Positions 1-64,000 of a DNA stretch of 64,000 nucleotides are shown here, one piece after another. The translations under genes were made by a program, and so were the position numbers. Origin of the DNA: Candidatus Omnitrophota bacterium (GTDB lineage: Bacteria > Omnitrophota > Gorgyraeia > Tantalellales > Tantalellaceae). The stretch spans positions 12,212 to 76,211 of the forward strand of contig JBDRNE010000115.1 of assembly GCA_043811395.1 (NCBI GenBank), written 5' to 3'. The notes beneath the pieces were generated by a model that was not told the origin of the DNA, made no database searches, and was given only the letters and a program-made list of their open reading frames with translations. The first letter of the stretch is position 1. Each line of letters begins with the position of its first letter.

Positions 1-34
1 TGAGATATAAACCTAAAACAATAAGCAGGTGAAA

Positions 35-1039
35 ATGATGTTTTTCAAGTCAAAAACGTATTGTACCAAAATTATGGGTTTTTTGTTTATTTTCAGCATG
101 GGAATAATTTGCCAGAGAGGACATGCGGATACAATTGTGCTGAAAAATGATGAACCAGTAAAAGGCGTAGTGGTTGAATCGTTTAAAGACCGAGTAGTTG
201 TCTCAACGATGGATGGGGAGAAAGTGATAATGCGGACTGATATTAATCAGCTCGTATATGACAGAGAAGAGCAGAATCTTGTTAGTCTTGCCGAGTTTTA
301 TCAGGATAAAGAGCAATTCAGCAAGGCGTATTATTGTTATAGCAAAGCTCTTGGAATTAATCCTGAGTATAAAAAAGCCAAGGAAGGGCTTCATTATGTT
401 GGCGTTTATGTTATTAACTCTGACCGCCGGCAGAAACTGGACCATGTTCAGAAAATGAATGAAGGAGAAAAGGAAAGACAAGGAATTATTAAAGAAAACA
501 TAGTGCAGGATAAAAGCCAAAAATTAAAAGATACCCTTGGGTTAGTTTTGTCTAAAGTACAGCAAAATTCAGTAGTTTCGGAGGTGGTTAAGGGAACACC
601 CGCGGCAAAAGCAGGCGTACAAAAAGGGGATATAATTTTTGCGGCATGGGGAAGGTCTGCCGGTTATATGGATTCTGAAGAGATTCTGGACAGGCTTCTT
701 AGCCCATTAATGGATGTTCAGATTACTATTGAACGGGATTATAAGATTTATCTTGAAGATTCAGTAGAAAAATATGGGAATAAAGCCGGTATAAAATTGG
801 GGTATTCAGAAATGGAAGGCATGGGTGTTGAGGATTTAGCGGCTCGCGGCGCGGCGAGCGAAGCAGGAATTCAGACTGGGGACATAGTGGTAGAGGTGCA
901 AGGGCAATCCGTGAGATATATGACAATCCAGGAAGTGGACAGCATAATAAATTCTCAAAAAATGAAGGAACTTTCTCTGAAGATAAAAAGAGATGTAGTT
1001 ATTTGGAAAAACCTAGAAGAGACAAAAACAGTATTTTAA
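35..1039 (+). CDS. Secreted/periplasmic protein with signal peptide, TPR-like segment and two PDZ domains
   Basis: The ORF is 29..1039; position 29 is GTG, and the first ATG at 35 follows AGGTG. The N-terminus is hydrophobic. Two PDZ-like segments are present (VVSEVVKGTPAAKAGVQKGDII and GVEDLAARGAASEAGIQTGDIVVEVQG). Confidence 0.6.
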   Translation: MMFFKSKTYCTKIMGFLFIFSMGIICQRGHADTIVLKNDEPVKGVVVESFKDRVVVSTMDGEKVIMRTDINQLVYDREEQNLVSLAEFYQDKEQFSKAYYCYSKALGINPEYKKAKEGLHYVGVYVINSDRRQKLDHVQKMNEGEKERQGIIKENIVQDKSQKLKDTLGLVLSKVQQNSVVSEVVKGTPAAKAGVQKGDIIFAAWGRSAGYMDSEEILDRLLSPLMDVQITIERDYKIYLEDSVEKYGNKAGIKLGYSEMEGMGVEDLAARGAASEAGIQTGDIVVEVQGQSVRYMTIQEVDSIINSQKMKELSLKIKRDVVIWKNLEETKTVF

Positions 1040-1074
1040 CTTGTGGTTGCGGTATTACAATAACGGAGGAGTAA

Positions 1075-1611
1075 ATGGCAAACAAAAAATTCAGAAGGAA
1101 ACGTTATATTATACTTTTGGGGTTTCAGCTCAAATATATTTTGTATATCCTGCTATTTATTTACATTGGTGCGGCAGTTGCCGGATATACCGTTTATTGG
1201 ACAACCTGGGTAACTTTGGGCGAGAAGTTGGCAAATGTGTATCCGCGAAGCAGGCTGATTTATATATTTCATGACGCGAATATGACTCTTCTCATTAGAA
1301 TGTTGATTATTACCCCTATTTTTATTCTTATCGGGATTTTTTTGTCACATAGAATAGCCGGCCCAATCTACAGGATAAGTAAGTATCTTGATGCATTAAA
1401 AGTTGGTGACTATTCACATGATGTAACTTTGAGAAAGAAAGATGAATTAAAAAATTTGGCCGGAAAATTGACGGAATTATGCCGAAAATTGCGTGAAGAC
1501 AAAGAAAAGAATAAGAACATAATAAAAGAAATAGAAGGCTTGCTTGATAAAAGCGAAATCCCTTTTGATGTCTCTGAAAGGATCAAAACAGAAGTGCGCC
1601 GGATTTCTTAA
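1075..1611 (+). CDS. Small membrane protein with two TM helices and a HAMP-like domain, possibly a truncated sensor
   Basis: The ATG at 1075 follows a GGAGGA RBS. Two hydrophobic helices are present, followed by a HAMP-like amphipathic segment (IAGPIYRISKYLDALKVGDYSHDVTLRKKDELKNLAGKL). There is no output domain. The stop codon directly abuts the left inverted repeat of the RAYT element. Confidence 0.55.
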   Translation: MANKKFRRKRYIILLGFQLKYILYILLFIYIGAAVAGYTVYWTTWVTLGEKLANVYPRSRLIYIFHDANMTLLIRMLIITPIFILIGIFLSHRIAGPIYRISKYLDALKVGDYSHDVTLRKKDELKNLAGKLTELCRKLREDKEKNKNIIKEIEGLLDKSEIPFDVSERIKTEVRRIS

Positions 1612-2382
1612 ATAGGGACGTCACCCATTTAATTAAAAAAACAAAACGTAGAATAATCATTTAATCATAGGTCGTCCTCTGGGGCGTGATGTCAGGGGCC
1701 GACCTAATTTATTTTCCAACATTTTAAAAAAAGTTTTATTTCCTAGAGGTTTTCCCAATAAGGTATGTTTGTTAATTGTTTCTATCAATTCTTTTGAAGG
1801 TTCTAGTTTTAGATCTTCTCTCCAGTTTTGGGGGTCCAATACTTTTTTACTTGGTGATAAAGAAATAATTCCTTGTTCGATGTTGAGATGATCTCTCGCA
1901 CTAGACCATTTCCAATCCTCGAGGTTTTTGACAAGTTGTGCCCGTATGGGATTAAGCTCAATATATTGTGTTACAATATAACTATGTTGTTCATCAAGCG
2001 GACAAGAAAAAAAACGACTTTGCCAGAGATGTCCTACTTTTTTATATTTTTTATTGAAATATTGAGTATAACACATTTGGGTATAATTGAATGTCTTGGA
2101 AAAAGAGTCGGCTTGTTTCGGGATAGCTTTAACATGGATGTGGTTAGGCATAAGAGCGTATGAAGAAATATCGAGATAATATTTAGTTTTATGTTTTTCA
2201 AGTAGTGTAAGATATCGGATGTAGTCCTCATCATCAAAAAAAGTGGTAGTTTTATTGTTTCCTCTCTGAGTTATATGATGGGGAACTCCTAAAACAACAA
2301 TGCGTGCAGTTCGAGGCATAATGGCTCCTTTCGTAATTTTAACAAAATAGGTGACGTCCCTATTTATACGTCCCTATTTATA
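1611..2382. mobile_element. IS200/RAYT-like single-gene element bounded by perfect inverted repeats
   Basis: The left repeat AATAGGGACGTCACC (1611-1625) and the right repeat GGTGACGTCCCTATT (2350-2364) are exact reverse complements and bracket a Y1 transposase gene. A 14-bp tandem duplication CGTCCCTATTTATA lies at 2355-2368 and 2369-2382. Confidence 0.7.
1657..2319 (-). CDS. IS200-like / REP-associated tyrosine (Y1, HUH) transposase
   Basis: It carries the HUH-type motif (MPNHIHV) and a downstream region (GHLWQSRFFS) that presumably holds the catalytic Tyr. The ATG at 2319 follows AAGGAG. It is a single gene between inverted repeats. Confidence 0.8.
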   Translation of the reverse strand: MPRTARIVVLGVPHHITQRGNNKTTTFFDDEDYIRYLTLLEKHKTKYYLDISSYALMPNHIHVKAIPKQADSFSKTFNYTQMCYTQYFNKKYKKVGHLWQSRFFSCPLDEQHSYIVTQYIELNPIRAQLVKNLEDWKWSSARDHLNIEQGIISLSPSKKVLDPQNWREDLKLEPSKELIETINKHTLLGKPLGNKTFFKMLENKLGRPLTSRPRGRPMIK

Positions 2383-3910
2383 CCCATAAGTTTTTGTCTA
2401 GAGAACGGTATCCGATTGCCTCGGAAATGTGAGGCGTGTCTATAGTTTCTGAATTTGCCATATCGGCGATAGTTCGTGATATTTTTAGGATTTTGTCATA
2501 TGCTCGTGCGCTAATGCCGAGTTCAAGTATTGCTTTTTTTAGTAATGCTTCAGCTGTCGATGTTAGCGGGCAAAACATTTCAATGTCTTTTTGGGACATA
2601 TAAGCATTATAAGCAGAGGATCTTTTTTTGTTTTTAAAACGATTGTTTTGCAACTGTCGGTTTGCGGTTACCCGTTTTTTTATGTTCTCTGAATTTTCAC
2701 CCGTTCTCTTTTTTGATAAATCTGTGTAATCAAGACGGGGCACTTCAAGGTGTAAATCAATTCTGTCTAAAAGAGGTCCAGATATTTTTGAAAGATAACG
2801 TTGTATCTGGTAAGGTGAACATTGGCATTTTTTTAATTTGTCCGTAAAATAGCCGCATGGGCAGGGGTTCATGGCGGCGATAAGAACAAAACGTGATGGA
2901 TATTGGAGTGAACGCTGAGCTCTTGCTATTGTTATTTTTCCGGATTCAAGGGGTTGGCGCAGAGTTTCTAAGACGTCTCGGCGGAATTCCGGAAACTCAT
3001 CGAGAAAAAGAACTCCGTTATGCGCGAGGCTAATTTCACCTGGAAGCGGGTATGATCCGCCTCCTGCCATTGCCGCGTATGAAATCGTGTGGTGTGGAGA
3101 ACGAAAAGGCCGTTCTCTTATTAAGCCGGAATTTTTTGTTTGTCCGGTTACGCTGTAAATATTAGTTGTTTCGAGCGATTCCTTGAGGGAAAGATCCGGC
3201 AGGATAGAAGGGAACCGTTTTGCCAGCATGCTTTTTCCGGAACCCGGCGGGCCGAGGAGAAGAACATTGTGATTTCCGCTTGCGGCAACTTCAAGCCCAC
3301 GTTTTATATGGTGTTGACCCTTTACATCTTTAAAATCTAATTCGGTTTGAGAATTAGTATTAAAATATGTGTTTTTATTTATAACTGTTTGTGTTAAAGG
3401 TGTGATTTTTTTTAAGTGATCAATTACTTCGCGAAGGTTTCCTGCGCCATATACTGATATGTTATCTATGTTGGCGGCTTCAAGCGCGTTAGCGGTAGGT
3501 AGTATAAATGTTTTAAATTTGGTGTTTAAAGACATGGCTATTGGTAAGGCGCCCCGGAAATGTTTAAGTTTTCCGTTTAGGGAAAGTTCTCCGCAGAACA
3601 ATATGTTGTCAAGTTCTTCCTGTTTAAGCGCGGAAGTGGCTCCAAGTATGCCCAACGCTATTGGCAGGTCAAATCCTACGCCTTCTTTTTTTATGTCAGC
3701 CGGGGAAAGATTAACTGTTATTCTTGTTTCAGGAAAAGCAAATCCTGAATTTTTGATGGCGGAACGAATTCTGTTCCGACTCTCCCTTATTGAAGCATCG
3801 GGAAGGCCTACTACTAAAAAAGAAGGCATACCGTTTGTAACATCTACTTCAACGTCAACAGCCTGAGCGTTTACACCAATGACATATCCGGAATTTACTT
3901 TAGCAAGCAT
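2378..3910 (-). CDS. comM: Mg-chelatase-like AAA+ ATPase YifB/ComM
   Basis: It has a Walker A motif (GPPGSGKS), an LFLDEFPEF Walker B region and a ComM-type C-terminus. The ATG follows AAGGAG. The stop codon lies inside the second copy of the 14-bp tandem repeat. Confidence 0.9.
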   Translation of the reverse strand: MLAKVNSGYVIGVNAQAVDVEVDVTNGMPSFLVVGLPDASIRESRNRIRSAIKNSGFAFPETRITVNLSPADIKKEGVGFDLPIALGILGATSALKQEELDNILFCGELSLNGKLKHFRGALPIAMSLNTKFKTFILPTANALEAANIDNISVYGAGNLREVIDHLKKITPLTQTVINKNTYFNTNSQTELDFKDVKGQHHIKRGLEVAASGNHNVLLLGPPGSGKSMLAKRFPSILPDLSLKESLETTNIYSVTGQTKNSGLIRERPFRSPHHTISYAAMAGGGSYPLPGEISLAHNGVLFLDEFPEFRRDVLETLRQPLESGKITIARAQRSLQYPSRFVLIAAMNPCPCGYFTDKLKKCQCSPYQIQRYLSKISGPLLDRIDLHLEVPRLDYTDLSKKRTGENSENIKKRVTANRQLQNNRFKNKKRSSAYNAYMSQKDIEMFCPLTSTAEALLKKAILELGISARAYDKILKISRTIADMANSETIDTPHISEAIGYRSLDKNLWV

Positions 3911-3931
3911 AATTGACTCCTTTTGTGCGTT

Positions 3932-4387
3932 TTACAACATTGAGCTTGTTATTATGTTTTTTAAATGTTTAAGTATTTGAAAATTTTTTTGTGAATCCAA
4001 TTTAATGGCAATACCGTCAATGCGGTAATAGTCCATTGATAATTTGTGTTGTTTAAGATAAAACAAACAATTATTCAATATATGTTTTTGTTTAGTTGTT
4101 GTTATCGAGCTAAACGCGTTTCCAAATTTTTCCGATGTACGGGTTTTTATTTCAAAAAATACAATAAAATTAGCGTGTTGCGTGACTATATCAATTTCTC
4201 CGAAAGGGGTTCTGAAGTTTTTGTTTAAAATTTTATACCCATTTAAAATCAAAAATGTTTCCGCGATTTTTTCACCTAACTTACCGATTTGGTTGAGTGA
4301 GTTGATAGATGTAGGTGTATTGAAAATGTGATTTAAATAGTTAGATGGTTTTAAAAAGCGGTGTATTTTTAACCCGTTTATTTTCAT
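3932..4387 (-). CDS. YraN/UPF0102 family endonuclease-like protein
   Basis: The C-terminal half matches the UPF0102 pattern (GEIDIVTQ...IVFFEIKTR). It overlaps the sigma-factor gene by 4 nt. Confidence 0.6.
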   Translation of the reverse strand: MKINGLKIHRFLKPSNYLNHIFNTPTSINSLNQIGKLGEKIAETFLILNGYKILNKNFRTPFGEIDIVTQHANFIVFFEIKTRTSEKFGNAFSSITTTKQKHILNNCLFYLKQHKLSMDYYRIDGIAIKLDSQKNFQILKHLKNIITSSML

Positions 4388-4995
4388 AGATATCCTCTAT
4401 ATTTTCGCAAAAGGGTTTTTAAATTTTTCCGAGCACGATTAATTAATGTCGCGACAGTACCCTTTGGAATACGCAGTATTTCCGCGATTTCTTTGTATTT
4501 TTTGTTGTCATAAAAATAAAATTTTAAAACCAATTGCTGTCGATATTCCAGTTTAGATATTGTCTTGGATAAAATAGCGCGAAGTTCTTTGGTGTCTAAA
4601 AAAATTTCTGTATTAAATGAATCCGATGCTAAAGTTTTTATGAGAGCAGTTTGTTTGTGGTTAAGGCGGATATCATTATCTAATGAAATCGCATTTCTCG
4701 AGTTGCGATAAGTTTTTTCTTTGCAATAGTTTGAAGTTGCATTAAGGGAGATTATTATCAGCCAGTTTTCTAAGCAGGATATTTTCTGAATACTTTTTAA
4801 TTTATTTTTTTTCCATATTCGGAAAAATATTTCTTGAATAATATCCTGACGTTCACTTTTTGTGAATTTCAGACCAAGCTGGTTCAATTTGTAATTTACG
4901 CTTTTCGCGATGAGGTTAGTGTACGCATTTACAAACGATGTCCAGGCGTTTTGGTCTCGGTTTACGCATTCTAGTAAAAGGGTTTGAGTGTCCAT
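4384..4995 (-). CDS. ECF-type RNA polymerase sigma-70 family factor
   Basis: A region-2-like segment (DIIQEIFFRIWKK) and a C-terminal region-4 HTH (YKEIAEILRIPKGTVATLINRARKNL) are present. Confidence 0.7.
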   Translation of the reverse strand: MDTQTLLLECVNRDQNAWTSFVNAYTNLIAKSVNYKLNQLGLKFTKSERQDIIQEIFFRIWKKNKLKSIQKISCLENWLIIISLNATSNYCKEKTYRNSRNAISLDNDIRLNHKQTALIKTLASDSFNTEIFLDTKELRAILSKTISKLEYRQQLVLKFYFYDNKKYKEIAEILRIPKGTVATLINRARKNLKTLLRKYRGYL

Positions 4996-5135
4996 GGGGA
5001 GCAGTATACGCCCTCATTGATTTAAAATCAATATATTTTTAATTTTTCACGAAATAAGTTATTCTGTTTTCTTGTCTTTCGCACGGTCAGTATGGGGTCC
5101 GGAAAGCTTTTCAGAATAAAAAAAGCATAATTATG

Positions 5136-5163
5136 TTGGAATTTTGTTAATACATAGTATAAT
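5136..5163 (+). promoter_or_regulatory. Candidate sigma-70 promoter for the STAS gene (TTGGAA-16-TATAAT)
   Basis: TTGGAA at 5136-5141 and TATAAT at 5158-5163 sit in the divergent intergenic region. Confidence 0.35.
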
Positions 5164-5242
5164 TATGACTGTATTAAAGAAATCAGCAAAAATACAGTCT
5201 TAGTTCGTTTTACGGACAATGAAATATAAACCGGAGGTGAAA

Positions 5243-5617
5243 ATGTCGCTTGTAGTGAAAATTACAAAACAAGGCAATACTTGTTTTATAGAGCCCGTTG
5301 GTGTTATTGATACTGAGACTTCAAAAACTTTTGATGAAAAAATACAAGAACAAATAGATGAGTCAATACAGGTTCTTGTGTTAAATTTGGAAGGTGTGGA
5401 GTATATAAGCAGTATGGGGCTAAGTATGATAGTAAAGGCGAAAAAGCGGATTGAAGAAGTGAAGGGTGTTTTTATGATGACCAATCTTCAGCCACAGATA
5501 CAAAAAGTTTTTAAAGTAGTCAAAGCGCTTCCAGGGTTGAATATATTTAAAAGTATGAAAGAAGCGGATGCCTATCTTGATAGTGTTCAAAAGGGAGATT
5601 TGAAAACCCGAAAATAG
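5243..5617 (+). CDS. STAS-domain anti-sigma-factor antagonist (SpoIIAA-like)
   Basis: The STAS pattern is present (LNLEGVEYISSMGLSMIV). The ATG at 5243 follows GGAGGTG, whereas the track start at 5219 has no RBS. Confidence 0.75.
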   Translation: MSLVVKITKQGNTCFIEPVGVIDTETSKTFDEKIQEQIDESIQVLVLNLEGVEYISSMGLSMIVKAKKRIEEVKGVFMMTNLQPQIQKVFKVVKALPGLNIFKSMKEADAYLDSVQKGDLKTRK

Positions 5618-5664
5618 AGGTAGAAATTTTATTAATAAATATGTAAGTTTCGGCTATTAATAGT

Positions 5665-7404
5665 ATGAATAACAAAGAGGTCGCTACAGTTTTTTTACGC
5701 ATAGCGGACGCGCTTGAAATCAAAGGCGAAAATGTTTTCAAAATACGCGCTTATCGGCGTGCCGCGCAAAATGTGGCAGATCTTTCACGTCAGGTAGAAG
5801 ATATTTATAAAGAAAACCCTTCAAAATTAAATGACATTCCAGGAATAGGCAAGGATCTTAAAGAAAAAATTGTGGAAATGATTCAAGTTTCACGTTTGAA
5901 GTATTACGATGATCTTATGAAAGAATTCCCGGAAGGATTTCTCGAACTACTTAACATCTCAGGATTGGGTCCCAAGAAACTTAAAAAACTTAAAGATGAG
6001 TTAGCTATCAATAACGTGGATGATTTGGAGAAAGCGTGCAAGAAAGGCGAGTTGTCGCGGATCGAAGGTATGGGAGAGAAAACCGGGCAGAAACTTTTGT
6101 CAGCTATACAATATTTTCGTGAAAAACAAGGAAGGTTTCTTTTGCCAGAAGCGGAAGACTTTGCGGATAGAATAGTTGAATATTTAAAGAAATCAGGTAA
6201 TTTTAAAAAGATTGAAATCGCTGGAAGCTTGCGCCGTGGCAGGGAGACGATAAAAGATGTGGATATCCTGGCCGTAGCCAAATCAGCGGAAAAAGCAATG
6301 GATTATTTTGTTAGTTTTCCGTCTGTAAAAAATGTAATAGCCAAAGGGCCGACAAAATCAAGCATTGTAATTAAAGAAGGCGCGCAAATAGATCTCAGGA
6401 TAGTGGATGAAGCTAGTTTTGGCGCGGCGTTAGTATATTTTACAGGATCAAAAGCACATAATATTAAAATACGAAAAATAGCGAAAGAGAAAAATTATAA
6501 AGTAAATGAGTATGGTGTGTTTGCCGTTAATTATTTAAAGAATAAAGAGACAAAAGTTGCCGGCAAAACCGAAGATGGAGTTTATCGTAAGTTAGGTATG
6601 GAGTGGTGCGCTCCAGAACTTCGTGAAGACCAAGGAGAAGTAGAGGCCGCGCTTGGGGGTGCGCTCCCGCGGAACCTTATACAATTAAAAGACATAAAAG
6701 GGGATTTGCATTCTCATACTACGGAAACAGATGGAAGCCGGACTATAAAGGAAATGGTATTAGCGGCTAAAAGAAAAGGATACCGTTATTTTGCCGTGAC
6801 GGATCATTCGAAAAACGTGCGGATTGCGAATGGGATGGACGAAAAGAGGTTGTTAAAACATATAGAAAATATAAAAAAAACAGCGCGGACAATAAAAGGG
6901 GTAAAAGTCTTAACGGGGGTGGAGGTCGATATTCTTGAAGATGGAAAACTTGATATAGAAGATTATGTCTTAAAAGAACTGGATATAGTGATTGCCGCGG
7001 TCCATTCAAAGTTCGGGTTAGATAAAGAGAAACAAACAAATCGTATACTTCGAGCAATGGATAATAAATATGTTAATATTCTTGCGCATCCATCGGGGCG
7101 ACTTATAACGACGCGGAAGCCGATACAGGCTGATTTTGATAAAATTTTTTTAAGAGCAGTGGAAAATAATATTTGTTTGGAAATAAATACGCATGGAGAA
7201 CGTATTGATTTAAATGATTTACATTGCCGCAGGGCAAAAGAATTTGGTGCTAAATTTGCAATTAACACCGACGCGCATGACGCGTTTGAGCTTGATGAAA
7301 TAAAATACGGAGTAGTGACAGCGCGTAGAGCTTGGCTTGAAAAAAAAGATGTGATAAATACGTATGCAGTTGATAAATTAACCAGAACACTTAAAAGAGG
7401 TTAG
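5665..7404 (+). CDS. polX: Family X DNA polymerase with C-terminal PHP phosphoesterase domain
   Basis: The N-terminus is PolX-like (VFKIRAYRRAA with helix-hairpin-helix). The PHP domain is present (DLHSHTTETDG...VTDHS). Confidence 0.9.
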   Translation: MNNKEVATVFLRIADALEIKGENVFKIRAYRRAAQNVADLSRQVEDIYKENPSKLNDIPGIGKDLKEKIVEMIQVSRLKYYDDLMKEFPEGFLELLNISGLGPKKLKKLKDELAINNVDDLEKACKKGELSRIEGMGEKTGQKLLSAIQYFREKQGRFLLPEAEDFADRIVEYLKKSGNFKKIEIAGSLRRGRETIKDVDILAVAKSAEKAMDYFVSFPSVKNVIAKGPTKSSIVIKEGAQIDLRIVDEASFGAALVYFTGSKAHNIKIRKIAKEKNYKVNEYGVFAVNYLKNKETKVAGKTEDGVYRKLGMEWCAPELREDQGEVEAALGGALPRNLIQLKDIKGDLHSHTTETDGSRTIKEMVLAAKRKGYRYFAVTDHSKNVRIANGMDEKRLLKHIENIKKTARTIKGVKVLTGVEVDILEDGKLDIEDYVLKELDIVIAAVHSKFGLDKEKQTNRILRAMDNKYVNILAHPSGRLITTRKPIQADFDKIFLRAVENNICLEINTHGERIDLNDLHCRRAKEFGAKFAINTDAHDAFELDEIKYGVVTARRAWLEKKDVINTYAVDKLTRTLKRG

Positions 7405-7428
7405 GGTGCGCGTTTCTTGAAAACAAAT

Positions 7429-9426
7429 ATGGCAAAAGACAAAAATATAAATAAAAGAATTAGTGAACTTAGGGAGATGATACTAAGACATAATGACCTC
7501 TATTACATAGATGGACTGCCAGAAATTTCTGACAATAAATATGATGAATTAGTCAGAGAACTGAAGGCTTTAGAACTTCAATATCCCGAATATGTTTCAT
7601 CGGATTCTCCTACCCAAACTGTCGGGGCTCCGATCCCTGACAAATTTGAAAAAGTGCAACATGTTACGCCCATGCTTAGCCTCGAAAGCATAAATGATTC
7701 TCTAGGCGCGAATCATTTCGATCAGGTATGTGTGAAAGAATTGGGTGAAAGTATTGATTATTTATGCGAGCCCAAACTTGACGGGCTTAGCGTAGAGCTT
7801 GTTTACGAAAATGGTATTTTTACCCGCGCCGCGACTCGCGGAGATGGCATGACTGGTGAAGAGGTTACGCTTAATGTGCGGACTATCGGGAATGTGCCTA
7901 AACGCTTGAAAAGCAGTGACGCACCTAAACACCTTGCTGTTCGTGGCGAAGTTATGATGCACATAAAAGATTTTCAGGAATTAAATAAAAGACGGATAGA
8001 ACAAAACGGGGATGTTTTTGCCAATCCGCGTAATGTAGCGGCAGGATCAATGCGGCAGTTGGATGCTCGCGTAACCGCACGGAGAAAACTTCATGTTTAT
8101 TGTTATCAGATACTAGCATTTTCTGGAAACGCGCCGACAACACAATTTGAGGCGATGAAGTTATTAAAACAAATGGGGTTTGATGTTTCACCGAATATGA
8201 AACATTGCCGAAATATCGAAGAGGTAAAAGAATATCATCACAATATGGAAGCAGTGCGAGACGATCTTAACTATGAAATTGATGGTATTGTTGTAAAAGT
8301 TAATAAAATTAAATTTCAGGAAAAATTGGGAACAAGAACCACAAATCCTAAATGGGCAGTTGCTTATAAATTTAAACCGCGAAAAGAAATTACACGTTTG
8401 GAGGATATTATTGTTCAAGTTGGGCGTACAGGAGTTATTACTCCTTTGGCTTTACTCCAGGCGGTTGAAGTGGGAGGCGTGACAGTTTCAAGAGCAACAC
8501 TTCACAATATGGATCAAATAAAAAAATTAGGTGTAAAGATCGGTGATTACGTGAAGCTTCACAGAGCCGGAGACGTTATTCCCTATATCGCGGAAGTAGT
8601 AAAAGAGAAAAGGACGGGGAAGGAAAAAGAATTTCATATGCCGTCAAAGTGTCCCAGTTGCGGCGCTAAGGTAGAATGGGAAAATGTTTTTTGTCGGTGT
8701 CCGGCCGGGCTCGCGTGCCCAGCTCAACTAAAAGAAACGATCATACATTACACTTCTAAAGGAGCGGCAAATATTGACGGATTTTCCGTAAAAACAGTGG
8801 AGCTATTATATTCCAAAGGGCTTATCCGCAATATCTCAGATATATATTCGTTAAACAGTAGTGATTTATTAAAGCTTGAGGGCTGGAAAGAGAAAAGAAC
8901 AAATAATCTTTTAGAGGCAATCGAAAAATCTAAAAACATTGCGTTAGATAGATTCATTTTCGGTCTGGGGATTAGGAATGTAGGGAAACATATCGCATTT
9001 CTTTTAGCCAAAAGGTTTGGGAATTTAGAAAATATTATTTCAGCAGATAGAGATAGAATAGTTGCGGTAAAAGAAATAGGCCCTGAAATAACAGATAGCA
9101 TAATAGATTTTTTTAATGTCTCGGAAAACATAAAGGAAATAAAACGTTTGAAAAATGCCGGAGTTGTTGTCGTGGAAAGCAAATTAGTTTCAAAAGGTAG
9201 GTTGCTTGAAAAAAAATTCGTTTTTACAGGAACCCTTGAAAAGTTGACCCGGCAGGAAGCAAAAGATTTAGTAGAATCGAAAGGCGGGGAAGTTGTTTCG
9301 AGTGTAGGTAAGGATGTTGATTTTGTTGTTGCCGGGAAAAAAGCTGGCTCCAAGTTGAAGAAGGCGAAAGAAAAAGATATAAAAGTCCTGTCGGAAGAAG
9401 AGTTTATGAAGTTAGTTGGCCGATAA
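7429..9426 (+). CDS. ligA: NAD-dependent DNA ligase
   Basis: It has the KxDG adenylation motif (EPKLDGLSVEL), a Zn-finger (CPSCGA...C) and a C-terminal BRCT. The track start at 7417 is TTG; the first ATG is at 7429. The gene begins 12-24 nt after polX. Confidence 0.9.
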   Translation: MAKDKNINKRISELREMILRHNDLYYIDGLPEISDNKYDELVRELKALELQYPEYVSSDSPTQTVGAPIPDKFEKVQHVTPMLSLESINDSLGANHFDQVCVKELGESIDYLCEPKLDGLSVELVYENGIFTRAATRGDGMTGEEVTLNVRTIGNVPKRLKSSDAPKHLAVRGEVMMHIKDFQELNKRRIEQNGDVFANPRNVAAGSMRQLDARVTARRKLHVYCYQILAFSGNAPTTQFEAMKLLKQMGFDVSPNMKHCRNIEEVKEYHHNMEAVRDDLNYEIDGIVVKVNKIKFQEKLGTRTTNPKWAVAYKFKPRKEITRLEDIIVQVGRTGVITPLALLQAVEVGGVTVSRATLHNMDQIKKLGVKIGDYVKLHRAGDVIPYIAEVVKEKRTGKEKEFHMPSKCPSCGAKVEWENVFCRCPAGLACPAQLKETIIHYTSKGAANIDGFSVKTVELLYSKGLIRNISDIYSLNSSDLLKLEGWKEKRTNNLLEAIEKSKNIALDRFIFGLGIRNVGKHIAFLLAKRFGNLENIISADRDRIVAVKEIGPEITDSIIDFFNVSENIKEIKRLKNAGVVVVESKLVSKGRLLEKKFVFTGTLEKLTRQEAKDLVESKGGEVVSSVGKDVDFVVAGKKAGSKLKKAKEKDIKVLSEEEFMKLVGR

Positions 9427-9433
9427 AGAAATT

Positions 9434-9550
9434 GGGGTCAGCCCTTGAAATGTGAAACTTGCTAATTTATTTACCTTAAGTTTCACATTTCAAGGGCTGA
9501 CCCCAAAGTACACTTTTCAAGGGCTGACCCCAAAGTACACCAAAGTACAT
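9434..9550. repeat. Long palindromic repeat element R1: a 27-bp stem hairpin plus tandem partial copies
   Basis: GGGGTCAGCCCTTGAAATGTGAAACTT (9434-9460) pairs with its reverse complement at 9478-9504. The direct repeat CAAGGGCTGACCCCAAAGTACAC occurs at 9491-9513 and 9518-9540. A second copy of the element lies at 39298-39395. Confidence 0.8.
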
Positions 9551-9576
9551 GAGTCAATTCGCTTTGAGCAATTACA

Positions 9577-9605
9577 TTGACAGAATAAATCATAGTGTAT
9601 ATAAT
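9577..9605 (+). promoter_or_regulatory. Consensus sigma-70 promoter upstream of lysS (TTGACA-17-TATAAT)
   Basis: TTGACA at 9577-9582, a 17-nt spacer, and TATAAT at 9600-9605. Confidence 0.6.
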
Positions 9606-9690
9606 TGGGTGAGGCTGAATGCCCTATGCATTTAGGGAGTAATACCGTATAAATAATATTAAACAATTTGGAATTCAAAAGGGTATCTTT

Positions 9691-11121
9691 ATGGAAGAAA
9701 AAAATGGGTTAGTTGAACAACGGTACAAAAATCTCGAAAAAATACAAAATCTGGGGGTCGATCCTTTTGGTAGAAGCATTTCCGGGATTCAAAGTATTCT
9801 TGCCGTTAAACGCGATTATAGCGAAGGCATGAAAGCTAAGATTGCCGGCAGAATAATGGCCAGCCGGGTACATGGGAAAAGTGTTTTTATGGATGTAAAA
9901 GATTTTGACGGCCGCATGCAGGTTTATTTTCGGCAGGATGTTGTCGGGGAGATTCCTTTTGATATGCTAAAAAGTTTGGATATAGGTGATATTGTAGCTC
10001 TCGAAGGCGAGCTTTTTAGGACAAGAACAGGGGAAGATACTGTTCTTGTAAAAGAATATGTTGTTTTGGCGAAGTCATTAGTGCCTCTTCCTGAAAAATG
10101 GCATGGTCTTAAAGATGTAGAAACAAGGTATCGGCAGAGGTACGTTGACTTAATAGTAAACGATACTGCCCGAGAGAAGTTTAAAACAAGATTAAGTCTT
10201 ATACGGAACATTAGAGAAACGCTTGACGTACGCGGTTTTTTAGAAGTGGAAACGCCCATGATGCATCCTATTCCGGGAGGGGCCGCGGGAAAACCTTTTA
10301 AAACACATCATCAGGCCTTGGACATGGATTTATATCTTCGTATCGCGCCGGAAATATATTTAAAAAAACTTTTAGTGGGTGGGTTTGAAAAAATTTTTGA
10401 AATTAACCGATCTTTTCGAAATGAAGGTATTTCTGCAAGGCATAACCCGGAATTTACAATGATGGAAGTGTATGAGGCTTATTCTGATTGCGAAGGCATG
10501 ATGAAGCTTACTGAAGACATCGTTCGCCGCGCGGCAAAAACTTTACTTGGCACAGAAAAATTTACATACCAGGGTAAGGATATTGATTTAACGGTTTGGA
10601 AACGGGTTTCATTCGCGGAACTTATGGAAGCAAATTTTGGGATTAAAGTTAGTGATCCTTTAAATGAGTGGATATCTAAGCTTAAAACAAAAGGCGTTGT
10701 AATCGAAGGCGATAAAGTCAGTAAAACTCAGATTCTTAATATTGTGGGTGAATTGGTTGAACCCGAGGCAGGAACACACCCAGTATTTGTTGTGGATATG
10801 TTCAAGGAACTAAGCCCGTTGGCTAAAGAGAAAGAGAATTCTCCCGGTATTGCTGACAGATTTGAACTTTATATGGGGGGAATGGAAATTGCCAACGCGT
10901 ATTCTGAACTAAACGATCCTATAGATCAACGAAAGAGATTTGAAGAGCAGGTCAAAGCGGATCCCTCTGCAATGATGGATGAAGATTTTATTCGGGCGCT
11001 TGAGTATGGCATGCCGCCTGCCGGTGGGTTAGGAATAGGCATTGATCGGCTTGCAATGATTTTTACGGATTCGGCAAATATTCGCGAAGTTATTCTTTTT
11101 CCGCATATGCGACCAGAGTAA
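9691..11121 (+). CDS. lysS: Lysyl-tRNA synthetase, class II
   Basis: It has an N-terminal OB-fold anticodon-binding region and class II motifs (FRNEGIS..., GGLGIGIDRL). The ATG follows AAAGGG. Confidence 0.9.
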   Translation: MEEKNGLVEQRYKNLEKIQNLGVDPFGRSISGIQSILAVKRDYSEGMKAKIAGRIMASRVHGKSVFMDVKDFDGRMQVYFRQDVVGEIPFDMLKSLDIGDIVALEGELFRTRTGEDTVLVKEYVVLAKSLVPLPEKWHGLKDVETRYRQRYVDLIVNDTAREKFKTRLSLIRNIRETLDVRGFLEVETPMMHPIPGGAAGKPFKTHHQALDMDLYLRIAPEIYLKKLLVGGFEKIFEINRSFRNEGISARHNPEFTMMEVYEAYSDCEGMMKLTEDIVRRAAKTLLGTEKFTYQGKDIDLTVWKRVSFAELMEANFGIKVSDPLNEWISKLKTKGVVIEGDKVSKTQILNIVGELVEPEAGTHPVFVVDMFKELSPLAKEKENSPGIADRFELYMGGMEIANAYSELNDPIDQRKRFEEQVKADPSAMMDEDFIRALEYGMPPAGGLGIGIDRLAMIFTDSANIREVILFPHMRPE

Positions 11122-11133
11122 TTTACATATGTT

Positions 11134-11211
11134 GTATGTCGTACATAGCATATCGCCTCAAAAGCCTTAAATTCTATATACGATGTACGACATACGATAC
11201 ACGACATACGA
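11134..11211 (+). promoter_or_regulatory. Inverted repeat plus tandem direct repeat immediately upstream of lolC/E (operator-like)
   Basis: GTATGTCGTACAT (11134-11146) pairs with ATGTACGACATAC (11183-11195). The direct repeat ACGACATACGA occurs at 11187-11197 and 11201-11211. Confidence 0.4.
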
Positions 11212-11216
11212 CAATT

Positions 11217-12428
11217 ATGTGGACATTTTTTCTAAGTGTAAAATATTTTTTCTCGAAGCGAAAAGAAGGCATGATTTCTTTGATCAGCGGAATTTCTGTC
11301 TCCGGAGTTGCTCTAGGTGTTGCCGCTCTCATAATAGTTTTGTCCGTAATGAATGGATTTGACTCAGAGGTTAAAAGCAAAATAATTGGTACTTACGCGC
11401 ATGTGATCATAATGCGGGAAGACGGTATAACAGATTATGCTTCTTTGGTCTCGCGAGTGGAGGCAGTTTCTGGGGTAGAACATGCTTCAGCTTTTGTTAC
11501 TGGGCAGGCCATCATCAAAAAGGGTGAGGCTATAAGCGGCATTATCCTAAAAGGTATAGATCCTCAAAAAGAGTCCGAAGTTACAAAGCTTATCAGTTAC
11601 ACGGGAGAATCTGGAGACAATCTGGGACCGGGAACGATAATTCTTGGAACAGAATTGTTGAAAAACGAAAATATTAATATTGGCGATATGATTGAAATTT
11701 TTGTGCCATATTCAGCCGTAGATTTTAGTAGGACTAAAGTAAAAGTTGTCGGCACTTTTAATTCGGGGCGGTATGATTATGACGCAAATATGGCTTTGGT
11801 TGATGTTAAAACCGCGCAACAGACTTTCAGATTGGATAATGCCGTTACAGGCATAGGTGTTAAGTTGACGGATGCAAACCGAGCTTATGCAATAAAAAAA
11901 CACTTTCAGTCTATCTTGGGATATCCCTATATGGTCAAAACGTGGATGGATCTTGACCGCAATCTGGTTTCCGCGCTTGCGTTGGAGAAAAAAATGATGT
12001 TTGTTATACTTGGTCTTATTATCATGGTGGCATGTTTTAATATTTCGGGGTCACTCATTATGATGGTGATGGAAAAAACAAGAGACATTGGCATTTTAAA
12101 AGCAATTGGCGCGAATGGCCGAGGTATAAGTTTGGTTTTTATTTTGCAGGGAATGTTGATAGGTGTATCAGGAGTAACCTTAGGGAGTTTTGCGGGATTA
12201 TACATCGCGACGAAAATTAATGTTGTAAGTAATTTTATAGAAAAAATTACGGGTGTGGCGGTGTTTCCGAGTGATGTTTATTATTTTACCGAAATACCAG
12301 TAGAGATAAAAAATAGTGACATTTTTTTAATTATTTCAATTGCTTTGTTTTTGTCAATAGCCGCGGGTATTTATCCGGCTTGGAAAGCGTCAAGATTGGA
12401 TCCGGTAGACGCGATTAGGTATGAATAA
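11217..12428 (+). CDS. lolC: Lipoprotein-release ABC permease, LolC/LolE (FtsX/MacB) family
   Basis: It has TM1 plus a periplasmic domain plus a C-terminal FtsX 3-TM bundle. The N-terminus (MWTFFLSVKYFFSKRKEG) matches the LolC/E start pattern. The track start at 11136 lies inside the upstream repeat structure. Confidence 0.8.
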   Translation: MWTFFLSVKYFFSKRKEGMISLISGISVSGVALGVAALIIVLSVMNGFDSEVKSKIIGTYAHVIIMREDGITDYASLVSRVEAVSGVEHASAFVTGQAIIKKGEAISGIILKGIDPQKESEVTKLISYTGESGDNLGPGTIILGTELLKNENINIGDMIEIFVPYSAVDFSRTKVKVVGTFNSGRYDYDANMALVDVKTAQQTFRLDNAVTGIGVKLTDANRAYAIKKHFQSILGYPYMVKTWMDLDRNLVSALALEKKMMFVILGLIIMVACFNISGSLIMMVMEKTRDIGILKAIGANGRGISLVFILQGMLIGVSGVTLGSFAGLYIATKINVVSNFIEKITGVAVFPSDVYYFTEIPVEIKNSDIFLIISIALFLSIAAGIYPAWKASRLDPVDAIRYE

Positions 12429-12477
12429 GCATTGAATGGCAAATTTATATTACAGGAGTATTTAAAAATAGGAAAAG

Positions 12478-13179
12478 ATGTTAAAGGCGCAGAATGTTAC
12501 AAAAATATTTAAACAGGGGATAAAGGACGTTATCGTTGTAAAAGATGCTAACTTGCATATTGCTAAAGGTGAGAGAGTATATGTATACGGTCCTTCCGGA
12601 GCCGGAAAATCTACACTGTTGCACATACTTGGAGGATTAACCCGTCCTACGGCAGGAAACGTGGCGCTTGAGGGAGAAAAGAATATATATGAAATTTCCC
12701 AAAACAGAAGAAGTTATATTCGAAATAGGTATTTTGGTTTTGTCTTTCAGTTTTTTTATCTTTTACCGGAGTTAAATGTACTGGAAAACGTTATGTTGCC
12801 GGCTGTTATTAGAGGGGAAGAAACTAAAAAAACCGTCAGGAATCGCGCTAGTGAACTTTTGGAAATTGTGCGTATGGATAAAAGAGTTTTGCATAGGCCA
12901 GCACAGCTTTCCGGAGGAGAATCCCAGCGTGTGGCGGTTGCTCGAGCATTAATAAATTTACCGGATATTTTGTTTTGCGATGAACCTACCGGTAATTTAG
13001 ATTCAGAATTACGCCAGGAAATCTATAGTCTGATAAAAAACGTTAGTGAAAAACGTAAAATGAGTGTTGTAATAGTTTCTCATCATTTGCTAAATGATGA
13101 TTTTTTTCATAGTGAATATTTAATGATGGATGGTAAAATAGAAAAGGAAAAAATCATTAAAGAGAATTATGTCGGATAA
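12478..13179 (+). CDS. lolD: ABC transporter ATP-binding protein (LolD-like)
   Basis: Walker A (GPSGAGKST), ABC signature (LSGGESQRV) and Walker B (ILFCDEPT) are present. It lies immediately downstream of the LolC/E permease. Confidence 0.85.
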   Translation: MLKAQNVTKIFKQGIKDVIVVKDANLHIAKGERVYVYGPSGAGKSTLLHILGGLTRPTAGNVALEGEKNIYEISQNRRSYIRNRYFGFVFQFFYLLPELNVLENVMLPAVIRGEETKKTVRNRASELLEIVRMDKRVLHRPAQLSGGESQRVAVARALINLPDILFCDEPTGNLDSELRQEIYSLIKNVSEKRKMSVVIVSHHLLNDDFFHSEYLMMDGKIEKEKIIKENYVG

Positions 13180-13292
13180 ATATTCGATGGTACGAATGAT
13201 GGAATTTTAGTGACATATTGAAAACTTACAGTATTAATTTTATTATGATAGATTTGTCAGTATACTCATAGATGACAGAAAGAAGGGTAATA

Positions 13293-14165
13293 ATGGGATC
13301 AAAGATATTTTTAAACGGAAACTTTGTTAATTCAGAAGACGCGGTAATATCTGTGTTTGACCATGGGGTGCTTTATGGTGATGGCGTTTTTGAGGGGATA
13401 AGGTCATATAATAGAAGAGTCTTTCGGCTTAAAGAGCATTTGGACAGGTTATATGCCAGCGCGGAGGGCATTAAACTGCAAATACCGATGTCTAAAAAGG
13501 ACTTCGGGGCTAAAATTTTGGAAACAGTTAAAATAAACGATTTAAATGACGCTTATATAAGAGTTGTTGTTACAAGGGGCATCGGGGATTTGGGTTTGGA
13601 TCCGCGTAAATGTAAAATTGCTACAGTGTTTATTATCGCCGGAAAAATAGCGTTGTATCCGGCTGATTATTATAGAAACGGATTGGCTATCGCAATAGCC
13701 AAAACAAAAAGAAATCATCCTGATTCGATTAACCCGAAAATAAAATCGTTAAATTATATCAATAACATTTTAGGTAAAATCGATGCCATAGAAGCTGGAA
13801 CCCAAGAAGCTTTAATGCTTTCAATCGACGGGTATGTCGCGGAGTGTACGGGTGATAATATTTTTATTGTTCGTGGTGGAAAACTTATAACTCCGCCTAG
13901 TGAAGTCGGCGCTCTTGAAGGAATAACTCAGAAAGCAGTTATTGAGCTTGCGGGAAAGAAAGGCATATTAGCGGAATATAAAAGAATGTTAATTGATGAA
14001 CTTTTTACCGCGGAAGAATGTTTTCTGACTGGTACAGCGGCAGAGATAATTCCAGTGGTGAAAATAGGGGATAAGGTTATTGGTGACGGGAATCCCGGAA
14101 GCATTACTCAGGCCTTACGGGAACAGTTTATAGAGTTAACCCTGAACGAAGGTGTTGAATATTAG
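13293..14165 (+). CDS. Class IV PLP aminotransferase (branched-chain / D-amino acid aminotransferase)
   Basis: It carries the fold-type IV signature (FDHGVLYGDGVFEGIRSY). The ATG at 13293 has an RBS (GAAGGG); the ATG at 13272 has none. Confidence 0.8.
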   Translation: MGSKIFLNGNFVNSEDAVISVFDHGVLYGDGVFEGIRSYNRRVFRLKEHLDRLYASAEGIKLQIPMSKKDFGAKILETVKINDLNDAYIRVVVTRGIGDLGLDPRKCKIATVFIIAGKIALYPADYYRNGLAIAIAKTKRNHPDSINPKIKSLNYINNILGKIDAIEAGTQEALMLSIDGYVAECTGDNIFIVRGGKLITPPSEVGALEGITQKAVIELAGKKGILAEYKRMLIDELFTAEECFLTGTAAEIIPVVKIGDKVIGDGNPGSITQALREQFIELTLNEGVEY

Positions 14166-14215
14166 AGAAGTTTTAAGAAGTATTTTATCAATAAACAAAC
14201 CATATAGGGAGATGT

Positions 14216-14722
14216 ATGAGGTGTAACATATGTGGGCGACGGGAAGCAACGGTACATTTGACTGAAGTAGTTAATGAGAAAGTGACAAAACTTCATCTTT
14301 GTGAAGAATGTGCTAAAGCCAAAAGTGATGAGATGCAGTCGCATTTCGGATTAGCTGAACTTTTGTCCGGGCTGGTGGATTTTAACCCGTCCGTATCGGA
14401 TGGACAACTAAAGAAAAACCTGACTACGAAGTGTCCGGTTTGCGGGATGACTTACTATGATTTTCAGAATACCGGACGGCTTGGATGCGGTACCTGTTAC
14501 GAAACGTTTTCAGATAAACTGAGTGAACTTTTGAAAAAAATTCATGGCGCAGACAGGCATACCGGAAAAGTTCCTTATAGAACCGCGAAAACTGCTAAAA
14601 CTGTGGTAAATGAAAAATCTATTAAAGATTTAAAAGATGAACTGAGCGAACTGGTTAAAAAAGAAGAATTTGAAAAAGCAGTTTTCTTAAGGGATAAAAT
14701 TAAAGATCTTGAAGAAAAGTAG
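14216..14722 (+). CDS. mcsA: McsA-like zinc-finger/UVR-domain protein (McsB activator)
   Basis: There are CxxC pairs (CNICG..CEEC and CPVCG..CGTC) and a C-terminal UVR motif (FEKAVFLRDKIKDLEE). It sits immediately upstream of mcsB. Confidence 0.75.
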   Translation: MRCNICGRREATVHLTEVVNEKVTKLHLCEECAKAKSDEMQSHFGLAELLSGLVDFNPSVSDGQLKKNLTTKCPVCGMTYYDFQNTGRLGCGTCYETFSDKLSELLKKIHGADRHTGKVPYRTAKTAKTVVNEKSIKDLKDELSELVKKEEFEKAVFLRDKIKDLEEK

Positions 14723-14763
14723 AGCAACTTGGATAACCTTTTCAAAAATAAAAGAGGAAATTT

Positions 14764-15816
14764 ATGAAATTAAATGATTTTTTATGCAAAAAAAGCGAAT
14801 GGCTTAAAGCTTCTGGTCCGAAGTCTAACGTTGCGATATCTACACGTGCGCGAGTAGCGCGCAATGTTGCGGGTCATTTGTATTTTAACCGTGCTGATAA
14901 TACTGAAAGAAAAAGAACACTTCAGACATTGGTGAGCGCTGTAAAGAAGACGAAAATGTTGAAAAAATCGCTCTATTTGCCTATCAACGATCTCTCAAAG
15001 CTGGATAGAAATTTTTTAGTCGAAAGACAGTTAATGAGCCGAGAGCATATGGTAGACGTGGAGCATAAGGGGTTGGTAGTTGAGGAAAATGAAATAGTAA
15101 GCCTTATGCTGAATGAAGAAGACCATTTAAGGATACAGGTTATCCAATCAGGATTTAGCATTATGGATACCTGGCGTATTTTGGATGAAATTGATACAGA
15201 GTTGGCTAACTATGTGTCTTTTGATTATTCGGATAAATTCGGATATTTAACGTCATGTCCTACAAATACAGGCACGGGTTTAAGGGCTTCAGTTATGTTA
15301 CATTTGCCGATTCTATCTATGACCGGGCAGATCGAAAATGTATTTAACGCAATTTCAAAACTAGGCCTGACAATGAGAGGGTTTTACGGCGAAGATACTG
15401 AAGCGGCGGGTGATTTTTTTCAAATTTCCAATCAGGTGGCGTTGGGGCATTCTGAAATGGATGTTTTGGATAATTTGGAAAGGATACTAAATAAAATTAT
15501 AATTCGTGAGGAAGCAAGCAGAAAAGAGCTTTTTTTGAAAAAGAAAGAAGAAATAAGCGACAGGATATTTCGGTCGTATGGCACTCTAAAAAGCGCGCGG
15601 ATAATAACTTCAAGTGAAACAATTAAATTGTTATCGTCTATAAGGTTAGGAATTGATCTTGGCTTGATTAAAGATATTAGTATCGAGAAAGTAAATGAAG
15701 TTTTGTTGTGTATGCAACCGGCGCATTTACAGAAAATAAACGGCCGGGAAATTTCTCCATACGAAAGAGACGTGAAGAGGGCAGACTTAATACGCGAAAA
15801 ACTTGTAAAGAAATAA
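14764..15816 (+). CDS. mcsB: Protein arginine kinase McsB (ATP:guanido phosphotransferase)
   Basis: The phosphagen-kinase active-site motif CPTNTGTGLR is present. The RBS is AAGAGGAAA. Confidence 0.9.
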   Translation: MKLNDFLCKKSEWLKASGPKSNVAISTRARVARNVAGHLYFNRADNTERKRTLQTLVSAVKKTKMLKKSLYLPINDLSKLDRNFLVERQLMSREHMVDVEHKGLVVEENEIVSLMLNEEDHLRIQVIQSGFSIMDTWRILDEIDTELANYVSFDYSDKFGYLTSCPTNTGTGLRASVMLHLPILSMTGQIENVFNAISKLGLTMRGFYGEDTEAAGDFFQISNQVALGHSEMDVLDNLERILNKIIIREEASRKELFLKKKEEISDRIFRSYGTLKSARIITSSETIKLLSSIRLGIDLGLIKDISIEKVNEVLLCMQPAHLQKINGREISPYERDVKRADLIREKLVKK

Positions 15817-15915
15817 CCAGAGAATAGGCCTTTCAATAGCAAAATAAGGCAAGGATTATTATAAGATCTAACGTGAAAAACACTGGATCAAAGATATGAA
15901 GTTTTGATATGTTTC

Positions 15916-15937
15916 GGACAGGCACAGGGACCTGTCC
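15916..15937 (+). promoter_or_regulatory. GC-rich hairpin GGACAGG-N8-CCTGTCC in the 174-bp mcsB-clpC spacer
   Basis: The stems are perfect 7-bp pairs. They are embedded in the 13-mer TTTCGGACAGGCA, which also occurs at 37039-37051. Confidence 0.4.
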
Positions 15938-15990
15938 CTACATCAATAAATCAGCTAATCGGTTAACCAAAGAAGTAGGAGGAGTAAAGA

Positions 15991-18441
15991 ATGCCAGCAT
16001 TTAACAGATTTACAGAAAGGGCGAGAAAAGTTATTCTTTTAGCTAAAGAAGAAGCAAAAAATCTTAACCATGATTATATCGGGACGGAACATGTCTTATT
16101 GGGCTTGATTAAAGAAGGCGAAGGTGTAGCCGCCGCGGTATTGACTAGTCTTGGTATGGATTCTGATAAAATTCGCAGTGAAGTTGAAAAACTTGTTCAG
16201 CCGGGTTCGTCAAAAATTACGGATAGAGATATACCTTTTACGCCGCGCGCAAAGAAAGTTATTGAACTTGCGATGGATGAAGCGCGTAATCTTGGACATA
16301 ACTATATCGGAACAGAGCATATATTATTGGGTCTTATACGCGAAGGCGATGGCGTGGCAAGCCAAGTTCTCTTGAATGTGGGGCTTGATCTTAAAACTGT
16401 GAGAGATGAGGTTTTGAGTCTGTTGGGATCATCGGTGCCCGGATATAGCGCGCTTTCAGACTCGGACACGAAACGTAAAAAACGGACGAAAACTCCGGCT
16501 TTGGATTCTTTCGGCAGGGATCTTACGGAAATGGCAAGCCAAGATGAGTTGGATCCTGTGATTGGTAGAGATAAAGAAATACAAAGGGTTATTCAGATTC
16601 TAAGTAGGCGTAAAAAGAATAATCCTATTCTAATAGGGGAAGCCGGTGTTGGAAAAACTGCTATTGTTGAAGGGTTGGCGCAGAAGATAGTCGCGGGAGA
16701 TATTCCTGAAGTCTTGAAGGGGAAACGTCTTTTAATCCTGGATTTAGCAATGATGATTGCTGGGACAAAATATCGCGGACAGTTTGAGGAGCGGATAAAA
16801 GCTGTTATGAAAGAAATAAAGGACACACCTGAGGTTATGGTTTTTATTGATGAAATCCATACTCTTGTGGGAGCGGGCGGCGCGGAAGGCGCGATAGATG
16901 CGTCAAATATTTTAAAACCTTCCTTACAAAGAGGAGAAATTCAGTGTATTGGAGCTACGACATTAGATGAATATCGAAAAAATATTGAGAAAGATCCGGC
17001 TTTGGAAAGAAGGTTTCAGCCGGTAACGGTTGACCCTCCAAGCGTTGAAGAAACTATAAAAATATTAAATGGGTTACGGGATAAATATGAGGCTCATCAT
17101 AAGATAAAATTTTCAGATAAAGCGTTGGAAGCCGCGGCGAAAATGTCGGATCAATACATTAGCGGTCGGTTTCTGCCGGATAAAGCCATTGATCTTATTG
17201 ATGAAGCCGGATCCAAAGCTAAACTGTCAACGATGGTAATGCCTAAAGAGTTAACTGAAGAAGAAAAAAAAATAGAAGAAATTAAACGCGAAAAAGAAGA
17301 AGCAGTTAAAGAGCAGGATTTTGAAAAAGCCGCGCGGGTCAGAGATTCGGAACGTAAAGCTAGGGAGGAGCTGGAACAGAAAAAAGTTGAATGGAAAAGC
17401 GGAAAGAATAAACAAGATGTTATAGTTTCCGATGAAGATATAGCGTCTATTGTTTCAGATTGGACGGGAATTCCGTTAATTAAAGTTGAAGAAAAAGAAT
17501 CAGAAAAATATCTCAGGTTGGAAGAGGGGTTAAAAGCGCGAGTAGTCGGCCAGGATGAGGCTATAACAGCTATCGCTCACGCGGTCAGACGTTCACGCGC
17601 GGGAATAAAGGATCCCAATCGGCCTATAGGAACTTTTATTTTTATGGGGCCTACGGGCGTAGGAAAAACGTTATTAGGCAGGAAACTGGCTGAAATAATG
17701 TTCGGGGATGAGGATGCTATTATCCAAATCGATATGTCTGAATACATGGAGAAGTTCAATGTGTCCAGATTGGTCGGTGCGCCTCCCGGGTATATTGGGT
17801 ATGAGGAAGGCGGCCAGTTAACAGAAAAAGTAAGAAGACGTCCTTATGCGGTAGTGCTTCTTGATGAAATTGAAAAAGCTCATCCGGATGTTTTTAATAT
17901 ACTTCTTCAGCTTTTAGATGAAGGCCGTCTTACGGATTCTTACGGCAGGAAGGTGAGTTTTAAAAATACAATACTCATTATGACGTCCAATATCGGCGCG
18001 AATTTACTTAAAAAAACAGGGGCGATAGGATTTAAAACTCAGGAGGAAGAAGAAGGGTATAAAGAAATGAAGGGAAGGCTTTTGGAAGCCGTAAAGAAAA
18101 CTTTTAAACCGGAATTTTTGAATAGAGTTGATGATGTTATTGTGTTCAGAAGTTTGACAAGAGCCGATCTGAAGCAGATAGTCGAGATAGAAATAAAAGA
18201 AGTGGCGGAACGTTTAAAAGAAAAAAGCATTGAGTTAATTCTTGATAGCAAGGCGAAAGTTTTTCTTATTGAAAGAGGGTTTGATAAGATTTTTGGAGCC
18301 AGACCCCTTAAAAGGATTATTCAGCGATATCTTGAAAATCCTTTGGCTGAGGAAATTTTAGCGGGAACATTTAAAGACGGGGCTAAAATTAAAGTAACCG
18401 CGCAAAAAGGAAAAACGGAATTAAAATTTGTAAAGGGATAA
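15991..18441 (+). CDS. clpC: Clp ATPase ClpC (class III stress-response AAA+ chaperone)
   Basis: Two Clp_N repeats are followed by AAA-1 (GEAGVGKT), a middle UVR motif, AAA-2 (GPTGVGKT) and a ClpB_D2-small domain. The RBS is AGGAGGA. Confidence 0.95.
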   Translation: MPAFNRFTERARKVILLAKEEAKNLNHDYIGTEHVLLGLIKEGEGVAAAVLTSLGMDSDKIRSEVEKLVQPGSSKITDRDIPFTPRAKKVIELAMDEARNLGHNYIGTEHILLGLIREGDGVASQVLLNVGLDLKTVRDEVLSLLGSSVPGYSALSDSDTKRKKRTKTPALDSFGRDLTEMASQDELDPVIGRDKEIQRVIQILSRRKKNNPILIGEAGVGKTAIVEGLAQKIVAGDIPEVLKGKRLLILDLAMMIAGTKYRGQFEERIKAVMKEIKDTPEVMVFIDEIHTLVGAGGAEGAIDASNILKPSLQRGEIQCIGATTLDEYRKNIEKDPALERRFQPVTVDPPSVEETIKILNGLRDKYEAHHKIKFSDKALEAAAKMSDQYISGRFLPDKAIDLIDEAGSKAKLSTMVMPKELTEEEKKIEEIKREKEEAVKEQDFEKAARVRDSERKAREELEQKKVEWKSGKNKQDVIVSDEDIASIVSDWTGIPLIKVEEKESEKYLRLEEGLKARVVGQDEAITAIAHAVRRSRAGIKDPNRPIGTFIFMGPTGVGKTLLGRKLAEIMFGDEDAIIQIDMSEYMEKFNVSRLVGAPPGYIGYEEGGQLTEKVRRRPYAVVLLDEIEKAHPDVFNILLQLLDEGRLTDSYGRKVSFKNTILIMTSNIGANLLKKTGAIGFKTQEEEEGYKEMKGRLLEAVKKTFKPEFLNRVDDVIVFRSLTRADLKQIVEIEIKEVAERLKEKSIELILDSKAKVFLIERGFDKIFGARPLKRIIQRYLENPLAEEILAGTFKDGAKIKVTAQKGKTELKFVKG

Positions 18442-18500
18442 GTTCTGCTTTGTGAAAAGTATTATCTTGAGTGGATAAAATCTTAACTGGATGGGTTTTT

Positions 18501-19313
18501 ATGAGAATAAAAAGATTAATAAAAATTTTTGTCCAAAAGACCCTTATTAGTGCTAAAACCTGGCTAGAAGACTGTTTTAAATATATCGGCGGTCTTTTTA
18601 TTCTTCTTGCGCAGACGGTTGTAGGGATATTTTCCGCGCGTCCCAGAAAACGCCAGGTTTTGGAACAAATGAATAAAATTGGTGTTGCAAGTTTTCCGAT
18701 AGTATTTCTGATAAGTTTTTTTACAGGTATAGTGTTAGCCTTACAAAGCGCTTATCAGCTGACGCAGATGTCGGCTGAAATGTATATAGCTTCGTTGGTT
18801 GCGCTTTCTATTACGCGGGAATTAGCTCCGGTACTAACTGCTTTAATTGTTGCTGGCCGATGTGGTGCGGCTATAACCGCGGAACTTGGGACAATGAAAG
18901 TTACAGAACAAATCGAGGCGTTAGAAACATTGTCGGCTAACCCTGTTGAGTATTTAGTTACGCCGAGGTTTATTGCTATGATTATCATGGTTCCGCTTTT
19001 AACCGTGTATGCTGATTTTTTTGGCATAGCGGGCGGGTATCTCATAGGTATAAGCAAATTGCATATAACGCATTCAATGTACATGAAAATGACCTGGGAT
19101 CCATTGTCAGTGAAAGACGTTATGACGGGATTGATTAAAAGTGTATCTTTTGCCGCGATTATATGTATCATTTCTTGCTATGAAGGAATAAATTCTCAAG
19201 GTGGCGCGGAGGGGGTGGGACGCTCTACAACATCAAGCGTTGTGAGGAGTTTCATTCTGATCATTATTGCAGATTGTTTTTTTACCGGACTTTTTTATTT
19301 TGTAGCGCATTAA
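18501..19313 (+). CDS. mlaE: MlaE-family ABC permease (phospholipid/lipid asymmetry transport)
   Basis: It is an MlaE/TTG2B-type 5-TM permease. The track start at 18471 is GTG; the first ATG is at 18501. Confidence 0.8.
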   Translation: MRIKRLIKIFVQKTLISAKTWLEDCFKYIGGLFILLAQTVVGIFSARPRKRQVLEQMNKIGVASFPIVFLISFFTGIVLALQSAYQLTQMSAEMYIASLVALSITRELAPVLTALIVAGRCGAAITAELGTMKVTEQIEALETLSANPVEYLVTPRFIAMIIMVPLLTVYADFFGIAGGYLIGISKLHITHSMYMKMTWDPLSVKDVMTGLIKSVSFAAIICIISCYEGINSQGGAEGVGRSTTSSVVRSFILIIIADCFFTGLFYFVAH

Positions 19314-19374
19314 AAATAGAGAATATTGAGGACGAAATAGCCGCGTTTTAGGCTAGGATTATAAAAGGTTGATT

Positions 19375-20136
19375 ATGATTAAGTTGAAAGATGTAAGCAA
19401 ATCATTTAATAAACAGCTTATTTTAAAAAATCTTAATCTTGAAGTAAAAAAAGGCGAGTCATTAGTGATTATAGGTAGGTCCGGTTGTGGAAAAAGCGTT
19501 TCATTAAAGCATATGATAGGTCTTGTAAGGCCGGATGCGGGATCTGTTCTGGTGGATGGAACGGATATTTCGACGCTTAAAAGTGAAGAGCTTGATCGTA
19601 TGCGGTTAAAGTTCGGTATGCTTTTTCAGGGTGCCGCTCTTTTTGATTCGTTAACTGTATTGGAAAACGTCGGGTTTCAGCTTTTTGAATATGCGGACAT
19701 GGCATTTGTGCAGATAAAACGTCGGGTATCAGAGTGCCTTGGAATGGTAGGCTTGCAGGGTATAGAAAATATGAAGCCTGCCGCGCTTTCCGGAGGCATG
19801 AAAAAGAGAGTTGGTTTGGCGCGGGCGATAATCATGAGCCCAGAAATTATTTTATTTGATGAACCGACGACTGGAGTCGATCCGGTAACCGGAGATGTTA
19901 TTAACAAGCTTATAAGGCATTTGCATAATACGCTTAAAACGACTTCAATAACCGTAACGCATGACATGAAAAGCGCGTATCAAATTGCGGATAGGATAGC
20001 CATGCTTTATGATAAGCAGATAATTGGGATCGGAACGCCTGATGAAATTAAAAATTCAAAAAATCCAATTGTTAAACAATTTATAAATGGCGACGCGGAA
20101 GGACCTATAACTCAGGGGAATGGTTCCAGATTTTAA
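19375..20136 (+). CDS. mlaF: MlaF-family ABC ATP-binding protein
   Basis: Walker A (GRSGCGKS), signature (LSGGMKKRV) and Walker B (ILFDEPT) are present. The track start at 19369 is TTG; the ATG at 19375 follows AAAAGG. Confidence 0.85.
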   Translation: MIKLKDVSKSFNKQLILKNLNLEVKKGESLVIIGRSGCGKSVSLKHMIGLVRPDAGSVLVDGTDISTLKSEELDRMRLKFGMLFQGAALFDSLTVLENVGFQLFEYADMAFVQIKRRVSECLGMVGLQGIENMKPAALSGGMKKRVGLARAIIMSPEIILFDEPTTGVDPVTGDVINKLIRHLHNTLKTTSITVTHDMKSAYQIADRIAMLYDKQIIGIGTPDEIKNSKNPIVKQFINGDAEGPITQGNGSRF

Positions 20137-20149
20137 AAGGGGGAAATGT

Positions 20150-20842
20150 ATGTATAGAAATGAAAAACTGGAATTAAAAGTGGGACTCTTTATGGGGGTC
20201 GGTGTATTTTTAATGTTTTTAATAGTTTTTTCCATCAGCGATATGTATGTTCTCAAAAAAGGGTATAACCTTTTTTCAGTGTTTGACATGGTTAACGGAA
20301 TTACCGCAAATGCTCCGGTTAGGTTAGCTGGGGTCCATGTGGGAGACATAAAAAAAGCGGAAATTTATTTTGATGAAACACTGGGAAAACCTCGGGTTAA
20401 ACTGGATATAAGAATTAATGGTGATGTAAAGATTTCAAGCGATGCAGTCGCAAGAATAAACACGTTAGGCCTTTTAGGAGAACAGTATTTGGAAATAACT
20501 CCGGGCAAGTCCAAACAGTTTTTAGAATACGGAGATAAATTGTTATCCAAGAATCCGATAAATGTTGGTTCTGAAATGGAAAAAATGAAAGAATTGATGC
20601 AAAGCACTTCTCAGCTTATACAGCATATTGAGCGCGGAGAGGGCACGCTTGGCAAACTTCTGACGGATGACACTTTGTATAATGATCTCACCGTTATTTT
20701 TGGAAGGCTAAAAAGAGGGGAAGGAACACTCGGCAAACTTCTTGTAGAAGAAGAAGTATATGATGATATGGAGGAATTTACGGAGGACATAAAAAAACAT
20801 CCGTGGAAACTTTTACACAAAAGTTCGAGCAATGAAAAATAA
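20150..20842 (+). CDS. mlaD: MlaD-family MCE-domain substrate-binding protein
   Basis: It has an N-terminal TM anchor and an MCE domain (PVRLAGVHVGDI). The C-terminus carries the internal repeat GEGTLGKLL twice. The ATG at 20150 follows AAGGGGG. Confidence 0.8.
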   Translation: MYRNEKLELKVGLFMGVGVFLMFLIVFSISDMYVLKKGYNLFSVFDMVNGITANAPVRLAGVHVGDIKKAEIYFDETLGKPRVKLDIRINGDVKISSDAVARINTLGLLGEQYLEITPGKSKQFLEYGDKLLSKNPINVGSEMEKMKELMQSTSQLIQHIERGEGTLGKLLTDDTLYNDLTVIFGRLKRGEGTLGKLLVEEEVYDDMEEFTEDIKKHPWKLLHKSSSNEK

Positions 20843-20909
20843 AACAATATTTTTTATTTATTCGAAAACAGGTTCTTATTAAGTTCTGAAAAAGAAAGGA
20901 ATTGGTAAA

Positions 20910-21947
20910 ATGACAGTAAAATTTATTAGAGTCTTTTTTGTGGTCTTGAGCGCGGTATGTGGATATTATTTATTGCCGCTATTGCCGGTTGTTCCGGCAT
21001 GTTCGCCTCTTATCGGCGCGGGGATAGGGATGGCGAGTTCGCTTATTCTTATAATTATGGAAGCAAAACTAAAAGGTGTTTCTTTGAGGGACCTTTCAGC
21101 TAGTCTAGTTGGGCTTGGTTTCGGCTTTTTTATGGCGTGGATGATTACATTAATATTGCGGTTTATTCCCATGGATGAAATTTTTTATTCAGTGCTCAGA
21201 ACAGTTTTTACTTTAACTTTTTGTTATTTAGGTATGGTAATATCAATAAAAGGAAAAGACGAATTTAATCTTGTAATTCCTTATGTAAGATTTTCTCGGG
21301 AAGATAGAAGAAGCCAGATATATCTTTTAGATACCAGTGTTGTTATTGACGGTAGAATCGCCGGTATATGCGAAACAGGTTTTTTAGAGGGGAAACTCAT
21401 GGTGCCGCGTTTTGTGCTAAAAGAACTTCAGCAGATAGCAGATAGCGCTGATGATGCGAAACGCAATAGAGGCAGACGCGGGTTGGATATGTTGGAACGG
21501 CTTAAAACGGTAAAAGGCGCGGAAATTATAATACACGAAGAACCTTTACCCGAGATTAAGGAAGTGGATGCTAAGCTTGTTCGTCTGGCAAAAATACTGG
21601 ATTGCCCAATTATTACGAACGATTTTAATTTAAATAAAGTTGCTAGACTGGAAGGCGTAGCGATTCTTAATATTAACGATCTTGCTAATTCTATGCGACC
21701 TGTGGTTTTTCCGGGAGAACAACTTAACGTTTATATTCGAAAAGAAGGAAAAGAAAGAAACCAGGGAGTTGCTTTTATGGATGACGGTACAATGATAGTC
21801 ATCGATAACGCGAAAAAATATATTGGTAAAAACGTTAATATTGCCATAACAAGCGTTTTGCAAACGTCAGCCGGGAAAATGATATTTGCGAATTTGATAG
21901 AAAAAAACAATTCACAAAAAAGTAGAGCTCCTCATAGAAACGCGTAA
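20910..21947 (+). CDS. Membrane-anchored PIN and TRAM domain protein (YacL-like)
   Basis: The N-terminus has TM helices. The PIN domain contains YLLDTSVVIDGR and the C-terminus is TRAM-like. As in Bacillus, the gene is adjacent to isp genes. Confidence 0.75.
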   Translation: MTVKFIRVFFVVLSAVCGYYLLPLLPVVPACSPLIGAGIGMASSLILIIMEAKLKGVSLRDLSASLVGLGFGFFMAWMITLILRFIPMDEIFYSVLRTVFTLTFCYLGMVISIKGKDEFNLVIPYVRFSREDRRSQIYLLDTSVVIDGRIAGICETGFLEGKLMVPRFVLKELQQIADSADDAKRNRGRRGLDMLERLKTVKGAEIIIHEEPLPEIKEVDAKLVRLAKILDCPIITNDFNLNKVARLEGVAILNINDLANSMRPVVFPGEQLNVYIRKEGKERNQGVAFMDDGTMIVIDNAKKYIGKNVNIAITSVLQTSAGKMIFANLIEKNNSQKSRAPHRNA

Positions 21948-21971
21948 AGGCCAAAGGCAGTGATTCCGACA

Positions 21972-22454
21972 ATGAAGGAAATGAGAATAGGTGTTGGATA
22001 TGACATACATAAATTAGATAGTGGCTGTAAGATGGTTTTGGGCGGGATTAACCTTGCTAGCTCAAAAGGTTCTCTTGGACATTCAGACGGTGATGTTTTA
22101 ATCCACGCTATTTGCGATGCTATACTTGGCGCTTTAGGCGAGTGTGACATAGGGATTATGTTTCCTGACACGAACAGTAAATATAAAAATGCTGATAGTG
22201 TAGAGTTTCTATATGAAGTTAAAAATGTAATGCGGCGGAACGGGTGCCGGATAATAAATTTGGATTCGGTTGTTATTTGTGAAGAACCTAAAATAGCGCC
22301 ATATCGTGAAAAAATAATTAATAAGTTAAGTGATGTTTTAGAAGTGTCTTCTGACAGAATAAATGTTAAGGGGAAAACGTCTGAGAAATTAGGTGATATT
22401 GGCGCAGGCAATGCTATTGAATCTCAGGTGGTAGTTCTTTTAGAAAAAGGATAG
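21972..22454 (+). CDS. ispF: 2-C-methyl-D-erythritol 2,4-cyclodiphosphate synthase
   Basis: The MRIGVGYDIHKL and HSDGDVLIHAICDAILGA motifs are present. The track start at 21960 is GTG; ATGs lie at 21972 and 21981. Confidence 0.9.
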   Translation: MKEMRIGVGYDIHKLDSGCKMVLGGINLASSKGSLGHSDGDVLIHAICDAILGALGECDIGIMFPDTNSKYKNADSVEFLYEVKNVMRRNGCRIINLDSVVICEEPKIAPYREKIINKLSDVLEVSSDRINVKGKTSEKLGDIGAGNAIESQVVVLLEKG

Positions 22455-22536
22455 GGGTAGTCGAAGAATTTGGGATATAACTATAAAAGTGTTCGTAATT
22501 TTTGACATTATGTATATTTTACGATGGAGATGAAAT

Positions 22537-23253
22537 ATGAATTGGATATATGGAATTATTGGGGTAGGGGTTGGTTATTATATTGTCGTGCGTGCGGTTT
22601 TTTCTGAAGCAATAGAAACCGCTTTGCAAAGAGACCCTGCCGCGTTAAATTCTTTGACAATAATTTTTACTTATTCAGGGTTTCATGCTCTTGTTTTATA
22701 TAGAATAGCGCATTTTTTGAAAAAGGAATGGAATATTCCTTTTTTTCCGCGGTTTATTTCACAATTCGCGAAATTTGTAACAGGCATTGAAATACATCCG
22801 GGGGCAAGTATTGGTAAAGGGTTTTTTATTGATCATGGCATGGGGGTTGTTATAGGGGAAACAACCATAATAGGTGATAACGTAACATTATTTCAGGGAG
22901 TTACTTTGGGTGGAACCGGGAAAGAAAGAGGCAAACGCCATCCGACTCTGAAAAACGATATTGTAGTAGGCGCTGGAGCGAAAGTGCTGGGAAATATTAC
23001 CATAGGAAACAATGTGTCAATCGGAGCGAACGCTGTAGTTCTTCGGGATGTTCCGAGTAATTCAACTGTGGTTGGCGTACCCGGACGTGTAGCTAAGAAA
23101 AGTGGACGGCGTATTCCCGGCGGGATTAATCTTGATTATACATCATTGCCCGATCCCATGCAAAAACAGCTTGAAAAACTACAACATGAGATAGACCATA
23201 TTGAACATGAAATAGAAGATTATCACAGTAGGAAAGACAAAGAAGACGAATAA
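22537..23253 (+). CDS. cysE: Serine O-acetyltransferase (short form, hexapeptide-repeat)
   Basis: The sequence GIEIHPGASIGKGFFIDHGMGVVIGETTIIGDNVTLFQGVTLGG is present. The RBS is GGAGA. Confidence 0.85.
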   Translation: MNWIYGIIGVGVGYYIVVRAVFSEAIETALQRDPAALNSLTIIFTYSGFHALVLYRIAHFLKKEWNIPFFPRFISQFAKFVTGIEIHPGASIGKGFFIDHGMGVVIGETTIIGDNVTLFQGVTLGGTGKERGKRHPTLKNDIVVGAGAKVLGNITIGNNVSIGANAVVLRDVPSNSTVVGVPGRVAKKSGRRIPGGINLDYTSLPDPMQKQLEKLQHEIDHIEHEIEDYHSRKDKEDE

Positions 23254-23307
23254 ATGGGTGGCGGATGACAACTCTCATTTAATCATTTCGCCGAAGGTAA
23301 AATTGTT

Positions 23308-23329
23308 ATCCCGGACGAAGAGCCGGGAT
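23308..23329 (+). terminator. Candidate intrinsic terminator after cysE
   Basis: The ATCCCGG/CCGGGAT stem is followed by an AT-rich tract. Confidence 0.35.
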
Positions 23330-23517
23330 CTATTTAAAATGTGAAATTTTATTATTAAATCATCGTCGAGAGGTTTTATTGAAAATTCGATTGTAAAAAA
23401 ACCGTGTCCGGCTTAAACAGGTTCTCGTCCGCCAGAAACAGTCTGCGGAACTCGCCTGACACAAAAACCAAACGCCTTTTGCATGAATGTAGATACAATG
23501 AAAATAGCTGAAGAATA

Positions 23518-24972
23518 ATGATTACAATATACAATACACTTACGCGTCGGAAAGAAGAATTTAAGCCTTTAGAAGAGGGTAAAGTGCGGATGTACGTGTG
23601 CGGGCCTACGGTTTATGATGTGCCGCATATTGGACACGCGCGTAGCAGTTATATTTTTGACTGGATACGAAGATATTTAGAGTATTCGGGTTTTCGTGTG
23701 TGTTATGTCCGGAATGTTACGGATATAGATGACAAAATTATAAAAAAAGCCGCAGGGGAACTAAAAAAACGAAAAATAACCGGAACAGATGTTTTGTGCC
23801 GGAAAGTTAAAGAAGTCGCGGATTATTATTTAGAAATATATCATAGTCAAATGTCAGAAATGGGTATTAACGGTCCGGATTTAGAACCCAAAGCAACAGA
23901 AAACATTTCGCAAATGATAGAGTTTATAAGTGTTTTGATAGAAAAGGGATGTGCTTATGAGGTGGAAGGGAATGTATATTTTAGTGTTGAAAATTTTGCG
24001 GGATACGGGAAACTGTCTAATCGAGATAAAGAACAGATGATGAGCGCTGTTCGTATTGATCTGGATAAGAGAAAAAAATACCCGCTTGACTTTGCGTTAT
24101 GGAAGTCTGTCAAGAAAGACGAGCCTTTTTGGGAAAGCCCCTGGGGAAAAGGACGTCCTGGATGGCATATTGAGTGTTCAGTAATGAGTACCAGTATATT
24201 TGGAGCACATTTTGATATACATGGAGGTGGATTGGATTTAATTTTTCCGCATCATGAAAATGAAATTGCGCAGGCAGAAGCGGCAACAGGCAAAGATTTT
24301 GCCAATTATTGGATTCATAACGGGCTTTTGACTGTAGAAAACGAAAAAATGGCAAAGTCTTTGGGGAATTATATTACCATTACGGATTTTTTGAAAAAAT
24401 ATAAAGATCCAGATTTTTTAAAAATAGCTTTTTTAAATAGTCATTACAGAAGCCCTATGGATTATAGTGATGAGCGAATGGAAGAGTCACGCCGGGTTAA
24501 GGAACGGATTGTGGTATTTTTTGATAAGGTTAATAAACTGCAAAGTAGGTGTTCTGGTGAGTTTAACGGAGAGTTGAAAGTAAAAGAAGCTATAGCTGTA
24601 ATGAAGAAAAAGTTTAAAGAAGTTATGGATGATGATTTTAATACCGCAGTGGCAATGTCAGTTATGTTTGAAACCGTAAAAATTGGAAATGAGCTATTGG
24701 CTGACAAAAATACGCCGGACGGTGAAAAAAAAGCGAATTTAAAAACTGTTCAAGATACAATTTTAGAGTTTGCCGGTATTTTTGGATTAAAATTTGACGG
24801 GTCTGAAATTGACAAGAAGAAACAAAAGGAAATAGAAGAATTGGTTTCGCAGAGAATCGAAGCAAGAAAGAATAAGGATTATGCTACAGCGGATAGGATA
24901 CGGGATAAACTGACAGCTAAGGGAGTAGTACTTGAAGATACTCCAGAAGGGCCTGTTTGGAGAGTGAAATGA
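23518..24972 (+). CDS. cysS: Cysteinyl-tRNA synthetase
   Basis: It has HIGH (HIGHARS), KMSKS (KMAKSLGN) and a C-terminal DALR/anticodon domain. Confidence 0.95.
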   Translation: MITIYNTLTRRKEEFKPLEEGKVRMYVCGPTVYDVPHIGHARSSYIFDWIRRYLEYSGFRVCYVRNVTDIDDKIIKKAAGELKKRKITGTDVLCRKVKEVADYYLEIYHSQMSEMGINGPDLEPKATENISQMIEFISVLIEKGCAYEVEGNVYFSVENFAGYGKLSNRDKEQMMSAVRIDLDKRKKYPLDFALWKSVKKDEPFWESPWGKGRPGWHIECSVMSTSIFGAHFDIHGGGLDLIFPHHENEIAQAEAATGKDFANYWIHNGLLTVENEKMAKSLGNYITITDFLKKYKDPDFLKIAFLNSHYRSPMDYSDERMEESRRVKERIVVFFDKVNKLQSRCSGEFNGELKVKEAIAVMKKKFKEVMDDDFNTAVAMSVMFETVKIGNELLADKNTPDGEKKANLKTVQDTILEFAGIFGLKFDGSEIDKKKQKEIEELVSQRIEARKNKDYATADRIRDKLTAKGVVLEDTPEGPVWRVK

Positions 24973-25610
24973 AAAAAGGTTTTTTTATTACTTTTGATGG
25001 GCCTGAAGGGAGCGGGAAAAGTACCCATTCAGTTAGATTGAAAGACGATCTTACTTTAGACGGATATGATGTTATTTATACAAGAGAACCCGGTGGGACT
25101 TTACTCGGCCAAAAGATACGGGACGTTTTGTTGAAAAATGAGGATATTAAACCTGGAAAACAGGCGGAGCTATTACTTTTTGAGGCAGATAGGGCTCAAC
25201 ATGTGGAAGAAATAATCAAACCAGCTTTGGACAAAGGAAAAACCGTTATTTGTGACCGTTTTAACACAGCTACTTTTGCTTATCAGGGATACGGTGCTGG
25301 TATGGATATAAATATGATAAGAAGCATAGATGATTTCGTAACAAACGGAATTTTTCCTGATATTACGCTGATTTTAGATATTGAGGTTAATATGGGGCTT
25401 TCGCGTGCCGGAAAGAGATGCTCTGCCGATAAAATGGAAAAAAGGCCGTATGAATTTCATGAAAGAGTAAGACAGGGGTACCTTGATATCGCGAAAAAGT
25501 TTCCTAAAAAGGTAAAGGTTATACAAGTAAAAAACGATATAGACGAGACATATAAATTTATAAAAAATGAGGTGTATGATTTTATTGGGCGGAATAAAAG
25601 GTCAGGATAA
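24969..25610 (+). CDS. tmk: Thymidylate kinase
   Basis: The P-loop is FDGPEGSGKST. The ATG at 24969 follows GGAGA and overlaps the cysS stop codon (ATGA). The track start at 24957 is TTG. Confidence 0.9.
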   Translation: MKKGFFITFDGPEGSGKSTHSVRLKDDLTLDGYDVIYTREPGGTLLGQKIRDVLLKNEDIKPGKQAELLLFEADRAQHVEEIIKPALDKGKTVICDRFNTATFAYQGYGAGMDINMIRSIDDFVTNGIFPDITLILDIEVNMGLSRAGKRCSADKMEKRPYEFHERVRQGYLDIAKKFPKKVKVIQVKNDIDETYKFIKNEVYDFIGRNKRSG

Positions 25611-26568
25611 TGCCGTTAAATATCTTTCGAATTGCGTTAAGTCTGGAAGGATAGCAGGAAGTTTTCTGTTTTCGGGGCCCGAAGGCATAGGTCGGGCGCT
25701 TACCGCAAAAAGTTTTATTAAAGCATTAATGTGCCGAAAAAAAACAGAAGAAAACTCTACTTGCGAGGGATGTTTTACTTGCGCGAAGATTGATAAAGGT
25801 ACTCATCCTGATATTGTATGGATAAAACCTGAAAAAAATAAAAATATCAAAATAGAAGAGATAAGGAAAGTTAAAGAAGTATTGAGTTTGAAACCTTATA
25901 CAGCGGGGCTTAGCGTATGTATTGTTGAAGATGCGCATATGATGACCCAGTCAGCCGCGAATGCTTTATTAAAAATTTTAGAGGAACCGCCCAAAACAGC
26001 TGTACTAATTCTTATCACCAGCCGAAAAGAACTTTTGCTTCAGACTGTTGTGTCGAGGTGTTCGGAAGTAAGGTTTTCGTGTTTATCGGTTGAACTTGCG
26101 AAGGGCATTATTCTGGAGAAGTCTAATCTTACGGAAAGTGAGGCGTATTTTCTTGCCTGTTTAGCTCAAGGGTCTCCCGGAAAAGCTCTTGAAATGATGA
26201 ACGAAGATATTGGCGAAAGAAAAAGCGAATGTTTGGCAATGCTTGAACAAATTATTGATGAAGATAGTTCTGTGTGTTTAGACTGGCCGAAGGAAGGCAA
26301 GGATTATCTTATGGAAGACATTGAAATGATGATAATGTTTTTTCGCGATGTGGTTATGGGGAAAGAAGGATTAAAAAGCTCTGTATTTGACCGGAACGTT
26401 TTGGAGTCAAAAATATACCAGTTTTTTAAGAAATGCGGTATAAATGAAATATACCGGACAATTGAAAAGTTGATAGATATTAAACGCGCGTTGGCGGGGA
26501 ATGTAAACCCTAAATTGGTTGCGCAAATTTTGCCGGAAAGTATTAAAACCGCGAGTTGTGTGGGGTAA
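25567..26568 (+). CDS. holB: DNA polymerase III delta-prime subunit
   Basis: The AAA+ clamp-loader pattern FSGPEGIGR is present with a Zn-module (CEGCFTC). An alternative ATG lies at 25576. Confidence 0.85.
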   Translation: MRCMILLGGIKGQDNAVKYLSNCVKSGRIAGSFLFSGPEGIGRALTAKSFIKALMCRKKTEENSTCEGCFTCAKIDKGTHPDIVWIKPEKNKNIKIEEIRKVKEVLSLKPYTAGLSVCIVEDAHMMTQSAANALLKILEEPPKTAVLILITSRKELLLQTVVSRCSEVRFSCLSVELAKGIILEKSNLTESEAYFLACLAQGSPGKALEMMNEDIGERKSECLAMLEQIIDEDSSVCLDWPKEGKDYLMEDIEMMIMFFRDVVMGKEGLKSSVFDRNVLESKIYQFFKKCGINEIYRTIEKLIDIKRALAGNVNPKLVAQILPESIKTASCVG

Positions 26569-26629
26569 CGCTCAAAGCGGAGCAAAAATTACTTCAATGT
26601 ATATACTAAGGCTGAGGAGATTATAAAAA

Positions 26630-27439
26630 ATGAATGAAATTATACAGGTACAGCTTAGAACTGCCGGAGAAATAAAAAATTTTATTACAGGAGGATTAAA
26701 ATTCGAGGTTGGTGACAGGGTTATTGTTGAAGCTGACAGAGGGCTTGAATACGGGACGGTAGCCTCCCCCAGCGAAAAGGTTACGGAAGCCGTTAAAACT
26801 CCTGAAAAACCTTTACGAAAAGTAATCCGAAAAAGTAATCCCTGGGATGAAAAACAGATAGCAAAAAATAAGGCAAAGACAAAAGACCTTATGAATGTTT
26901 GTGAAAAGAAAATACAAGAACATAAGCTTCCCATGAAACTTGTTGATGCGGAATATTCTTTTGACCGGTCAAAAATAATTTTTTATTTCACATCAGAAAG
27001 CAGAGTGGATTTCAGGAATCTCGTAAAAAATTTAGCAAGTATTTTCAGAGTACGAATTGAGTTAAGGCAGATTGGGGTGAGAGACGAGGCTCGGCTTCTT
27101 GGCGGTCATGGATCGTGCGGCAGGGAGCTTTGCTGTATGTCTTTTCTTAAAAATTTCGAACCTGTTACAATTAAAATGGCTAAAGTCCAAAATCTTCCGT
27201 TTAATCCTTCTAAAATTTCAGGGCTGTGCGGTCGTCTTATGTGTTGTTTAGGATATGAATATGCTACTTACAAGGAAGCTTCGAAAGCATTGCCCAAGGT
27301 GGGTAAGGAGATTGCGACAGATCAGGGAAAATGTAAGGTGATAGCAGTTAATCCTTTGAAAGGAATAATTACAGTTGATTTTGGAGAAGGAAAAATAAAA
27401 GATATAAAAACAGAGGAAATAAAGGAGTTAAAGAAATAA
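26630..27439 (+). CDS. PSP1 C-terminal domain protein (YaaT/RicT-like)
   Basis: The Cys-rich PSP1 core is present (GSCGRELCCMSFL...CGRLMCCL). It has the conserved position between holB and metG. Confidence 0.8.
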   Translation: MNEIIQVQLRTAGEIKNFITGGLKFEVGDRVIVEADRGLEYGTVASPSEKVTEAVKTPEKPLRKVIRKSNPWDEKQIAKNKAKTKDLMNVCEKKIQEHKLPMKLVDAEYSFDRSKIIFYFTSESRVDFRNLVKNLASIFRVRIELRQIGVRDEARLLGGHGSCGRELCCMSFLKNFEPVTIKMAKVQNLPFNPSKISGLCGRLMCCLGYEYATYKEASKALPKVGKEIATDQGKCKVIAVNPLKGIITVDFGEGKIKDIKTEEIKELKK

Positions 27440-27441
27440 GT

Positions 27442-29007
27442 ATGAAAAAAAAACAGTTTTATATTACAACACCGATATATTATGTTAACGCGAATCCTCA
27501 TATAGGCCACGCATATACTCAAATCGCGGTTGATGTTTTATCCCGGTACCATAAAATGTTGGGTGAAGAAGTGTTCTTTCTTACGGGAACGGATGAGCAT
27601 GGTGAAAAAATAGAGGAAGCGACGTTAAAATCAGGATTGGGGCAAGGCCGCGAAAAAGAGTTTGTTGACAAAATAGTGCCGAATTTTAAAAAAGTATGGG
27701 ACATTTTGGGGATAGAGTACGATTATTTTATAAGGACAACGGATAGTGTTCACAAAGAAACAGTACAAGAGTTTCTTAATAAAATGAAAGAAAACGGTGA
27801 TATTTATCAGGGAGAATATGACGGATGGTTTTGTGTTCCATGCGAAACTTTCTGGACCGACGGTCAGGCAAAAGACGGTATTTGCCCTGAATGCAGTCGG
27901 AAACTTCAGCGTATAAAAGAAAAAAATTATTTTTTCAAAATGAGTAAATATCAAGATTGGCTTATCGATTATATTAAAGCTAATCAGACTTTCATCATGC
28001 CTAAAAACCGCAGAAATGAAGTTCTTGGGTTTTTGAAGGAAGAATTGACAGATTTATGTATATCACGTCCTAAAAACAGGATGTCTTGGGGAGTGGAACT
28101 ACCCTTTGATAAAGACTATGTTGTGTATGTTTGGTTTGACGCGCTTATAAATTACGCGTCAGGTCTTCGCGCGTGCCACGCGTTTGACAAATATTGGCCG
28201 GCAGATTTTCATATAATTGCTAAAGATATATTGCGCCATCACGCGGTTTATTGGCCGATAATGCTAAAAAGTTTAAGTATGGAACTTCCAAAAACCATTT
28301 TTGCCCATGGATGGTGGAAAATGGGAGACGAAAAAATATCAAAGTCCAAAGGCAATATAATTGATCCTGTTTTTCTCGCGGAAAAATATGGAGTGGACGC
28401 TCTTAGATATTTTTTACTGAAAGCGGTTTCTTTTGGGCAGGACGGTGTTTATACGGAAGATGCCTTTATCCACTTGTATAACAGCGATCTTGCTAATGAT
28501 CTGGGTAATCTTTTAAATAGGACGCTTACAATGCTTGAAAAATATTTGGTAAATCCTGTTGCCCCGAATCTAGGGATTATGCCGAAAAACGAAGTCGTAC
28601 AGTCGGGTAAGATTAGAAAAGCACTTTGTGATTTGTTCCCTCGGGTTAAGGAACGCATGGAAAACCCGAATCTTTTTTTAAAAGAAGCTTTAGAAGAAAT
28701 AATGTCAGTTGTCGGGATAGCGAATAAATATATTGAAGAAACCGCTCCGTGGAAATACAACAAAGCAAACAATAAAAAAGCGGTAGATTTAATTATTTCG
28801 GATTTACTAGAAGTATTGAGGTCGGTCGCTATCGCTCTTTTTCCTTTTATGCCACACGCGTCGCAAAAAATATGGGATCAGCTTGGGCTTAGAGGAGAAG
28901 TAAGGGGTGAAGAAATTTCTATTGAGAAGAACGCGGATAACTGGAGAAGGTTTCCTGCTGGAACAAAAATCGCGAAAAAAGATCCGCTTTTTCCGCGTGT
29001 ACAATAA
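27442..29007 (+). CDS. metG: Methionyl-tRNA synthetase (short form)
   Basis: HIGH (NPHIGHAYT), KMSKS (KISKSKGN) and a Zn-knuckle (CVPC...CPEC) are present. Confidence 0.95.
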   Translation: MKKKQFYITTPIYYVNANPHIGHAYTQIAVDVLSRYHKMLGEEVFFLTGTDEHGEKIEEATLKSGLGQGREKEFVDKIVPNFKKVWDILGIEYDYFIRTTDSVHKETVQEFLNKMKENGDIYQGEYDGWFCVPCETFWTDGQAKDGICPECSRKLQRIKEKNYFFKMSKYQDWLIDYIKANQTFIMPKNRRNEVLGFLKEELTDLCISRPKNRMSWGVELPFDKDYVVYVWFDALINYASGLRACHAFDKYWPADFHIIAKDILRHHAVYWPIMLKSLSMELPKTIFAHGWWKMGDEKISKSKGNIIDPVFLAEKYGVDALRYFLLKAVSFGQDGVYTEDAFIHLYNSDLANDLGNLLNRTLTMLEKYLVNPVAPNLGIMPKNEVVQSGKIRKALCDLFPRVKERMENPNLFLKEALEEIMSVVGIANKYIEETAPWKYNKANNKKAVDLIISDLLEVLRSVAIALFPFMPHASQKIWDQLGLRGEVRGEEISIEKNADNWRRFPAGTKIAKKDPLFPRVQ

Positions 29008-29094
29008 ATTTATGAGTTTAAAAAAAGATAAAACTGGAAGTTTTATAATCTATACCGGCAAAACAGTTTCGTATAAAACGCTTAAGAGGATTAT

Positions 29095-31074
29095 ATGAAC
29101 AAAAAAAATGGTAACATTTTTTCATTGTGGCTGGGGAATGTGGTTTTTTTAGGCATTTTTCTTGGAATCTCTTTTTGGTTTTTTGAAGTTATGCTCCACA
29201 TGTATGTATTCGGGTTAACTGACCAGACTTTTATACAGCATTTGCTAATGCCGGATCCTCATGAATTTTGGATGAGGTCTTGCGTTACGATTTTTTTTGT
29301 GCTTTTTGGGGTTTACGCGCAACATAGCATAAACTTAAGAAAAATCGCGGAGAAAAAACTTAGGCGGCAAAACCAGTTTTTTTATAAAACAATAGATTCC
29401 CTGACTCATCCTTTTTATGTTATAGATACGGACGACTACAAAATAAGAATAGCCAATTCCGCGGCATGCCAAAATATTCTGCCTAAAGGTAAAACTTGTT
29501 ACGAAATTACGCACAAAAGGATTAATCCATGCTCTGGGATGGAACATGGATGCCCTTTAGAGGAAGTAAAAAGGACAAAAAAACCGGCAATTGTAGAACA
29601 TATACATTATGATGCTAATGGCAATCTTCGCAACGTGGAGGTTCACGCTTACCCCATTTTTGATGAAGACGGTTTTGTTGTACAGATGATAGAGTATTCT
29701 TTGGATGTTACGGAACGAAAAAAAGCCGAAGAACAACTTAAACAAGCGTTGGCTGTTACGAACATAATTTTAAAGGAATTGCCTTTTGGTATTATGATAG
29801 TAGGCTTAGACAAAAGAGTACGTAAGATTAATAAGGCGGCTTTGACAATGCTGGGGCTTAATGACGAAAAAGAAATTATTGGTAAAATTTGTCATAAACG
29901 CGTTTGTCCGGCTGAAGAAAATAAATGTCCGATAATAGACCTTGGAGAAGATGGTAATATTTCGGAAAAGGAACTTGTTACTAGTGACGGCAAAAGAATT
30001 CCTATCTTAAAAAGCGTTTTACCGATAACGCTTGAAGGGGAAGAAGTTTTACTTGAGTCATTTATTGGTATTGTTGAACAAAAAAAAGCGGAAGAGGCTA
30101 TTGTAAAAGCCCGGGATGAAATGGAAACGCGTGTCGAGGAACGGATCAAAGAACTGGCAGGCATGAACGAAGCGTTAATCAAAAGTACGAAAGAATTGGA
30201 GTCTGCCAATCGCGCGCTTCAGGATAGCCAGGTTCAGCTTGTTCAATCTGAAAAGATGGCCAGTCTCGGCCAGCTTGCGGCTGGTATCGCGCATGAGATT
30301 AATAATCCAATAGGATTTATTTTGAGTAATTTAAATACGCTGAATGAATATGTTAAAGTTTTTAAGAAACTTTTGGCCGAATATGAGAAATTTATCGATA
30401 AAACAAAAAACCTCAAACAGCATAAAGATTTTGTTTCTGCCATTATGGATGTCCGCGAAGAGAATAGTTTAGATTACATTATAAAAGATGTGGATAATCT
30501 TTTCAAAGAAACTAAAATCGGCGCGGATCGCGTAAAAGACATTGTTGAAGGGTTGAGAACTTTTGCTCACACGGATGAAACAACTATGGTGCAGACTGAC
30601 ATTAACAGATGTCTTGAGAATACGTTAAAAATTGTGTGGAATGAAATTAAATATAAGTGTGACATAGAGAAGAAATTTGAAAAATTACCTTTAGTTTCTT
30701 GTCATCCGGGGCAGATAAATCAGGTTTTTTTAAATCTTTTGGTTAACGCCGCGCAGGCAATAAGAGGGGAAGGGACTATTACTATTGAGACGTCTCTTGC
30801 GGGAAGCCATGTTCTTATCAAAATATCGGATACTGGTGGAGGAATTTCCGCTGAAAACCTTTTGAGGGTGTTTGACCCGTTTTTTACGACTAAAGAAGTA
30901 GGAAAAGGCACAGGATTAGGACTTTCAATTTCACATGGAATAATTCAAAAACATGGCGGGACAATTGAAGTTAAAAGCAAAGTTGGCGAAGGTTCTGTTT
31001 TTACGATAAAATTGCCGGTAAAGAATCAGACCGGGATAACGGAACAACAAAAGAAAACGAGTAGAAAATCATGA
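29095..31074 (+). CDS. Sensor histidine kinase with two N-terminal TM helices and PAS domains
   Basis: The first PAS domain carries a 4-Cys cluster. The HisKA H-box is AAGIAHEINNP and the HATPase_c is GTGLGLSISHG. The RBS is AAGAGGA. Confidence 0.85.
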   Translation: MNKKNGNIFSLWLGNVVFLGIFLGISFWFFEVMLHMYVFGLTDQTFIQHLLMPDPHEFWMRSCVTIFFVLFGVYAQHSINLRKIAEKKLRRQNQFFYKTIDSLTHPFYVIDTDDYKIRIANSAACQNILPKGKTCYEITHKRINPCSGMEHGCPLEEVKRTKKPAIVEHIHYDANGNLRNVEVHAYPIFDEDGFVVQMIEYSLDVTERKKAEEQLKQALAVTNIILKELPFGIMIVGLDKRVRKINKAALTMLGLNDEKEIIGKICHKRVCPAEENKCPIIDLGEDGNISEKELVTSDGKRIPILKSVLPITLEGEEVLLESFIGIVEQKKAEEAIVKARDEMETRVEERIKELAGMNEALIKSTKELESANRALQDSQVQLVQSEKMASLGQLAAGIAHEINNPIGFILSNLNTLNEYVKVFKKLLAEYEKFIDKTKNLKQHKDFVSAIMDVREENSLDYIIKDVDNLFKETKIGADRVKDIVEGLRTFAHTDETTMVQTDINRCLENTLKIVWNEIKYKCDIEKKFEKLPLVSCHPGQINQVFLNLLVNAAQAIRGEGTITIETSLAGSHVLIKISDTGGGISAENLLRVFDPFFTTKEVGKGTGLGLSISHGIIQKHGGTIEVKSKVGEGSVFTIKLPVKNQTGITEQQKKTSRKS

Positions 31075-32219
31075 AAACAATAGATGTAGCGATTGTTGAC
31101 GATGAACAAAATGTGTTAAATTCGCTCAAACGTCTTTTTAGAAAAGAAAACTATGAGCTTTTTTTTACGACAAATTATGAAAAAGTAATGCACCTTTTAA
31201 GTGAAGGGGAAATTAAAGTTGTAATGTCGGATCAAAAAATGATAGGGATAACCGGTATAGAGTTTTTGAAAAACATAAAAAAACAGTATCCCCGTGTAGT
31301 AAACATACTTTTCACCGGGTATGCTGACATGAATATGGCGGAAGACGCTATAAACGAGGGAGAAGTTTATCGTTTTGTAAATAAACCCTGGAATGATGAT
31401 GATTTGAAAAGTATTGTGCGTCAAGCCGTAGATAAGTATGATTTAGAAGAAAAAAACAGATGCCTCGCGGAAAACATAAATAAACAAAACAAAAAACTTA
31501 CTTTTTTGAATAAAAAACTGAAAAATATGTATGACGCGCAGAAAGTTTTCACATCAACCCTGGCACATGAACTCAGGACTCCTTTAGCTTCTATACGCAT
31601 GGCGCTGGATATAGTTATGAAACAGGCGTTTGGGGAGATTAATAATAAACAGGAAGATTTGTTAAATAAAGCTAAAACGAATGTTAATAGGTTAAACCGG
31701 CTTATTAATGATATTTTGGACCTTTCAAAAATGGAATTTGAAGGCGCACAACTTAACTTTGAAAAATATGAGCTGAATAGTATTATACAGGGAGTTATAG
31801 ACAACCAAAGACCTTTAGCCGTAGAGCATGGCCTTTTTCTGAGGACGCGATTGGATCAAAAGATTTCAAAAGTTAGACTTGATTCTGACCGAATAACACA
31901 GGTTTTGGATAACCTTATAAATAACGCGATTAAATTTACCGTTCAAGGAGGTATAACCGTAATATCCGAACTGGACGCTTTAAAAAAACAAGTAATAATA
32001 TGTGTTGAAGATACTGGTATGGGAATTCCGGAAAAAGATATTCCGAAATTGTTTAAAAAATTTCAACAACTAGCGCAACCACAGACGCAGAGTGCTAAAG
32101 GGACGGGCTTAGGGCTTGTGATATGCAAAGAAATCATCCATCATCATGGCGGGGAAATCTGGATAAAAGCAGGGATTGAGCATGGCAGTAGTTTTTGTTT
32201 TTCTCTGCCGATAAAATAG
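31071..32219 (+). CDS. Hybrid response-regulator receiver + histidine kinase (REC-HisKA-HATPase)
   Basis: The N-terminal REC is VAIVDDE...VVMSDQKM. The H-box is AHELRTPL and the HATPase_c is GTGLGLVICKEI. It overlaps the upstream kinase gene by 4 nt. Confidence 0.8.
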   Translation: MKTIDVAIVDDEQNVLNSLKRLFRKENYELFFTTNYEKVMHLLSEGEIKVVMSDQKMIGITGIEFLKNIKKQYPRVVNILFTGYADMNMAEDAINEGEVYRFVNKPWNDDDLKSIVRQAVDKYDLEEKNRCLAENINKQNKKLTFLNKKLKNMYDAQKVFTSTLAHELRTPLASIRMALDIVMKQAFGEINNKQEDLLNKAKTNVNRLNRLINDILDLSKMEFEGAQLNFEKYELNSIIQGVIDNQRPLAVEHGLFLRTRLDQKISKVRLDSDRITQVLDNLINNAIKFTVQGGITVISELDALKKQVIICVEDTGMGIPEKDIPKLFKKFQQLAQPQTQSAKGTGLGLVICKEIIHHHGGEIWIKAGIEHGSSFCFSLPIK

Positions 32220-32243
32220 CGGTCGGGACGTGGAAAGGAACGT

Positions 32244-32993
32244 ATGAAAGAGAAGACGATTTTATTAATTGACGATGAGGCTGATTTTGTTGAAATGATT
32301 AAATTTCAGCTGGAATCGGAAGGATATATTGTAGTTACCGCAAGTGACGGTGAAGAAGGGCTTTTGAAACTAAAGCAGATTAAGCCTGATTTGATTGTAT
32401 TGGATATTAATATGCCAAATATGGGAGGTTTGGAGTTTTATAACAAGATATTTACTCCGCATGGAAGAACTAAATATCCTGTTTTAGTTGTAACCGCGAG
32501 ATTGAATCTAGAGGAAATTTTTAAAGAGATAGAAGTAGAAGGATTTTTGTCTAAACCGTTTGAAATCAACCATCTGATGTCGGAAATTAAAAGAATAACA
32601 CTTGGGGGCATAAATCCAGTTGTGTTTTTAGCGGCGCCAAAAAACAGCACGCATGTTAAAAAGATTATGGAAATATTCGTTAATGAAAGATATGATGTTA
32701 TTGTTTGTGGCAATATACAGGAACTTAGTGCGCACGTTAAAAGGCATGGACTGCATTTTATACTTTTAGAATATGCTGGTAAAGAATTTTTTGAAAATTT
32801 TTTGACAAAGATTAAAAGCGATATAAAGCTTAAAAATATACCGATAATTGTTTACTCTTACTCGGAATTCACAATAGACGAAACTCGATGGCCGGCGCTT
32901 GGTGTAAATATGTTTTTGGATCATCCTGATGATTATGGCACGTTTGTGGAAGCGGTTAAGGAAGCTCAGTTAAAAGAAAAAGATGAAACTTAA
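32244..32993 (+). CDS. Response regulator: REC domain plus a C-terminal degenerate (pseudo-)receiver-like domain, with no DNA-binding domain
   Basis: The canonical REC is ILLIDDEADF...LIVLDINMP. The second domain (FILLEY) lacks the acidic phospho-acceptor context. Confidence 0.65.
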   Translation: MKEKTILLIDDEADFVEMIKFQLESEGYIVVTASDGEEGLLKLKQIKPDLIVLDINMPNMGGLEFYNKIFTPHGRTKYPVLVVTARLNLEEIFKEIEVEGFLSKPFEINHLMSEIKRITLGGINPVVFLAAPKNSTHVKKIMEIFVNERYDVIVCGNIQELSAHVKRHGLHFILLEYAGKEFFENFLTKIKSDIKLKNIPIIVYSYSEFTIDETRWPALGVNMFLDHPDDYGTFVEAVKEAQLKEKDET

Positions 32994-33047
32994 ACTTAAT
33001 AGATAACTTCCTTTTATAAAAAATAACAACACGAAAAGCTGTTTTAA

Positions 33048-33365
33048 AAAAAACAGCATAATTCTAGTCTTTCAGCGTTTCAGAAAAAGGTTCTAAGAGT
33101 TGTTCTAGGTATCCCCAAAGGGCAAGTAAGGTCTTATGGATTTATAGCAGAAAAGGTAGGTTTGTCTAAAGCGGCAAGAGCTGTTGGACGAGTTCTTCGT
33201 GGTAATCTGTATATCCCGTATGTGCCGTGCCATAGGGGTATTTTTTTAGATGGGTCAATAAGTGGATATTCCGCGAAAGGTGGAATTAAGGCAAAAATAC
33301 GTATGCTTGAAAAAGAAGGGGTGCGGATCAGTAGCGTGTGGCTGTTAGATAATAAATGTTGGTAA
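33048..33365 (+). pseudogene. Ogt/MGMT C-terminal (methyltransferase active-site/DNA-binding) domain remnant without a canonical start
   Basis: The frame is open from 33048 and encodes FQKKVLRVVLGIPKGQVRSYGFIAEKVGLSKAARAVGRVLRGN...VPCHRGI (PCHR active site). The only in-frame start is TTG at 33162, which falls inside the domain. No ATG, GTG or TTG lies upstream, and the frame is closed by TAA at 33045. Confidence 0.5.
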
Positions 33366-33417
33366 CATATAAACGTTTGCTGTTAAGTGACTGCGAAGAG
33401 GTTTTAATGGAGGAAAT

Positions 33418-34794
33418 ATGAAATTGGTGGACACTCACTGCCATCTTAATTTTTCGGATTATGATAAAGATTTGCCGGAAGTATTGACCCGGGCCAAAAC
33501 CGCGGGCCTGGTCAGAATTATAGTTCCGGGGACGGATATAAAAAGCAGTATAAAGGCCGTTGAATTAGCTAAAAAGAATAAAATGATATTTGCCGCTGTG
33601 GGAGTACATCCTCATGAAGCTGATGATGCGGGCGTTTTAGACGTGGAAAAATTGAGGGATATTGCTGTTGGGAGTGACAAGGTAATCGCAATAGGCGAAA
33701 TTGGCTTAGACAAATATAAAAATTATTCAAAAATAGAGAATCAGCAAAAACTTTTTAGTGAGTGTTTACGTCTAGCGCGAACACTTGATCTGCCCGTTAT
33801 TATTCACAATAGACGAGCCGGGAAAGAAATGTTAGATATTTTAAAAAAATTTAAAAATACTGGAATAAAAGGTGTTTTTCATTGTTTTTCAGAGGACATA
33901 TCTTTTTTGAACGCAATACTTGAATTAGGTATGTATGTTTCTTTTGCGGGTAATATTACTTTTAAAAACGCTTTTGATTCGCGTAAGACGGCACAAGCCG
34001 TGCCTTTGGAGAAACTTCTTTTAGAAACGGATTCGCCTTTTATTACGCCGGAGCCTTACAGAGGCAAACGCAATGAACCGGCATATGTTAAAAACCTTTT
34101 AGATGTTTACGCAAAAATGTATAAATTGTCGGTAGAAGATGTAGCTAGGGTTACGACTCATAACGCGAATAAATTATTTAATCTTGGAATTAAAGAAAAA
34201 GGCGTGATAGCTTACGCTATACGGGATTCTTTGTATCTGAACATTACGAACAGGTGTACCAATAGATGTGGGTTTTGCACGAGGCAATATTCAAATTTTG
34301 TAAAGGGACATAAACTTTCTCTTGGTTCAGAGCCTTTGGCCGGAGAAATAATCCAAAAACTAAAAAAGGTTTCAAAATATAAGGAAATAGTATTTTGCGG
34401 TTTTGGAGAAGCTACTCTTAGGCTAAATACGGTTATAAAAATAGCGGCATACGTAAAAAGGCAAGGAGGTAAAGTTCGATTAACAACGAATGGACAGGGG
34501 AATCTCATTGCTGGATATAGTATAGCGCCAAAACTTAAGGGTATTGTTGACGCGGTGTCGGTAAGCCTGAATGAGGCAGAAGCGGATATGTATAGCCGGT
34601 TATGTTGTCCAAGTTTTGGCAAAAAAGCATATAGCGCGATAATGGACTTTATTAAAGAATGTGTCGAGCAGTCGATTAAAGTTGAAGTAACTTGTCTTGA
34701 TATGATAGGGGGTGAAGCTGTTTCCGCCTGTCGGAAGATGGCAAAAGATTTAGGGGCAGAATTTAGGATGAGGCATTTAGATGTAGTTGGTTAG
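33418..34794 (+). CDS. TatD-family metal-dependent hydrolase fused to a C-terminal radical SAM domain
   Basis: The N-terminal ~255 aa are TatD-like (VDTHCHLNF...HPHEAD...ETDSPF). The C-terminus carries CTNRCGFC (CxxxCxxC) with radical SAM core features. The RBS is GGAGGAAAT. Confidence 0.85.
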   Translation: MKLVDTHCHLNFSDYDKDLPEVLTRAKTAGLVRIIVPGTDIKSSIKAVELAKKNKMIFAAVGVHPHEADDAGVLDVEKLRDIAVGSDKVIAIGEIGLDKYKNYSKIENQQKLFSECLRLARTLDLPVIIHNRRAGKEMLDILKKFKNTGIKGVFHCFSEDISFLNAILELGMYVSFAGNITFKNAFDSRKTAQAVPLEKLLLETDSPFITPEPYRGKRNEPAYVKNLLDVYAKMYKLSVEDVARVTTHNANKLFNLGIKEKGVIAYAIRDSLYLNITNRCTNRCGFCTRQYSNFVKGHKLSLGSEPLAGEIIQKLKKVSKYKEIVFCGFGEATLRLNTVIKIAAYVKRQGGKVRLTTNGQGNLIAGYSIAPKLKGIVDAVSVSLNEAEADMYSRLCCPSFGKKAYSAIMDFIKECVEQSIKVEVTCLDMIGGEAVSACRKMAKDLGAEFRMRHLDVVG

Positions 34795-34861
34795 TTGGCG
34801 GAGGAGAGAAGAGTAAATTATTAAAACAGGGAATGTGAAGATACAGTAGGGGTGGGCTCTT

Positions 34862-35956
34862 GTGTCCTACCGTAATGGTGAATATCCGGCGATGAAAATA
34901 TTTAAAATTGTTAAAAACAATAAGCTTTATACTGTACTTTTTCTCTTTGTTTTATTGATAAATATTCTGGTTTTCACTGATTGGATAATGGAAAAATTTT
35001 CACCAAGCAAAAAACCGGAAGTTACTCTGACGCAATGTGAAGCTAGTTCCCATAAAGACGATATAAAAGCGAGCCAGGACAAATTAAGTGTTGTAGCAAA
35101 ACAAAACCCGTTGTTGTATTTTTTTCTAGCAATGTTTAATTTTACGTTGCTATTTATGTTGTTAATCGGTTTGATTCTCGATTTGTATTTTTTGCGGCAA
35201 TGGATAAAAAAGAAAAAAATAGATATATGTATTCTTTCCCAAAAGGAATCTGTCTGGGGCATTAGTGACGTTGTGCGAGTTATTCTGATAAACATGTCTT
35301 TTGGATATACGTTTTTGATTATACAGGGCACGTTATCAAAAGTTTTTCCTGTAGTTGGTAATGAAAATTTCCGCATGATTTTTAACACAATGATCATGAA
35401 TGTCATCGGGATAAGTGTTGTATTGTATTTTGTTATAAAAAAAGGCAAACAAAACATTGAAGCAGTAGGGCTTACATCTCAAAGCTTTACGAAAAGCGTG
35501 TTTTATGCTGTTATCGGATATATCTCTTTAGGGCCGCTTCTTGTGCTGATAATGACTGGAACTTTTTTTGTTATCGATTTTTTTCATTATAAACCGCAGG
35601 TTCAATCTATTGTACAGATTTTTGTGAAAGAAAACAATCTGCCGGTACTTTTCTTTTCAACGCTTTTTGCGGGTGTTTTTGGTCCGATTGTGGAGGAAAT
35701 TTTTTTTAGAGGGTTTATGTATTCGGCAATAAAGAAAAGTATAGGCGTTTTAGGTGCGATGATAATAACATCGGTAGTTTTTTCGCTTTTACATGCGCAT
35801 GTGATAGGATTTTTGCCGATAATGACATTGGGTTTATTGCTTGCTTATTTATATGAAAAAACAGGTTCGCTAACAGCTTCGATTACTGTGCATATTATGC
35901 ATAATGTTGCTATGCTTGTTTTGGTTTTTCTAGTGCGTTGTATTGGCGCTCAGTAA
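34862..35956 (+). CDS. CPBP-family (CAAX/Abi) intramembrane metalloprotease
   Basis: The protein is multi-TM. The EExxxR motif (PIVEEIFFRG) and the His motifs (FSLLHAH, HIMHN) are present. The track start is GTG; an alternative ATG lies at 34892. Confidence 0.8.
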   Translation: MSYRNGEYPAMKIFKIVKNNKLYTVLFLFVLLINILVFTDWIMEKFSPSKKPEVTLTQCEASSHKDDIKASQDKLSVVAKQNPLLYFFLAMFNFTLLFMLLIGLILDLYFLRQWIKKKKIDICILSQKESVWGISDVVRVILINMSFGYTFLIIQGTLSKVFPVVGNENFRMIFNTMIMNVIGISVVLYFVIKKGKQNIEAVGLTSQSFTKSVFYAVIGYISLGPLLVLIMTGTFFVIDFFHYKPQVQSIVQIFVKENNLPVLFFSTLFAGVFGPIVEEIFFRGFMYSAIKKSIGVLGAMIITSVVFSLLHAHVIGFLPIMTLGLLLAYLYEKTGSLTASITVHIMHNVAMLVLVFLVRCIGAQ

Positions 35957-35980
35957 AATATGCCGTTAGGAGGGGGTACT

Positions 35981-37012
35981 GTGAAGTATGAAACAATAAA
36001 ATGGAAGAATGACGGGGTTGAATTGATTGATCAAAGGCTTCTCCCGTTAAAGGAAAAGTATATTGTTTGCCGAACAGTTAAGGATATGTGGAGCGCGATA
36101 AAAGATATGAAGCTTAGAGGCGCTCCCGCTATAGGAATAGCCGGTGCATATGGGATGTATTTAGGTGTGCGTGGCAGTAAAACAAAAACCTTTTCAATCT
36201 TTAAAAAAGAAATTGATAAATGCGCGAAATATTTAGGGTCAGCGCGGCCGACGGCTCGAAATCTTTTTTGGGCGTTAGAGCGCGCAGTGCTTCTTGTTGA
36301 AAAAAACAGGGAAAAACCGGTTTCTGAGATTAAAAAATTAATGCTAACTGATGCTCATTTAATTTTAAAAGAGGATGAGAATATATGCAGGACGATTGGG
36401 CGGTTTGGGGAGAAGCTCATTAAAAAGAACTCAGCAGTTCTTACGCACTGTAATGCCGGAGGCTTAGCTACTTCAGGGTACGGAACCGCGCTTGGAGTTA
36501 TTTTTTCGGCAAAGAAAAAGATTTATAGAGTTTTTGTTGATGAAACGCGCCCATGGCTACAGGGCGCACGGTTGACCACATGGGAACTTACAAAAGCAAA
36601 AATGCCCGTGGTTTTAATTTGTGATAATATGGCTTCTGCGATTATGGCGAAAGGAGAAGTAGACGCGGTTGTTGTCGGCGCGGATCGTATCGCGCGGAAC
36701 GGGGATACCGCCAATAAGATCGGGACATACTCTCTTGCGGTATCCGCGAAGTATCATAAGGTTCCTTTTTATGTCGCGGCGCCGGTTTCTACATTTGATT
36801 TTTCTATTGCTTCGGGCCGGGAAATTCCCATAGAAGAAAGATGCTCTTCGGAGATAAAAATAATCAATAAAAAGTATATTACCGTAAAAGATGTGAAAGT
36901 GAAAAATCCGGCATTTGATGTTACGCCGTCAAAATTAATTACAGCTATAATTACGGAAAAAGGTGTTATTAAAAAACCAAATAAAAAGAGGATAAGAGAA
37001 GTGATTGGGTAG
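35981..37012 (+). CDS. mtnA: Methylthioribose-1-phosphate isomerase / eIF-2B-like sugar-phosphate isomerase
   Basis: It belongs to the MtnA/eIF2B family (YETIKWKNDGVELIDQRLLP...). The GTG at 35981 follows AGGAGGGGG; the track ATG at 35960 has no RBS. Confidence 0.8.
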   Translation: MKYETIKWKNDGVELIDQRLLPLKEKYIVCRTVKDMWSAIKDMKLRGAPAIGIAGAYGMYLGVRGSKTKTFSIFKKEIDKCAKYLGSARPTARNLFWALERAVLLVEKNREKPVSEIKKLMLTDAHLILKEDENICRTIGRFGEKLIKKNSAVLTHCNAGGLATSGYGTALGVIFSAKKKIYRVFVDETRPWLQGARLTTWELTKAKMPVVLICDNMASAIMAKGEVDAVVVGADRIARNGDTANKIGTYSLAVSAKYHKVPFYVAAPVSTFDFSIASGREIPIEERCSSEIKIINKKYITVKDVKVKNPAFDVTPSKLITAIITEKGVIKKPNKKRIREVIG

Positions 37013-37128
37013 AAGGGAAGAGGCTTGTGTTTGTTTTGGTACATAGATTTTCGGACAGGCAAGAGCCATTTGGTTTATGCGTTCGGTTCAAACTTGTTTC
37101 TAACTGTCAGGCGGGTTGGTGAAATCTT

Positions 37129-38019
37129 ATGAAAGAATTAAAATTCATTGAATACATAAAGAAACGAGCCGGAAAACCCGGAAAAGGTATTATTGCCGGG
37201 ATAGGCGATGATGCGGCTGTCATTGAATATAGGGATAATCAATATCTTTTATGGGCAACGGATATGATTATTGAGGGGACTCATTTTACGCTTAAAAATG
37301 CTTCGTTAGAAAACATTGGGCACAAAGCGGTTGCGGTTAATATCAGCGATATCGCGGCAATGGGCGGTGAGCCTAAGTACATTACGGTAAACATTGGCGT
37401 TCCACGCGGATTTACGGCGAAACAATTAAGCAGGATATATGACGGCATATTTAGCATATGCGGAAATTATGGTATGTCTATTGTAGGTGGAGATACAAAT
37501 GCTTCGGATAAGCTGGTGATAGATGTTTCAATCTTAGGGGTGGCAAGGAAGAACGCATTAATTCGGCGTAACGGAGCAAAAGAGGGAGATCTTATATTGA
37601 TTACAGGCCCGATTCGAGATGGTAAAAAAGAGCATTTAACTTTTGTTCCGCGCGTTAAAGAATCACGATTTCTTTCGCGAAACTTCAAAATCACATCAAT
37701 GATAGATGTATCGGACGGTATTTCTGTGGATTTAAACCGTTTATGTGCTGAGAGTAAGACCGGTGCCATAATATACCAATCTGCTGTTCTTCTTTCAGAG
37801 AATCTTTCATTGGAAGATGCTTTGTATTACGGCGAAAGTTTTGAGTTATTGTTTACAATGTCGCCAAGCGAAGTTAAAAAATTGTTTTTAAGTTCGGAAA
37901 AGCACAAATTTGCTTATTGTGTAATTGGTGAAATAACGGATAAAAAAGAGGGGTGTATTTTAGTGAAGAAAGAAGGGCTTATGGTACGCCTCCAAAAACG
38001 TGGATACCGGCATATGTAA
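37129..38019 (+). CDS. thiL: Thiamine-monophosphate kinase
   Basis: The AIRS/ThiL N-terminus is GIGDDAAVIE...ATDMIIEGTHF. Confidence 0.9.
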   Translation: MKELKFIEYIKKRAGKPGKGIIAGIGDDAAVIEYRDNQYLLWATDMIIEGTHFTLKNASLENIGHKAVAVNISDIAAMGGEPKYITVNIGVPRGFTAKQLSRIYDGIFSICGNYGMSIVGGDTNASDKLVIDVSILGVARKNALIRRNGAKEGDLILITGPIRDGKKEHLTFVPRVKESRFLSRNFKITSMIDVSDGISVDLNRLCAESKTGAIIYQSAVLLSENLSLEDALYYGESFELLFTMSPSEVKKLFLSSEKHKFAYCVIGEITDKKEGCILVKKEGLMVRLQKRGYRHM

Positions 38020-38041
38020 TGATTAGTAAAGAGGCTGTTAA

Positions 38042-38506
38042 ATGGAAAACATAAAAAAGATTACTACCAGTTCTCCTCTCGAAACCATGAATTTGGGAGA
38101 AAAAATAGCGAAACAGTTAAAAAAAGGAGATCTTGTTGCTCTTGTCGGGGAGTTGGGCGCTGGCAAAACTGTTTTTGTTAAAGGATTAGCAAATGGGCTT
38201 GGAGTTAAGGATGCGTCTTACGTTAACAGCCCGTCATTTGTTATTATAAAGGAATATGAGGGGCAAAAAAATTTATACCATTTTGATGTTTACCGAATAG
38301 ATCTAAGAAGTTTTTGTGAAACTTTGGATTATAAACGTTATTTTTACGGATGCGGAATAACTGTAATTGAATGGGCAGACAAAATAAAAGAAGTTTTGCC
38401 GGAACAGTATTTGGAAGTAACTATCAAATACGGTTCGAAACAGAATAGACTCTTAAGTTTTCGAGCGATAGGCGGTAAATTTAAGAAAATTATTGCAAAG
38501 ATATAA
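38042..38506 (+). CDS. tsaE: tRNA t6A37 threonylcarbamoyladenosine biosynthesis protein TsaE
   Basis: The P-loop is GELGAGKT. It is the YjeE family. The RBS is AAAGAGG. Confidence 0.9.
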   Translation: MENIKKITTSSPLETMNLGEKIAKQLKKGDLVALVGELGAGKTVFVKGLANGLGVKDASYVNSPSFVIIKEYEGQKNLYHFDVYRIDLRSFCETLDYKRYFYGCGITVIEWADKIKEVLPEQYLEVTIKYGSKQNRLLSFRAIGGKFKKIIAKI

Positions 38507-38608
38507 GAGCTAAAAGCTTTTAAAACAGCTGTTTTAGATTGGGGGAGGCAAGGATGGCTCTTTTCTGCAGAAAAATTTTTTTTTAACACAAATTGTAAAG
38601 AGAGAAGA

Positions 38609-39295
38609 ATGAAAGTTTTAGCATTTGATACTTCAACAACATTTTTAACAATAGCATGTGTTGAGGATAATAAACTTAAAAAAAAATATCATAAAGACGT
38701 AGGAATACGCCATAGTGAGATTTTAATCGAAAAAATAAAGGATATGTTGGATAGTCTCGGCTGGACTATGCGGGATTTGGACCTAATATGCGTGGGTTCA
38801 GGGCCTGGTTCTTTTACCGGATTACGTGTAGCTATGGCAACGGTTAAGGGTTTTTTGACGTCACTTTCTGCTAAAGCAGTTGTTGTCCCGACAGTGGACG
38901 CGATGGCGGGTAATGTATCAAAAAGGTTTGCATCCAGGAAAAAACATAAATTAATAGCACCTTTTTTAGACGCTCGAAAGAACAAAATATATACGTGTGT
39001 TTATGATTGTTTTAAGCGAGATGTTAAACGTGTTTCAGGTTATATTTTAGCTGAGCCCGAAGATTTTTTAAAAGGGTTAAAACAAAATGTATTTTTTTTC
39101 GGAGATGCCGTGAAGAAATATAAGAAGGAATTAGATTCGTGCCCTTTTGCGGATTATTCGGAAGAAGTAGATTGGTATCCAAAAGCAGTTTATATTGCGC
39201 GAATAGGTATAAAAAAATCTTTAAAAAAAACAGATAATCATAAAACTATAGAACCTTTATATTTGCATGAAAAAGAATGTAGCATAAGCAGATAA
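38609..39295 (+). CDS. tsaB: tRNA t6A37 biosynthesis protein TsaB (YeaZ)
   Basis: The Kae1/YeaZ fold N-terminus is VLAFDTST. Confidence 0.85.
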   Translation: MKVLAFDTSTTFLTIACVEDNKLKKKYHKDVGIRHSEILIEKIKDMLDSLGWTMRDLDLICVGSGPGSFTGLRVAMATVKGFLTSLSAKAVVVPTVDAMAGNVSKRFASRKKHKLIAPFLDARKNKIYTCVYDCFKRDVKRVSGYILAEPEDFLKGLKQNVFFFGDAVKKYKKELDSCPFADYSEEVDWYPKAVYIARIGIKKSLKKTDNHKTIEPLYLHEKECSISR

Positions 39296-39297
39296 AT

Positions 39298-39395
39298 GGG
39301 GTCAGCCCTTGAAATGTGAAACTTAGCATAAATAAATTGTCAAGTTTCACATTTCAAGGGCTGACCCCAAAGCTCAGGGCTGACCCCAAAGCTCC
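39298..39395. repeat. Long palindromic repeat element R2: the second copy of the 27-bp stem hairpin plus tandem partial copies
   Basis: The arms at 39298-39324 and 39342-39368 are identical to those of R1. The loop is the inverse of the R1 loop. The direct repeat GGGCTGACCCCAAAGCTC occurs at 39358-39375 and 39377-39394. Confidence 0.8.
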
Positions 39396-39417
39396 TGGAG
39401 AATTAAGGAAGAAGGAT

Positions 39418-40542
39418 ATGATGACAAGTTACAGGCCGACATGGGCGGAAATAAATTTGAACGCGATTAAACATAATCTAAACTGTATAAGGGGTGTTAT
39501 TAGCGACAAGGTTAGCATTCTCGCGGTGGTTAAAGCCAATGCCTACGGCCATGGCATATGTCCTGTCAGCAAAGTTCTTGTGGAAGAAGGTGTGGATTAT
39601 TTAGGAGTGGCGACGGTCGATGAAGCATTAACTTTAAGAAAAGCAGGTATTTTAGTGCCCATTCTTGTTTTAGGGGCTGTTCTTAAAGAAGAGGCAAAAG
39701 CGGCTGTAAAGCATGATATTACACTTACTTTATGTAGTCGTGCGCTTTTACAAGTTTTTGCGGATATTGCGGACGAAACAAATATGAAGCCGAAAGTACA
39801 TGTTAAAATTGATACAGGAATGGGAAGAATAGGAATATGGCATGAGGAGGCAGTTCATTTCATGCGGGAAGTGTATTTAATGAAAAAAATTGAAATGGAA
39901 GGGATCTATACGCATTTTTCTTCTGCCGCAAGAGATAAAATGGTAACACAACTGCAAATAGAATATTTCGATAAAGTTTTAGAAGATTTAGAGAAAAGGG
40001 AAGGCATTTGTGTGAAATACCGGCATTCTGCTAATAGTATCGCGGTAGTTGATTGGAAATCGTCTCATTTGAATATGGTGCGTCCGGGTATTTTGCTTTA
40101 TGGCGTATACCCGAAAGAAGATTTTCGAAAAGAACTTAAGCTTAATCCGGTTATGAGTCTGAAAACCAAAATAGTGCATTTAAAAGAAGCGCCCCCGGGC
40201 AGAGCGATAAGTTATGGGAGAACCTATATAACACAGAAGTGGACGAAGATTGCTACAATTCCAATAGGGTACGCTGACGGATATGGGCGCATTCTTTCGA
40301 ATAAAGCGGAAGCTTTAATTCGGGGTCAATATGTGAGAATTGTGGGTATGGTTACAATGGATCAGACGCTTTTGGATGTCGGTCATATTGAAAATGTTCA
40401 AGAGGGCGATGAAGTGGTTTTGGTTGGCAGACAAGTTAATTCAGAAGTTAATATTGAAAAAATAGCGAAACTTGCGGGAACCATACCTTACGAGATTTTA
40501 TCCGCAATAACAGATAGAGTTCCGAGGGTTTATACTCGCTAG
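39418..40542 (+). CDS. alr: Alanine racemase
   Basis: The PLP-Lys motif is AVVKANAYGHG. The ATG at 39418 follows AGGAAG. The track start at 39316 would place the N-terminus inside the R2 hairpin repeat. Confidence 0.9.
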   Translation: MMTSYRPTWAEINLNAIKHNLNCIRGVISDKVSILAVVKANAYGHGICPVSKVLVEEGVDYLGVATVDEALTLRKAGILVPILVLGAVLKEEAKAAVKHDITLTLCSRALLQVFADIADETNMKPKVHVKIDTGMGRIGIWHEEAVHFMREVYLMKKIEMEGIYTHFSSAARDKMVTQLQIEYFDKVLEDLEKREGICVKYRHSANSIAVVDWKSSHLNMVRPGILLYGVYPKEDFRKELKLNPVMSLKTKIVHLKEAPPGRAISYGRTYITQKWTKIATIPIGYADGYGRILSNKAEALIRGQYVRIVGMVTMDQTLLDVGHIENVQEGDEVVLVGRQVNSEVNIEKIAKLAGTIPYEILSAITDRVPRVYTR

Positions 40543-40784
40543 TCTTTAAGTGTTTTTATTCGAAAGTGTATTTGTTTTTTAATCGAATATACAAACTGAG
40601 TTTTAGTGTGATCATGTAGTGAATGGGAAGAGCTATACAAACTCCCTTTGAAAAAAAAGGGGGGTAAATTAAAACAAATCTCTCTTAATTTTCCTTTTTT
40701 GAGGTGAGAAATTGAGGGGTGTTCCTTTTTTCTAAATGGATACGTTGTAGGGGAAACTGCTGAATTTGAAAAACTAAAACCTGG

Positions 40785-40812
40785 TTGACAAAGCTTTTCA
40801 ATATGCTATACT
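40785..40812 (+). promoter_or_regulatory. Consensus sigma-70 promoter upstream of ilvB (TTGACA-16-TATACT)
   Basis: TTGACA at 40785-40790 and TATACT at 40807-40812, followed by a ~110-nt leader. Confidence 0.5.
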
Positions 40813-40921
40813 TTTCCTTTATGTAAATTAGATCGTGCTTGCTATATTATAAAGAAAATATTATTATTAATAGTGGATCAAGGGGGCCTAATCGGGCAAA
40901 AGGTCGGAGAAGGGGAATAAA

Positions 40922-42616
40922 ATGAATAAAATTACTGGTGCTGAAATATTGATACAAAGCCTTAAAGCCGAAAAAGTGGAACATATTTTTGGATATCCGG
41001 GGGGTTCAATTATACCTTTGACTGATAAGTTTTACAGTGAAAAGGCTATAAAGTTTCATTTAACCCGACATGAACAAGGAGCGGTACACGCGGCGGATGG
41101 GTACGCGCGGGCGACAGGTAAAGTAGGCGTTTGTATCGCCACGTCAGGTCCCGGAGCGACAAATCTAGTTACCGGGATAGCGACTGCTCATATGGATTCT
41201 ATTCCGATAGTTGCTATTACCGGACAGGTTAATTCCGCGCTCATTGGTAATGACGCTTTTCAGGAAGCTGATATGGTAGGAATTACGCGTCCAATTACAA
41301 AACACAATTATCTTGTAAAAGATGTTAAAGAACTGGCGCAAGTTGTTAAAGAGGCTTTTCATATAGCAAGAACAGGCAGGCCGGGTCCTGTCTTGATAGA
41401 TTTGCCGGTAGATGTACAGCTTCAGACCGCGGAGTTTAAATATCCTAAAACAGTTACATTGAGAGGTTATAACCCTACATATAAAGGTCACATGGGTCAG
41501 ATCAAAAAAATTATTAAGGCCATTAACAAATGTAAAAAACCTGTTATTTACGCGGGAGGCGGGATTATTCTTTCCGGCGCGAGTAAGAATCTTACCGCAT
41601 TCGCGCGAAAAACAAAGATTCCTGTAACAACAACCTTAATGGGGCTTGGTGCTTTTCCCGAAGACGATTCTTTAAGTTTGGGTATGTTGGGGATGCATGG
41701 TACTGCTTACGCGAATAATGCTGTGCAGGAAGCAGATCTTATTATTGCCGTTGGCGCCAGGTTTGACGATAGAGTTACCGGTAGAGTTGATACATTCGCG
41801 CCCAAGGCTATAATCGCGCATATTGATATTGATCCGGCAAGTGTAAGCAAAAATGTACAAGTGGATATTCCCGTTATCGGCGATGCGAAAGAAATTCTTA
41901 ACGAATTGCAGAATTTATCTGGGAAAACTGATTTTACTGAATGGCACAAAAAAATTTCTACTTGGAAAAGAGAAATTCCGCTTAGGTATAAAGATGATAA
42001 TAAATTGAGGCCTCAATTTATTATTGAGGAAATGTATAAATTAACCAAGGGCGAAGATGTTATAATTTGTACAGAAGTAGGTCAGAATCAGATGTGGGCG
42101 GCGCAGTATTATACATATACAAAACCGCGGACATGGATTTCCAGTGGAGGATTGGGAACTATGGGGTATGGGTTTCCGGCGGCGATTGGGGCAAAAATAG
42201 GCCGGCCCGAAGCTACAGTATTTGATATAGCGGGTGATGGCAGTATTCAGATGAACATACAGGAACTTGCGTTAGCGGTAATGGAAAAAATACCGGTCAA
42301 AATAGTTATCCTAAATAATGGATATCTTGGTATGGTACGTCAATGGCAGGAGCTTTTTTATGATAAAAGATACGCTTTTACGAATATTACGCAAGATATT
42401 GGCACAACATGCCCTGATTTTGTGAAATTAGCGGAAAGCTATGGCGCCAAGGGAATCAGGGTAACGAAAAAAGAGGAAGTAAAAAAAGCTCTCAAAGCGG
42501 CTTTAAAAGCAAAAGGAACAGTGCTTTTGGATTGTATAATCGAAAGAGAAGAAAACGTTTTCCCCATGGTTCCGGCGGGCGAATCTATTAGCACAATGTT
42601 GCATGGATTGGCGTAG
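40922..42616 (+). CDS. ilvB: Acetolactate synthase large (catalytic) subunit
   Basis: The ThDP motif GDGS...NN and an FAD-binding middle domain are present. The RBS is GAAGGGG. Confidence 0.95.
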
Positions 42617-42652
42617 TAAGTATATGTAACGCAAATTTAAGGAGATAAGGGT

Positions 42653-43144
42653 ATGTCAAAATTTGTTATTGCGGCATTAGTTGAAAATAAGTTTGGTGTT
42701 TTAGCTAGAGTTGCGGGTCTTTTTAGCGCCAGAGGGTTTAATATTGATTCTTTGGCCGTGGGTGAAACCGAAGATCCCGATGTTTCGCGTATGACTATTG
42801 TTGTTGAAGCAGACGAAAAAATTCTCGAACAAGTAAAAAAACAGCTCAACAAACTGATAGAAGTGATTAAAGTACACGATCTTACAGGCGGGGAGTATGT
42901 TGATAGGGAATTAATACTTATCAAAATCAAAGCTGAAAACACCGAAGTGCGGGAGAAAATAGTGCAGGTTGTGGATTCAACCGGAGCGGAAATAATTGAC
43001 ATCGGGAAAAATTTTCTTACAGTGGAAGAATCCGGAGATGAGCATAAAATCAAAACTTTGATTGAGCTTGTACGTCCTTACGGTATTCTTGAAATTGTCA
43101 GGACAGGTAAAATCGCAGTTAAATCAAATAAGGAGGAAGTGTAA
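42653..43144 (+). CDS. ilvN: Acetolactate synthase small (regulatory, ACT-domain) subunit
   Basis: The ACT domain is [24 protein letters not shown]. The RBS is AAGGAG. Confidence 0.9.
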
Positions 43145-44133
43145 TGGCAAAAATGTATTATGACAATGATGCGGATTTAAGCGTGATAAAAGGTCTTAAA
43201 GTCGCGATAATAGGTTATGGAATACAAGGACGCGGGCAAGCTTTGAATTTACGTGATAGCGGGGTTGAAGTTTTAGTTAGCGAGTTGGAAGGAACACCAA
43301 ACTATGAACAGGCAAAAAAAGACGGGTTTGAAGTGTTTTCAGCAAGTGACGCGGCGAAAAACTCGGATATTATACAAATTTTAACACAGGATCATGTGCA
43401 AGGCGCTGTATATAAAAATGCCATAGAAGCGAATTTGAAAGAGGGAGACGCGCTTGTTTTTTCACATGGGTTTAATATTCACTTTAAACAGATAGTTCCC
43501 CCGAAGAATGTAGACGTTTTTATGGTAGCTCCAAAGGGGCCGGGCGCTTTGGTGCGTGAGATGTATGAACAGGGTAAAGGGGTTCCTTGTCTTATAGCGG
43601 TGTATCAGGATTTTAGCGGAAAAGCCAAAGATAAAGCCCTTGCTTACGCTAAAGCTTTGGGAGGAACACGAGCCGGTGTTATCGAAACCACATTTAAAGA
43701 GGAAACAGAAACTGATCTGTTTGGCGAACAGGCAGTGCTTTGCGGCGGAGCCTCAGAACTTATAAAAGCCGGGTTTGATACTCTTGTGTCTGCTGGTTAT
43801 CAACCGGAAATAGCTTATTTTGAATGTCTTCATGAGCTGAAACTTATTACGGATCTTGTTTATAAATACGGGATTTCCGGAATGCGCAAAAGAGTTTCGG
43901 ATACCGCGGAGTATGGTGATATAACAAGGGGCAAAAGAGTTATTGATCAGCATACACGCGAGGAAATGAAAAAAATCCTTAGTGAAATTCAGTCCGGCAG
44001 TTTCGCGGATGAATGGATAAAGGAAAATGAAAATGGACGTCCGAATTACAATAGAATAACGCAGGAAGAAAAGGGACACCAAATAGAAAAGGTTGGAAGT
44101 GAATTGCGCGGTATGATGCCGTGGATGGAATAG
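43144..44133 (+). CDS. ilvC: Ketol-acid reductoisomerase
   Basis: The Rossmann motif is [15 protein letters not shown]. The RBS is AAGGAGGAAG. It is coupled to the ilvN stop codon. Confidence 0.95.
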
Positions 44134-44143
44134 CAAATTATTA

Positions 44144-44179
44144 GGGGTCAGGTTTTGACATTTGTCAAAACCTGACCCC
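44144..44179 (+). terminator. Perfect 17-bp stem hairpin GGGGTCAGGTTTTGACA/TGTCAAAACCTGACCCC after ilvC (terminator or REP-like element)
   Basis: The palindrome begins 10 nt after the ilvC stop. It shares the GGGGTCAG...CTGACCCC termini with R1 and R2. Confidence 0.55.
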
Positions 44180-44227
44180 CTGGCAAATTTGAATTTTGTC
44201 ATTTGTCATTAATTAAAGGGACGTATT

Positions 44228-45754
44228 ATGGAAAAAGACAGACTTATTATTTTTGATACAACTTTAAGAGACGGAGAGCAGACTCCTGGCGCGAGTCTTA
44301 CGGCCAATGAAAAACTTAAAATCGCTTTACAGCTTGAAAAGCTGGGAGTTGATATTATTGAAGCCGGGTTTCCTCGTACAAGCCCTGGAGATCTTTTGGC
44401 CGTAAAAACTGTTAGTAAACATATTAAGGGCGCGGTAATTTGCGCTTTAGCAAGGGCCACAAAAAAAGACATTGATGATGCGTATGAAGCTCTTAAAAAC
44501 GCGCGGCAGGGAAGAGTTCATATTTTTCTTGCAACTTCCGCCATACATCGAAAGTATAAACTGCGTAAAGCAAAAGATGAAATTTTAAAGACTTCAATAG
44601 AAGCTGTAAAATACGCGCGAAAAAAATTTTCCGATATAGAATTTTCTCCGGAAGATGCTTCTCGGACGGAACCGGACTTTTTAGCTCAGGTTGTGGAAGC
44701 TGTAATAAAAGCAGGAGCAAAAACCGTGAATATTCCGGATACTGTGGGGTATTCTGTGCCGGGAGAGTTCGGCGCGGTGATAAAAGGATTGAAAGATTCA
44801 GTGCCGAATATCAATAAGGCCGTAATAAGCGTTCATTGCCACAACGATTTGGGGCTTGGAGTAAGCAATTCTTTGTCAGCCGTTTTAAATGGAGCAAGGC
44901 AAGTGGAGTGTACCATTAACGGGCTGGGAGAGCGGGCCGGAAATGCGGCATTAGAGGAAATAGTTATGGCGCTTAAAATGCGAAAAGACATATTTAGTGG
45001 CATTATGACAAATATACAGACTAAACAGCTGTATAAAACGAGCCGGCTTGTCAGCAGGTTAACCGGGATTACTGTTCAGCCTAATAAGGCCATTATAGGA
45101 GAAAACGCGTTTAGTCACGAGTCGGGGATTCATCAGGACGGTATTTTAAAACGGCGTGATACGTATGAAATTATTCGTCCGCAGGATGTCGGTTTTAAGG
45201 GAAGCAAACTCGTTTTGGGCAAACTTTCAGGCAGACACGCTTTTTCAGAACGTTTGAAAGATTTGGGGTACCAGCTTTCAGGCAAGGAATTGGATCAGGC
45301 ATTTATAAGGTTTAAAGCTTTGGCTGACAAGAAAAGTAAAATATTTGATGAGGATCTTGCGGTAATTGTTGAAGACGAACTTTCAATGGTGAGAGAAGAG
45401 TATAAACTTATTAATTTTCAGGTGACAAGCGGGAATAAAATAAATCCGGTAGCGAATGTAGAGCTAGAGAAAGATAAGGAAAGAATAAGCGCAAGCTCAA
45501 CAGGTGACGGGCCAGTAGACGCGTGTTTTAAAACGATCGATAAAGCCATCGGTCTTAAAGGGAAACTTATTGATTATAAAGTTAGCGCTGTGACAAGCGG
45601 GAAAGACGCCTTAGGGGAAGCAAGCGTTAAAGTCGCGTTTGGGCATGAAAGCGTGATAGGCAGGGCTTCGAGTACGGATGTAATCGAGGCAAGTGTTCGG
45701 GCCTACGTAAATGCCGTTAACCGTTTCAGTTTGAGAAAGAAAAAACTCAGGTAG
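44228..45754 (+). CDS. leuA: 2-isopropylmalate synthase / citramalate synthase family (LeuA-type with C-terminal regulatory domain)
   Basis: The DRE-TIM motif is DTTLRDGEQ, and HxH is VHCHND. A LeuA dimerisation domain is present. Confidence 0.85.
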   Translation: MEKDRLIIFDTTLRDGEQTPGASLTANEKLKIALQLEKLGVDIIEAGFPRTSPGDLLAVKTVSKHIKGAVICALARATKKDIDDAYEALKNARQGRVHIFLATSAIHRKYKLRKAKDEILKTSIEAVKYARKKFSDIEFSPEDASRTEPDFLAQVVEAVIKAGAKTVNIPDTVGYSVPGEFGAVIKGLKDSVPNINKAVISVHCHNDLGLGVSNSLSAVLNGARQVECTINGLGERAGNAALEEIVMALKMRKDIFSGIMTNIQTKQLYKTSRLVSRLTGITVQPNKAIIGENAFSHESGIHQDGILKRRDTYEIIRPQDVGFKGSKLVLGKLSGRHAFSERLKDLGYQLSGKELDQAFIRFKALADKKSKIFDEDLAVIVEDELSMVREEYKLINFQVTSGNKINPVANVELEKDKERISASSTGDGPVDACFKTIDKAIGLKGKLIDYKVSAVTSGKDALGEASVKVAFGHESVIGRASSTDVIEASVRAYVNAVNRFSLRKKKLR

Positions 45755-45918
45755 GGAAGAGGTATGCCCCTTTCGGTATGTTTAATGTATAGGAATTTCA
45801 ATGTTTATGAGATTTTTCGTTGAACGCTCCACTCGTTCCTAAGAATGATGCTAGCTGTCACTCTGTGGGAAAGAGCTTTGCGACTGAGTCGAAGGATCTA
45901 ATTAAACAAAATTTTATT

Positions 45919-46842
45919 ATGACGGAAAATTCAAAAAATAAAAAACTTTATGGTCTTTTAGGCAGAAATATAAACTATTCTTTATCTCCCGCCATGCATA
46001 ATGCCGCGTTCAGGCATTTCAACATTCCCGCTGAATACGCAATTTTTGATAAAGAGCCGAATGAATTAAACGATTTTTTTAAAAACGAAGTTTTAACCGG
46101 TAAAATCGCTGGACTCAATGTTACGGTGCCGTATAAATTAGATGTTAAAAAAATGTTAGAAGAAGATTTTTCTAAAAGCTCGGACGGATTTGAAGCTTTG
46201 GCAAAAATGACAGGAGCTGTTAATACCATAACAATAAATAATGGAAGGGTTAAAGGTTATAATACTGATGCTCCTGGCTTTATTACATCTATAAGTGTAG
46301 ATGCGGGATATGGTTCACGGCAAGGGAATGAGAACGTTTTTGTAGCAGGCGCTGGGGGTGGAAGCCACGCGGTATGTTTTATTTTGGCTTTTCAGTCGAG
46401 AAAACCCAAGAATATTTACGTATATGATCCAGAAAAAGTCAAAACAGATACTTTAAAAACGAACTTTGAAAATGCGCGCAGTAAGTTTTCGGATATTCCT
46501 GATATTTTACGTATTATTTCGCTAGATGAGAGAGAAAATATAGTTAAAGATTGTAATTTGATTGTAAATACTACGCCGCTTGGTACGCATGAGGGTGATC
46601 CAATGCCGATTCCCTCGGAATGGTTAAAGCCAGGCCTGACGGTATATGATCTGGTTTATGCCAGGGAAACTGAACTTGTTAGAGCGGCAAAAGAAAAAGG
46701 GCTTAGAGCGTCCGGCGGGCTTGGTATGTTAGTTGGACAGGCGGCGCAGGCGTTTTATCTTTGGGAAAACAAACCTTTTATAGAAGTTAGAGAAATAATG
46801 AAACAAGCGGCTCTCAAAGAACTCGCGAAACGAAAGGCCTAA
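45919..46842 (+). CDS. aroE: Shikimate 5-dehydrogenase
   Basis: The KLYGLLGRNINYSLSPAMHN substrate-binding motif and GAGGGSHAV NADP-binding motif are present. The ATG at 45919 is used; the track TTG start at 45820 adds an unsupported 33-aa extension. Confidence 0.85.
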   Translation: MTENSKNKKLYGLLGRNINYSLSPAMHNAAFRHFNIPAEYAIFDKEPNELNDFFKNEVLTGKIAGLNVTVPYKLDVKKMLEEDFSKSSDGFEALAKMTGAVNTITINNGRVKGYNTDAPGFITSISVDAGYGSRQGNENVFVAGAGGGSHAVCFILAFQSRKPKNIYVYDPEKVKTDTLKTNFENARSKFSDIPDILRIISLDERENIVKDCNLIVNTTPLGTHEGDPMPIPSEWLKPGLTVYDLVYARETELVRAAKEKGLRASGGLGMLVGQAAQAFYLWENKPFIEVREIMKQAALKELAKRKA

Positions 46843-47610
46843 ATGGAAAAACTTATTATTTTTGTTTTTGGCGCGATTATCGGCAGTTTTTTAAACGTGT
46901 GTATTTATAGGCTACCTTTAGGTAAATCCATTGTCCATCCGCATTCTTTTTGCCCACATTGTGAACGTCCCATTAAATGGTTTGATAATGTTCCTTTGAT
47001 TAGCTTTTTGATTCTTTTTGGCAAATGCCGTTATTGTAAAAATTCTATATCGGCCAGGTATTTTGTTGTTGAATTAGTAACCGCGCTTAGCGGCGTAATT
47101 TTATTATTTTATTTTCCGATTAGCGCGCCTTTTTTTGTATACTGGGTTTTGGTATGCGCGCTTATTACAATAACCTTTATTGATATTGAACATCAGGAAA
47201 TACCGGATGTTATAAGTCTTCCAGGGATTCTTGTCGGGCTTATTTTGATGACGGTTTTTAAGCTTGACGGGTCACCGGTATATATGAAATCTTTTTTGAA
47301 TTCTGCAGTTGGAGTTCTTGCCGGCGGCGGGCTTATGTTTCTTTTGGGCGCTTTTGGTGAACTGATTTTTAAGAAAGAAGCGCTTGGCGGAGGCGATGTG
47401 AAATTAATGGCGATGATAGGCGCTTTTTTAGGATGGAAACTTGTTGTTTTAACTTTCTTTTTGGCACCTGTTATGGGATCTGTTGTAGGTATTTTTCTGA
47501 AAATCCGGTTCAGTAGAGAAATAATCCCTTATGGGCCGTATCTTTCAATCGGGGCGGTTATAAGTTTGCTTTATGGAGATAAAATATTGCATTATTTGTT
47601 TCTAATATGA
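46843..47610 (+). CDS. pilD: Type IV prepilin leader peptidase (A24 family)
   Basis: The Zn-binding module is CPHC...C..C. The multi-TM peptidase domain has the catalytic Asp context (GGGDVKLM). Confidence 0.85.
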   Translation: MEKLIIFVFGAIIGSFLNVCIYRLPLGKSIVHPHSFCPHCERPIKWFDNVPLISFLILFGKCRYCKNSISARYFVVELVTALSGVILLFYFPISAPFFVYWVLVCALITITFIDIEHQEIPDVISLPGILVGLILMTVFKLDGSPVYMKSFLNSAVGVLAGGGLMFLLGAFGELIFKKEALGGGDVKLMAMIGAFLGWKLVVLTFFLAPVMGSVVGIFLKIRFSREIIPYGPYLSIGAVISLLYGDKILHYLFLI

Positions 47611-47679
47611 TTGACAATAAGTTTTTTAGGTAGCGACAAAATTAGCGAAAACAGCCGGACAAAATAGAGGGGGAGTATA

Positions 47680-48831
47680 ATGTTACGATATATGACCGCT
47701 GGAGAATCTCACGGTAAAGCTTTAATAGCGATTATTGATGGTGTGCCGGCGGGTCTTACCATTGATGAAAAAGCCGTGAAATTTATATGGGACGAACTCC
47801 ATAAGAGGATGTCGGGATATGGTAGAGGCGCACGTATGGCAATAGAAACTGATTGCGGAAAGAATGTGGAAATATTGTCGGGTATTCGTAAAGGCGTAAC
47901 CATAGGTAGTCCCGTAGCGATAGAACTTGTTAATAACGATTTTAAAATTAATGATTTGCCGGATGTTAAATGTCCGAGGCCGGGGCACGCGGATTTGGCA
48001 GGTATGCAGAAATATAATTTTAAAGACGCGAGAGATGTTCTTGAACGTGCTAGCGCGCGTGAAACTGCCGCGAGAGTAGCCGTGGGAGCGGTTATTAAAT
48101 TGTTTCTCAAAGAATTCGGCATAAGGATATTGAGTCATGTGACTATGATAGGTCGGGTTAAGGCGCGTACGGGAAATCTTTCGTTTGATGAAATTGCCAG
48201 TCTTACAGATCCGGATACCTCACCCTTGCGATGCGCGGATAAAAACGCTGAGAAAAAAATGTGTAAAGAAATTGATAAGGCAAAAGCGCATGGTGATACT
48301 CTCGGCGGGGCTTTTGAAGTTGTTGCTACCGGTGTTCCTTCGGGGCTTGGTAGTTATGTTCAGTGGGATAAAAGGTTAGACGCGGAATTGGCGCGCTTAA
48401 TTGTATCAATTCCGGCTGTGAAAGCTGTTTCAATCGGTGAGGGTATTGCGGTTGCCGCGAATACGGGATCAGAAACGCATGACCCAATAGAATATGATAT
48501 GAACGAGAAAATATTTAAAAGAACGACTAATAATGCCGGCGGGATTGAAGGCGGCATGACGAATGGTATGCCTGTTATAATTACCGGGTTTATGAAACCA
48601 ATAGCGACTTTAAAAAATCCGTTAAAGTCAGTTGATATTGATAGTAAAAAGGAATCTACGGCGGCAACTGAAAGGTCGGATGTTACGGCTGTCGCGGCGT
48701 GTGGAGTGGTCGCTGAATCTATGGCGGCGTTTGGAATAGGCGCGGCGTTTTTAGATAAATTCGGTGGAGATTCTATGCGGGAAGTGCAGTGTAATTATGG
48801 CGCATATATGGAATACCTGAAAAAAATGTAA
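47680..48831 (+). CDS. aroC: Chorismate synthase
   Basis: The N-terminus is MLRYMTAGESHGKAL. The RBS is AGAGGGGGAG. Confidence 0.95.
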   Translation: MLRYMTAGESHGKALIAIIDGVPAGLTIDEKAVKFIWDELHKRMSGYGRGARMAIETDCGKNVEILSGIRKGVTIGSPVAIELVNNDFKINDLPDVKCPRPGHADLAGMQKYNFKDARDVLERASARETAARVAVGAVIKLFLKEFGIRILSHVTMIGRVKARTGNLSFDEIASLTDPDTSPLRCADKNAEKKMCKEIDKAKAHGDTLGGAFEVVATGVPSGLGSYVQWDKRLDAELARLIVSIPAVKAVSIGEGIAVAANTGSETHDPIEYDMNEKIFKRTTNNAGGIEGGMTNGMPVIITGFMKPIATLKNPLKSVDIDSKKESTAATERSDVTAVAACGVVAESMAAFGIGAAFLDKFGGDSMREVQCNYGAYMEYLKKM

Positions 48832-48858
48832 GATTAAAAGGTTTGGTAATCAGAAAAT

Positions 48859-49377
48859 ATGAAGAATATTGTTCTTGTGGGTTTTATGGGGACTGGAAAA
48901 ACTATTATTTCTAAAGCGTTGTCCGAGCGTTTAAAAAAAAAGCGTGTTAGTATAGATGAAATGATAGAGCTTCAGGAAGGTAAAAAAATTAGTGATATTT
49001 TTAAAGATCAGGGGGAAGCTTACTTTCGGGTAATAGAAAAAGTTTTGGTCAAAGAAGTATCTCGTAAATCCGATCAAATAGTAGACGCGGGCGGCGGGGT
49101 AGTGTTGGACGCGGAAAATATGAAAAACCTAAAAAGTAACGGGTTTGTGATTTGTCTTTGGGCTGACCCAAAAGTTATTTATGAAAGGACAAAAAAGTAT
49201 AAGCATAGGCCTCTTTTAAAGGTGGAAAGCCCTATGCAAAAAATTGAAGAACTGTTGGAGTTTAGGCGCTCCTTTTATGAAAAATCTGATTTTCATATTG
49301 ATACAACAAATTTAGATATAGATACGATACTGAAAAAGATAGAATTAATTATAACCAAAACCGAATCCAAAAAATAA
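48859..49377 (+). CDS. aroK: Shikimate kinase
   Basis: The P-loop is GFMGTGKT. Confidence 0.9.
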   Translation: MKNIVLVGFMGTGKTIISKALSERLKKKRVSIDEMIELQEGKKISDIFKDQGEAYFRVIEKVLVKEVSRKSDQIVDAGGGVVLDAENMKNLKSNGFVICLWADPKVIYERTKKYKHRPLLKVESPMQKIEELLEFRRSFYEKSDFHIDTTNLDIDTILKKIELIITKTESKK

Positions 49378-49569
49378 ATACACATTTTAGATTCCGGATA
49401 CCCTGTTCCTCTTCGACAAGTTCCTGTCGATATCACTCGAGACAGGCAGGACAGGCAGGCCTGGTAAAGGGTTTCGGGATGACAATTCGGGGAATTATTT
49501 TTTGGAATGGGCATAATAACGATACGAGTAGCAGGAAAGGGTTAACGTAATAACGAAAGTGAGGGTTTA

Positions 49570-50604
49570 ATGTCAAAAGATGCGGGGAAAAACCGTGAAA
49601 ATAAAAAAATGAAGAAGGAGACTCTTCTGTGGGGGCTGTTTTTCGAAAAACTTCTTCAAAACGTTGATGCTTCGGTAATGGTTACGGATAGAGAAGAAAA
49701 AGTAATATTCGCAAATGAAAGGTATTTGGATTTTTTTAGTTTTAGAAAAGAGGAGATACTTGGTAAGAGCTGGATTGAAACTGTTATCCCAAAGGCTCAA
49801 CGAGAGTTAGTAAAAAAAATTTTTGAAGATATAAAAGCGAAAAAAATGCTTGGTAAATTTGATACCCCAGTTGCGAATTCAAAAAAATTAAAAAAACATT
49901 TATGCTGGATAGCTATTCCCTTAGAGGAAGAGCGTACAATGTTGTATACCTTTATTGGAAAAGAAATAACGGAATCTCCCGGGCAGAAAATAGTAAAGGT
50001 GTATAAAAATACAAAAGTGACGTTAAATACGGCATATGCTGAAGTTGTTGAGGCGCTTTTTTCCGCCGCGGAAGTAAGTGAACCCGGGACAGCAAAACAC
50101 GCGACAAGGGTTATGCTTTTCGCGGGTGCATTAGCAAAAAAGCTTAATATTTCGCAAGAGGATATTGAAAAACTTAAAGTAGCATCTCTTCTGCATGATC
50201 TCGGAAAACTGGCTGTTGATGAAAAGATATTGTTTAAGAAAGGCAAACTGAACGGAGAAGAATTTGAACAAATAAAAAACCATCCGCGATGGGGGTCGGA
50301 GATGATATATCTTGTATATTTTTTAAGAGATATTATCCCGATTATGGCTAATCACCATGAAAATTATGATGGGACGGGTTATCCTGATGGGCTTGAAGGT
50401 GAAAATATTCCGCTATCAGCGAGAGTTTTGGGAATAGCGGATATATATGAAGCTTTAACCGCGGACAGGCCTTACCGCAGAGGTTTTTCTCACGAAGACG
50501 CGGTGGAAATAATAAAAAGTGAAAAAGGCCGAAAACTAGATCCCGCGATTACGGATGTGTTTTTAGAAATGTTAAAAAACGGAGAGATAAAGGAGAATAT
50601 TTGA
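49570..50604 (+). CDS. HD-GYP domain phosphodiesterase with N-terminal PAS-like sensor domain
   Basis: The motifs HDLGK and HHENYDGTGYP are present. Confidence 0.85.
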   Translation: MSKDAGKNRENKKMKKETLLWGLFFEKLLQNVDASVMVTDREEKVIFANERYLDFFSFRKEEILGKSWIETVIPKAQRELVKKIFEDIKAKKMLGKFDTPVANSKKLKKHLCWIAIPLEEERTMLYTFIGKEITESPGQKIVKVYKNTKVTLNTAYAEVVEALFSAAEVSEPGTAKHATRVMLFAGALAKKLNISQEDIEKLKVASLLHDLGKLAVDEKILFKKGKLNGEEFEQIKNHPRWGSEMIYLVYFLRDIIPIMANHHENYDGTGYPDGLEGENIPLSARVLGIADIYEALTADRPYRRGFSHEDAVEIIKSEKGRKLDPAITDVFLEMLKNGEIKENI

Positions 50605-51728
50605 ATTCAACATGTTGTGATCTGATGGCTCTTAGCTTTGTTGACGGTCTTGGCCCAAGAAGAATTTTATCAATTATAAACAAAGTTCCTGAAGGGAAAA
50701 ATATATTTTTGATGCCGGATTTTAAAATCGCGGAAATTATATCAAACTTAAAAACTATTGATAAAATAAAAAAGGTAAAAGATACTGATGAATATAAACG
50801 GGAATTAGAGTACGTTCAAAAAGAAAAAATCTCAGTTTTATGTTTAAAAGATAAAGAGTATTCCTGTAATTTGAAAAGCATATATGATCCTCCGGCGGTT
50901 CTTTACTGTAAAGGAGATTTTTTAGACGCGGATATTAATGCTGTTGCCATTGTTGGATCTCGGCGATGTTCCTTGTATGGGCAGAAAATGGCAAAAAGTT
51001 TAGCCGCGGACCTTGCAAAAAAAGGAATAACCGTAGTAAGCGGGATGGCAAGGGGGATAGATATAGCGGCGCATAGAGGGGCTCTTGAAGCGGGCGGGCG
51101 CACTATCGCGGTTATGGGAAGCGGGTTCAGGCATATTTATCCAGTAGAGGCAAAACCTTTGATTGAAGAAATATGCCATAGTGGAGCGGTTATCACTGAA
51201 TATAGTTCAGAAACTCATCCTCTGCGTCAAAATTTTCCAAGACGTAACAGAATTATAAGTGGATTGGTTAAGGCTGTTGTGGTTGTTGAAGCGGCAGAAA
51301 GAAGCGGTGCTATGATAACCGTGGATTTCGCTCTTGAACAGGGTCGGGAAGTTTTTGCCGTGCCTGGCAGAGTTGATTCATATGCAGCCAATGGCTCTAA
51401 TAAGCTTATACAAGACGGTGCTAAATTAGTAATGTCAGCCGAAGATATTCTTAATGAGCTTAATCTTGAAAAAATAGATGCCATAAAAAGGTCTGATAAA
51501 GAAGTAACCGTGGAAGTTCTGAACAAATTAGATAATGAAGAACGGATGGTGCTTGACTTAATCAGTATTGAAAAAAATGCGCATATTGATGATATTCTGG
51601 AGCAAACCAATTTAGATCCGGGAAGAGTTCACGCGGCAATACTTAAAATGCAGATGAAGAGGTTGATAAAAGAAATACCTGGAAAATATTTTGCTTTGAC
51701 AAATGAAAAACTATCAAGAAAAGGATGA
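50601..51728 (+). CDS. dprA: DNA-processing protein A (Smf), Rossmann-fold ssDNA-binding domain plus C-terminal winged helix
   Basis: The sequence GSRRCSLYGQKMA...SGMARGIDIAAHRGALEAGGRTIAVMGSG is present. The TTG at 50601 follows AAGGAG at ideal spacing and overlaps the HD-GYP stop codon. Confidence 0.9.
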   Translation: MNSTCCDLMALSFVDGLGPRRILSIINKVPEGKNIFLMPDFKIAEIISNLKTIDKIKKVKDTDEYKRELEYVQKEKISVLCLKDKEYSCNLKSIYDPPAVLYCKGDFLDADINAVAIVGSRRCSLYGQKMAKSLAADLAKKGITVVSGMARGIDIAAHRGALEAGGRTIAVMGSGFRHIYPVEAKPLIEEICHSGAVITEYSSETHPLRQNFPRRNRIISGLVKAVVVVEAAERSGAMITVDFALEQGREVFAVPGRVDSYAANGSNKLIQDGAKLVMSAEDILNELNLEKIDAIKRSDKEVTVEVLNKLDNEERMVLDLISIEKNAHIDDILEQTNLDPGRVHAAILKMQMKRLIKEIPGKYFALTNEKLSRKG

Positions 51729-51734
51729 GTATTT

Positions 51735-53795
51735 ATGGCGGTTAAGAAGAAGACAACTAAAACAAAAAAAAACCTGTCAAAATTTTTGGTAATTGTAGAA
51801 TCTCCCGCAAAATCAAAAACCATAAATAAGATATTGGGAAAAAATTTTAAAGTATTGGCAAGTATGGGGCATATCATTGATTTGCCGGTGGATAGAATGG
51901 GAATTGATTTTGAAAATGGGTTTAAGCCAGAATATATGGTTATGAAAGGTAGAAAAAAATATTTGAACAGTCTTAAAAAAGAGGCCAAAACCGCTTCCGC
52001 GATATATCTTGCCGCTGACCCTGATAGAGAAGGAGAAGCGATTTGCTGGCATCTGAAGAATTCTCTCGCGAAAAAAGATACTACTTTTCATAGGGTAAGT
52101 TTTGGAGAAATAACGGAAAAAGCTGTTAAAGCCGCATTTCTTCATCCGGGTGAACTGGATATGAACAAGATAAATGCTCAGCAGGCACGCCGGATTTTAG
52201 ACAGGATTGTCGGATATTCTTTAAGTCCGCTTTTGTGGCGAAAAATAACAAGGGGATTAAGCGCTGGCCGGGTACAATCAGTAGCTGTTATGTTGATTGT
52301 AAGACGAGAAGAAGAAATAAGGCGGTTTAAATCTGAAGAGTATTGGAGTATAGAAGCTCTTTTGAGTAAGAAAAACCAAAAAGATGAGGTTTCTCCGGAG
52401 TTTAACGCGCGTCTCGTAAAATATAAAGGCGAAAAAATTGATATACCAGATGAAGAGACTGTTAAAGAGATTGTTTCAAATGTTGAGAAGGAAGAGTTTA
52501 AAGTAGCGGATATCAGTCGTAAAGATAAAAAGAGCTATCCAAGGGCGCCTTATATTACTTCAGCTTTACAGCAGGACGCGTTTAATAAATTGAATTTTTC
52601 AGCTAACAAGACAATGAGAATCGCGCAAAGTCTTTATGAAGGAATAGACCTGGGCGAAGAAGGAAGTGTTGGTTTAATAACGTATATGCGTACAGATTCT
52701 GTTCGCGTGTCTCTCGATGCGGCAGATGACGCGAAAAAATATATATTAAGCGAATACGGAGAAAAATATTACGCGAAAAAGCAAGTGCAGTACAAATCGA
52801 AAAAAGGAGCGCAAGAAGCGCATGAAGCAATAAGACCCACTCTTCCATTAAGGCCGCCTGATGAAATAGCAGGAATGTTGAGTGTGGATGAGTTAAAGCT
52901 TTATAGCCTGATCTGGAAACGATTTATTGCTAGCCAGATGGAGAATGCTCTTTTTTCTGTTTTAACTGTAAACATATCTGCCGGAGATTACAGGTTTCGT
53001 GCTGGCGGGAGCCAGCTTATTTTTGACGGGTTTTTGAAAGTTTATAAAGGTATGGATGATATTACTGAGGATGATTCAGAAATACCTGATCTTACAGTCG
53101 GAGAAATAGTTGACCTGAAGGAATTGGTTCCCGAACAGCATTTTACAAAACCACCGGCGCGGTATACAGACGCTTCTTTAGTAAAAATTTTGGAAGAAAA
53201 AGGTATCGGCCGGCCTTCAACATACGCGCCGATTATACGTACAGTTATAAATAGAAACTATATTCAGCGTAAAGGCAAAGCTCTTCATCCGACGGAGTTA
53301 GGGGAATTAGTTAACGGTCTTCTTCTTGAAAATTTTCCGGATGTTGTAGACGAAGAATTTACGGCGAAAATGGAAACGGAACTTGATAATATCGAGGATG
53401 GAAAGATTAAATGGGTCGAGGTATTGAAAAACTTTTATTTGCCTTTTACAAAGAAACTTGAGGAAGCAAAGGAACGAATGCGTAATGTTAAGAGACAGGT
53501 TGTGACAACCGATGAAATATGTGATAAATGCGGGAAACCAATGGTTATAAAATGGGGGCGTCGTGGAAGATTTTTGAGTTGTTCGGATTTTCCGACGTGT
53601 AAAAACGCGAAATCAATAACAACAGGCGTTAAATGTCCTGAACCAAACTGTGACGGTGAACTCTTGGAACGGAAGTCTTCCCGGGGGATGTTTTACGGAT
53701 GTACAAGATATCCTAAATGTACACATACGACAAAAAAACTTCCGGTACCAGAAGAAAACGATAACGGCGCATCAGATTACGTTGAGGAGGAATAA
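51735..53795 (+). CDS. topA: DNA topoisomerase I (type IA) with C-terminal zinc ribbons
   Basis: The TOPRIM region is VIVESPAKSKTI. The active-site Tyr region is present. The C-terminal C4 Zn fingers are CDKCG...CSDFPTC and CPEPNC...CTRYPKC. Confidence 0.95.
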   Translation: MAVKKKTTKTKKNLSKFLVIVESPAKSKTINKILGKNFKVLASMGHIIDLPVDRMGIDFENGFKPEYMVMKGRKKYLNSLKKEAKTASAIYLAADPDREGEAICWHLKNSLAKKDTTFHRVSFGEITEKAVKAAFLHPGELDMNKINAQQARRILDRIVGYSLSPLLWRKITRGLSAGRVQSVAVMLIVRREEEIRRFKSEEYWSIEALLSKKNQKDEVSPEFNARLVKYKGEKIDIPDEETVKEIVSNVEKEEFKVADISRKDKKSYPRAPYITSALQQDAFNKLNFSANKTMRIAQSLYEGIDLGEEGSVGLITYMRTDSVRVSLDAADDAKKYILSEYGEKYYAKKQVQYKSKKGAQEAHEAIRPTLPLRPPDEIAGMLSVDELKLYSLIWKRFIASQMENALFSVLTVNISAGDYRFRAGGSQLIFDGFLKVYKGMDDITEDDSEIPDLTVGEIVDLKELVPEQHFTKPPARYTDASLVKILEEKGIGRPSTYAPIIRTVINRNYIQRKGKALHPTELGELVNGLLLENFPDVVDEEFTAKMETELDNIEDGKIKWVEVLKNFYLPFTKKLEEAKERMRNVKRQVVTTDEICDKCGKPMVIKWGRRGRFLSCSDFPTCKNAKSITTGVKCPEPNCDGELLERKSSRGMFYGCTRYPKCTHTTKKLPVPEENDNGASDYVEEE

Positions 53796-53800
53796 AACCG

Positions 53801-54673
53801 GTGAGGCGTTATATAGAAAAGTTCAGGAATTATCTCGATATAGAAAAAAATTATTCAGTCCACACTTTAAGAAACTATCAGTCTGATCTTAAGGAACTGT
53901 CAATTTTTTTGGAAAACAAAGATATAAAAGATGTGAATCATCTTGATATTAGGCGTTTTTTAGCGGAATTAAAGCAAAAAGGTTCTGCGAAACGTACTAT
54001 TGTTAGAAAATTGGGCGCGGTACGGTCGTTTTTTAAGTTTCTTTTTCGAGAAAAATATATAGAATCCGATCCGGCAGGAAGTGTTTTTACTCCGAAACTT
54101 GATAAAAGATTGCCTGAATTTCTTGATCTTGAAAAAACTTTAAAGCTTATTACTTCACCAAATTCTGATACTTTTTTAGGATTAAGGGATCGGGCTATGT
54201 TAGAGGTTTTGTATTCAACAGGTATCAGAGTAAGCGAATTGGTGGGACTTAACATTCAGAATATTGATTTTATAGCGGGTGTAATTAAGGTAAGAGGGAA
54301 AGGTAAAAAGGAACGGATTGCATTGCTTGGACAGCAGGCTCAATTGTCTCTCAGGCGGTATGTGCGAGAAAAACAGGGGTTTTCGGCGGTGGAAGAGAAA
54401 GCAGTGTTTCTCAACAGGTTTGGCGGACGGCTTACGGATAGAAGTGTAAGACGGCTTATTGATAAATATGTAAAAAAATGCAGTATAGAACAAAAGATAT
54501 CTCCCCATTCTATTCGTCACTCATTTGCTACGCATATGATAAATAATGGTGCGGATCTAAGAAGCGTGCAGGAACTGTTGGGTCACAAAAATCTGTCAAC
54601 GACTCAGATTTATACTCATCTTGGTTCACAAAGAATTAAAACTATGTATACAAAAGCACATCCAAGAGCCTGA
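53801..54673 (+). CDS. xerC: Tyrosine site-specific recombinase XerC/XerD family
   Basis: The C-terminal catalytic motif is HSIRHSFATHM...LGHKNLSTTQIYTH. The GTG start follows GAGGAGG. Confidence 0.85.
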   Translation: MRRYIEKFRNYLDIEKNYSVHTLRNYQSDLKELSIFLENKDIKDVNHLDIRRFLAELKQKGSAKRTIVRKLGAVRSFFKFLFREKYIESDPAGSVFTPKLDKRLPEFLDLEKTLKLITSPNSDTFLGLRDRAMLEVLYSTGIRVSELVGLNIQNIDFIAGVIKVRGKGKKERIALLGQQAQLSLRRYVREKQGFSAVEEKAVFLNRFGGRLTDRSVRRLIDKYVKKCSIEQKISPHSIRHSFATHMINNGADLRSVQELLGHKNLSTTQIYTHLGSQRIKTMYTKAHPRA

Positions 54674-54697
54674 TTTTTTAGGCGGGATAAAGCTATT

Positions 54698-55972
54698 ATG
54701 AAATTTTTATATGATTTAGTTTTTATAATTTTCAGTATTTTATATGTGCCATATCTTGTGTTTAAGGGCAAAGCCCATAAAGGGTTTTCGGAAAAATTTG
54801 GATTTTTGCCGGAAAAAGTTACAAGATTGCGTAATCCCGTGTGGATACATTCTGTAAGTGTCGGTGAAGCGGTTTTGGGTGTTAAACTGTCCGCGTATTT
54901 AAAAAAATGTTTTCCAGATAGACCTATAATTGTTTCAACTACAACACGGACAGGCTATGATGTGGTTTCAAAAACGCAAAATGGTTTCGTGGACGCGGTA
55001 TTTTATTATCCCATGGATTTAAGTTTTATTACGGCTAAGGTTGTATCAAAGATAGAGCCGTTCGCCTATATTATGATTGAAACCGAGCTTTGGCCGAATA
55101 TGTTACGTGAATTACAGTCACGGAACATTCCGGTTATAATGGTGAACGGGAGGATATCTGATTCGTCGTTCAAAAATTATAAGCGCGTAAAATTTCTGAT
55201 GACACGTATTTTAAAATGCGTTAGCTGTTTTTGTATGCAGACAGAGCGGGATGCTGAAAAAATTGCACAATTGGGCGCGTCAAAAAACAAAATATTTGTT
55301 TCCGGAAATATGAAATTTGATGAAGGTCTTTGTTCTTCGGGGCAAAAAGGTATTAATCCGGAGTGTTTTGGATTTCATGATAAGGACAAAGTTATAGTCG
55401 CGGGGAGCACTCATTTTCCGGAAGAAATTGATATTATTGACGTTTATAAAGATTTAAAGGCGGAACGAAGTAATCTGCGGCTTATTATCGCGCCTCGTCA
55501 TGTGGAACGCACTTCGAAAATACAGAATGATATTGAAAAGGCAGGGTTAAACTGTCTCCGATTTTCTGAAATTTTGAAAAGCGGCGTTCATGACAATTTT
55601 TCAAATAAAATAATACTGGTGGATACGATAGGGCATTTGGCTGATATTTACAGTGTAGCGGATATTGTTTTTATAGGCGGTAGTTTGGTAAAAAAGGGCG
55701 GGCAGAATCCGATAGAACCTGCAAGGTGGGGGAAAATTGTTATTTTCGGGCCCAATATGTTTAATTTTCGAAAGATAACGGATACATTTTTAGAAAATAA
55801 CGCGGCTTGTAAAATAAGAAACAAGCAGGAACTTAAAATAAAGATAAAAGAATTTTTATCGAACACGCGAAAGAGTTGTGAAATGTCAAAAAATGCTTTA
55901 AAAGTTATTGAACAAAATTCAGGGGCAATTGAAAAAACAGTTGAAAAAATAAAAGGATATTTGACAAGATAA
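54698..55972 (+). CDS. waaA: 3-deoxy-D-manno-octulosonic acid (Kdo) transferase
   Basis: The GT30 N-terminal motif is PVWIHSVSVGE, and a C-terminal GT-B domain is present. Confidence 0.9.
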   Translation: MKFLYDLVFIIFSILYVPYLVFKGKAHKGFSEKFGFLPEKVTRLRNPVWIHSVSVGEAVLGVKLSAYLKKCFPDRPIIVSTTTRTGYDVVSKTQNGFVDAVFYYPMDLSFITAKVVSKIEPFAYIMIETELWPNMLRELQSRNIPVIMVNGRISDSSFKNYKRVKFLMTRILKCVSCFCMQTERDAEKIAQLGASKNKIFVSGNMKFDEGLCSSGQKGINPECFGFHDKDKVIVAGSTHFPEEIDIIDVYKDLKAERSNLRLIIAPRHVERTSKIQNDIEKAGLNCLRFSEILKSGVHDNFSNKIILVDTIGHLADIYSVADIVFIGGSLVKKGGQNPIEPARWGKIVIFGPNMFNFRKITDTFLENNAACKIRNKQELKIKIKEFLSNTRKSCEMSKNALKVIEQNSGAIEKTVEKIKGYLTR

Positions 55973-56028
55973 AGGTTTTGAACAATAAGGGGATAGGACT
56001 GTTGTTTAGATTATATATCTTAAAACTT

Positions 56029-57036
56029 ATGAAAGACGAAAACTCCGGTTTTTTTGATAATCTTATAAAAGGGGTTTTGCGAATTTTATCCTGGATTTAT
56101 TATGTAGCGATAAAATTTGTAGATAAATCTTATAGGCTGGGAATTAGGCGCGAGATTAAAATAAGCATTCCGGTTATAAGTGTAGGAAATATTACTTTAG
56201 GCGGAACAGGTAAAACTCCTTTGGCGATTTTTTTAGCAGAATATTATCAAGCAAGAGGTAAAAAACCCGCGATACTTATTCGCGGGTACGGCGGGGATGA
56301 GAACCGTTTGCTTGCGGATGAACTGGCAGATATTTCTATTTTTACGGGGCAGGATCGGGTTAAAAATGCCCGTATGGCTGTTGCTAGAAAAAATGATGTT
56401 ATTATTCTGGATGACGCCTTCCAGCATAGAAGAATAAGGCGTGATTACAATATTGTGGTACTCGATAGTGTTTCTCTGTTTGGAAATAAGGCTTTAGTGC
56501 CGAGAGGAATTTTAAGGGAACCGGTTTCTTCGCTTGGGAGGGCGTCCGCGTTTGTACTTACAAAGGCGGATATGATAGGCGAAACTCGGAAGAATGCTGT
56601 TACGGAAATGTTGAAATCTAGCTTTCCGGAGATTCCGATTGCTCTAACTTGTCATAGGCCTTTGTCTTTTAGCGATGTGACAGGCGCGTCATATCCGGTA
56701 GAGACTATTAAAGGTTGGCAAATAGCTGTTGTTAGCGGAATAGGTGATCCTGATTATTTAGCGTTTTTATTGGAGAGGCAAGGAGCTAATATTGTTTTAA
56801 GACGAGACTATATGGATCATTATCAGTACACTCAGAAAGATATTGATAGGATTTCTCGCGATGTTCTCACGAGAAAAGTCCAAAAAATAATTGTAACCGC
56901 GAAAGATTATGTGAAACTTAAAAATTTAAATTTATCAAATATCGAAGACAAAACATTTATTTTAAAAATAGGCATTGATTTTATCGCCGGGAAGGAGGGG
57001 TTAATTGCTGGACTTAATAGCGTCATTTCTGGTTAG
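56029..57036 (+). CDS. lpxK: Tetraacyldisaccharide 4'-kinase
   Basis: The P-loop is GNITLGGTGKTP. With the ATG at 56029, the N-terminal TM helix aligns with the SW motif position of E. coli LpxK. The track start at 55978 is TTG. Confidence 0.85.
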   Translation: MKDENSGFFDNLIKGVLRILSWIYYVAIKFVDKSYRLGIRREIKISIPVISVGNITLGGTGKTPLAIFLAEYYQARGKKPAILIRGYGGDENRLLADELADISIFTGQDRVKNARMAVARKNDVIILDDAFQHRRIRRDYNIVVLDSVSLFGNKALVPRGILREPVSSLGRASAFVLTKADMIGETRKNAVTEMLKSSFPEIPIALTCHRPLSFSDVTGASYPVETIKGWQIAVVSGIGDPDYLAFLLERQGANIVLRRDYMDHYQYTQKDIDRISRDVLTRKVQKIIVTAKDYVKLKNLNLSNIEDKTFILKIGIDFIAGKEGLIAGLNSVISG

Positions 57037-58939
57037 AGTGATTAATCTTGTCTTTTATGTTCTACCAATTGAGGTTAATTTAGCCATTGGCAGGAGTTTG
57101 GGCGGATGTATATATCTTTTAAGCGGGAAAAGAAGCGCGATTACGTATTCGAACCTTAAAGCGGCATATGCTTTGAGCAAATCTGCGGAGAATGAAAACA
57201 AAACCCCGCAGGAAATTAAGCGGATCACGAAAAGTGCATACAGGAACGTTGGGCAAACTTTTGCGGAACTTATTTCAATGACAAAGGTTTCCTCGGCGTA
57301 CATAAACAAATTTGTAAGTATCAAGAACTTTGAAAGAATACAGTCTGCCGCTAAAAATCCTAAAGGGATGATTTTGGTTTCCGCGCATTTTGGCAACTGG
57401 GAAATTAGTACCATAACGAGCGGGTTTAAGGGGTTCCCGATGTACATTTTAGCGCGGGACCAAAAAATGAAACGATTAAATGAACTTTTAAATGTACTGC
57501 GTGAATCTAAAGGAATTAAGGTTATACGAAAAGGTGCAAGCATTAAAAATATCTTTCGTGTGCTTCAAAATGGTAAAAATATTGGTTTGCTTGCTGATCA
57601 AAATGCCGGTCCGCAGGGGTTTCTGGATGATTTTTTCGGTCGGCCCGCTTCAACTGCCGTCGGCCCGTATCGGTTTGCGCAAAAAAGCGGAGCATGGATA
57701 TTGCCGGCGTTTATTCATCGGGTAAAAGGGCCATATCATGAGCTTGTGCTGGAAAAACCGATGGTTTTGGGCAAGGACGATGACATAGGGGTTTATCTGC
57801 ATGAATACAATAAACTTTTAGAAAAACATGTGAGGGCGCATCCCGAGCAGTGGTTATGGATGCATAAAAGATGGAAGATGACGCCGGTAAAATATGTTAT
57901 GGTTTTAGATGATGGAAAAAAAGGTCATTTAAAACAAAGTTTAGCGGTTGTAGGGCAGATGAAACAGTACCGGGAGAATGAAGGGTTTAGTCCGGAAAAC
58001 CTAAAAATGCAAATAGTGCCGGTAAAATTCAAAAGCAAGAAGAATAAAATTATTTTTAACCTAGCAAGTTTGTTTTTTTCTGCGCGGTGTCAAGGATGTT
58101 TAAAATGTTTAAAATGGGCGCTTAAAAAGGATAGTTATGAGTTGATTTCGTCAAAATACGCGGATATTATCGTGAGCTGTGGTTCGAGTTTGTCATCGGT
58201 TAACAGGCTTATGAAAATAGAGAATTATGCCCGCAATCTTACGGTACTGGATCCGGGGGTTTTGATTCGAAAAAAGTTTGATCTTATTGTGGTTCCTCGG
58301 CATGATGCCGGCGGGCGGAGTTTTGACGAAGATAAAACTATAGTAACAGAACTATCTCCTAATTTGGTGAAAGAATTACCTGGTATGGAGGTCAAGCAGA
58401 ACTGTATAGGGGTATTGTTCGGTGGTGATAACAAGTATTTTAGTTTGACCGAAGAGATGGCTCGCATTGCGGTAAAAGAGTTAAAGAAGGCATGTGAATC
58501 TATTGACGGGGAAACTTATATTACTACTTCACGAAGGACTGTGCCCCCGGTAGAGAAGATTTTAAAAAACGAGTTTGAAGCTTATTCAGGAAGTTATAGA
58601 TTTGTTTCCGGTTCAAACGATAAAGATCCGTTTACTGTAGAGAAAATTTTGGCACGAAGCAATGTGGTTGTTGTTTCAGGAGAAAGCATTTCAATGGTGT
58701 CGGAAGCTGTTGCTTCCGGCAGACAAGTATTAGTTTTTATGCCTAAAAAAAAGACGAAAGACATTACGAAGTATGAAAAGTTTGTTCAAAATCTCGAACA
58801 AAAAAAGTATCTTAAATGCGTTAATATTGAGGATATTGCCGCAAGAATCACAGAGACTGTAAAACAGGGGAAATTGAAGAAAAATATTGTGCCGGAAGAT
58901 AATAAAAGAATTTATGAGAAAATGTATAGATTGTTTTAG
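57005..58939 (+). CDS. lpxL: Fusion: lipid A biosynthesis lauroyl/myristoyl acyltransferase (LpxL/HtrB family) + C-terminal ELM1/DUF1022-like domain
   Basis: The N-terminal ~290 aa carry the HFGNWE acyltransferase motif and the LpxL C-terminal signature EQWLWMHKRWK. The C-terminal ~350 aa start at VMVLDDGKKGHLKQSLAV, which is typical of the ELM1 family. The TTG start follows AAGGAGG. Confidence 0.7.
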   Translation: MLDLIASFLVRVINLVFYVLPIEVNLAIGRSLGGCIYLLSGKRSAITYSNLKAAYALSKSAENENKTPQEIKRITKSAYRNVGQTFAELISMTKVSSAYINKFVSIKNFERIQSAAKNPKGMILVSAHFGNWEISTITSGFKGFPMYILARDQKMKRLNELLNVLRESKGIKVIRKGASIKNIFRVLQNGKNIGLLADQNAGPQGFLDDFFGRPASTAVGPYRFAQKSGAWILPAFIHRVKGPYHELVLEKPMVLGKDDDIGVYLHEYNKLLEKHVRAHPEQWLWMHKRWKMTPVKYVMVLDDGKKGHLKQSLAVVGQMKQYRENEGFSPENLKMQIVPVKFKSKKNKIIFNLASLFFSARCQGCLKCLKWALKKDSYELISSKYADIIVSCGSSLSSVNRLMKIENYARNLTVLDPGVLIRKKFDLIVVPRHDAGGRSFDEDKTIVTELSPNLVKELPGMEVKQNCIGVLFGGDNKYFSLTEEMARIAVKELKKACESIDGETYITTSRRTVPPVEKILKNEFEAYSGSYRFVSGSNDKDPFTVEKILARSNVVVVSGESISMVSEAVASGRQVLVFMPKKKTKDITKYEKFVQNLEQKKYLKCVNIEDIAARITETVKQGKLKKNIVPEDNKRIYEKMYRLF

Positions 58940-59074
58940 CCCGGGCAATTTCAACTTGTAGTTGAAGTCGAGGCGGGCATGTTGCACGTGGCAGGTAACA
59001 CGTATCTTTTTATCTCGAGAGTGGGAAGGAAAGCCGGGCACGCAATGTGTGGCCTGCGTAACTTAGTATAAAAT

Positions 59075-61174
59075 ATGAATATTTTACAATTGGTTCCAAA
59101 ACTAAATGTGGGTGGTGTGGAAAAAGGCACTGTTGAAGTCGCGCGTTATTTGGTTCTTAACGGGCATAAGGCCGTTGTGGTTTCCGGAGGCGGAAGTTTT
59201 GAAAAAAAACTTGCCGCTATCGGCGCGCGTCACTACGCGTTGCCGGTAGGGAAAAAGAATCCATTTATTATGATGTACAGTTACTTTAAGCTGAAACAGA
59301 TAATTCTAAAGGAAAACATCAATATTGTGCATGCGCGGAGCCGGATACCTGCTCTCATTGGATATTTTGCGGCCAGGAAAACTGGTAAAGTTTTTATAAC
59401 TACCGCTCATGGACAATATAAAAAACATCTCATAAGCAAAGTAATGGGATGGGGAAAAATAGTTGTTACTGCCAATGAAACAATGGCAAGATATATGAAG
59501 GATAATTTTAACGTTCCTCTTCGAAAAATTAGTATTGTGCCAAGAGGGGTTGATCTTGAAAAGTTTTCTTTCAAATTGCCAGCTCAAAAGGTCGGCAAAA
59601 CTTTGCGTATAGGAATGATTTGCCGGTTTACTCCGCTTAAAGGGCATTTAGATTTTTTAAAAGCCGCCTCATATGTTTTAAGAAAAATTCCTAATCTTGA
59701 AGTTATTATGATGGGAGACAAATCTTCCGCGAAAGAAGAATATATTAAGAAAATTGAGCTGTCCGTTAAACGGCTTATGATGGGAGGAGTCGTAAAATTT
59801 ATCGACAGCAGTCAAAGCGTTTCAGAAGTAATGAAAAGTTTAGATATTTTAGTTTCGGCAAACAGAGAACAGGAAGCTTTTGGACGTTCGATTATTGAAG
59901 CTCAAGCGTGTGGGGTTCCGGTAGTCGCGACGAAAGTAGGTGGTGTTATTGAAACTGTATTAAACGAACAAACAGGTTTGTTGTGCGAGGCCGGAAACCC
60001 GACAGATATGGCGGATAAAATACTCCAATACGCGCGGGATTTAAAACTTATGCAGACAGTAGCCTTAGCCGCACGGCAATATGTTGAGGATAATTATTCT
60101 TTGAGAAAAGCCATGGATTTGACGATGCAGGTTTATACGAAAGCGCTTAACGCTAAAAGTATACTTGTCCTTAAAATGAGCGCGCTGGGAGATGTTATTC
60201 TCGTGGTACCGTCACTACGGGCGATAAGAGAACGGTATCCAGGTGCATTGATAAAAGTGCTTGTTGACGCGCGTTTTCGTGACTGTTTGGCAAATTGTCC
60301 ATATGTAGATGGAGTTATTTCTTGTGATTTTCAAACGCGGGATAAAGGAACGGGGTTTTTAAGGTTAGCGGCGAAACTTCGTTCAGAGGATTTTGATATG
60401 TCAATAGATTTTCAGAATAATACTAAAAGCCATATGTTGTCGTTTTTAGCGGCTATTCCTGAAAGATATGGATATGATAACCGGAAGATGAGTTTTTTAA
60501 TTAACCGAAAAATCAGTTTACCAAAAAAGCCTCTGTCCCCAATTGAACATCAAGCATGTGTTTTAGGTCTTATGGGAATTACAAGGGTAGAACCTGTTCT
60601 TAAACTTTGGCCAGGAAAAGACGATGTGGCGTGGGCTCAGAAATTCCTGAAAGATAATTGGCTGAAAGAGCGTCAGAAAATTGTCGGGTTTGCTTTGTCC
60701 TCGAGCAGTAGGTGGGAAACAAAAAACTGGGGACTTTCTGCTATGGTAGAAGTTGCGGATATGTTGGCAAAAAATGAAAACATAAGAGTCGTTCTTTTAG
60801 GGCAGGATTCGGATAACAATCTTAAAGAACTTTTTCTAAAAAAAACAAGAGCTAAACCAATAGACGCGGTAGGAAAAACCAGTATTTTACAGCTTTTCGC
60901 GCTTATCGGAGAATGTGACGCGGTACTTACCGGAGACAGCGCTCCTATGCATATTGCTACTAGTATGGGGACGCCTTTTACAGCTATTTTTGGTCCGACA
61001 GATCCTATCCGGCATGTTGTACCAGGGGAATTTTGTAAAATTTTGTATAAAAAACAGACATGCGCGCCATGTTATAAAGGTGTATGTAAGCGGAATAAAA
61101 AATGTATGACAAGCATAAAAACGTCCGAAGTTTTTAGCGCTTTAATGGAAAATATAAGAGATGGAAAAGAGTAA
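59075..61174 (+). CDS. Fusion glycosyltransferase: N-terminal GT4 (GT-B, retaining) + C-terminal GT9 heptosyltransferase-like domain
   Basis: The N-terminus (NVGGVEKGT...EAFGRSIIEAQACGVPVVAT) is the GT4 EX7E region. The C-terminus (ILVLKMSALGDVILVVPSLRAI) is GT9 and carries the C-terminal G...GDS..MHIA motif. Confidence 0.75.
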   Translation: MNILQLVPKLNVGGVEKGTVEVARYLVLNGHKAVVVSGGGSFEKKLAAIGARHYALPVGKKNPFIMMYSYFKLKQIILKENINIVHARSRIPALIGYFAARKTGKVFITTAHGQYKKHLISKVMGWGKIVVTANETMARYMKDNFNVPLRKISIVPRGVDLEKFSFKLPAQKVGKTLRIGMICRFTPLKGHLDFLKAASYVLRKIPNLEVIMMGDKSSAKEEYIKKIELSVKRLMMGGVVKFIDSSQSVSEVMKSLDILVSANREQEAFGRSIIEAQACGVPVVATKVGGVIETVLNEQTGLLCEAGNPTDMADKILQYARDLKLMQTVALAARQYVEDNYSLRKAMDLTMQVYTKALNAKSILVLKMSALGDVILVVPSLRAIRERYPGALIKVLVDARFRDCLANCPYVDGVISCDFQTRDKGTGFLRLAAKLRSEDFDMSIDFQNNTKSHMLSFLAAIPERYGYDNRKMSFLINRKISLPKKPLSPIEHQACVLGLMGITRVEPVLKLWPGKDDVAWAQKFLKDNWLKERQKIVGFALSSSSRWETKNWGLSAMVEVADMLAKNENIRVVLLGQDSDNNLKELFLKKTRAKPIDAVGKTSILQLFALIGECDAVLTGDSAPMHIATSMGTPFTAIFGPTDPIRHVVPGEFCKILYKKQTCAPCYKGVCKRNKKCMTSIKTSEVFSALMENIRDGKE

Positions 61175-61204
61175 TTAGAACTTGAAAATATTGGTTTTTA
61201 AAAT

Positions 61205-62308
61205 ATGAAAATACTATTGTTAACTACACACTTAAATATAGGCGGAGTAGGGTTTTATACGGTAAACTTGGCCAAATACCTAAAAAAAAGAAATGTTGAT
61301 GTTATTGTAGTTTCTTCCGGAGGGGATTTGGAAGAGATATTAGTTCGCGAACGTATACCTCATATAAAAATAGATATAAGGACTAAGTTTGAATTCAGCT
61401 TTAAGATTTTAAAAGTAGTACCTGTATTGTTCAATTTAGTAAAAAAAGAACATATTCAGGTAATACATGCTCAAACACGCGTAACGCAGGTCTTGGCATG
61501 GATTGTGTCAAGAATTACGCGGATTCCTTTTATTTCAACATGCCATGGTTTTTTTAAATCTCAAAGATTATCCCGTAAGCTTTTCCCGTGCTGGGGAGAG
61601 AAGATTATTGCTATAAGTGTCAGCGTTAAGGAACATCTTTTGGAAGATTTTTTTATTCCTAATAAGCGAGTGGAATTAATTCGTAACGGGATTGAAGTCA
61701 ATCGTTTCGTAAAAATCGCTTCTGAAACAAGAAGCAATCTTATAAAGAAGATGAATTGGTCTCGGGATGTGATAATAGTAGGTTCCGTTGGACGGCTTTC
61801 ACCGGTAAAAGGGTTTAATTATCTTATCTCAGCCTTCAAAAGGGCTAAAGCTGATAACGACAAGTTGAAATTACTTATTGTCGGAGAAGGTAAACAAGAA
61901 TCTGTTTTAAAACAGCAGGTTGAAAGTGCCGGGCTTTCTGGTGAGGTTTTGTTTGTTTCCGGCCGGGAGTCTTTGGAATACTATTTATCTGCAATGGATA
62001 TTTTTTGTCTATCGTCGGTAAGTGAAGGGTTAGGATTGTCTCTCATGGAGGCCATGGCGACAGGTATTGCCTGTATCGCTAGCAGTGTAGGTGGTCTCGT
62101 GGAACTTATTAATGATGGAGTAGATGGGCTTTTAGTTCCGGCAAAAAACGTTGAAAAATTAAGCGCTACGATAATTCGTCTGGCTGGAGATGATGTTTTT
62201 AGGACTTTGCTGAAAAAAAACGCGCAAAAAAAAGCTATTGAAAATTTTTCAATTGAAAAAAGCGTCGAGAAAACGATAAAAGTATATAGAGAAATGACAA
62301 AAGAATGA
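61205..62308 (+). CDS. Glycosyltransferase family 4
   Basis: It is paralogous to the N-terminal half of the preceding fusion (LLLTTHLNIGGVGFYTVNLAKYL...EGLGLSLMEAMATGIACIAS). Confidence 0.8.
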   Translation: MKILLLTTHLNIGGVGFYTVNLAKYLKKRNVDVIVVSSGGDLEEILVRERIPHIKIDIRTKFEFSFKILKVVPVLFNLVKKEHIQVIHAQTRVTQVLAWIVSRITRIPFISTCHGFFKSQRLSRKLFPCWGEKIIAISVSVKEHLLEDFFIPNKRVELIRNGIEVNRFVKIASETRSNLIKKMNWSRDVIIVGSVGRLSPVKGFNYLISAFKRAKADNDKLKLLIVGEGKQESVLKQQVESAGLSGEVLFVSGRESLEYYLSAMDIFCLSSVSEGLGLSLMEAMATGIACIASSVGGLVELINDGVDGLLVPAKNVEKLSATIIRLAGDDVFRTLLKKNAQKKAIENFSIEKSVEKTIKVYREMTKE

Positions 62309-62417
62309 CAAAATTTACCGCCAAAAGCGGGTCCGCCTCCGGTGGAAAATGTGAAAATGTTGTAGGGGAGGCCCTTGCGTCCTCCCCTAGTAGTGAATGG
62401 TAGATTGTGGATGAAAA

Positions 62418-63449
62418 ATGGAGAAACCTAAAAGAATACTTATTTTTGAATTAAATTGGCTGGGAGACATACTGTTTTCTTTTCCTTTTATTAAGGCTCT
62501 TAGAGGCGCTTTCCCGTCTGCTTATATAACTTGCGCGGTGGTGCCTCGGTACGCGGAACTTTTAAAAAACAATACTTGTGTGGATAAAATATACGAACTT
62601 TCAGATGGTAACGGCGTTTTATCTTTATTGGAAAAATTAAAATTTATCTTTTTTTTACGAAAAGAAAGATTTGATACTTGTTTTCTTCTTAAACCTTCAA
62701 GAAATAAATCATTTGTCGCGTTATGCGCGGGAATTAAGCGAAGAATAGGGTTCGGTGGTAAAAAATCTTTTCTTACGGAAGAAGTAAAGCTTCCCCTAAA
62801 AGAAATGCACAGAGTGTTTCAGATTTTGCTCATTGCAAAAAGTATTGGCATAGATGTTACAGATGATAAATATGAATATTGTGTAAATATAGAAGATTCA
62901 AAGTGTGTTAATGAGTTATTAAACGCGGATACATGCGATAACAATGCTTTAATTGCGATTAATCCCGGAGGGAACTGGCCAGCGAAAAGGTGGCCCGCTA
63001 AAAACTTTGTATTGCTTGCAAAAAAAATTTTAACTCAGTTTAGTAACGTAAAAATTGTTATAACAGGTGCTAAAAAAGATAAGTTACTTGCGGAAGATGT
63101 GGCGCGTGAAATAGGAAGTGAAAGGTGTTGTAACTTGGCAGGGTGCACAAAGTTGAATGAGTTAGCCTCGGTTTTTAGTAAATGTGCTCTTATGATAAGC
63201 TCTGATTCAGGCCCGTTACATTTAGCTTCCGCGGTCGGGACCGTTACAATAGGTATTTTTGGGCCGACATCACATAAAATCACCGGGCCGATGGGGGTTG
63301 GCAGGAGTATTGTAATTAGAGAAGATATTGATTGTAAAATTCCATGTTACGAAGAGCATTGTATGAAAGATTATATTTGCATGGAAAAAGTGACTGTAGA
63401 TAAGGTTTTTAACACGGTTTGTGATTTGTTTGGCCGGGGTGCTAAGTAG
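62418..63449 (+). CDS. Glycosyltransferase family 9 (ADP-heptose:LPS heptosyltransferase-like)
   Basis: The GT9 N-terminal motif is ILIFELNWLGDILFSFP, and the C-terminal motif is SGPLHLASAVGT. Confidence 0.8.
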   Translation: MEKPKRILIFELNWLGDILFSFPFIKALRGAFPSAYITCAVVPRYAELLKNNTCVDKIYELSDGNGVLSLLEKLKFIFFLRKERFDTCFLLKPSRNKSFVALCAGIKRRIGFGGKKSFLTEEVKLPLKEMHRVFQILLIAKSIGIDVTDDKYEYCVNIEDSKCVNELLNADTCDNNALIAINPGGNWPAKRWPAKNFVLLAKKILTQFSNVKIVITGAKKDKLLAEDVAREIGSERCCNLAGCTKLNELASVFSKCALMISSDSGPLHLASAVGTVTIGIFGPTSHKITGPMGVGRSIVIREDIDCKIPCYEEHCMKDYICMEKVTVDKVFNTVCDLFGRGAK

Positions 63450-63607
63450 AAGGGGGTGCAAGATTCAGTTGCTTTGTGTACCCGTATCAAACAGGTCCTC
63501 GGCTTCTAAAGTGGCCTGTGAAACTCGCCGGGCATACAAAGCAAGTGAATCTTTTGTCAAAAAGGTGTTTTGTGCAACGTGGAGCCTGTAACGTGTTACG
63601 CTAAATT

Positions 63608-64000
63608 ATGAAAATAGACAAAAAAAAAGTAAAATTAATTTTATTTATAACACTAAATAATTTGGGTGATATTGTGTTAACTACCCCTGTTTTTAATGAG
63701 CTTTGCCGAGAATTCCCGTCAGCTCTTATAGATGTTGTAACAGGGGCGCCTGGGAGAGAAATCTTTATTTCTCATCCTGCTGTCAGGGAGGTAGCGGTTC
63801 ATGGAAAAAGAAAATCATTATTAGATAGAATTTCTCAGGTTTTCCAGTTTCGCCGCAAAAAGTATGATTTAATAATAGATTTAAAAAACTCCCTTTTGCC
63901 GCATTTGATCGGGGCAAAATATCATGCAAATTTATACGCGTTTATAACGGAATTTATGCGCAGAAAAGGAGCTTTTCATAAAAAAGAACAGCATTTAATG
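63608..64000 (+). CDS. Glycosyltransferase family 9 (heptosyltransferase-like), 5' partial at the window end
   Basis: The ATG is at 63608. The N-terminal motif is LILFITLNNLGDIVLTTPVF. The frame stays open to the end of the window, so the gene is absent from the ORF track. Confidence 0.7.
   Translation, partial: MKIDKKKVKLILFITLNNLGDIVLTTPVFNELCREFPSALIDVVTGAPGREIFISHPAVREVAVHGKRKSLLDRISQVFQFRRKKYDLIIDLKNSLLPHLIGAKYHANLYAFITEFMRRKGAFHKKEQHLM

Follow-up and report, generated by a model that had tools for sequence, protein, structure and literature searches.

In the window, the 64,000-nucleotide stretch of Omnitrophota DNA analyzed here, a gene encoding a TatD-type hydrolase fused in frame to a radical SAM domain lies between an Ogt-like (MGMT) frame and a gene for a CPBP intramembrane protease (Table 1). 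The sequence-only reading had described both the fusion, with its CTNRCGFC motif, and the protease, and both are present as single open reading frames with the expected domains. TatD_DNase (PF01026) covers residues 4–255 of the fusion (E = 2.5e-85; 286.4 bits against a Pfam cutoff of 27) and Radical_SAM (PF04055) covers residues 274–433 (E = 3.7e-15, Pfam). In NCBIfam, the protein exceeds the cutoffs of TIGR00010 (279.8 bits; cutoff 206), which places it in the TatD family, and of TIGR04038 (233.8 bits; cutoff 129.7), which it matches at model positions 2–191 of 192. The protease scores 75.8 bits against PF02517 (cutoff 22.4) and carries the motifs EEIFFR, FSLLH and HIMHN. Together with those of the Ogt-like frame, these domain scores are far beyond chance. 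An AlphaFold2 model of the fusion is compact (pLDDT 93.9, pTM 0.83).

Table 1. Features of the locus (positions in the window)
Feature	Position	Strand	Remarks
tmk - holB - PSP1/ricT - metG	24957-29007	+	Pfam; genes usually found 5′ of ycfH/yabD-type tatD
Three two-component genes: PAS histidine kinase, receiver-kinase hybrid, receiver protein	29095-32993	+	Pfam
Hairpin GCTGTTTT/AAAACAGC	33038-33057	.	45 nt past response-regulator stop codon
Start-less, degraded single-domain MGMT (Ogt-like) gene	33048-33365	+	PF01035 match 33075-33323; PCHR 33225-33236
GGAGG ribosome-binding site	33409-33413	+	5 nt 5′ of fusion ATG; direct sequence reading
TatD::radical SAM fusion gene	33418-34794	+	Single ORF, 458 aa plus stop; PF01026 + PF04055; TIGR00010 + TIGR04038
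TatD domain, YcfH/YabD type (Group II, HxH motif), residues 1-257	33418-34188	+	PF01026
Minimal radical SAM domain, family TIGR04038, residues 264-458	34207-34791	+	
CX3CX2C [4Fe-4S] cluster motif CTNRCGFC (C280, C284, C287), residues 280-287	34255-34278	+	
CPBP (Rce1-like) intramembrane glutamic protease, 364 aa	34862-35956	+	PF02517

The catalytic residues of both halves are intact in the window and are kept in at least 97% of the 75 fusions that we compared. In the TatD half, these are the metal ligands H7, H9, E94, H130, H155 and D205; in the radical SAM half, they are the cluster cysteines C280, C284 and C287 and, within FCGFGE at residues 326–331, a motif of the FCGxGE SAM-binding type, C327, G328, G330 and E331. 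The identities of the two halves correlate across the 75 fusions (r = 0.69), and the halves have co-evolved as one gene across approximately nine phylum-level labels.

The best PDB matches of the TatD half are S. aureus TatD (2gzx, 6l25) and E. coli YcfH (1yix), with YjjV and TatD ranking lower. When NCBIfam models of the E. coli paralogues are applied to the fusion, YcfH (NF008075, 210.7 bits) outscores TatD (161.5) and YjjV (159.5), although 210.7 bits is well below the YcfH equivalog cutoff of 438. Relative to YcfH, B. subtilis YabD and S. aureus TatD (SAV0491; PDB 1yix, 6l25, 2gzx), the TatD half is 39–40% identical, aligns over the entire TatD fold with TM-scores of 0.91–0.96, and shares the Group II HxH motif, the full set of metal ligands and the tmk-holB-...-metG-tatD gene context. 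These relatives are single-domain proteins of ~255–265 aa, whereas the fusion adds a radical SAM domain of ~195 aa. The TatD half is very probably a housekeeping paralogue of the YcfH/YabD type. We also considered the QatD component of the Qat anti-phage system, and rejected it: NF041926 gives 102.9 bits against a cutoff of 230, the 99.5 bits assigned to QatD by PADLOC correspond to generic TatD similarity, and the neighbors are housekeeping genes.

The sequence-only reading had assigned the protein to a little-characterized class of TatD-associated radical SAM proteins with no known function, and this assignment holds at the curated cutoff. TIGR04038 (IPR023821, "TatD family nuclease-associated radical SAM protein") is a curated, uncharacterized family whose members lie beside, or are fused with, a TatD-family hydrolase. 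The protein in the window is an ordinary member, with the CX3CX2C motif and a physical tie to TatD that here takes the form of an in-frame fusion. Ten diverse relatives all pass TIGR04038, with 246–288 bits, and the sister family TIGR04100 scores 187.3 bits on the fusion, below its cutoff of 262. We looked for functional literature or an experimental datum on TIGR04038 members and found none. The earlier reading had allowed that the radical SAM half might belong to a well-characterized family unrelated to nucleic acids; it instead lies outside the well-characterized families. Spore photoproduct lyase is a known radical SAM DNA-repair enzyme, but it is ~340 aa in length, has its own DNA-binding elements and has no TatD link, and the radical SAM half is 8% identical to it, with no specific sequence match. 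The domain is not uniformly basic (median pI 7.8; 44% of members above 8). The radical SAM half resembles only the generic minimal cores of NifB, PFL-AE, viperin and MoaA and, since fold and sequence comparison show generic similarity alone, its substrate is not deducible from them.

Among these cores, MoaA (GTP 3′,8-cyclase) is the best sequence match of solved structure (E = 3.6e-5 across the radical SAM core), with similar GxGEP, TNG and SxSL motifs and a conserved C-terminal glycine in both proteins. One possibility is that the fusion performs small-molecule nucleotide chemistry, in which the radical SAM domain would take a hydrogen from ribose, as do MoaA and viperin, and the TatD domain, a member of the amidohydrolase superfamily, would hydrolyze a phosphate ester of the product. 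The nearest characterized sequence relatives, which are MoaA and those represented by the NCBIfam models of tungsten-cofactor maturase, MoaA and viperin, use NTPs; PADLOC gives 30 bits to pVip; and the glycine that ends the protein, conserved in at least 97% of these 75 proteins, is reminiscent of MoaA, which has a C-terminal GG gate (PMC12625886). However, scores for the MoaA, viperin and maturase types are all far below the family cutoffs (29–32 bits against 231–325 for the MoaA equivalogs in NCBIfam). The fusion also ends ~170 residues past the cluster motif and lacks both the MoaA-type C-terminal auxiliary [4Fe-4S] domain and a C-terminal substrate domain, and, of the 78 cluster representatives that are fused, only 45 end in glycine. 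Further, the que cluster near a stand-alone member (locus L073) has a QueE-like enzyme of its own, and the TatD-family members characterized to date use polymers (PMC10085689, PMC10711561). We regard nucleotide chemistry as decidedly improbable.

It is still less probable, and in our view very much so, that the radical SAM domain works as an activase or maturase, placing a post-translational modification on its own TatD domain or on some other protein, as PFL-AE does on pyruvate formate-lyase. PFL-AE is the archetypal minimal radical SAM enzyme, but it is 16% identical to the radical SAM half, its likeness is limited to the shared core, and a glycyl-radical partner for the fusion is not evident. 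The PFL-AE and NrdG models give 17–18 bits against cutoffs of 131–232, with 17.2 bits for the glycyl-radical activase model TIGR02493 (cutoff 231.75) and 18.3 bits for TIGR02495 (cutoff 131.15).

How widespread is the fused architecture? The same fusion of ~450–460 aa, with a conserved linker between the halves, is present in 75 of the 80 best species-level genome loci, which span approximately nine phylum-level labels and include the isolates Geobacter argillaceus and Geomonas anaerohicana, and all 120 of the best full-length database matches are fused. The concern that the fusion is unique to this genome, an assembly or frameshift artifact that joined two genes, is refuted by these independent genomes and has next to no probability; nothing was found to support it, though stand-alone forms do exist in Firmicutes. 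At locus L058, for example, a stand-alone radical SAM gene lies directly 3′ of tatD in the order metG-tatD-rSAM-ksgA. Clustering at 50% identity (E ≤ 1e-30) yielded 521 family clusters; the best 150 of these comprise 78 full-length fusions and 47 likely complete stand-alone forms. The fused form accounts for about half to two thirds of the TIGR04038 family and is its majority architecture. A radical SAM domain fused to TatD or encoded next to it occurs in at least 596 species-level genomes, in lineages that include Omnitrophota, Thermodesulfovibrionia, Brocadiales-type Planctomycetota, Geobacter and its relatives, and Clostridia. The fusion is the usual and already catalogued form of an uncharacterized family from hundreds of anaerobic bacteria. 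As a partial protein of identical sequence is also in NCBI, under the name "YchF/TatD family DNA exonuclease," the novelty is smaller than the earlier reading implied, and the entity itself is not new.

Across the 80 loci, the recurrent neighbors are MetG (36), PSP1 (30), HolB (26) and Tmk (18). The end of metG is at most 600 nt upstream of the fusion in 30 of the 63 fused loci with enough flank, and the tmk-holB-...-metG-tatD order typical of ycfH and yabD is found in the window and in its relatives. In roughly half of the fused loci, the neighbors are different ones that are specific to the lineage. In the window, a two-component block sits between metG and the Ogt remnant. This block is a lineage-specific insertion: it is shared by the window and its closest relative, L081 (~64–67% nucleotide identity), whereas in L001–L007 and L082–L086 no such block separates metG from the MGMT gene or the fusion.

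The frame upstream of the fusion had been described as the C-terminal domain of Ogt, with an intact PCHR active site but no usable start codon. The active site and the lack of a start codon were confirmed, but the origin in a two-domain protein was not. The frame opens at 33048, immediately behind a TAA at 33045–33047, and ends with a stop at 33363–33365; no ATG, GTG or TTG occurs between the upstream stop and a TTG at 33162, so that it does not qualify as a translatable gene. It nevertheless matches PF01035 (E = 2.9e-24; 85.1 bits with a 105-aa query and 85.5 bits with a 97-aa query), which confirms the DNA-binding/alkyl-acceptor domain with its PCHR cysteine, and also TIGR00589. The six intact relatives are stand-alone, single-domain proteins of ~96–137 aa and the Ogt model NF007626 gives 54 bits against a cutoff of 192, which together led us to reject the C-terminal half of a two-domain Ogt or Ada, in which a ribonuclease-like domain precedes PF01035. 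In these relatives, PF01035 scores 101.5–113.6 bits and begins at residue 17–19, behind ~17 N-terminal codons with an ATG that are missing from the window, whose copy is the lowest scoring of the seven. Although the frame retains the PCHR motif of Ogt/Ada and MGMT-family proteins, other family motifs are altered (NPY to NLY, HRV to HRG, and GYxGG to GYSAKGG). The hairpin in Table 1 runs over the stop codon and into the opening codons of the frame and stands where relatives carry the N-terminal codons of MGMT. In L081, the MGMT gene is wholly absent and the fusion is intact. By these features, the MGMT gene is decaying in the window, with the fusion left intact. Very probably, the two-component block was inserted between metG and the small MGMT gene in this lineage, and the MGMT gene has since lost its start and begun to decay.

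If the neighbors of the fusion are informative, what would they suggest? The sequence-only reading took the co-localization of the Ogt-like frame, the fusion and the CPBP gene as a pointer to DNA damage. In such a module, the alkyltransferase would recognize or remove an alkyl lesion, the radical SAM domain would attack the lesion, and TatD would excise the nucleotide. In one Omnitrophota clade, in which identity between the fusions extends down to 49%, a PCHR-containing MGMT gene of ~96–137 aa lies directly upstream, its stop codon −10 to +79 nt from the fusion start, and a CPBP gene lies directly downstream; with the two genes abutting or overlapping in this way, there may be a local functional tie. 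In addition, E. coli YcfH is a 3′-exonuclease on ssDNA and an AP-endonuclease on dsDNA in vitro, and H2O2 sensitivity is a phenotype of an E. coli mutant in three tatD-family genes, although its MMS sensitivity is very modest (PMC10085689). However, an MGMT-domain gene adjoins the fusion in only 6 of the 80 loci and CPBP in 8, all within that clade, whereas the family-wide neighbors are MetG, PSP1/RicT, HolB and Tmk. Adjacency in the clade is also unspecific, because a complete, tightly packed 13-gene housekeeping string from CysS to Alr is collinear there. Further, the MGMT copy in the window is start-less and the poorest of its kind, the closest relative does without the gene, and the membrane protease has no known link to DNA repair. 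As the adjacency is confined to one clade and the Ogt-like gene is decaying or lost, the alkylation-repair argument from the neighborhood is weak, and we consider the module unlikely. The MGMT remnant and CPBP are probably lineage-specific syntenic neighbors rather than parts of a family-wide system.

Another possibility, also unlikely but slightly less so, is a role in translation quality control or RNA processing, in which the YcfH-type half would hydrolyze the ester of mischarged D-aminoacyl-tRNA or trim RNA 3′ ends and the radical SAM half would modify or repair the same tRNA or rRNA. In support, metG is immediately 5′ of the fusion in 30 of 63 fused loci, ksgA in Firmicutes directly follows the radical SAM gene in its stand-alone form, and PSP1/RicT is encoded upstream and TsaE/TsaB downstream within the window. 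YcfH, together with Synechocystis DTD3, is given as a D-aminoacyl-tRNA deacylase in a passage of PMC10711561 that cites Wydau 2009. The radical SAM profile also has the RNA methylase RlmN among its best sequence matches in the PDB (E = 5e-4), but this similarity is not above that to MoaA or CteB. Moreover, tmk and holB, which are DNA related, belong to the same gene string, and the string is conserved even where tatD has no radical SAM partner; for both reasons, it says little about the added domain. Since the conserved tmk-holB-PSP1-metG-tatD order is an ancient synteny in which replication genes stand beside translation genes, it is uninformative as to substrate. A search of the locus for a tRNA gene or other RNA feature in the window found none.

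The gene is very probably the housekeeping YcfH/YabD-type TatD hydrolase of this Omnitrophota bacterium, in its common fused form with a C-terminal TIGR04038 domain and at its ancestral place after tmk-holB-PSP1-metG. Taking identity and mechanism together, we hold the explanation offered here to be somewhat favored. Its mechanistic part, held with low confidence, is that the fusion most likely serves anaerobes as a bifunctional enzyme that processes nucleic acid ends or lesions. Tentatively, the single polypeptide could bring two active sites to bear on the same nucleic acid substrate, either DNA or RNA/tRNA. Like its homologs E. coli YcfH and S. aureus TatD, the TatD half would act as a two-metal hydrolase, either shortening 3′ ends or incising at abasic or damaged sites. 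From the chemistry of the radical SAM superfamily, C280, C284 and C287 would hold a [4Fe-4S] cluster, reductive cleavage of SAM would generate a 5′-deoxyadenosyl radical, and this radical would take a hydrogen atom from the substrate. With ~195 aa and no auxiliary domain, the radical SAM domain would be comparable to PFL-AE, which acts on a macromolecule; since the domain is so minimal, substrate binding would be provided by the TatD domain. Where hydrolysis by itself is not enough to deal with a terminal or damaged nucleotide, the radical step might convert or mark that nucleotide, either before or after phosphodiester cleavage. A DNA-damage role for the fusion is possible by analogy, because of the 3′-exonuclease and AP-endonuclease activities of E. 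coli YcfH in vitro (PMC10085689) and not because of its neighbors.

It is more speculative, and rather doubtful, that TatD::TIGR04038 proteins are a new kind of radical-SAM-dependent nucleic acid repair or proofreading enzyme of anaerobes and that, in the Omnitrophota clade, they cooperate with a translationally coupled mini-MGMT protein. In such an enzyme, a lesion or blocked 3′ end, whether in DNA or in tRNA, would first be resolved by the 5′-deoxyadenosyl radical and then excised by the two-metal hydrolase.

Finally, we note that the Ogt-like and CPBP genes, as dispensable, lineage-specific companions, should not steer functional hypotheses. Solving the function of a radical SAM domain that is fused to, or encoded beside, a housekeeping YcfH-type TatD hydrolase would also clarify the disputed cellular role of YcfH and YabD, as DNA-repair nuclease or as D-aminoacyl-tRNA deacylase. 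If the fusion does prove to act in repair or proofreading, it would join spore photoproduct lyase as the second DNA-repair activity of the radical SAM type and would assign a function to a family spread over hundreds of species.

The TatD hydrolase and radical SAM domains are encoded by a single ORF containing both Pfam domains and the CTNRCGFC motif (table), in agreement with the in-frame fusion described in the sequence-only reading. That reading had also placed the protein in the class of TatD-associated radical SAM proteins, which is borne out by the NCBIfam model TIGR04038, "TatD family nuclease-associated radical SAM protein" (233.8 bits versus a cutoff of 129.7; model positions 2–191 of 192). 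TIGR00010, "YchF/TatD family DNA exonuclease," also passes (279.8 bits versus a cutoff of 206). Aside from TIGR04038 and its sister family TIGR04100, every named NCBIfam family falls far under its cutoff on the radical SAM half.

Features of the fusion gene, its neighborhood and other parts of the window
Feature	Position	Strand	Details
TatD::radical SAM fusion gene	33418–34794	+	single ORF, 458 aa
Ribosome-binding site GGAGG	33409–33413	+	upstream of fusion ORF
TatD_DNase domain	residues 4–255		complete; Pfam E 2.5e-85
Radical_SAM domain	residues 274–433		Pfam E 3.7e-15
CTNRCGFC motif	residues 280–287
CysS	23518
Tmk	24957
HolB	25567
PSP1	26630
MetG	27442–29007
Two-component insertion	29095–32993		between metG and MGMT frame; 3 genes
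Perfect 8-bp hairpin GCTGTTTT/AAAACAGC	33038–33057		45 nt after stop codon of the response regulator, the last inserted gene
Ogt-like (MGMT) frame	33048–33365	+	open directly after TAA; PF01035 E 2.9e-24; PCHR 33225–33236
CPBP/Rce1-like protease	34862–35956	+	downstream of fusion; PF02517 75.8 bits; EEIFFR, FSLLH, HIMHN motifs
MtnA-type methylthioribose-1-phosphate isomerase	35960–37012		TIGR00512 441 bits
IS200-like Y1 transposase-family ORF	1657–2319	-	PF01797 45 bits
YifB/ComM-type Mg-chelatase-like AAA protein	2378–3910	-	adjoins Y1 transposase-family ORF
PolX-type DNA polymerase, then LigA	5665–9426		HHH_8, pol-beta thumb and PHP domains in PolX; LigA follows directly

Relatives of the radical SAM half are encoded in at least 596 genomes (scan with one genome per species). 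The same fusion is present in 75 of the 80 best loci, mostly at ~450–480 aa with ORFs called from the first start, and the best 120 full-length protein matches are all PF01026+PF04055 fusions, nearly all of 455–460 aa. When 1.84 billion cluster representatives were searched exhaustively with a profile, 521 clusters reached E ≤ 1e-30, the best 150 of which include 78 full-length fusions and 47 apparently complete stand-alone proteins; TIGR04038 was passed by 10 of 10 diverse members (246–288 bits). Record titles of relatives name Omnitrophota, Nitrospirota/Thermodesulfovibrionia, Planctomycetota (Brocadiae-type), Desulfuromonadales/Geobacteraceae, Nitrospinota, Zixibacteria, Firestonebacteria, Edwardsbacteria and Firmicutes, and carriers include the isolates Geobacter argillaceus and Geomonas anaerohicana. 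The fusion occurs widely and belongs to a curated family, so neither refuting case named in the sequence-only reading applies: it is not an artefact or confined to this genome, and no well-characterised family unrelated to nucleic acids includes its radical SAM half.

The other five of the 80 best loci, all from Firmicutes, encode a stand-alone radical SAM protein of ~195 aa. At one of these (L058), the gene lies directly 3′ of tatD in the order metG-tatD-rSAM-ksgA. At a Thermoanaerobacterales locus (L078, 2600–4974), glycine reductase genes (GrdB-type, PF09338/PF07355) lie between tatD and the stand-alone gene, which is followed by a YabE-like gene (DUF348-G5-3D) and a putative ksgA (288 aa), assigned solely by similarity to the ksgA of L058. 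In Desulfofundulus thermobenzoicus (L073, 7938–14043), no TatD gene occurs within 8 kb of a stand-alone TIGR04038 member (258 bits), and a QueD-QueC-DUF366-radical SAM(QueE-like)-FolE cluster lies 2.5 kb downstream of it. We judge this proximity to be coincidence, since that cluster already encodes a radical SAM enzyme itself.

Across 75 fusions, H7, H9, E94, H130, H155 and D205 of the TatD half are kept in at least 97%, as are C280, C284 and C287, the FCGxGE motif (C327, G328, G330, E331), R354, D378, S383, R452 and the C-terminal G458 of the radical SAM half. By median identity to the window protein, the radical SAM half (48%) is slightly better conserved than the TatD half (43%), and the identities of the two halves correlate (r = 0.69); the ~270 fused sequences are too small a set for inter-domain co-evolution analysis. 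The predicted structure of the full-length fusion is compact (pLDDT 93.9, pTM 0.83), and no solved chain in the PDB spans both domains.

By sequence, the TatD half is of the YcfH type. Its closest PDB matches are S. aureus TatD (2gzx, 6l25) and E. coli YcfH (1yix), with E values of 1e-53 to 1e-56, and the YjjV and TatD proteins of E. coli rank below YcfH. The fusion model superposes on 6l25 (TM 0.95, 40% identity) and 1yix (TM 0.91, 39% identity). The YcfH model NF008075 is the top NCBIfam equivalog for this half, yet scores below its cutoff. The half also carries the HxH motif by which Group II is classified (PMC10085689).

With ~195 aa and no additional domain, the radical SAM half amounts to a minimal core (model pLDDT 93.7); a profile search of PDB sequences matched it to MoaA (E 3.6e-5), CteB (1e-4) and RlmN (5e-4). 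The charge and pI of the domain were uninformative as a sign of nucleic-acid binding. A terminal glycine ends 45 of the 78 fused cluster representatives, and a putative MoaA-like C-terminal glycine gate is a lead rather than evidence.

How might the two halves work together? E. coli YcfH has ssDNA 3′-exonuclease and dsDNA AP-endonuclease activity, and a triple mutant of the tatD family shows H2O2 sensitivity but only very modest MMS sensitivity (PMC10085689). PMC10711561, citing Wydau 2009, reports that YcfH and cyanobacterial DTD3 hydrolyse D-aminoacyl-tRNA. The best-supported reading, though with a mechanism to which we assign a rather low probability, is that the fusion serves anaerobes as a bifunctional enzyme: a nucleic-acid 3′ end or lesion would be bound and hydrolysed by the TatD half, and the appended minimal radical SAM domain would act on that substrate too, abstracting a hydrogen atom via a 5′-deoxyadenosyl radical. 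Two of the four alternatives that we weighed start from the radical SAM half, whose similarity to MoaA and viperin is consistent with free-nucleotide chemistry (third by rough weight) and whose similarity to PFL-AE is consistent with a role as an activase (fourth). A function in anti-phage defence (Qat, prokaryotic viperin) was rejected, as the similarity is generic and sub-threshold and the gene context is housekeeping.

The sequence-only reading took the co-localisation of the Ogt remnant, the TatD exonuclease and the radical SAM enzyme to suggest a role for the fusion in processing DNA damage or modification. An alkylation-repair module of this kind, second by rough weight, would account for the MGMT coupling, which is limited to one clade. 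The Ogt and CPBP neighbors were both correctly recognized (table), including the intact PCHR and the lack of a usable start in the Ogt-like frame, as there is no ATG, GTG or TTG ahead of 33162. The frame is not, however, the C-terminal half of a two-domain Ogt, as had been suggested, because intact MGMT proteins of relatives are single-domain, with PF01035 beginning at residue 17–19 (101.5–113.6 bits). Five further relatives carry an MGMT gene of 96–137 aa that terminates -10 to +79 nt from the start of the fusion. The window copy has the lowest PF01035 score of those compared (85.5 bits), lacks ~17 N-terminal codons, the ATG among them, and has altered motifs (NPY to NLY, HRV to HRG, GYxGG to GYSAKGG).

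Loss or decay of the MGMT gene coincides with an insertion encoding a PAS histidine kinase, a receiver-histidine kinase hybrid and a 249-aa receiver protein whose C-terminal half is uncharacterised. The insertion is common to the window and L081, the locus of the closest full-length relative (64% identity), at ~64–67% nucleotide identity, and is absent from the metG-MGMT position in L001–L007 and L082–L086, other relatives' loci. L081 has no MGMT sequence in the 120-nt gap and no tblastn match, while its fusion and CPBP genes, and those downstream, are intact. In a promoter/terminator scan of 32800–36100, promoter-like sites were no commoner than in shuffled sequence, and the sole notable element was a hairpin overlapping the stop codon and first codons of the MGMT frame, where the MGMT N terminus is expected; it scored as terminator-like on the minus strand, with no minus-strand gene nearby. 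On the most parsimonious view, the small MGMT gene was cut off from its expression signals by the insertion; L081 has since lost it, and the window copy is decaying. The fusion can thus do without the MGMT gene.

In the 80 best loci, an MGMT-domain gene lies next to the fusion in only six, CPBP in eight and MtnA in eight, all in the closest, Omnitrophota-like relatives. The link to Ogt and CPBP was thus over-interpreted, and we reject a family-wide linkage to ogt. When every ORF within 5 kb of the gene in these loci was clustered without prior labels, the recurrent neighbors were MetG, directly upstream on the same strand (36/80), PSP1/RicT (YaaT; 30/80), HolB (26/80) and Tmk (18/80), also upstream, and KsgA, directly downstream (7/80, including L058). 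Among fused loci whose upstream flank spans at least 1.7 kb, MetG ends within 600 nt of the gene in 30 of 63. This is the classical ycfH/yabD context (tmk-holB-ycfH in E. coli, metS-yabD in B. subtilis). The metG/ksgA surroundings are consistent with RNA or tRNA quality control, the first of the four alternatives by rough weight. The fusion combines intact sets of catalytic residues, obligate physical coupling and a housekeeping context.

In one Omnitrophota clade, a collinear, co-directional string of 13 genes, CysS-Tmk-HolB-PSP1-MetG-(MGMT)-TatD::rSAM-CPBP-MtnA-ThiL-TsaE-TsaB-Alr, is found in the window (23518–40542) and in L001, L003, L005, L006, L040 and L082–L086. It is kept down to 49% fusion identity, many of its genes overlap or abut, and the order, MGMT included, recurs in five of six further relatives (fusion identity 49–62%). 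Clade-wide, the second gene after the radical SAM enzyme is MtnA; MtnA-type isomerases also serve salvage of 5′-deoxyadenosine by-products of radical SAM enzymes. Elsewhere in the window, PolX and the NAD-dependent DNA ligase LigA are possibly a repair gene pair. Large ORFs are nearly all on the plus strand, GC skew is positive, and ARAGORN found no tRNA or tmRNA genes in the whole 64 kb.

In the fusion, a YcfH-type TatD is joined to an ordinary representative of a family that is known and curated but still uncharacterised. The family is also present as InterPro IPR023821 (bioRxiv 10.1101/2024.11.19.624229), and NCBI already contains a partial protein, among the best 120 full-length matches, that is 100% identical to the window fusion and is named "YchF/TatD family DNA exonuclease." The finding is correct as an observation and is not new: public databases already contain the fused architecture, a model of the family and this identical partial copy. 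Our literature search found no functional study on TIGR04038, IPR023821 or TatD-associated radical SAM proteins. The residual interest is that a housekeeping hydrolase has a widespread, conserved radical SAM partner that is still uncharacterised.

Follow-up and report, generated by a model that had tools for sequence, protein, structure and literature searches.

The lpxL::ELM1 fusion described here is a real gene that is conserved across Omnitrophota. It joins a putative LpxL-type lipid A late acyltransferase to a domain of the ELM1/DUF1022 family that resembles KdoT of Acinetobacter baumannii. By analogy with that enzyme, its product is reasonably likely to be a membrane-anchored bifunctional protein, acting both as a late acyltransferase and as a transferase of a third Kdo (or of another inner-core residue). 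The fusion itself has gone unstudied so far; the kind of system to which it belongs is already known. Within the window, the stretch of 64,000 nucleotides that was analysed, the CDS lpxL::ELM1(KdoT-like) occupies 57005..58939 on the + strand, which is also the strand of every feature given below. It is called as a single ORF without interruption, which encodes 644 aa plus a stop codon and starts with TTG. Read directly from the sequence, a Shine-Dalgarno element, AAGGAGG (56992..56998), lies 6 nt 5′ of this start. Its first 32 nt are shared with the 3′ end of lpxK, which stops at 57036, and a similar overlap is present in relatives. On the other side, a promoter and terminator scan of the 135-nt gap 3′ of the fusion gene gave nothing above chance.

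The N-terminal domain (residues 1–291; 57005..57877) matches the Pfam family PF03279 (Lip_A_acyltrans) at residues 7–291, covering profile positions 16–294 of 295 with an E-value of 5.9e-47 (160.7 bits, cutoff 22.3). It contains the HX4E catalytic motif HFGNWE (residues 128–133; 57386..57403), in which H128, W132 and E133 are invariant among 33 aligned homologs, and the motif EQWLWMHKRWK at residues 281–291. The initial annotation had called this half a Kdo2-lipid IVA acyltransferase on the strength of these two motifs, and the profile match bears it out. Foldseek gave the LpxM structures 5KN7 and 5KNK as best matches to this half (E ~1e-12), and PatA as well. The top Kyte–Doolittle 19-mer of the protein falls at residues 4–22 (mean 2.17; 57014..57070), with no comparable segment elsewhere in the 644 residues, and the AF2 model has a helix at residues 2–19; the segment is thus a predicted hydrophobic membrane anchor. 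This domain resembles LpxL/LpxM (PF03279; 5KN7) in matching the Pfam profile over its full length, in the HX4(D/E) dyad formed here by H128 and E133, and in its N-terminal anchor. Structurally, LpxM comes closest, and the fusion gene adjoins the waaA/lpxK region; in contrast to these enzymes, the fusion protein adds a C-terminal glycosyltransferase domain of 349 aa. All 17 NCBIfam equivalog models for LpxL, LpxM and LpxP scored under their cutoffs (best NF006270, 156.7 bits versus 248), so the domain supports no specific LpxL, LpxM or LpxP call. On sequence grounds, residues 1–291 are probably an LpxL-type, HX4E-dependent secondary (late) acyltransferase.

A linker of four residues, MTPV (residues 292–295; 57878..57889), leads into the C-terminal domain (residues 296–644; 57890..58936). 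This half had been proposed to resemble ELM1/DUF1022, and an HMM search agrees: PF06258 (Mito_fiss_Elm1) matches residues 307–607 with an E-value of 1.7e-37 (129.6 bits, cutoff 27), and it is the only Pfam family matched. The domain has a GT-B fold. No NCBIfam model covers it, and a sequence search of the domain against the PDB returned nothing below E 0.3. It has no sequence-family relation to WaaA (GT30) or to WaaZ-type extra Kdo transferases, and no match to PF04413; a canonical waaA lies two genes upstream.

Could the two halves have been joined artificially, by a frameshift, by mis-assembly or by read-through of two genes? One relative, L039, does carry them in separate ORFs. In L039, however, the break is an in-frame TGA that falls within the ELM1 domain, 17 residues past the junction, and not at the junction itself. 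The junction, ...HKRWK-MTPV-KYVMVLDDGKKGH..., is aligned without gaps and kept in 33 homologs of 44–76% identity, which excludes a frameshift or assembly artefact, and GC content shows no break across it. Indeed, homologs of ~640 aa share both Pfam domains, and the collinear fusion is found in at least 120 protein clusters (43–76% identity) drawn from NCBI, JGI, ENA and Logan. It is present in 117 of the best 150 representatives at 50% identity and in 73 of 80 GTDB species-representative genomes, almost all of them Omnitrophota, with relatives in at least 487 GTDB species genomes. The uncalled frameshift for which the initial annotation had allowed is therefore absent. The same arrangement recurs across independent genomes and over 100 protein clusters; this refutes the artefact reading, whose probability we consider close to nil.

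To our knowledge, bacterial ELM1-like proteins were of unknown function until 2024–2025, and KdoT is the only characterised member. Our literature searches returned nothing specific on DUF1022, on mitochondrial fission ELM1 together with lipopolysaccharide, or on Omnitrophota lipid A. KdoT (A1S_2903/GtrOC1) is an ELM1-like protein of A. baumannii that acts as a CMP-Kdo:Kdo2-lipid IVA KdoIII transferase (VanOtterloo et al., mBio 2024; JBC 2025). Our comparison with it covers three short, primer-derived motif windows and common Pfam membership. The first KdoT fragment, MHIVYVSD8GKAGH13RSQALG, aligns in register with both the window domain and the family consensus. Its D8...H13 correspond to the DGKKGH loop after beta-1 (D303...H308; 57911..57928), and the equivalents of D8 and H13 are kept in 93 and 92, respectively, of 96 aligned family members. 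The second, AVIPEH109D110GIPA, is in register with PRHD (H433–D434; 58295..58306), where the histidine is found in 95 and the aspartate in all 96. The third, ILTTSR179R180TPAE, is in register with YITTSRRTVP; its S178-R179-R180-T181 correspond to SRRT (S509–T512; 58529..58540), in which S509, R510 and R511 occur in 96/96 members and T512 in 95/96. Two further searches gave nothing of use: a published ilvE primer, used as an exact pattern to find A. baumannii gtrOC1/kdoT in metagenome contigs, produced two chance matches, neither from Acinetobacter, and the concatenated KdoT peptide fragments used as a query produced no scoring match. KdoT and the window domain thus have in common PF06258, the GT-B fold, the register of the SDGKxGH loop, and the PxHD and TTSRRTP motifs. 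Neither has a transmembrane segment of its own, the genes of both lie among those for the LPS inner core, and each has a GT4 enzyme that follows it or acts as its partner. They differ in that the window domain is placed covalently behind an LpxL module (LpxK in some relatives), exceeds KdoT (about 35 kDa) by ~50 residues, and belongs to an operon with several GT9 heptosyltransferase-like genes; A. baumannii, by contrast, lacks heptose.

In the C-terminal Rossmann subdomain, the loop/helix GESISMVSEA (58679..58708) follows strand 554–558 of the AF2 model, and its S561, S563, M564, S566 and E567 are invariant in the 33-homolog alignment. By analogy with other GT-B enzymes, it is presumed to bind the nucleotide. 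SRRT and GESxSMxSE are among ~25 invariant residues at canonical GT-B cleft positions. This conservation bears on whether the ELM1 half is an enzyme at all, since it might instead be a scaffold or regulatory module that organises lipid A enzymes or senses nucleotide-sugar pools. Plant ELM1, the namesake of PF06258, serves in mitochondrial fission as the adaptor of a dynamin-related protein, DRP3A, and is not known to be an enzyme; attachment to either LpxL or LpxK would suit a generic tethered module; and in KdoT the single substitutions D8A, H13A, H109A and D110A were without effect (PMC12856342). However, KdoT activity requires a positive charge at R180, within the SRRT motif that is modelled as contacting the Kdo carboxylate (PMC12856342), and purified KdoT suffices for catalysis in vitro. 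In contrast to plant ELM1, bacterial members of the family occur in an LPS context and retain the cleft residues. We therefore regard a non-catalytic role as quite unlikely. It is also very improbable that the domain is not a transferase but supplies a precursor, either in the manner of a nucleotide-sugar 2-epimerase or by hydrolysis. Older annotations did call family members NDP-sugar epimerases, but Kenyon et al. judged that annotation incorrect, the C-terminal domain has no Pfam Epimerase_2 match and just 12–13% identity to epimerases, and KdoT is a proven transferase.

The genomic setting places the fusion gene among genes of lipid A and inner-core assembly. The operon begins with waaA (Kdo transferase, GT30; 54698..55972; PF04413 E 1e-56, NCBIfam NF004388 E 1.6e-99), followed by lpxK (tetraacyldisaccharide 4′-kinase; 55978..57036; PF02606 E 1e-70, TIGR00682 above cutoff). 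Downstream of the fusion gene lie a GT4::GT9 fusion gene encoding 699 aa (59075..61174; GT4 at residues 12–334 and GT9 at 429–674 by Pfam) and two further conserved operon members, a GT4 glycosyltransferase (61205..62308) and a GT9 of the heptosyltransferase family (62418..63449). The order waaA-lpxK-lpxL::ELM1-GT4::GT9-GT4-GT9 is shared among relatives and accompanies the fusion in the 73 of 80 species-representative genomes; at 72 of 75 related loci the reading frame that comes next encodes a GT4 domain, in many cases overlapping by 4 nt. The heptosyltransferase-II-like part of the GT4::GT9 protein scores 134.8 against a TIGR02195 cutoff of 134.6. The N-terminus of the GT4::GT9 protein, MNILQLVPKLNV, resembles that of GnaT, MKVMQLLPELNS, which makes it a candidate GnaT-like partner; GnaT (LpsB) is a GT4 UDP-GlcNAcA transferase that works after KdoT. 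The two also share an E-x7-E motif (EAFGRSIIE versus ETFGRTALE in GnaT) that is generic to GT4 enzymes. In contrast to GnaT, the window GT4 domain is itself fused to GT9, and the likeness lies in the N-terminus and the motif. No physical KdoT–GnaT complex was seen (PMC12856342), and gene adjacency is therefore no proof of a GT4 partnership.

Relatives also show how the two halves can be arranged otherwise. In five genomes LpxK::ELM1 takes the same operon slot; these alternative fusions form a single nested clade. WaaA::LpxK fusions also occur in the Omnitrophota lineage. Outside Omnitrophota, ELM1 is a separate gene within lipid A clusters (for example, lpxL-lpxA-lpxB-ELM1 and kdsB-waaA-lpxL), and kdsB is found in the same cluster in relatives. 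The initial annotation had asked whether relatives encode the halves separately; at four loci (L063, L089, L090 and L091) they do, as neighbouring genes of a lipid A cluster. A role for ELM1 as a replacement of LpxB was considered and rejected, because in both L063 and L089 a canonical lpxB precedes the standalone ELM1.

These features are consistent with a bifunctional inner-membrane enzyme that would work at the cytoplasmic face during lipid A–inner core assembly, with the N-terminal helix serving as its membrane anchor and residues 296–644 as a soluble GT-B glycosyltransferase. The acceptor of E. coli LpxL is Kdo2-lipid IVA, and the same is assumed for the LpxL half of the fusion; this acceptor would be made by the WaaA of the same operon. 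The glycosyltransferase half would most likely transfer KdoIII from CMP-Kdo onto Kdo2-lipid IVA, as A. baumannii KdoT does, an enzyme shown in 2025 to prefer the tetra-acylated acceptor. Both halves probably share Kdo2-lipid IVA as the intermediate on which they work. The earlier proposal that an ELM1 activity acts on the lipid A–Kdo intermediate gains backing, by analogy, from this KdoT biochemistry. For the fusion protein itself, we infer that both reactions belong to the same step, and likewise which sugar is transferred, with CMP-Kdo as its donor, which hydroxyl accepts it and which reaction comes first, as well as any channelling and a partnership with the GT4 enzyme. If the acceptor is shared, the fusion tethers an anchorless transferase beside an acyltransferase that uses the same acceptor. 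In effect, it would co-localise the two reactions that consume a branch-point intermediate, at a fixed ratio of 1:1. The GT4 domain of GT4::GT9 would then add a cap to this residue, in the way that GnaT follows KdoT, and the heptosyltransferase-like GT9 enzymes would extend the core.

A bifunctional LpxL–glycosyltransferase could also use another donor (a UDP- or GDP-sugar) or another acceptor, adding a hexose, a uronic acid or some other residue to Kdo/lipid A. The A. baumannii OC loci contain other Mito_fiss_Elm1 glycosyltransferases (GtrOC14, GtrOC19 and GtrOC22), and several family members besides GtrOC1/KdoT are predicted to act in the outer core. The ELM1 family is thus functionally heterogeneous by prediction, and the donor need not be CMP-Kdo. 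KdoT attaches KdoIII at O5 of KdoI. In heptose-containing cores this O5 is the usual HepI site, and the products of the several GT9 heptosyltransferase-like genes in the operon may occupy it; the linkage in Omnitrophota may therefore differ from that made by KdoT. The extra length of the window domain points the same way. However, the signature residues of KdoT are conserved in register, including the SRRT motif with its modelled contact to the Kdo carboxylate, and the gene sits tightly between waaA/lpxK and the GT4 gene, with kdsB in the cluster in relatives. We consider a different donor or acceptor possible, if rather unlikely, and we favor extension by a third Kdo.

The fusion may be relevant for several aspects of LPS assembly. 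First, we know of a split Kdo pathway, in which WaaA adds KdoI and KdoII and a separate KdoT-type enzyme adds KdoIII, only in Acinetobacter and Rickettsia; the work on KdoT reportedly did away with the idea that every inner-core Kdo is added by WaaA. We suggest, tentatively and with somewhat less than even confidence, that this split pathway is phylum-wide and hard-wired in Omnitrophota, with the KdoT module coupled covalently to a late acyltransferase or to LpxK acting on the same lipid intermediate. This would extend the pathway to a distant, uncultured phylum. Second, the conserved fusion to LpxL (or LpxK), together with the downstream GT4 gene, provides independent Rosetta-stone evidence, which supports KdoT-type enzymes working at the Kdo2-lipid IVA stage beside the late acyltransferase. 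Third, if this scheme is correct, the WaaA::LpxK and GT4::GT9 fusions would also reflect a lineage that is compressing lipid A–inner core synthesis into a small number of multi-domain polypeptides, which may channel substrates. Such a natural assembly line would show in which order these steps run in vivo and how they are coupled, something that is difficult to dissect by genetics in A. baumannii. The fusion would also offer a self-anchoring, single-polypeptide construct for biochemical or structural studies of the coordination between acylation and the extension by Kdo. Finally, from this arrangement one would expect the inner core of Omnitrophota LPS to be unusual.

The lpxL::ELM1 gene (57005..58939, + strand) is an uninterrupted ORF of 644 aa that starts at TTG, has an AAGGAGG Shine-Dalgarno sequence 6 nt 5′ of that codon, and shares 32 nt with the end of the upstream lpxK, an overlap similar in relatives. 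The initial annotation's call of an LpxL-type acyltransferase fused to an ELM1/DUF1022-like domain is confirmed. PF03279 (Lip_A_acyltrans; residues 7–291, E 5.9e-47) and PF06258 (Mito_fiss_Elm1; residues 307–607, E 1.7e-37), both far over the Pfam gathering threshold, match one ORF in which the two quoted motifs, HFGNWE (residues 128–133) and EQWLWMHKRWK (residues 281–291), can be read. The N-half matches only LpxL-type NCBIfam models, every one under its equivalog cutoff, and no NCBIfam model matches the C-half. AF2 models the full-length protein with confidence (pLDDT 88.5, pTM 0.85) and the C-domain alone even better (pLDDT 94, pTM 0.90). In Foldseek, the N-half hits A. baumannii LpxM (5KN7/5KNK, E ~1e-12) as well as PatA. 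The sole strongly hydrophobic segment by hydropathy (residues 4–22) is consistent with the anchor that LpxL/LpxM typically carry at the N-terminus. The product is a membrane-anchored two-domain enzyme, its halves belonging to the LpxL and ELM1/KdoT families and each keeping the residues that activity would require. Inside the N-subdomain of the ELM1 half lies a Cys-rich segment, CQGCLKCL (58088–58111, residues 362–369), which might bind a metal or help associate the protein with the membrane; many relatives have C-x2-C-x2-C-like patterns at this position, and others have hydrophobic residues instead.

Among 5.8 billion proteins searched, at least 120 clusters combine the two Pfam domains in ~640 aa, with identities of 43–76%. 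Their named members are Omnitrophota, labeled either "ELM1/GtrOC1 family putative glycosyltransferase" or "KDO2-lipid IV(A) lauroyltransferase." Thirty-three of these sequences align collinearly over both halves, with invariant residues in each, and no gaps break the conserved junction (HKRWK-x-TP-x-K-x-[VIL]-x-[VIL]-L-D-D-G-K-K-G-H), so that the linker is just four residues, MTPV. The N-half is the more conserved (mean identity 60.5% vs. 47.9% for the C-half), the identities of the two halves co-vary (r = 0.75), and GC content shows no break at the junction. With the C-domain as query, exhaustive HMMER searching gave 1554 representatives at E ≤ 1e-3; among the best 150, 117 also have an LpxL-like N-domain, a count that takes in contig-truncated copies. 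When GTDB was scanned with each species represented by one genome, 487 genomes proved to hold relatives, and among the best 80, for which architecture classes were assigned, 73 carry lpxL::ELM1 and five carry an lpxK::ELM1 fusion. In one more (L039), lpxL::ELM1 is broken at ~6050–6055 by an in-frame TGA that takes the place of a conserved Leu codon, 17 residues inside ELM1 (...GHLKQS*AVV...). This TGA may reflect a nonsense mutation, recoding, or an error in sequencing. In the last (L063, a MAG titled Oryzomonas, GC ~53%), ELM1 is a separate gene. The 73 genomes, the clusters, and the gap-free junction rule out an uncalled frameshift joining two genes; the lpxL::ELM1 fusion is genuine and phylum-wide, uniting two enzyme families already known. 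Many contigs recorded as "uncultured Planctomycetia bacterium" (binchicken TPA; L010, L016, L017, L021, and others) hold the exact Omnitrophota-type operon and fusion, and the taxonomy on these records is probably too coarse or mistaken.

Across relatives, the operon changes remarkably little. Its order, (dprA-)topA-xerC-waaA-lpxK-lpxL::ELM1-GT4::GT9-GT4-GT9-GT9(-GT9-PfkB-kdsB-like), recurs even in a relative with 29% C-domain identity and sets the fusion gene between waaA/lpxK and inner-core glycosyltransferase genes. Genomes with lpxK::ELM1 keep the ELM1 module in this slot and lack only the lpxL module. In a rough NJ tree, the LpxK-fused ELM1 domains form one clade nested inside the LpxL-fused ones, which points to one derived rearrangement. 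Such fusions, of ~700–745 aa, were seen in L060, L061, L067, L073, L076, L003 (P0218), and P0139. One Omnitrophota genome (L029, 2742–5168) also joins waaA and lpxK in a single 808-aa ORF (PF04413 and PF02606) directly 5′ of lpxL::ELM1, so that three polypeptides there hold six catalytic domains. Elsewhere in the window, a 458-aa ORF (33418–34794) has an unusual pairing of a full TatD-type DNase/hydrolase domain (residues 4–255) with radical SAM (residues 274–433). Some relatives encode the two halves separately, with standalone ELM1 genes located in lipid A/Kdo clusters: lpxL-lpxA-lpxB-ELM1 (L063 and L089), lpxL-metallophosphatase-ELM1-GT4-like-GT9 (L090), and kdsB-waaA-lpxL-DUF374 divergent from ELM1-GT4-msbA (L091). 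A more distant standalone paralog in an Omnitrophota MAG (L001 8001–9074, P0210) is translationally coupled to an adjacent MsbA-like ABC transporter gene and adjoins methyltransferase and O-antigen genes (Wzy_C, Wzm/Wzt), a context that may reflect a second role for the ELM1 family.

A precedent for the ELM1 half is KdoT of A. baumannii. Its gene, GtrOC1, is the first in all outer-core loci of that species and encodes a Mito_fiss_Elm1 member predicted to be a glycosyltransferase (Kenyon et al., PMC4172580). Deletion of A1S_2903 (GtrOC1) or lpsB leaves Kdo2-lipid A, and the two jointly add KdoIII and GlcNAcA, also in E. coli (VanOtterloo et al. 2024, PMC10936431). The purified A1S_2903 protein, renamed KdoT, acts as a CMP-Kdo:Kdo2-lipid IVA KdoIII transferase, prefers tetra-acylated over hexa-acylated acceptor, is membrane-associated without a TM helix, and has an invariant SRRT motif with positive charge required at R180; LpsB (GnaT, GT4) then adds GlcNAcA, and homologs of KdoT were given for Acinetobacter and Rickettsia only (VanOtterloo, Voss and Trent 2025, PMC12856342). 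Our comparison used three KdoT fragments translated from the published cloning and mutagenesis primers (PMC12856342): MHIVYVSD8GKAGH13RSQALG, AVIPEH109D110GIPA, and ILTTSR179R180TPAE. Their counterparts in the C-domain, numbered from K296 = 1, are KYVMVLDD8GKKGH13LKQSLA, LIVVPRH138D139AG, and YITTS214R215R216T217VP. D8 and H13 fall in identical register, and thus free-standing KdoT begins just where the fusion junction lies. All 96 family members compared have SRR, and 95 have the following T; the HD motif has H in 95 and D in 96, and D8 and H13 occur in 93 and 92, respectively; the exact KdoT heptamers SDGKAGH and TTSRRTP are present in many relatives.

The next gene, GT4::GT9 (59075–61174), joins a GT4 domain (residues ~12–350) to a GT9 heptosyltransferase-II-like domain (residues ~360–690). 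In 72 of the 75 related loci with enough downstream sequence, the ORF 3′ of the fusion opens with a GT4 domain, often overlapping the fusion gene by 4 nt, and the GT4::GT9 fusion itself is conserved there (72/75). In the window, a 135-nt gap (58940–59074) stands where many relatives have the 4-nt overlap, and its weak hairpin and T-run (58986–59003) are not above chance expectation. The GT4::GT9 N-terminus, MNILQLVPKLNV vs. MKVMQLLPELNS in GnaT, and an EX7E motif give a likeness to GnaT that is suggestive only.

The KdoT precedent supports the initial annotation's interpretation that the ELM1 activity acts on the lipid A–Kdo intermediate. The C-domain would add an extra Kdo or a different inner-core residue to Kdo2-lipid IVA. 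E. coli LpxL uses this same acceptor, and we assume from it that the LpxL half would as well. The fusion would tether an otherwise anchorless transferase at the site of synthesis of its lipid acceptor and set a 1:1 stoichiometry of the two activities; the LpxK fusion may tether it likewise, LpxK being membrane-anchored as well. The GT4 domain of the next gene could then cap the product in the manner of GnaT. This Kdo reading is least certain in the donor and linkage specificity of the ELM1 half, which may differ from KdoT in either: A. baumannii outer-core loci hold other predicted ELM1-family glycosyltransferases, and the operon's heptosyltransferase-like genes may be competitors for Kdo O5, which KdoT uses.

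The lpxL::ELM1 architecture is visible and automatically annotated in public databases, and our literature search found no paper describing the fusion. Its existence lends independent support to the KdoT step, itself a recent proposal, and brings another phylum into its range.

Follow-up and report, generated by a model that had tools for sequence, protein, structure and literature searches.

What is known of LPS core assembly comes almost entirely from Proteobacteria, in which every step has its own, separate enzyme. The question raised by the locus considered here is whether two such steps can instead be found joined, that is, whether one polypeptide of a Candidatus Omnitrophota bacterium is truly a fusion of a GT4 glycosyltransferase with a heptosyltransferase-like GT9 glycosyltransferase and, if so, how that fusion came about and what it might do. 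The DNA analyzed, referred to here as the window, is 64,000 nucleotides in length. A sequence-only reading of it had described a 699-aa GT4::GT9 protein, followed by unfused GT4, GT9, and GT9 genes, and had suggested tandem duplication as the origin of this array. The answer argued for below, to which I would assign a probability of roughly 0.8, is that the 699-aa ORF, as judged from sequence, encodes a bifunctional LPS inner-core glycosyltransferase, expressed as one protein, which would have arisen by a single, ancient fusion of adjacent operon genes.

The fusion gene and its neighbors

The protein is found as had been described, both in terms of its ORF and in terms of its Pfam domains, and so too are the three unfused genes which follow it, the last of these being cut by the end of the window:

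59075-61174, plus strand: GT4::GT9 fusion gene (F4::F9), 699 aa (ORF call, Pfam, AF2 model)
59075-60154, plus strand: F4 module, a retaining-type GT4 GT-B domain, aa 1-360 (Pfam, motifs)
60155-61171, plus strand: F9 module, a GT9 heptosyltransferase-like GT-B domain, aa 361-699 (PF01075, motifs)
61205-62308, plus strand: N4, stand-alone GT4, 367 aa (Pfam)
62418-63449, plus strand: N9a, stand-alone GT9, 343 aa (PF01075, 119.3 bits; TIGR02195, 163.7 bits against a cut-off of 134.6)
63608-64000, plus strand: N9b, third GT9, 5' part only (131 codons)

All three Pfam matches of the 699-aa protein far exceed their gathering cut-offs. Glyco_transf_4 and Glycos_transf_1 together span aa 12-348 at 87 and 103 bits, respectively (i.e., 87.3 versus a cut-off of 28.5 for PF13439, and 102.6 versus 26.4 for PF00534), with Glyco_transf_9 spanning aa 429-674 at 108 bits (107.7 versus 22 for PF01075). 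The full-length N9b, of 333 aa, is seen in a second assembly, L007 (GCA_018814505.1; positions 10404-11405), as well as in L001, and there a macro-domain gene comes next, with a fourth GT9 gene, N9c (347 aa), after it.

Age of the fusion and origin of the array

More than 170 full-length homologs possess the GT4::GT9 architecture, as drawn from NCBI, JGI, ENA, and Logan assemblies. Fusions of this type had been supposed to be uncommon, and that description holds for model organisms only, as within Omnitrophota they are instead the rule: 119 of the best 120 clusters, as formed at 90% identity, are full-length fusions, of 49-87% identity. A library clustered at 50% yielded 54 more fused representatives, which match from end to end at identities as low as approximately 25-30%. 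The named fused homologs come from three phyla of the PVC group, i.e., Omnitrophota, Auribacterota (Candidatus Theseobacter), and Chlamydiota. Fusion nevertheless is not obligatory, since in at least one lineage (L019) an F4-type GT4 is present without an adjacent GT9.

The N-terminus of N4 had been taken to be clearly paralogous to that of the fusion protein. On that basis one may envisage either a GT4-GT9 pair or the fused gene itself as having been duplicated in tandem, with one copy ending up fused (F4::F9) and the other split (N4 plus N9a). Gene order, i.e., GT4, GT9, GT4, GT9, is suggestive of such an event, as is the joining of N4 and N9a in a single polypeptide elsewhere (P0183 in L015, P0153, and P0205). 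The best PDB match of both F4 and N4 furthermore is the same protein, 7MI0, and N4 scores approximately 215 bits on the fusion-family profile versus approximately 120 bits for generic GT4s such as BshA, so that F4 and N4 would seem to belong to one GT4 subfamily. Given that shared PDB match, a duplication of ancient date may have occurred within this subfamily.

The resemblance between fused domains and their neighbors is, however, a family-level similarity only, with F4 and N4 just 25% identical over their full lengths and F9 and N9a 25% identical as well. Various stand-alone GT4s in fact come closer to F4 than N4 does: both 7MI0 (285-289 bits) and the GT4 of L012 (372 bits) outscore N4 on the fusion-family profile, and additional stand-alone GT4s share about 36-39% identity with the GT4 half of the fusion. 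Fused domains and neighboring genes, that is, are not each other's closest relatives. As for the GT9 domains, in a bootstrap of the four orthogroups (all trees here, for GT4 as for GT9, being neighbor-joining ones on approximately 335-360 columns at 25-40% identity, with moderate support of 61-88% and without a broad sample of GT4 or GT9 outgroups), the split expected from duplication, F9 with N9a versus N9b with N9c, is present in but 8 of 300 bootstraps, versus 265 of 300 for N9a with N9c. Linkers differ too, being of 18 residues in the F4::F9 type versus 17, 24, or 30 residues in the N4::N9a type, a difference which points to independent fusion events. Any duplication of this sort would also have to be older than the separation of several PVC phyla from one another. 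An origin of this array by tandem duplication, followed by either fusion or fission, consequently does not stand up well; as a recent event it is disfavored, and overall it is rather improbable. F4::F9 appears instead to be an old and widely conserved fusion of neighboring operon genes.

Six GT modules (F4, F9, N4, N9a, N9b, and N9c) may be distinguished, and on sequence comparison these are distinct, old orthogroups. More than 120 orthologs of N4 are found in Omnitrophota, at 44-100% identity, and the N4 clade takes in the GT4 halves of two other fusion proteins, P0153 and P0183 (bootstrap 82), with N9a similarly grouping with the GT9 halves of these proteins (bootstrap 88). P0153 is a GT4::GT9::GT9 triple of 1081 aa. 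In L015, an F4::F9 protein (724 aa) adjoins an N4::N9a protein (717 aa), while L017 possesses an N9b::N9c protein of 677 aa, with module assignments for these other fusions having bootstraps of 73-88. Searches for homologs turned up as well GT4::GT4, GT4x3, and GT9::GT9 relatives. In L012-L014, by comparison, a GT9, an ELM1, and an F4-type GT4 are three separate, overlapping genes, with ELM1 in the middle, and that GT9 groups in trees closer to N9c than to F9.

Operon context and the likely pathway

The fusion had also been placed within an LPS core cluster, and as a single polypeptide in that context it is genuine. Upstream are found:

54698-55972, plus strand: waaA (Kdo transferase), first gene of the operon (Pfam Glycos_transf_N, 191.8 bits)
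55978-57036, plus strand: lpxK (tetraacyldisaccharide-1-P 4'-kinase) (Pfam LpxK, 238.7 bits)
57005-58939, plus strand: lpxL-like acyltransferase::ELM1-family (GT-B-like) fusion, 644 aa (Pfam Lip_A_acyltrans, aa 7-291, 160.7 bits; Mito_fiss_Elm1, aa 307-607, 129.6 bits)

The gene directly upstream of GT4::GT9 thus is itself a fusion, one that is retained in L001, L005, L007, L015, and L017. The operon reads waaA, lpxK, lpxL::ELM1, GT4::GT9, GT4, GT9, GT9, macro, GT9, with this order kept through the third GT9-containing gene in those same five relatives, and with waaA in the matching position in L001, L005, L007, and L015. Syntenic clusters of L005, L015, and L017 possess in addition a D-glycero-beta-D-manno-heptose-7-phosphate kinase gene (363-400 bits on TIGR02198, versus a cut-off of 345), which adjoins kdsB, and kdsA along with kdsD are found in the clusters of L015 and L017. 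Genes of the ADP-heptose pathway were seen in operons of these relatives only, with none in the window beyond 19 kb.

GT4 and GT9 both are broad families, and it is conceivable that these enzymes act upon some other glycoconjugate (capsule, glycolipid, or protein in the course of heptosylation) or that the GT9 donor is not ADP-heptose. In line with that idea, F4 is not a WaaG ortholog, none of the operon's GT modules reaches the HepI cut-off upon scoring with TIGR02193 (F9 as HepI, i.e., WaaC, being rejected at 93.1 bits versus 185.3), and a literature search found no account of Omnitrophota LPS structure. These possibilities must be weighed, however, against tight and conserved linkage with waaA, lpxK, and lpxL and, among relatives, also with kdsA, kdsB, kdsD, and the heptose-7-phosphate kinase gene, as well as against scores on the HepII equivalog model, TIGR02195, for which N9a (163.7) and N9c (152.0) of the same operon are above the cut-off. 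Both score higher than F9, which at 134.8 bits is just 0.2 above that 134.6-bit cut-off, and any one of the three, or none, might be the functional HepII. A role outside of the LPS core, or with another donor, is from these considerations quite unlikely.

Two modules, each seemingly intact

F4 possesses the hallmarks of a retaining GT4 (an E-x7-E motif, a Gly-rich loop, and conserved His, Arg, and Lys residues), specifically G13-G14, H112, R184, K189, and E267-x7-E275. These residues are invariant in an alignment of 28 sequences and are kept in 159-170 of 171 fused homologs. Its fold is GT-B, with Foldseek target-normalized TM scores of 0.85 to 7MI0 and 0.84-0.86 to HepE/BshA. The corresponding F9 residues are D373, the N-terminal catalytic Asp of WaaC and WaaF, along with K550, D621-S622, and H626, the donor-binding Lys and Asp-Ser-x-x-x-His motif of those enzymes. 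They align with matching residues of WaaF (1PSW) and are kept in 154-163 of the 171. F9 too has a GT-B fold (TM of 0.89 to 3TOV and 0.83 to WaaF 1PSW) and carries as well a C-terminal motif, C663-x2-C666-x4-C671-x5-C677. Two complete GT modules with intact motifs, that is, occupy one conserved reading frame, as is expected of a bifunctional, tandem-module glycosyltransferase.

Might just one half be catalytic, with the other a degenerate GT-B scaffold, a membrane anchor, or an acceptor-binding domain? Key residues are in fact absent from a few fused homologs, with 6 of 171 having Y/D in place of G13/G14, 12 having another residue for E267, and 8 having another for D373. Both sets of motifs (GG, H, R, K, and E-x7-E; D, K, DS, and H) are, however, intact in the window's protein as well as in at least 93% of homologs, and F4 and F9 halves are conserved to similar degrees in the 28-sequence alignment. 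A one-sided enzyme is, as such, very unlikely, and a coupled transfer of hexose and heptose is plausible because both halves keep their catalytic motifs.

A single reading frame and its junction

The window and L007 are 99.93% identical over positions 53205-64000. Within the fusion ORF, of 2100 nt, they do not differ at any position, and in that independent assembly this ORF is likewise called as a single, 699-aa gene. A junction nevertheless could be an artefact of assembly or annotation, i.e., of adjacent genes merged because a stop codon was overlooked or a frameshift introduced in error, as might be suggested by an in-frame stop within one fusion homolog (L018, a 2-kb metagenome contig), but with an identical ORF in a second assembly, with more than 170 fused, full-length homologs from several assembly sources lacking indels at the junction, and with the L018 stop found within the GT9 module, 12 residues past the catalytic Asp, the likelihood of such an error is negligible. 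Since the L018 stop replaces a conserved residue and does so inside of the GT9 module, it reflects either a nonsense mutation or an error in sequencing rather than a gene boundary.

The junction itself is within the range that had been proposed for it, 60100-60200:

60134-60193, plus strand: fusion junction, Y354 to D373 (translation YTKALNAKSILVLKMSALGD; DSSP on the AF2 model)

DSSP assigns a helix to residues 343-359 and then a strand to 362-366. In the model, that is, the GT4 module's C-terminal helix leads directly into the first beta-strand of the GT9 module, making for an essentially linker-free connection. No indels are present at the junction in the 28-sequence alignment, and the spacing from Y354 to D373 is exactly 18 residues in 163 of 171 fused proteins, versus 17, 22, 24, 30, or 33 residues at the corresponding spacing in other fusion types. 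From this constancy, the F4::F9 fusion appears to be of single origin and its junction rigid. The AF2 model of the whole two-module protein has a pLDDT of 91.4 and a pTM of 0.86, with the latter, which is the sole basis for inter-domain geometry, suggesting that the two modules hold a defined relative orientation.

A proposed mechanism and its implications

What follows is inference as to which sugars are donated, to which acceptor and in what order, and as to whether the steps are coupled kinetically or physically. F4 would be a retaining GT4 hexosyltransferase module and F9 an inverting, ADP-heptose-type GT9, joined head to tail without a flexible linker. As the C-terminal helix of a GT-B protein packs back onto its own N-terminal domain, the fusion probably, going by the model, sets two acceptor-binding N-domains side by side. 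These paired N-domains would sit on the inner membrane's cytoplasmic face, with two sugars added successively to one Kdo-lipid A acceptor. F4::F9 would have arisen once, long ago, from adjacent genes in an order of waaA, lpxK, lpxL::ELM1, F4, F9, N4, N9a, N9b, (macro), N9c, with the downstream GT4 and GT9 genes, as separate old orthogroups, presumably serving other steps of the same pathway. Fusions found elsewhere (N4::N9a, N9b::N9c, and GT4::GT9::GT9) would fit with enzymes working as a coupled assembly line.

One may speculate further, though tentatively and with the odds against it, that all six GT modules, perhaps along with LpxL::ELM1, form a physically coupled core assembly line in which fusions (the nearly universal F4::F9 along with N4::N9a, N9b::N9c, and the GT4::GT9::GT9 triple) mark consecutive neighbors and the acceptor is channeled by F4::F9. 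If so, then a rigid, linker-free F4::F9 would hand Kdo-lipid A straight from a retaining to an inverting active site, a type of substrate channeling which has not been described for LPS core synthesis.

No general principle is changed by these findings; fusion of operon neighbors is common. An uncultured phylum, Omnitrophota, along with at least two sister PVC phyla, ties GT4 and GT9 steps together within one protein. In relatives, other adjacent steps of the operon are fused as well, and such fusions serve as ‘Rosetta-stone’ evidence for core glycosyltransferases working together. F4::F9 offers in addition a defined, soluble two-enzyme construct with which physical coupling of consecutive core steps might be probed. 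In public databases, fused proteins are named ‘lipopolysaccharide heptosyltransferase II’ or, in one case, ‘PelF’. Either name covers just one half of the protein, and automated pathway reconstructions for Omnitrophota therefore may miss the hexosyltransferase step.

Comparison with known systems

Among solved structures, the best relative of F4 is 7MI0, a Rickettsia africae glycosyltransferase (172 bits with a single sequence, 289 bits with the profile, 32% identity), which shares the GG, H, R, K, and E-x7-E residues of F4. Unlike F4::F9, it is a stand-alone alphaproteobacterial GT4 of about 380-400 residues, with no GT9 module. It is a structural-genomics entry and is not known to have an established function. 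The textbook case of successive hexose and heptose steps is WaaG/RfaG (2IV7/2IW1), a GT4 which adds glucose to HepII, acting beside GT9 heptosyltransferases in the inner and outer core. E. coli WaaG/RfaG (2IV7) gives only a weak, partial match to the fusion-family profile (45.7 bits, residues 223-339), and without a full-length match F4 is ruled out as its ortholog.

E. coli WaaF/RfaF (1PSW), the ADP-heptose:LPS heptosyltransferase II, can be aligned with F9 across some 280 residues, a stretch which takes in the N-terminal G-D motif, the K-x-W region, and the D-S-x-x-M-H donor motif, and both share an LPS core operon context. WaaF differs in having just one module, at about 348 aa, with approximately 23% identity to F9 in structural alignment. 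The best solved relative of F9 is 3TOV, a Veillonella parvula GT9 (159 bits with the profile), which, unlike F9, is stand-alone and uncharacterized.

Multi-module glycosyltransferases are known, including WbdA of E. coli O9a, with its tandem GT4 modules, and KpsC, with its tandem Kdo-transferase modules. By analogy, these resemble F4::F9 in that two complete GT modules on one polypeptide would act successively on one lipid-linked acceptor. WbdA and KpsC, however, join modules of the same family and build repeating polymers, whereas F4::F9 would join a retaining GT4 with an inverting GT9 in making a non-repetitive core, and does so, unlike either, across a junction that is of fixed length and free of a linker.

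The glycosyltransferase array

The sequence-only reading described a four-gene array at 59075-64000, that is, a GT4::GT9 fusion followed by separate GT4, GT9 and GT9 genes, and this description is borne out by open reading frames (ORFs) together with Pfam domains. These genes and those upstream are as follows.

Genes of the array and its upstream neighbours
Upstream of waaA, + strand: topA and a xerC-like recombinase (annotation)
54698-55972, + strand: waaA, upstream of the fusion
55978-57036, + strand: lpxK, upstream of the fusion
57005-58939, + strand: LpxL-type acyltransferase fused to an ELM1-family domain, 644 aa, directly upstream of GT4::GT9
59075-61174, + strand: GT4::GT9 fusion, 699 aa (ORF call, Pfam)
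61205-62308, + strand: GT4 (N4), 367 aa (Pfam)
62418-63449, + strand: GT9 (N9a), 343 aa (Pfam)
63608-64000, + strand: GT9 (N9b), truncated by the window end, 131 codons visible

Within the 699-aa protein, Glyco_transf_4 and Glycos_transf_1 occupy residues 12-348 and Glyco_transf_9 residues 429-674, all with Pfam scores far over gathering cut-offs. The two halves, termed here F4 (GT4, residues 1-360) and F9 (GT9, residues 361-699), meet at nt 60134-60193 (translation: YTKALNAKSILVLKMSALGD). Beyond the window end, as seen in the separately assembled MAG contig L007 (GCA_018814505.1, JAHIZQ010000127.1; 99.93% identity to window 53205-64000), there follow N9b (333 aa), a macro-domain protein (169 aa) and then a fourth GT9, N9c (347 aa).

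Reality and spread of the fusion

The GT4::GT9 fusion is real, with four lines of evidence agreeing. Across the junction the independent assembly concurs, i.e., the 2100-nt fusion ORF shows 0 differences between window and L007 and is called in the latter as a single 699-aa gene. Both modules are present in 119 of the 120 best matches of the fusion protein among 5.8 billion protein clusters searched. These two-module proteins, from NCBI, JGI, ENA and Logan assemblies, are 49-87% identical to the fusion and nearly all about 690-720 aa long, with every named protein among them being Candidatus Omnitrophota or Omnitrophica. End-to-end fused matches reach down to about 25-30% identity when 1.84 billion representatives clustered at 50% identity are searched exhaustively, the named distant members being Omnitrophota (40%), Candidatus Theseobacter exili (37%) and a Chlamydiota MAG (39%). 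Taxonomic range is read here from the names of protein clusters; Theseobacter is of phylum Auribacterota, and Omnitrophota, Auribacterota and Chlamydiota all are of the PVC group.

The window's own 699-aa protein is absent at 100% identity from the protein-cluster search, the best match being at 87%. Its neighbour N4 is retrieved at 100% (P0275), and a gene identical to the fusion is called on L007; the absence probably reflects incomplete coverage by the protein collection or its index. A scan of genome contigs with the single fusion protein returned just six close relatives, each from Omnitrophota or from a MAG apparently mislabelled as 'Planctomycetia'. Contigs L003 and L004 (CAYPYT010000017.1, CAZUYM010000073.1) carry 66-70% identical fusion genes under the MAG label 'uncultured Planctomycetia bacterium'. 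Their nearest relatives are all Omnitrophota; the contigs carry either a wrong taxonomic label or come from mixed bins.

The junction is without any indel in an alignment of 28 fusion members, and the distance from Tyr354 of the GT4 module to Asp373 of the GT9 module is exactly 18 residues in 163 of 171 full-length fused proteins, with Tyr354 invariant. The sole candidate found for a stop between the halves is an in-frame stop in P0177, a homologue on a 2-kb metagenome contig. That stop lies within the GT9 module, 12 residues past the catalytic-position Asp, where it replaces a conserved residue. It is rejected as a gene boundary, being instead a nonsense change or sequencing error.

Structure and motifs

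An AlphaFold2 model of the fusion, built from the 28-sequence alignment, consists of two complete GT-B units (mean pLDDT 91.4, pTM 0.86). In the model the last GT4-unit helix (residues 343-359) gives way, after two residues, to beta-strand 1 of the GT9 unit (362-366). Structure comparison found no solved structure spanning both halves (query-normalised TM at most 0.47). The best solved relative of the GT4 half is 7MI0, a stand-alone glycosyltransferase of Rickettsia africae (32% identity; 172 bits by single sequence, 289 bits by family profile). That of the GT9 half is 3TOV of Veillonella (159 bits by family profile), with 1PSW, E. coli WaaF, at 122 bits, also by family profile.

Motif residues of the window protein are intact in both modules (GT4: G13-G14, H112, R184, K189 and E267-x7-E275; GT9: D373, K550, D621-S622 and H626). 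No fewer than 93% of the fused homologues keep them, except at position 622, where 154 of 171 have Ser and another 10 have Thr. As the four unfused neighbour modules (N4, N9a, N9b and N9c) retain the same motif residues, all six modules look, by motif, to be catalytically competent. A C-x2-C-x4-C-x5-C motif also is present near the C-terminus of every GT9 module examined (window 60155-61171 and 62418-63449; L007 10404-11405 and 11927-12970; L012 2787-3773). Kept in about 156-159 of the 171 fused homologues, it could represent a putative structural metal site.

Operon context

The order waaA, lpxK, lpxL::ELM1, GT4::GT9, GT4, GT9, GT9 is repeated at homologous loci L001 (fusion 87% identical) and L005 (64%), and the waaA-to-GT9 order is found as well at L015 and L017, which are more distant. 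The gene clusters of L005, L015 and L017 include a D-glycero-beta-D-manno-heptose-7-phosphate kinase (TIGR02198, 363-400 bits; cut-off 345), then kdsB and, in L015 and L017, then also kdsA and kdsD. Given this gene order along with the linked kinase and kds genes, the waaA-GT cluster is the phylum's operon for lipid A and inner core, with a probable heptose donor pathway linked to it. Window 19-64 kb holds no heptose-7-phosphate kinase or ADP-heptose genes, its 19-54 kb portion consisting of housekeeping genes only. Scans of 53600-64000 predicted 36 promoters (27.6 +/- 4.3 expected from shuffling) and 8 terminators (7.7 expected), and as both counts are near expectation, no operon boundary is callable there.

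The 644-aa protein combines an LpxL-type lipid A acyltransferase (aa 7-291) with an ELM1-family domain (Mito_fiss_Elm1, GT-B-like; aa 307-607), a fusion conserved in L001, L005, L007, L015 and L017. A protein that unites an acyltransferase and a putative glycosyltransferase is arguably a stranger combination than GT4::GT9 itself.

A macro-domain protein of 169-182 aa is kept between the third and fourth GT9 (L007 11421-11930, L001 13434-13955, L005 13288-13836); L015 and L017 lack it there. Its similarity is to ADP-ribose-binding proteins and O-acetyl-ADP-ribose deacetylases, with scores under all NCBIfam cut-offs, and the occurrence of an ADP-ribose-type binding module amid ADP-sugar-using enzymes may be no coincidence. 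Elsewhere in the window, a 458-aa ORF (33418-34794, + strand) has an unusual domain pairing, TatD-type DNase/hydrolase at aa 4-255 and radical-SAM at aa 274-433. The window displays a marked strand asymmetry with gene co-orientation: GC skew is strongly positive and even over 50000-64000, each 1-kb window giving a value of +0.17 to +0.31, and nearly all long ORFs from about 5.6 kb onward are on the + strand.

Duplication versus fusion of neighbours

Tandem duplication, with either fusion or fission, had been proposed as the origin of the array. Identity is 25% both for F4 versus N4 (131 bits) and for F9 versus N9a (105 bits), and other stand-alone GT4s are closer to F4 than is N4.

Scores against the fusion-family profile
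Stand-alone GT4 of locus L012: 372 bits
Rickettsia 7MI0: 285-289 bits
N4: about 215 bits
BshA (generic GT4): about 120 bits
N9c: 219-221 bits
N9a: 191-194 bits
N9b: 147-150 bits

These scores place F4 and N4 in one GT4 subfamily, with which it is consistent that 7MI0 is the best PDB match of N4 too (117 bits). N4 thus appears to share a subfamily with F4, yet without being its nearest relative.

Neighbour-joining trees of the separated GT4 and GT9 domains resolve six distinct orthogroups, with fused domains and neighbours falling in different ones. The N4 clade takes in the GT4 halves of fused proteins P0153 and P0183 (bootstrap 82), the GT9 halves of which cluster with N9a (88). In the GT9::GT9 proteins P0210, P0211 and P0221, the first half goes with N9b (73) and the second with N9c (84). 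Of 300 replicates, 293-300 recover each of the four GT9 groups as monophyletic. The F9+N9a split, as predicted by duplication of a GT4-GT9 pair, is seen in only 8 of 300 bootstraps versus 265 for N9a+N9c. From the low identities, the closer stand-alone GT4s and this rarely recovered split, recent tandem duplication is rejected as the origin of the array. Within the GT4 subfamily, an ancient duplication is possible and, if it happened, is older than the divergence of several phyla.

The same modules are fused in other ways elsewhere. At L015 (6830-11154), F4::F9 (724 aa) is directly followed by N4::N9a (717 aa); L017 carries F4::F9, N4, a polysaccharide deacetylase, N9a and then N9b::N9c (677 aa; 9001-11034); and L016 (1666-4911) encodes a 1081-aa GT4::GT9::GT9 protein. 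Gene layout at these three loci confirms the tree-based orthogroup assignments. Linkers are 18 residues in F4::F9 and 17, 24 or 30 in the N4::N9a type, and these differing lengths point to independent fusion events.

Real unfused forms of the modules also exist. L012-L014 encode an F4-type GT4 on its own (about 37% identity to the fused half; 372 bits against the GT4 profile of the fusion family) within an overlapping three-gene unit, GT9, ELM1, GT4, with ELM1 between the other two. The three domain types which there are linked without fusion are, in Omnitrophota, LpxL::ELM1 beside GT4::GT9, and this unfused linkage supports the view that GT4::GT9 arose when operon neighbours with linked functions became fused. 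Fused modules have also been lost or separated secondarily: P0204 is a stand-alone F4-type GT4 without an adjacent GT9 (L019, a complete 1.43-Mb genome). The partner gene likewise is not adjacent to P0178 (stand-alone GT9) or P0187 (stand-alone GT4), and no adjacent unfused F4-F9 gene pair was found among the P0177, P0178, P0187 and P0204 loci inspected.

Possible function and comparison with known enzymes

GT-B enzymes of lipid-linked glycan synthesis hold the acceptor on the N-terminal domain and the nucleotide sugar on the C-terminal domain, with the C-terminal helix folding back onto the N-domain. With that helix returning to the N-domain and then running, linkerless, into beta-strand 1 of the GT9 unit, the two acceptor-binding domains should be brought next to each other. 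A rigid didomain agrees with the high pTM of the model and the constant length of the junction. Most likely the protein would extend Kdo-lipid A at the inner membrane by two sugars, one after the other, the GT4 module, presumably retaining, adding a hexose from a UDP- or GDP-sugar and the GT9 module, presumably inverting, adding a heptose from ADP-heptose. The order of steps and the core positions are not inferable, as the GT9 half exceeds the HepII (WaaF) equivalog cut-off (TIGR02195) by just 0.2 bits, no GT module of the operon scored passes that for HepI, and fusion-family profile comparison rejects the GT4 half as a WaaG orthologue.

In public databases the fusion family goes by 'lipopolysaccharide heptosyltransferase II' and once by 'PelF', either name covering just one of the two halves. 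The fusion was not found described in literature on Omnitrophota/Omnitrophica LPS or heptosyltransferases, on GT4/GT9 bifunctional enzymes or on fused heptosyltransferases. No new principle is involved; the value lies in annotation and in the fusions serving as a 'Rosetta stone' for which core enzymes cooperate. Tandem-module glycosyltransferases already are known, and what is new is a conserved, linkerless GT4::GT9 protein in core assembly, found amid alternative fusions of the same six modules.
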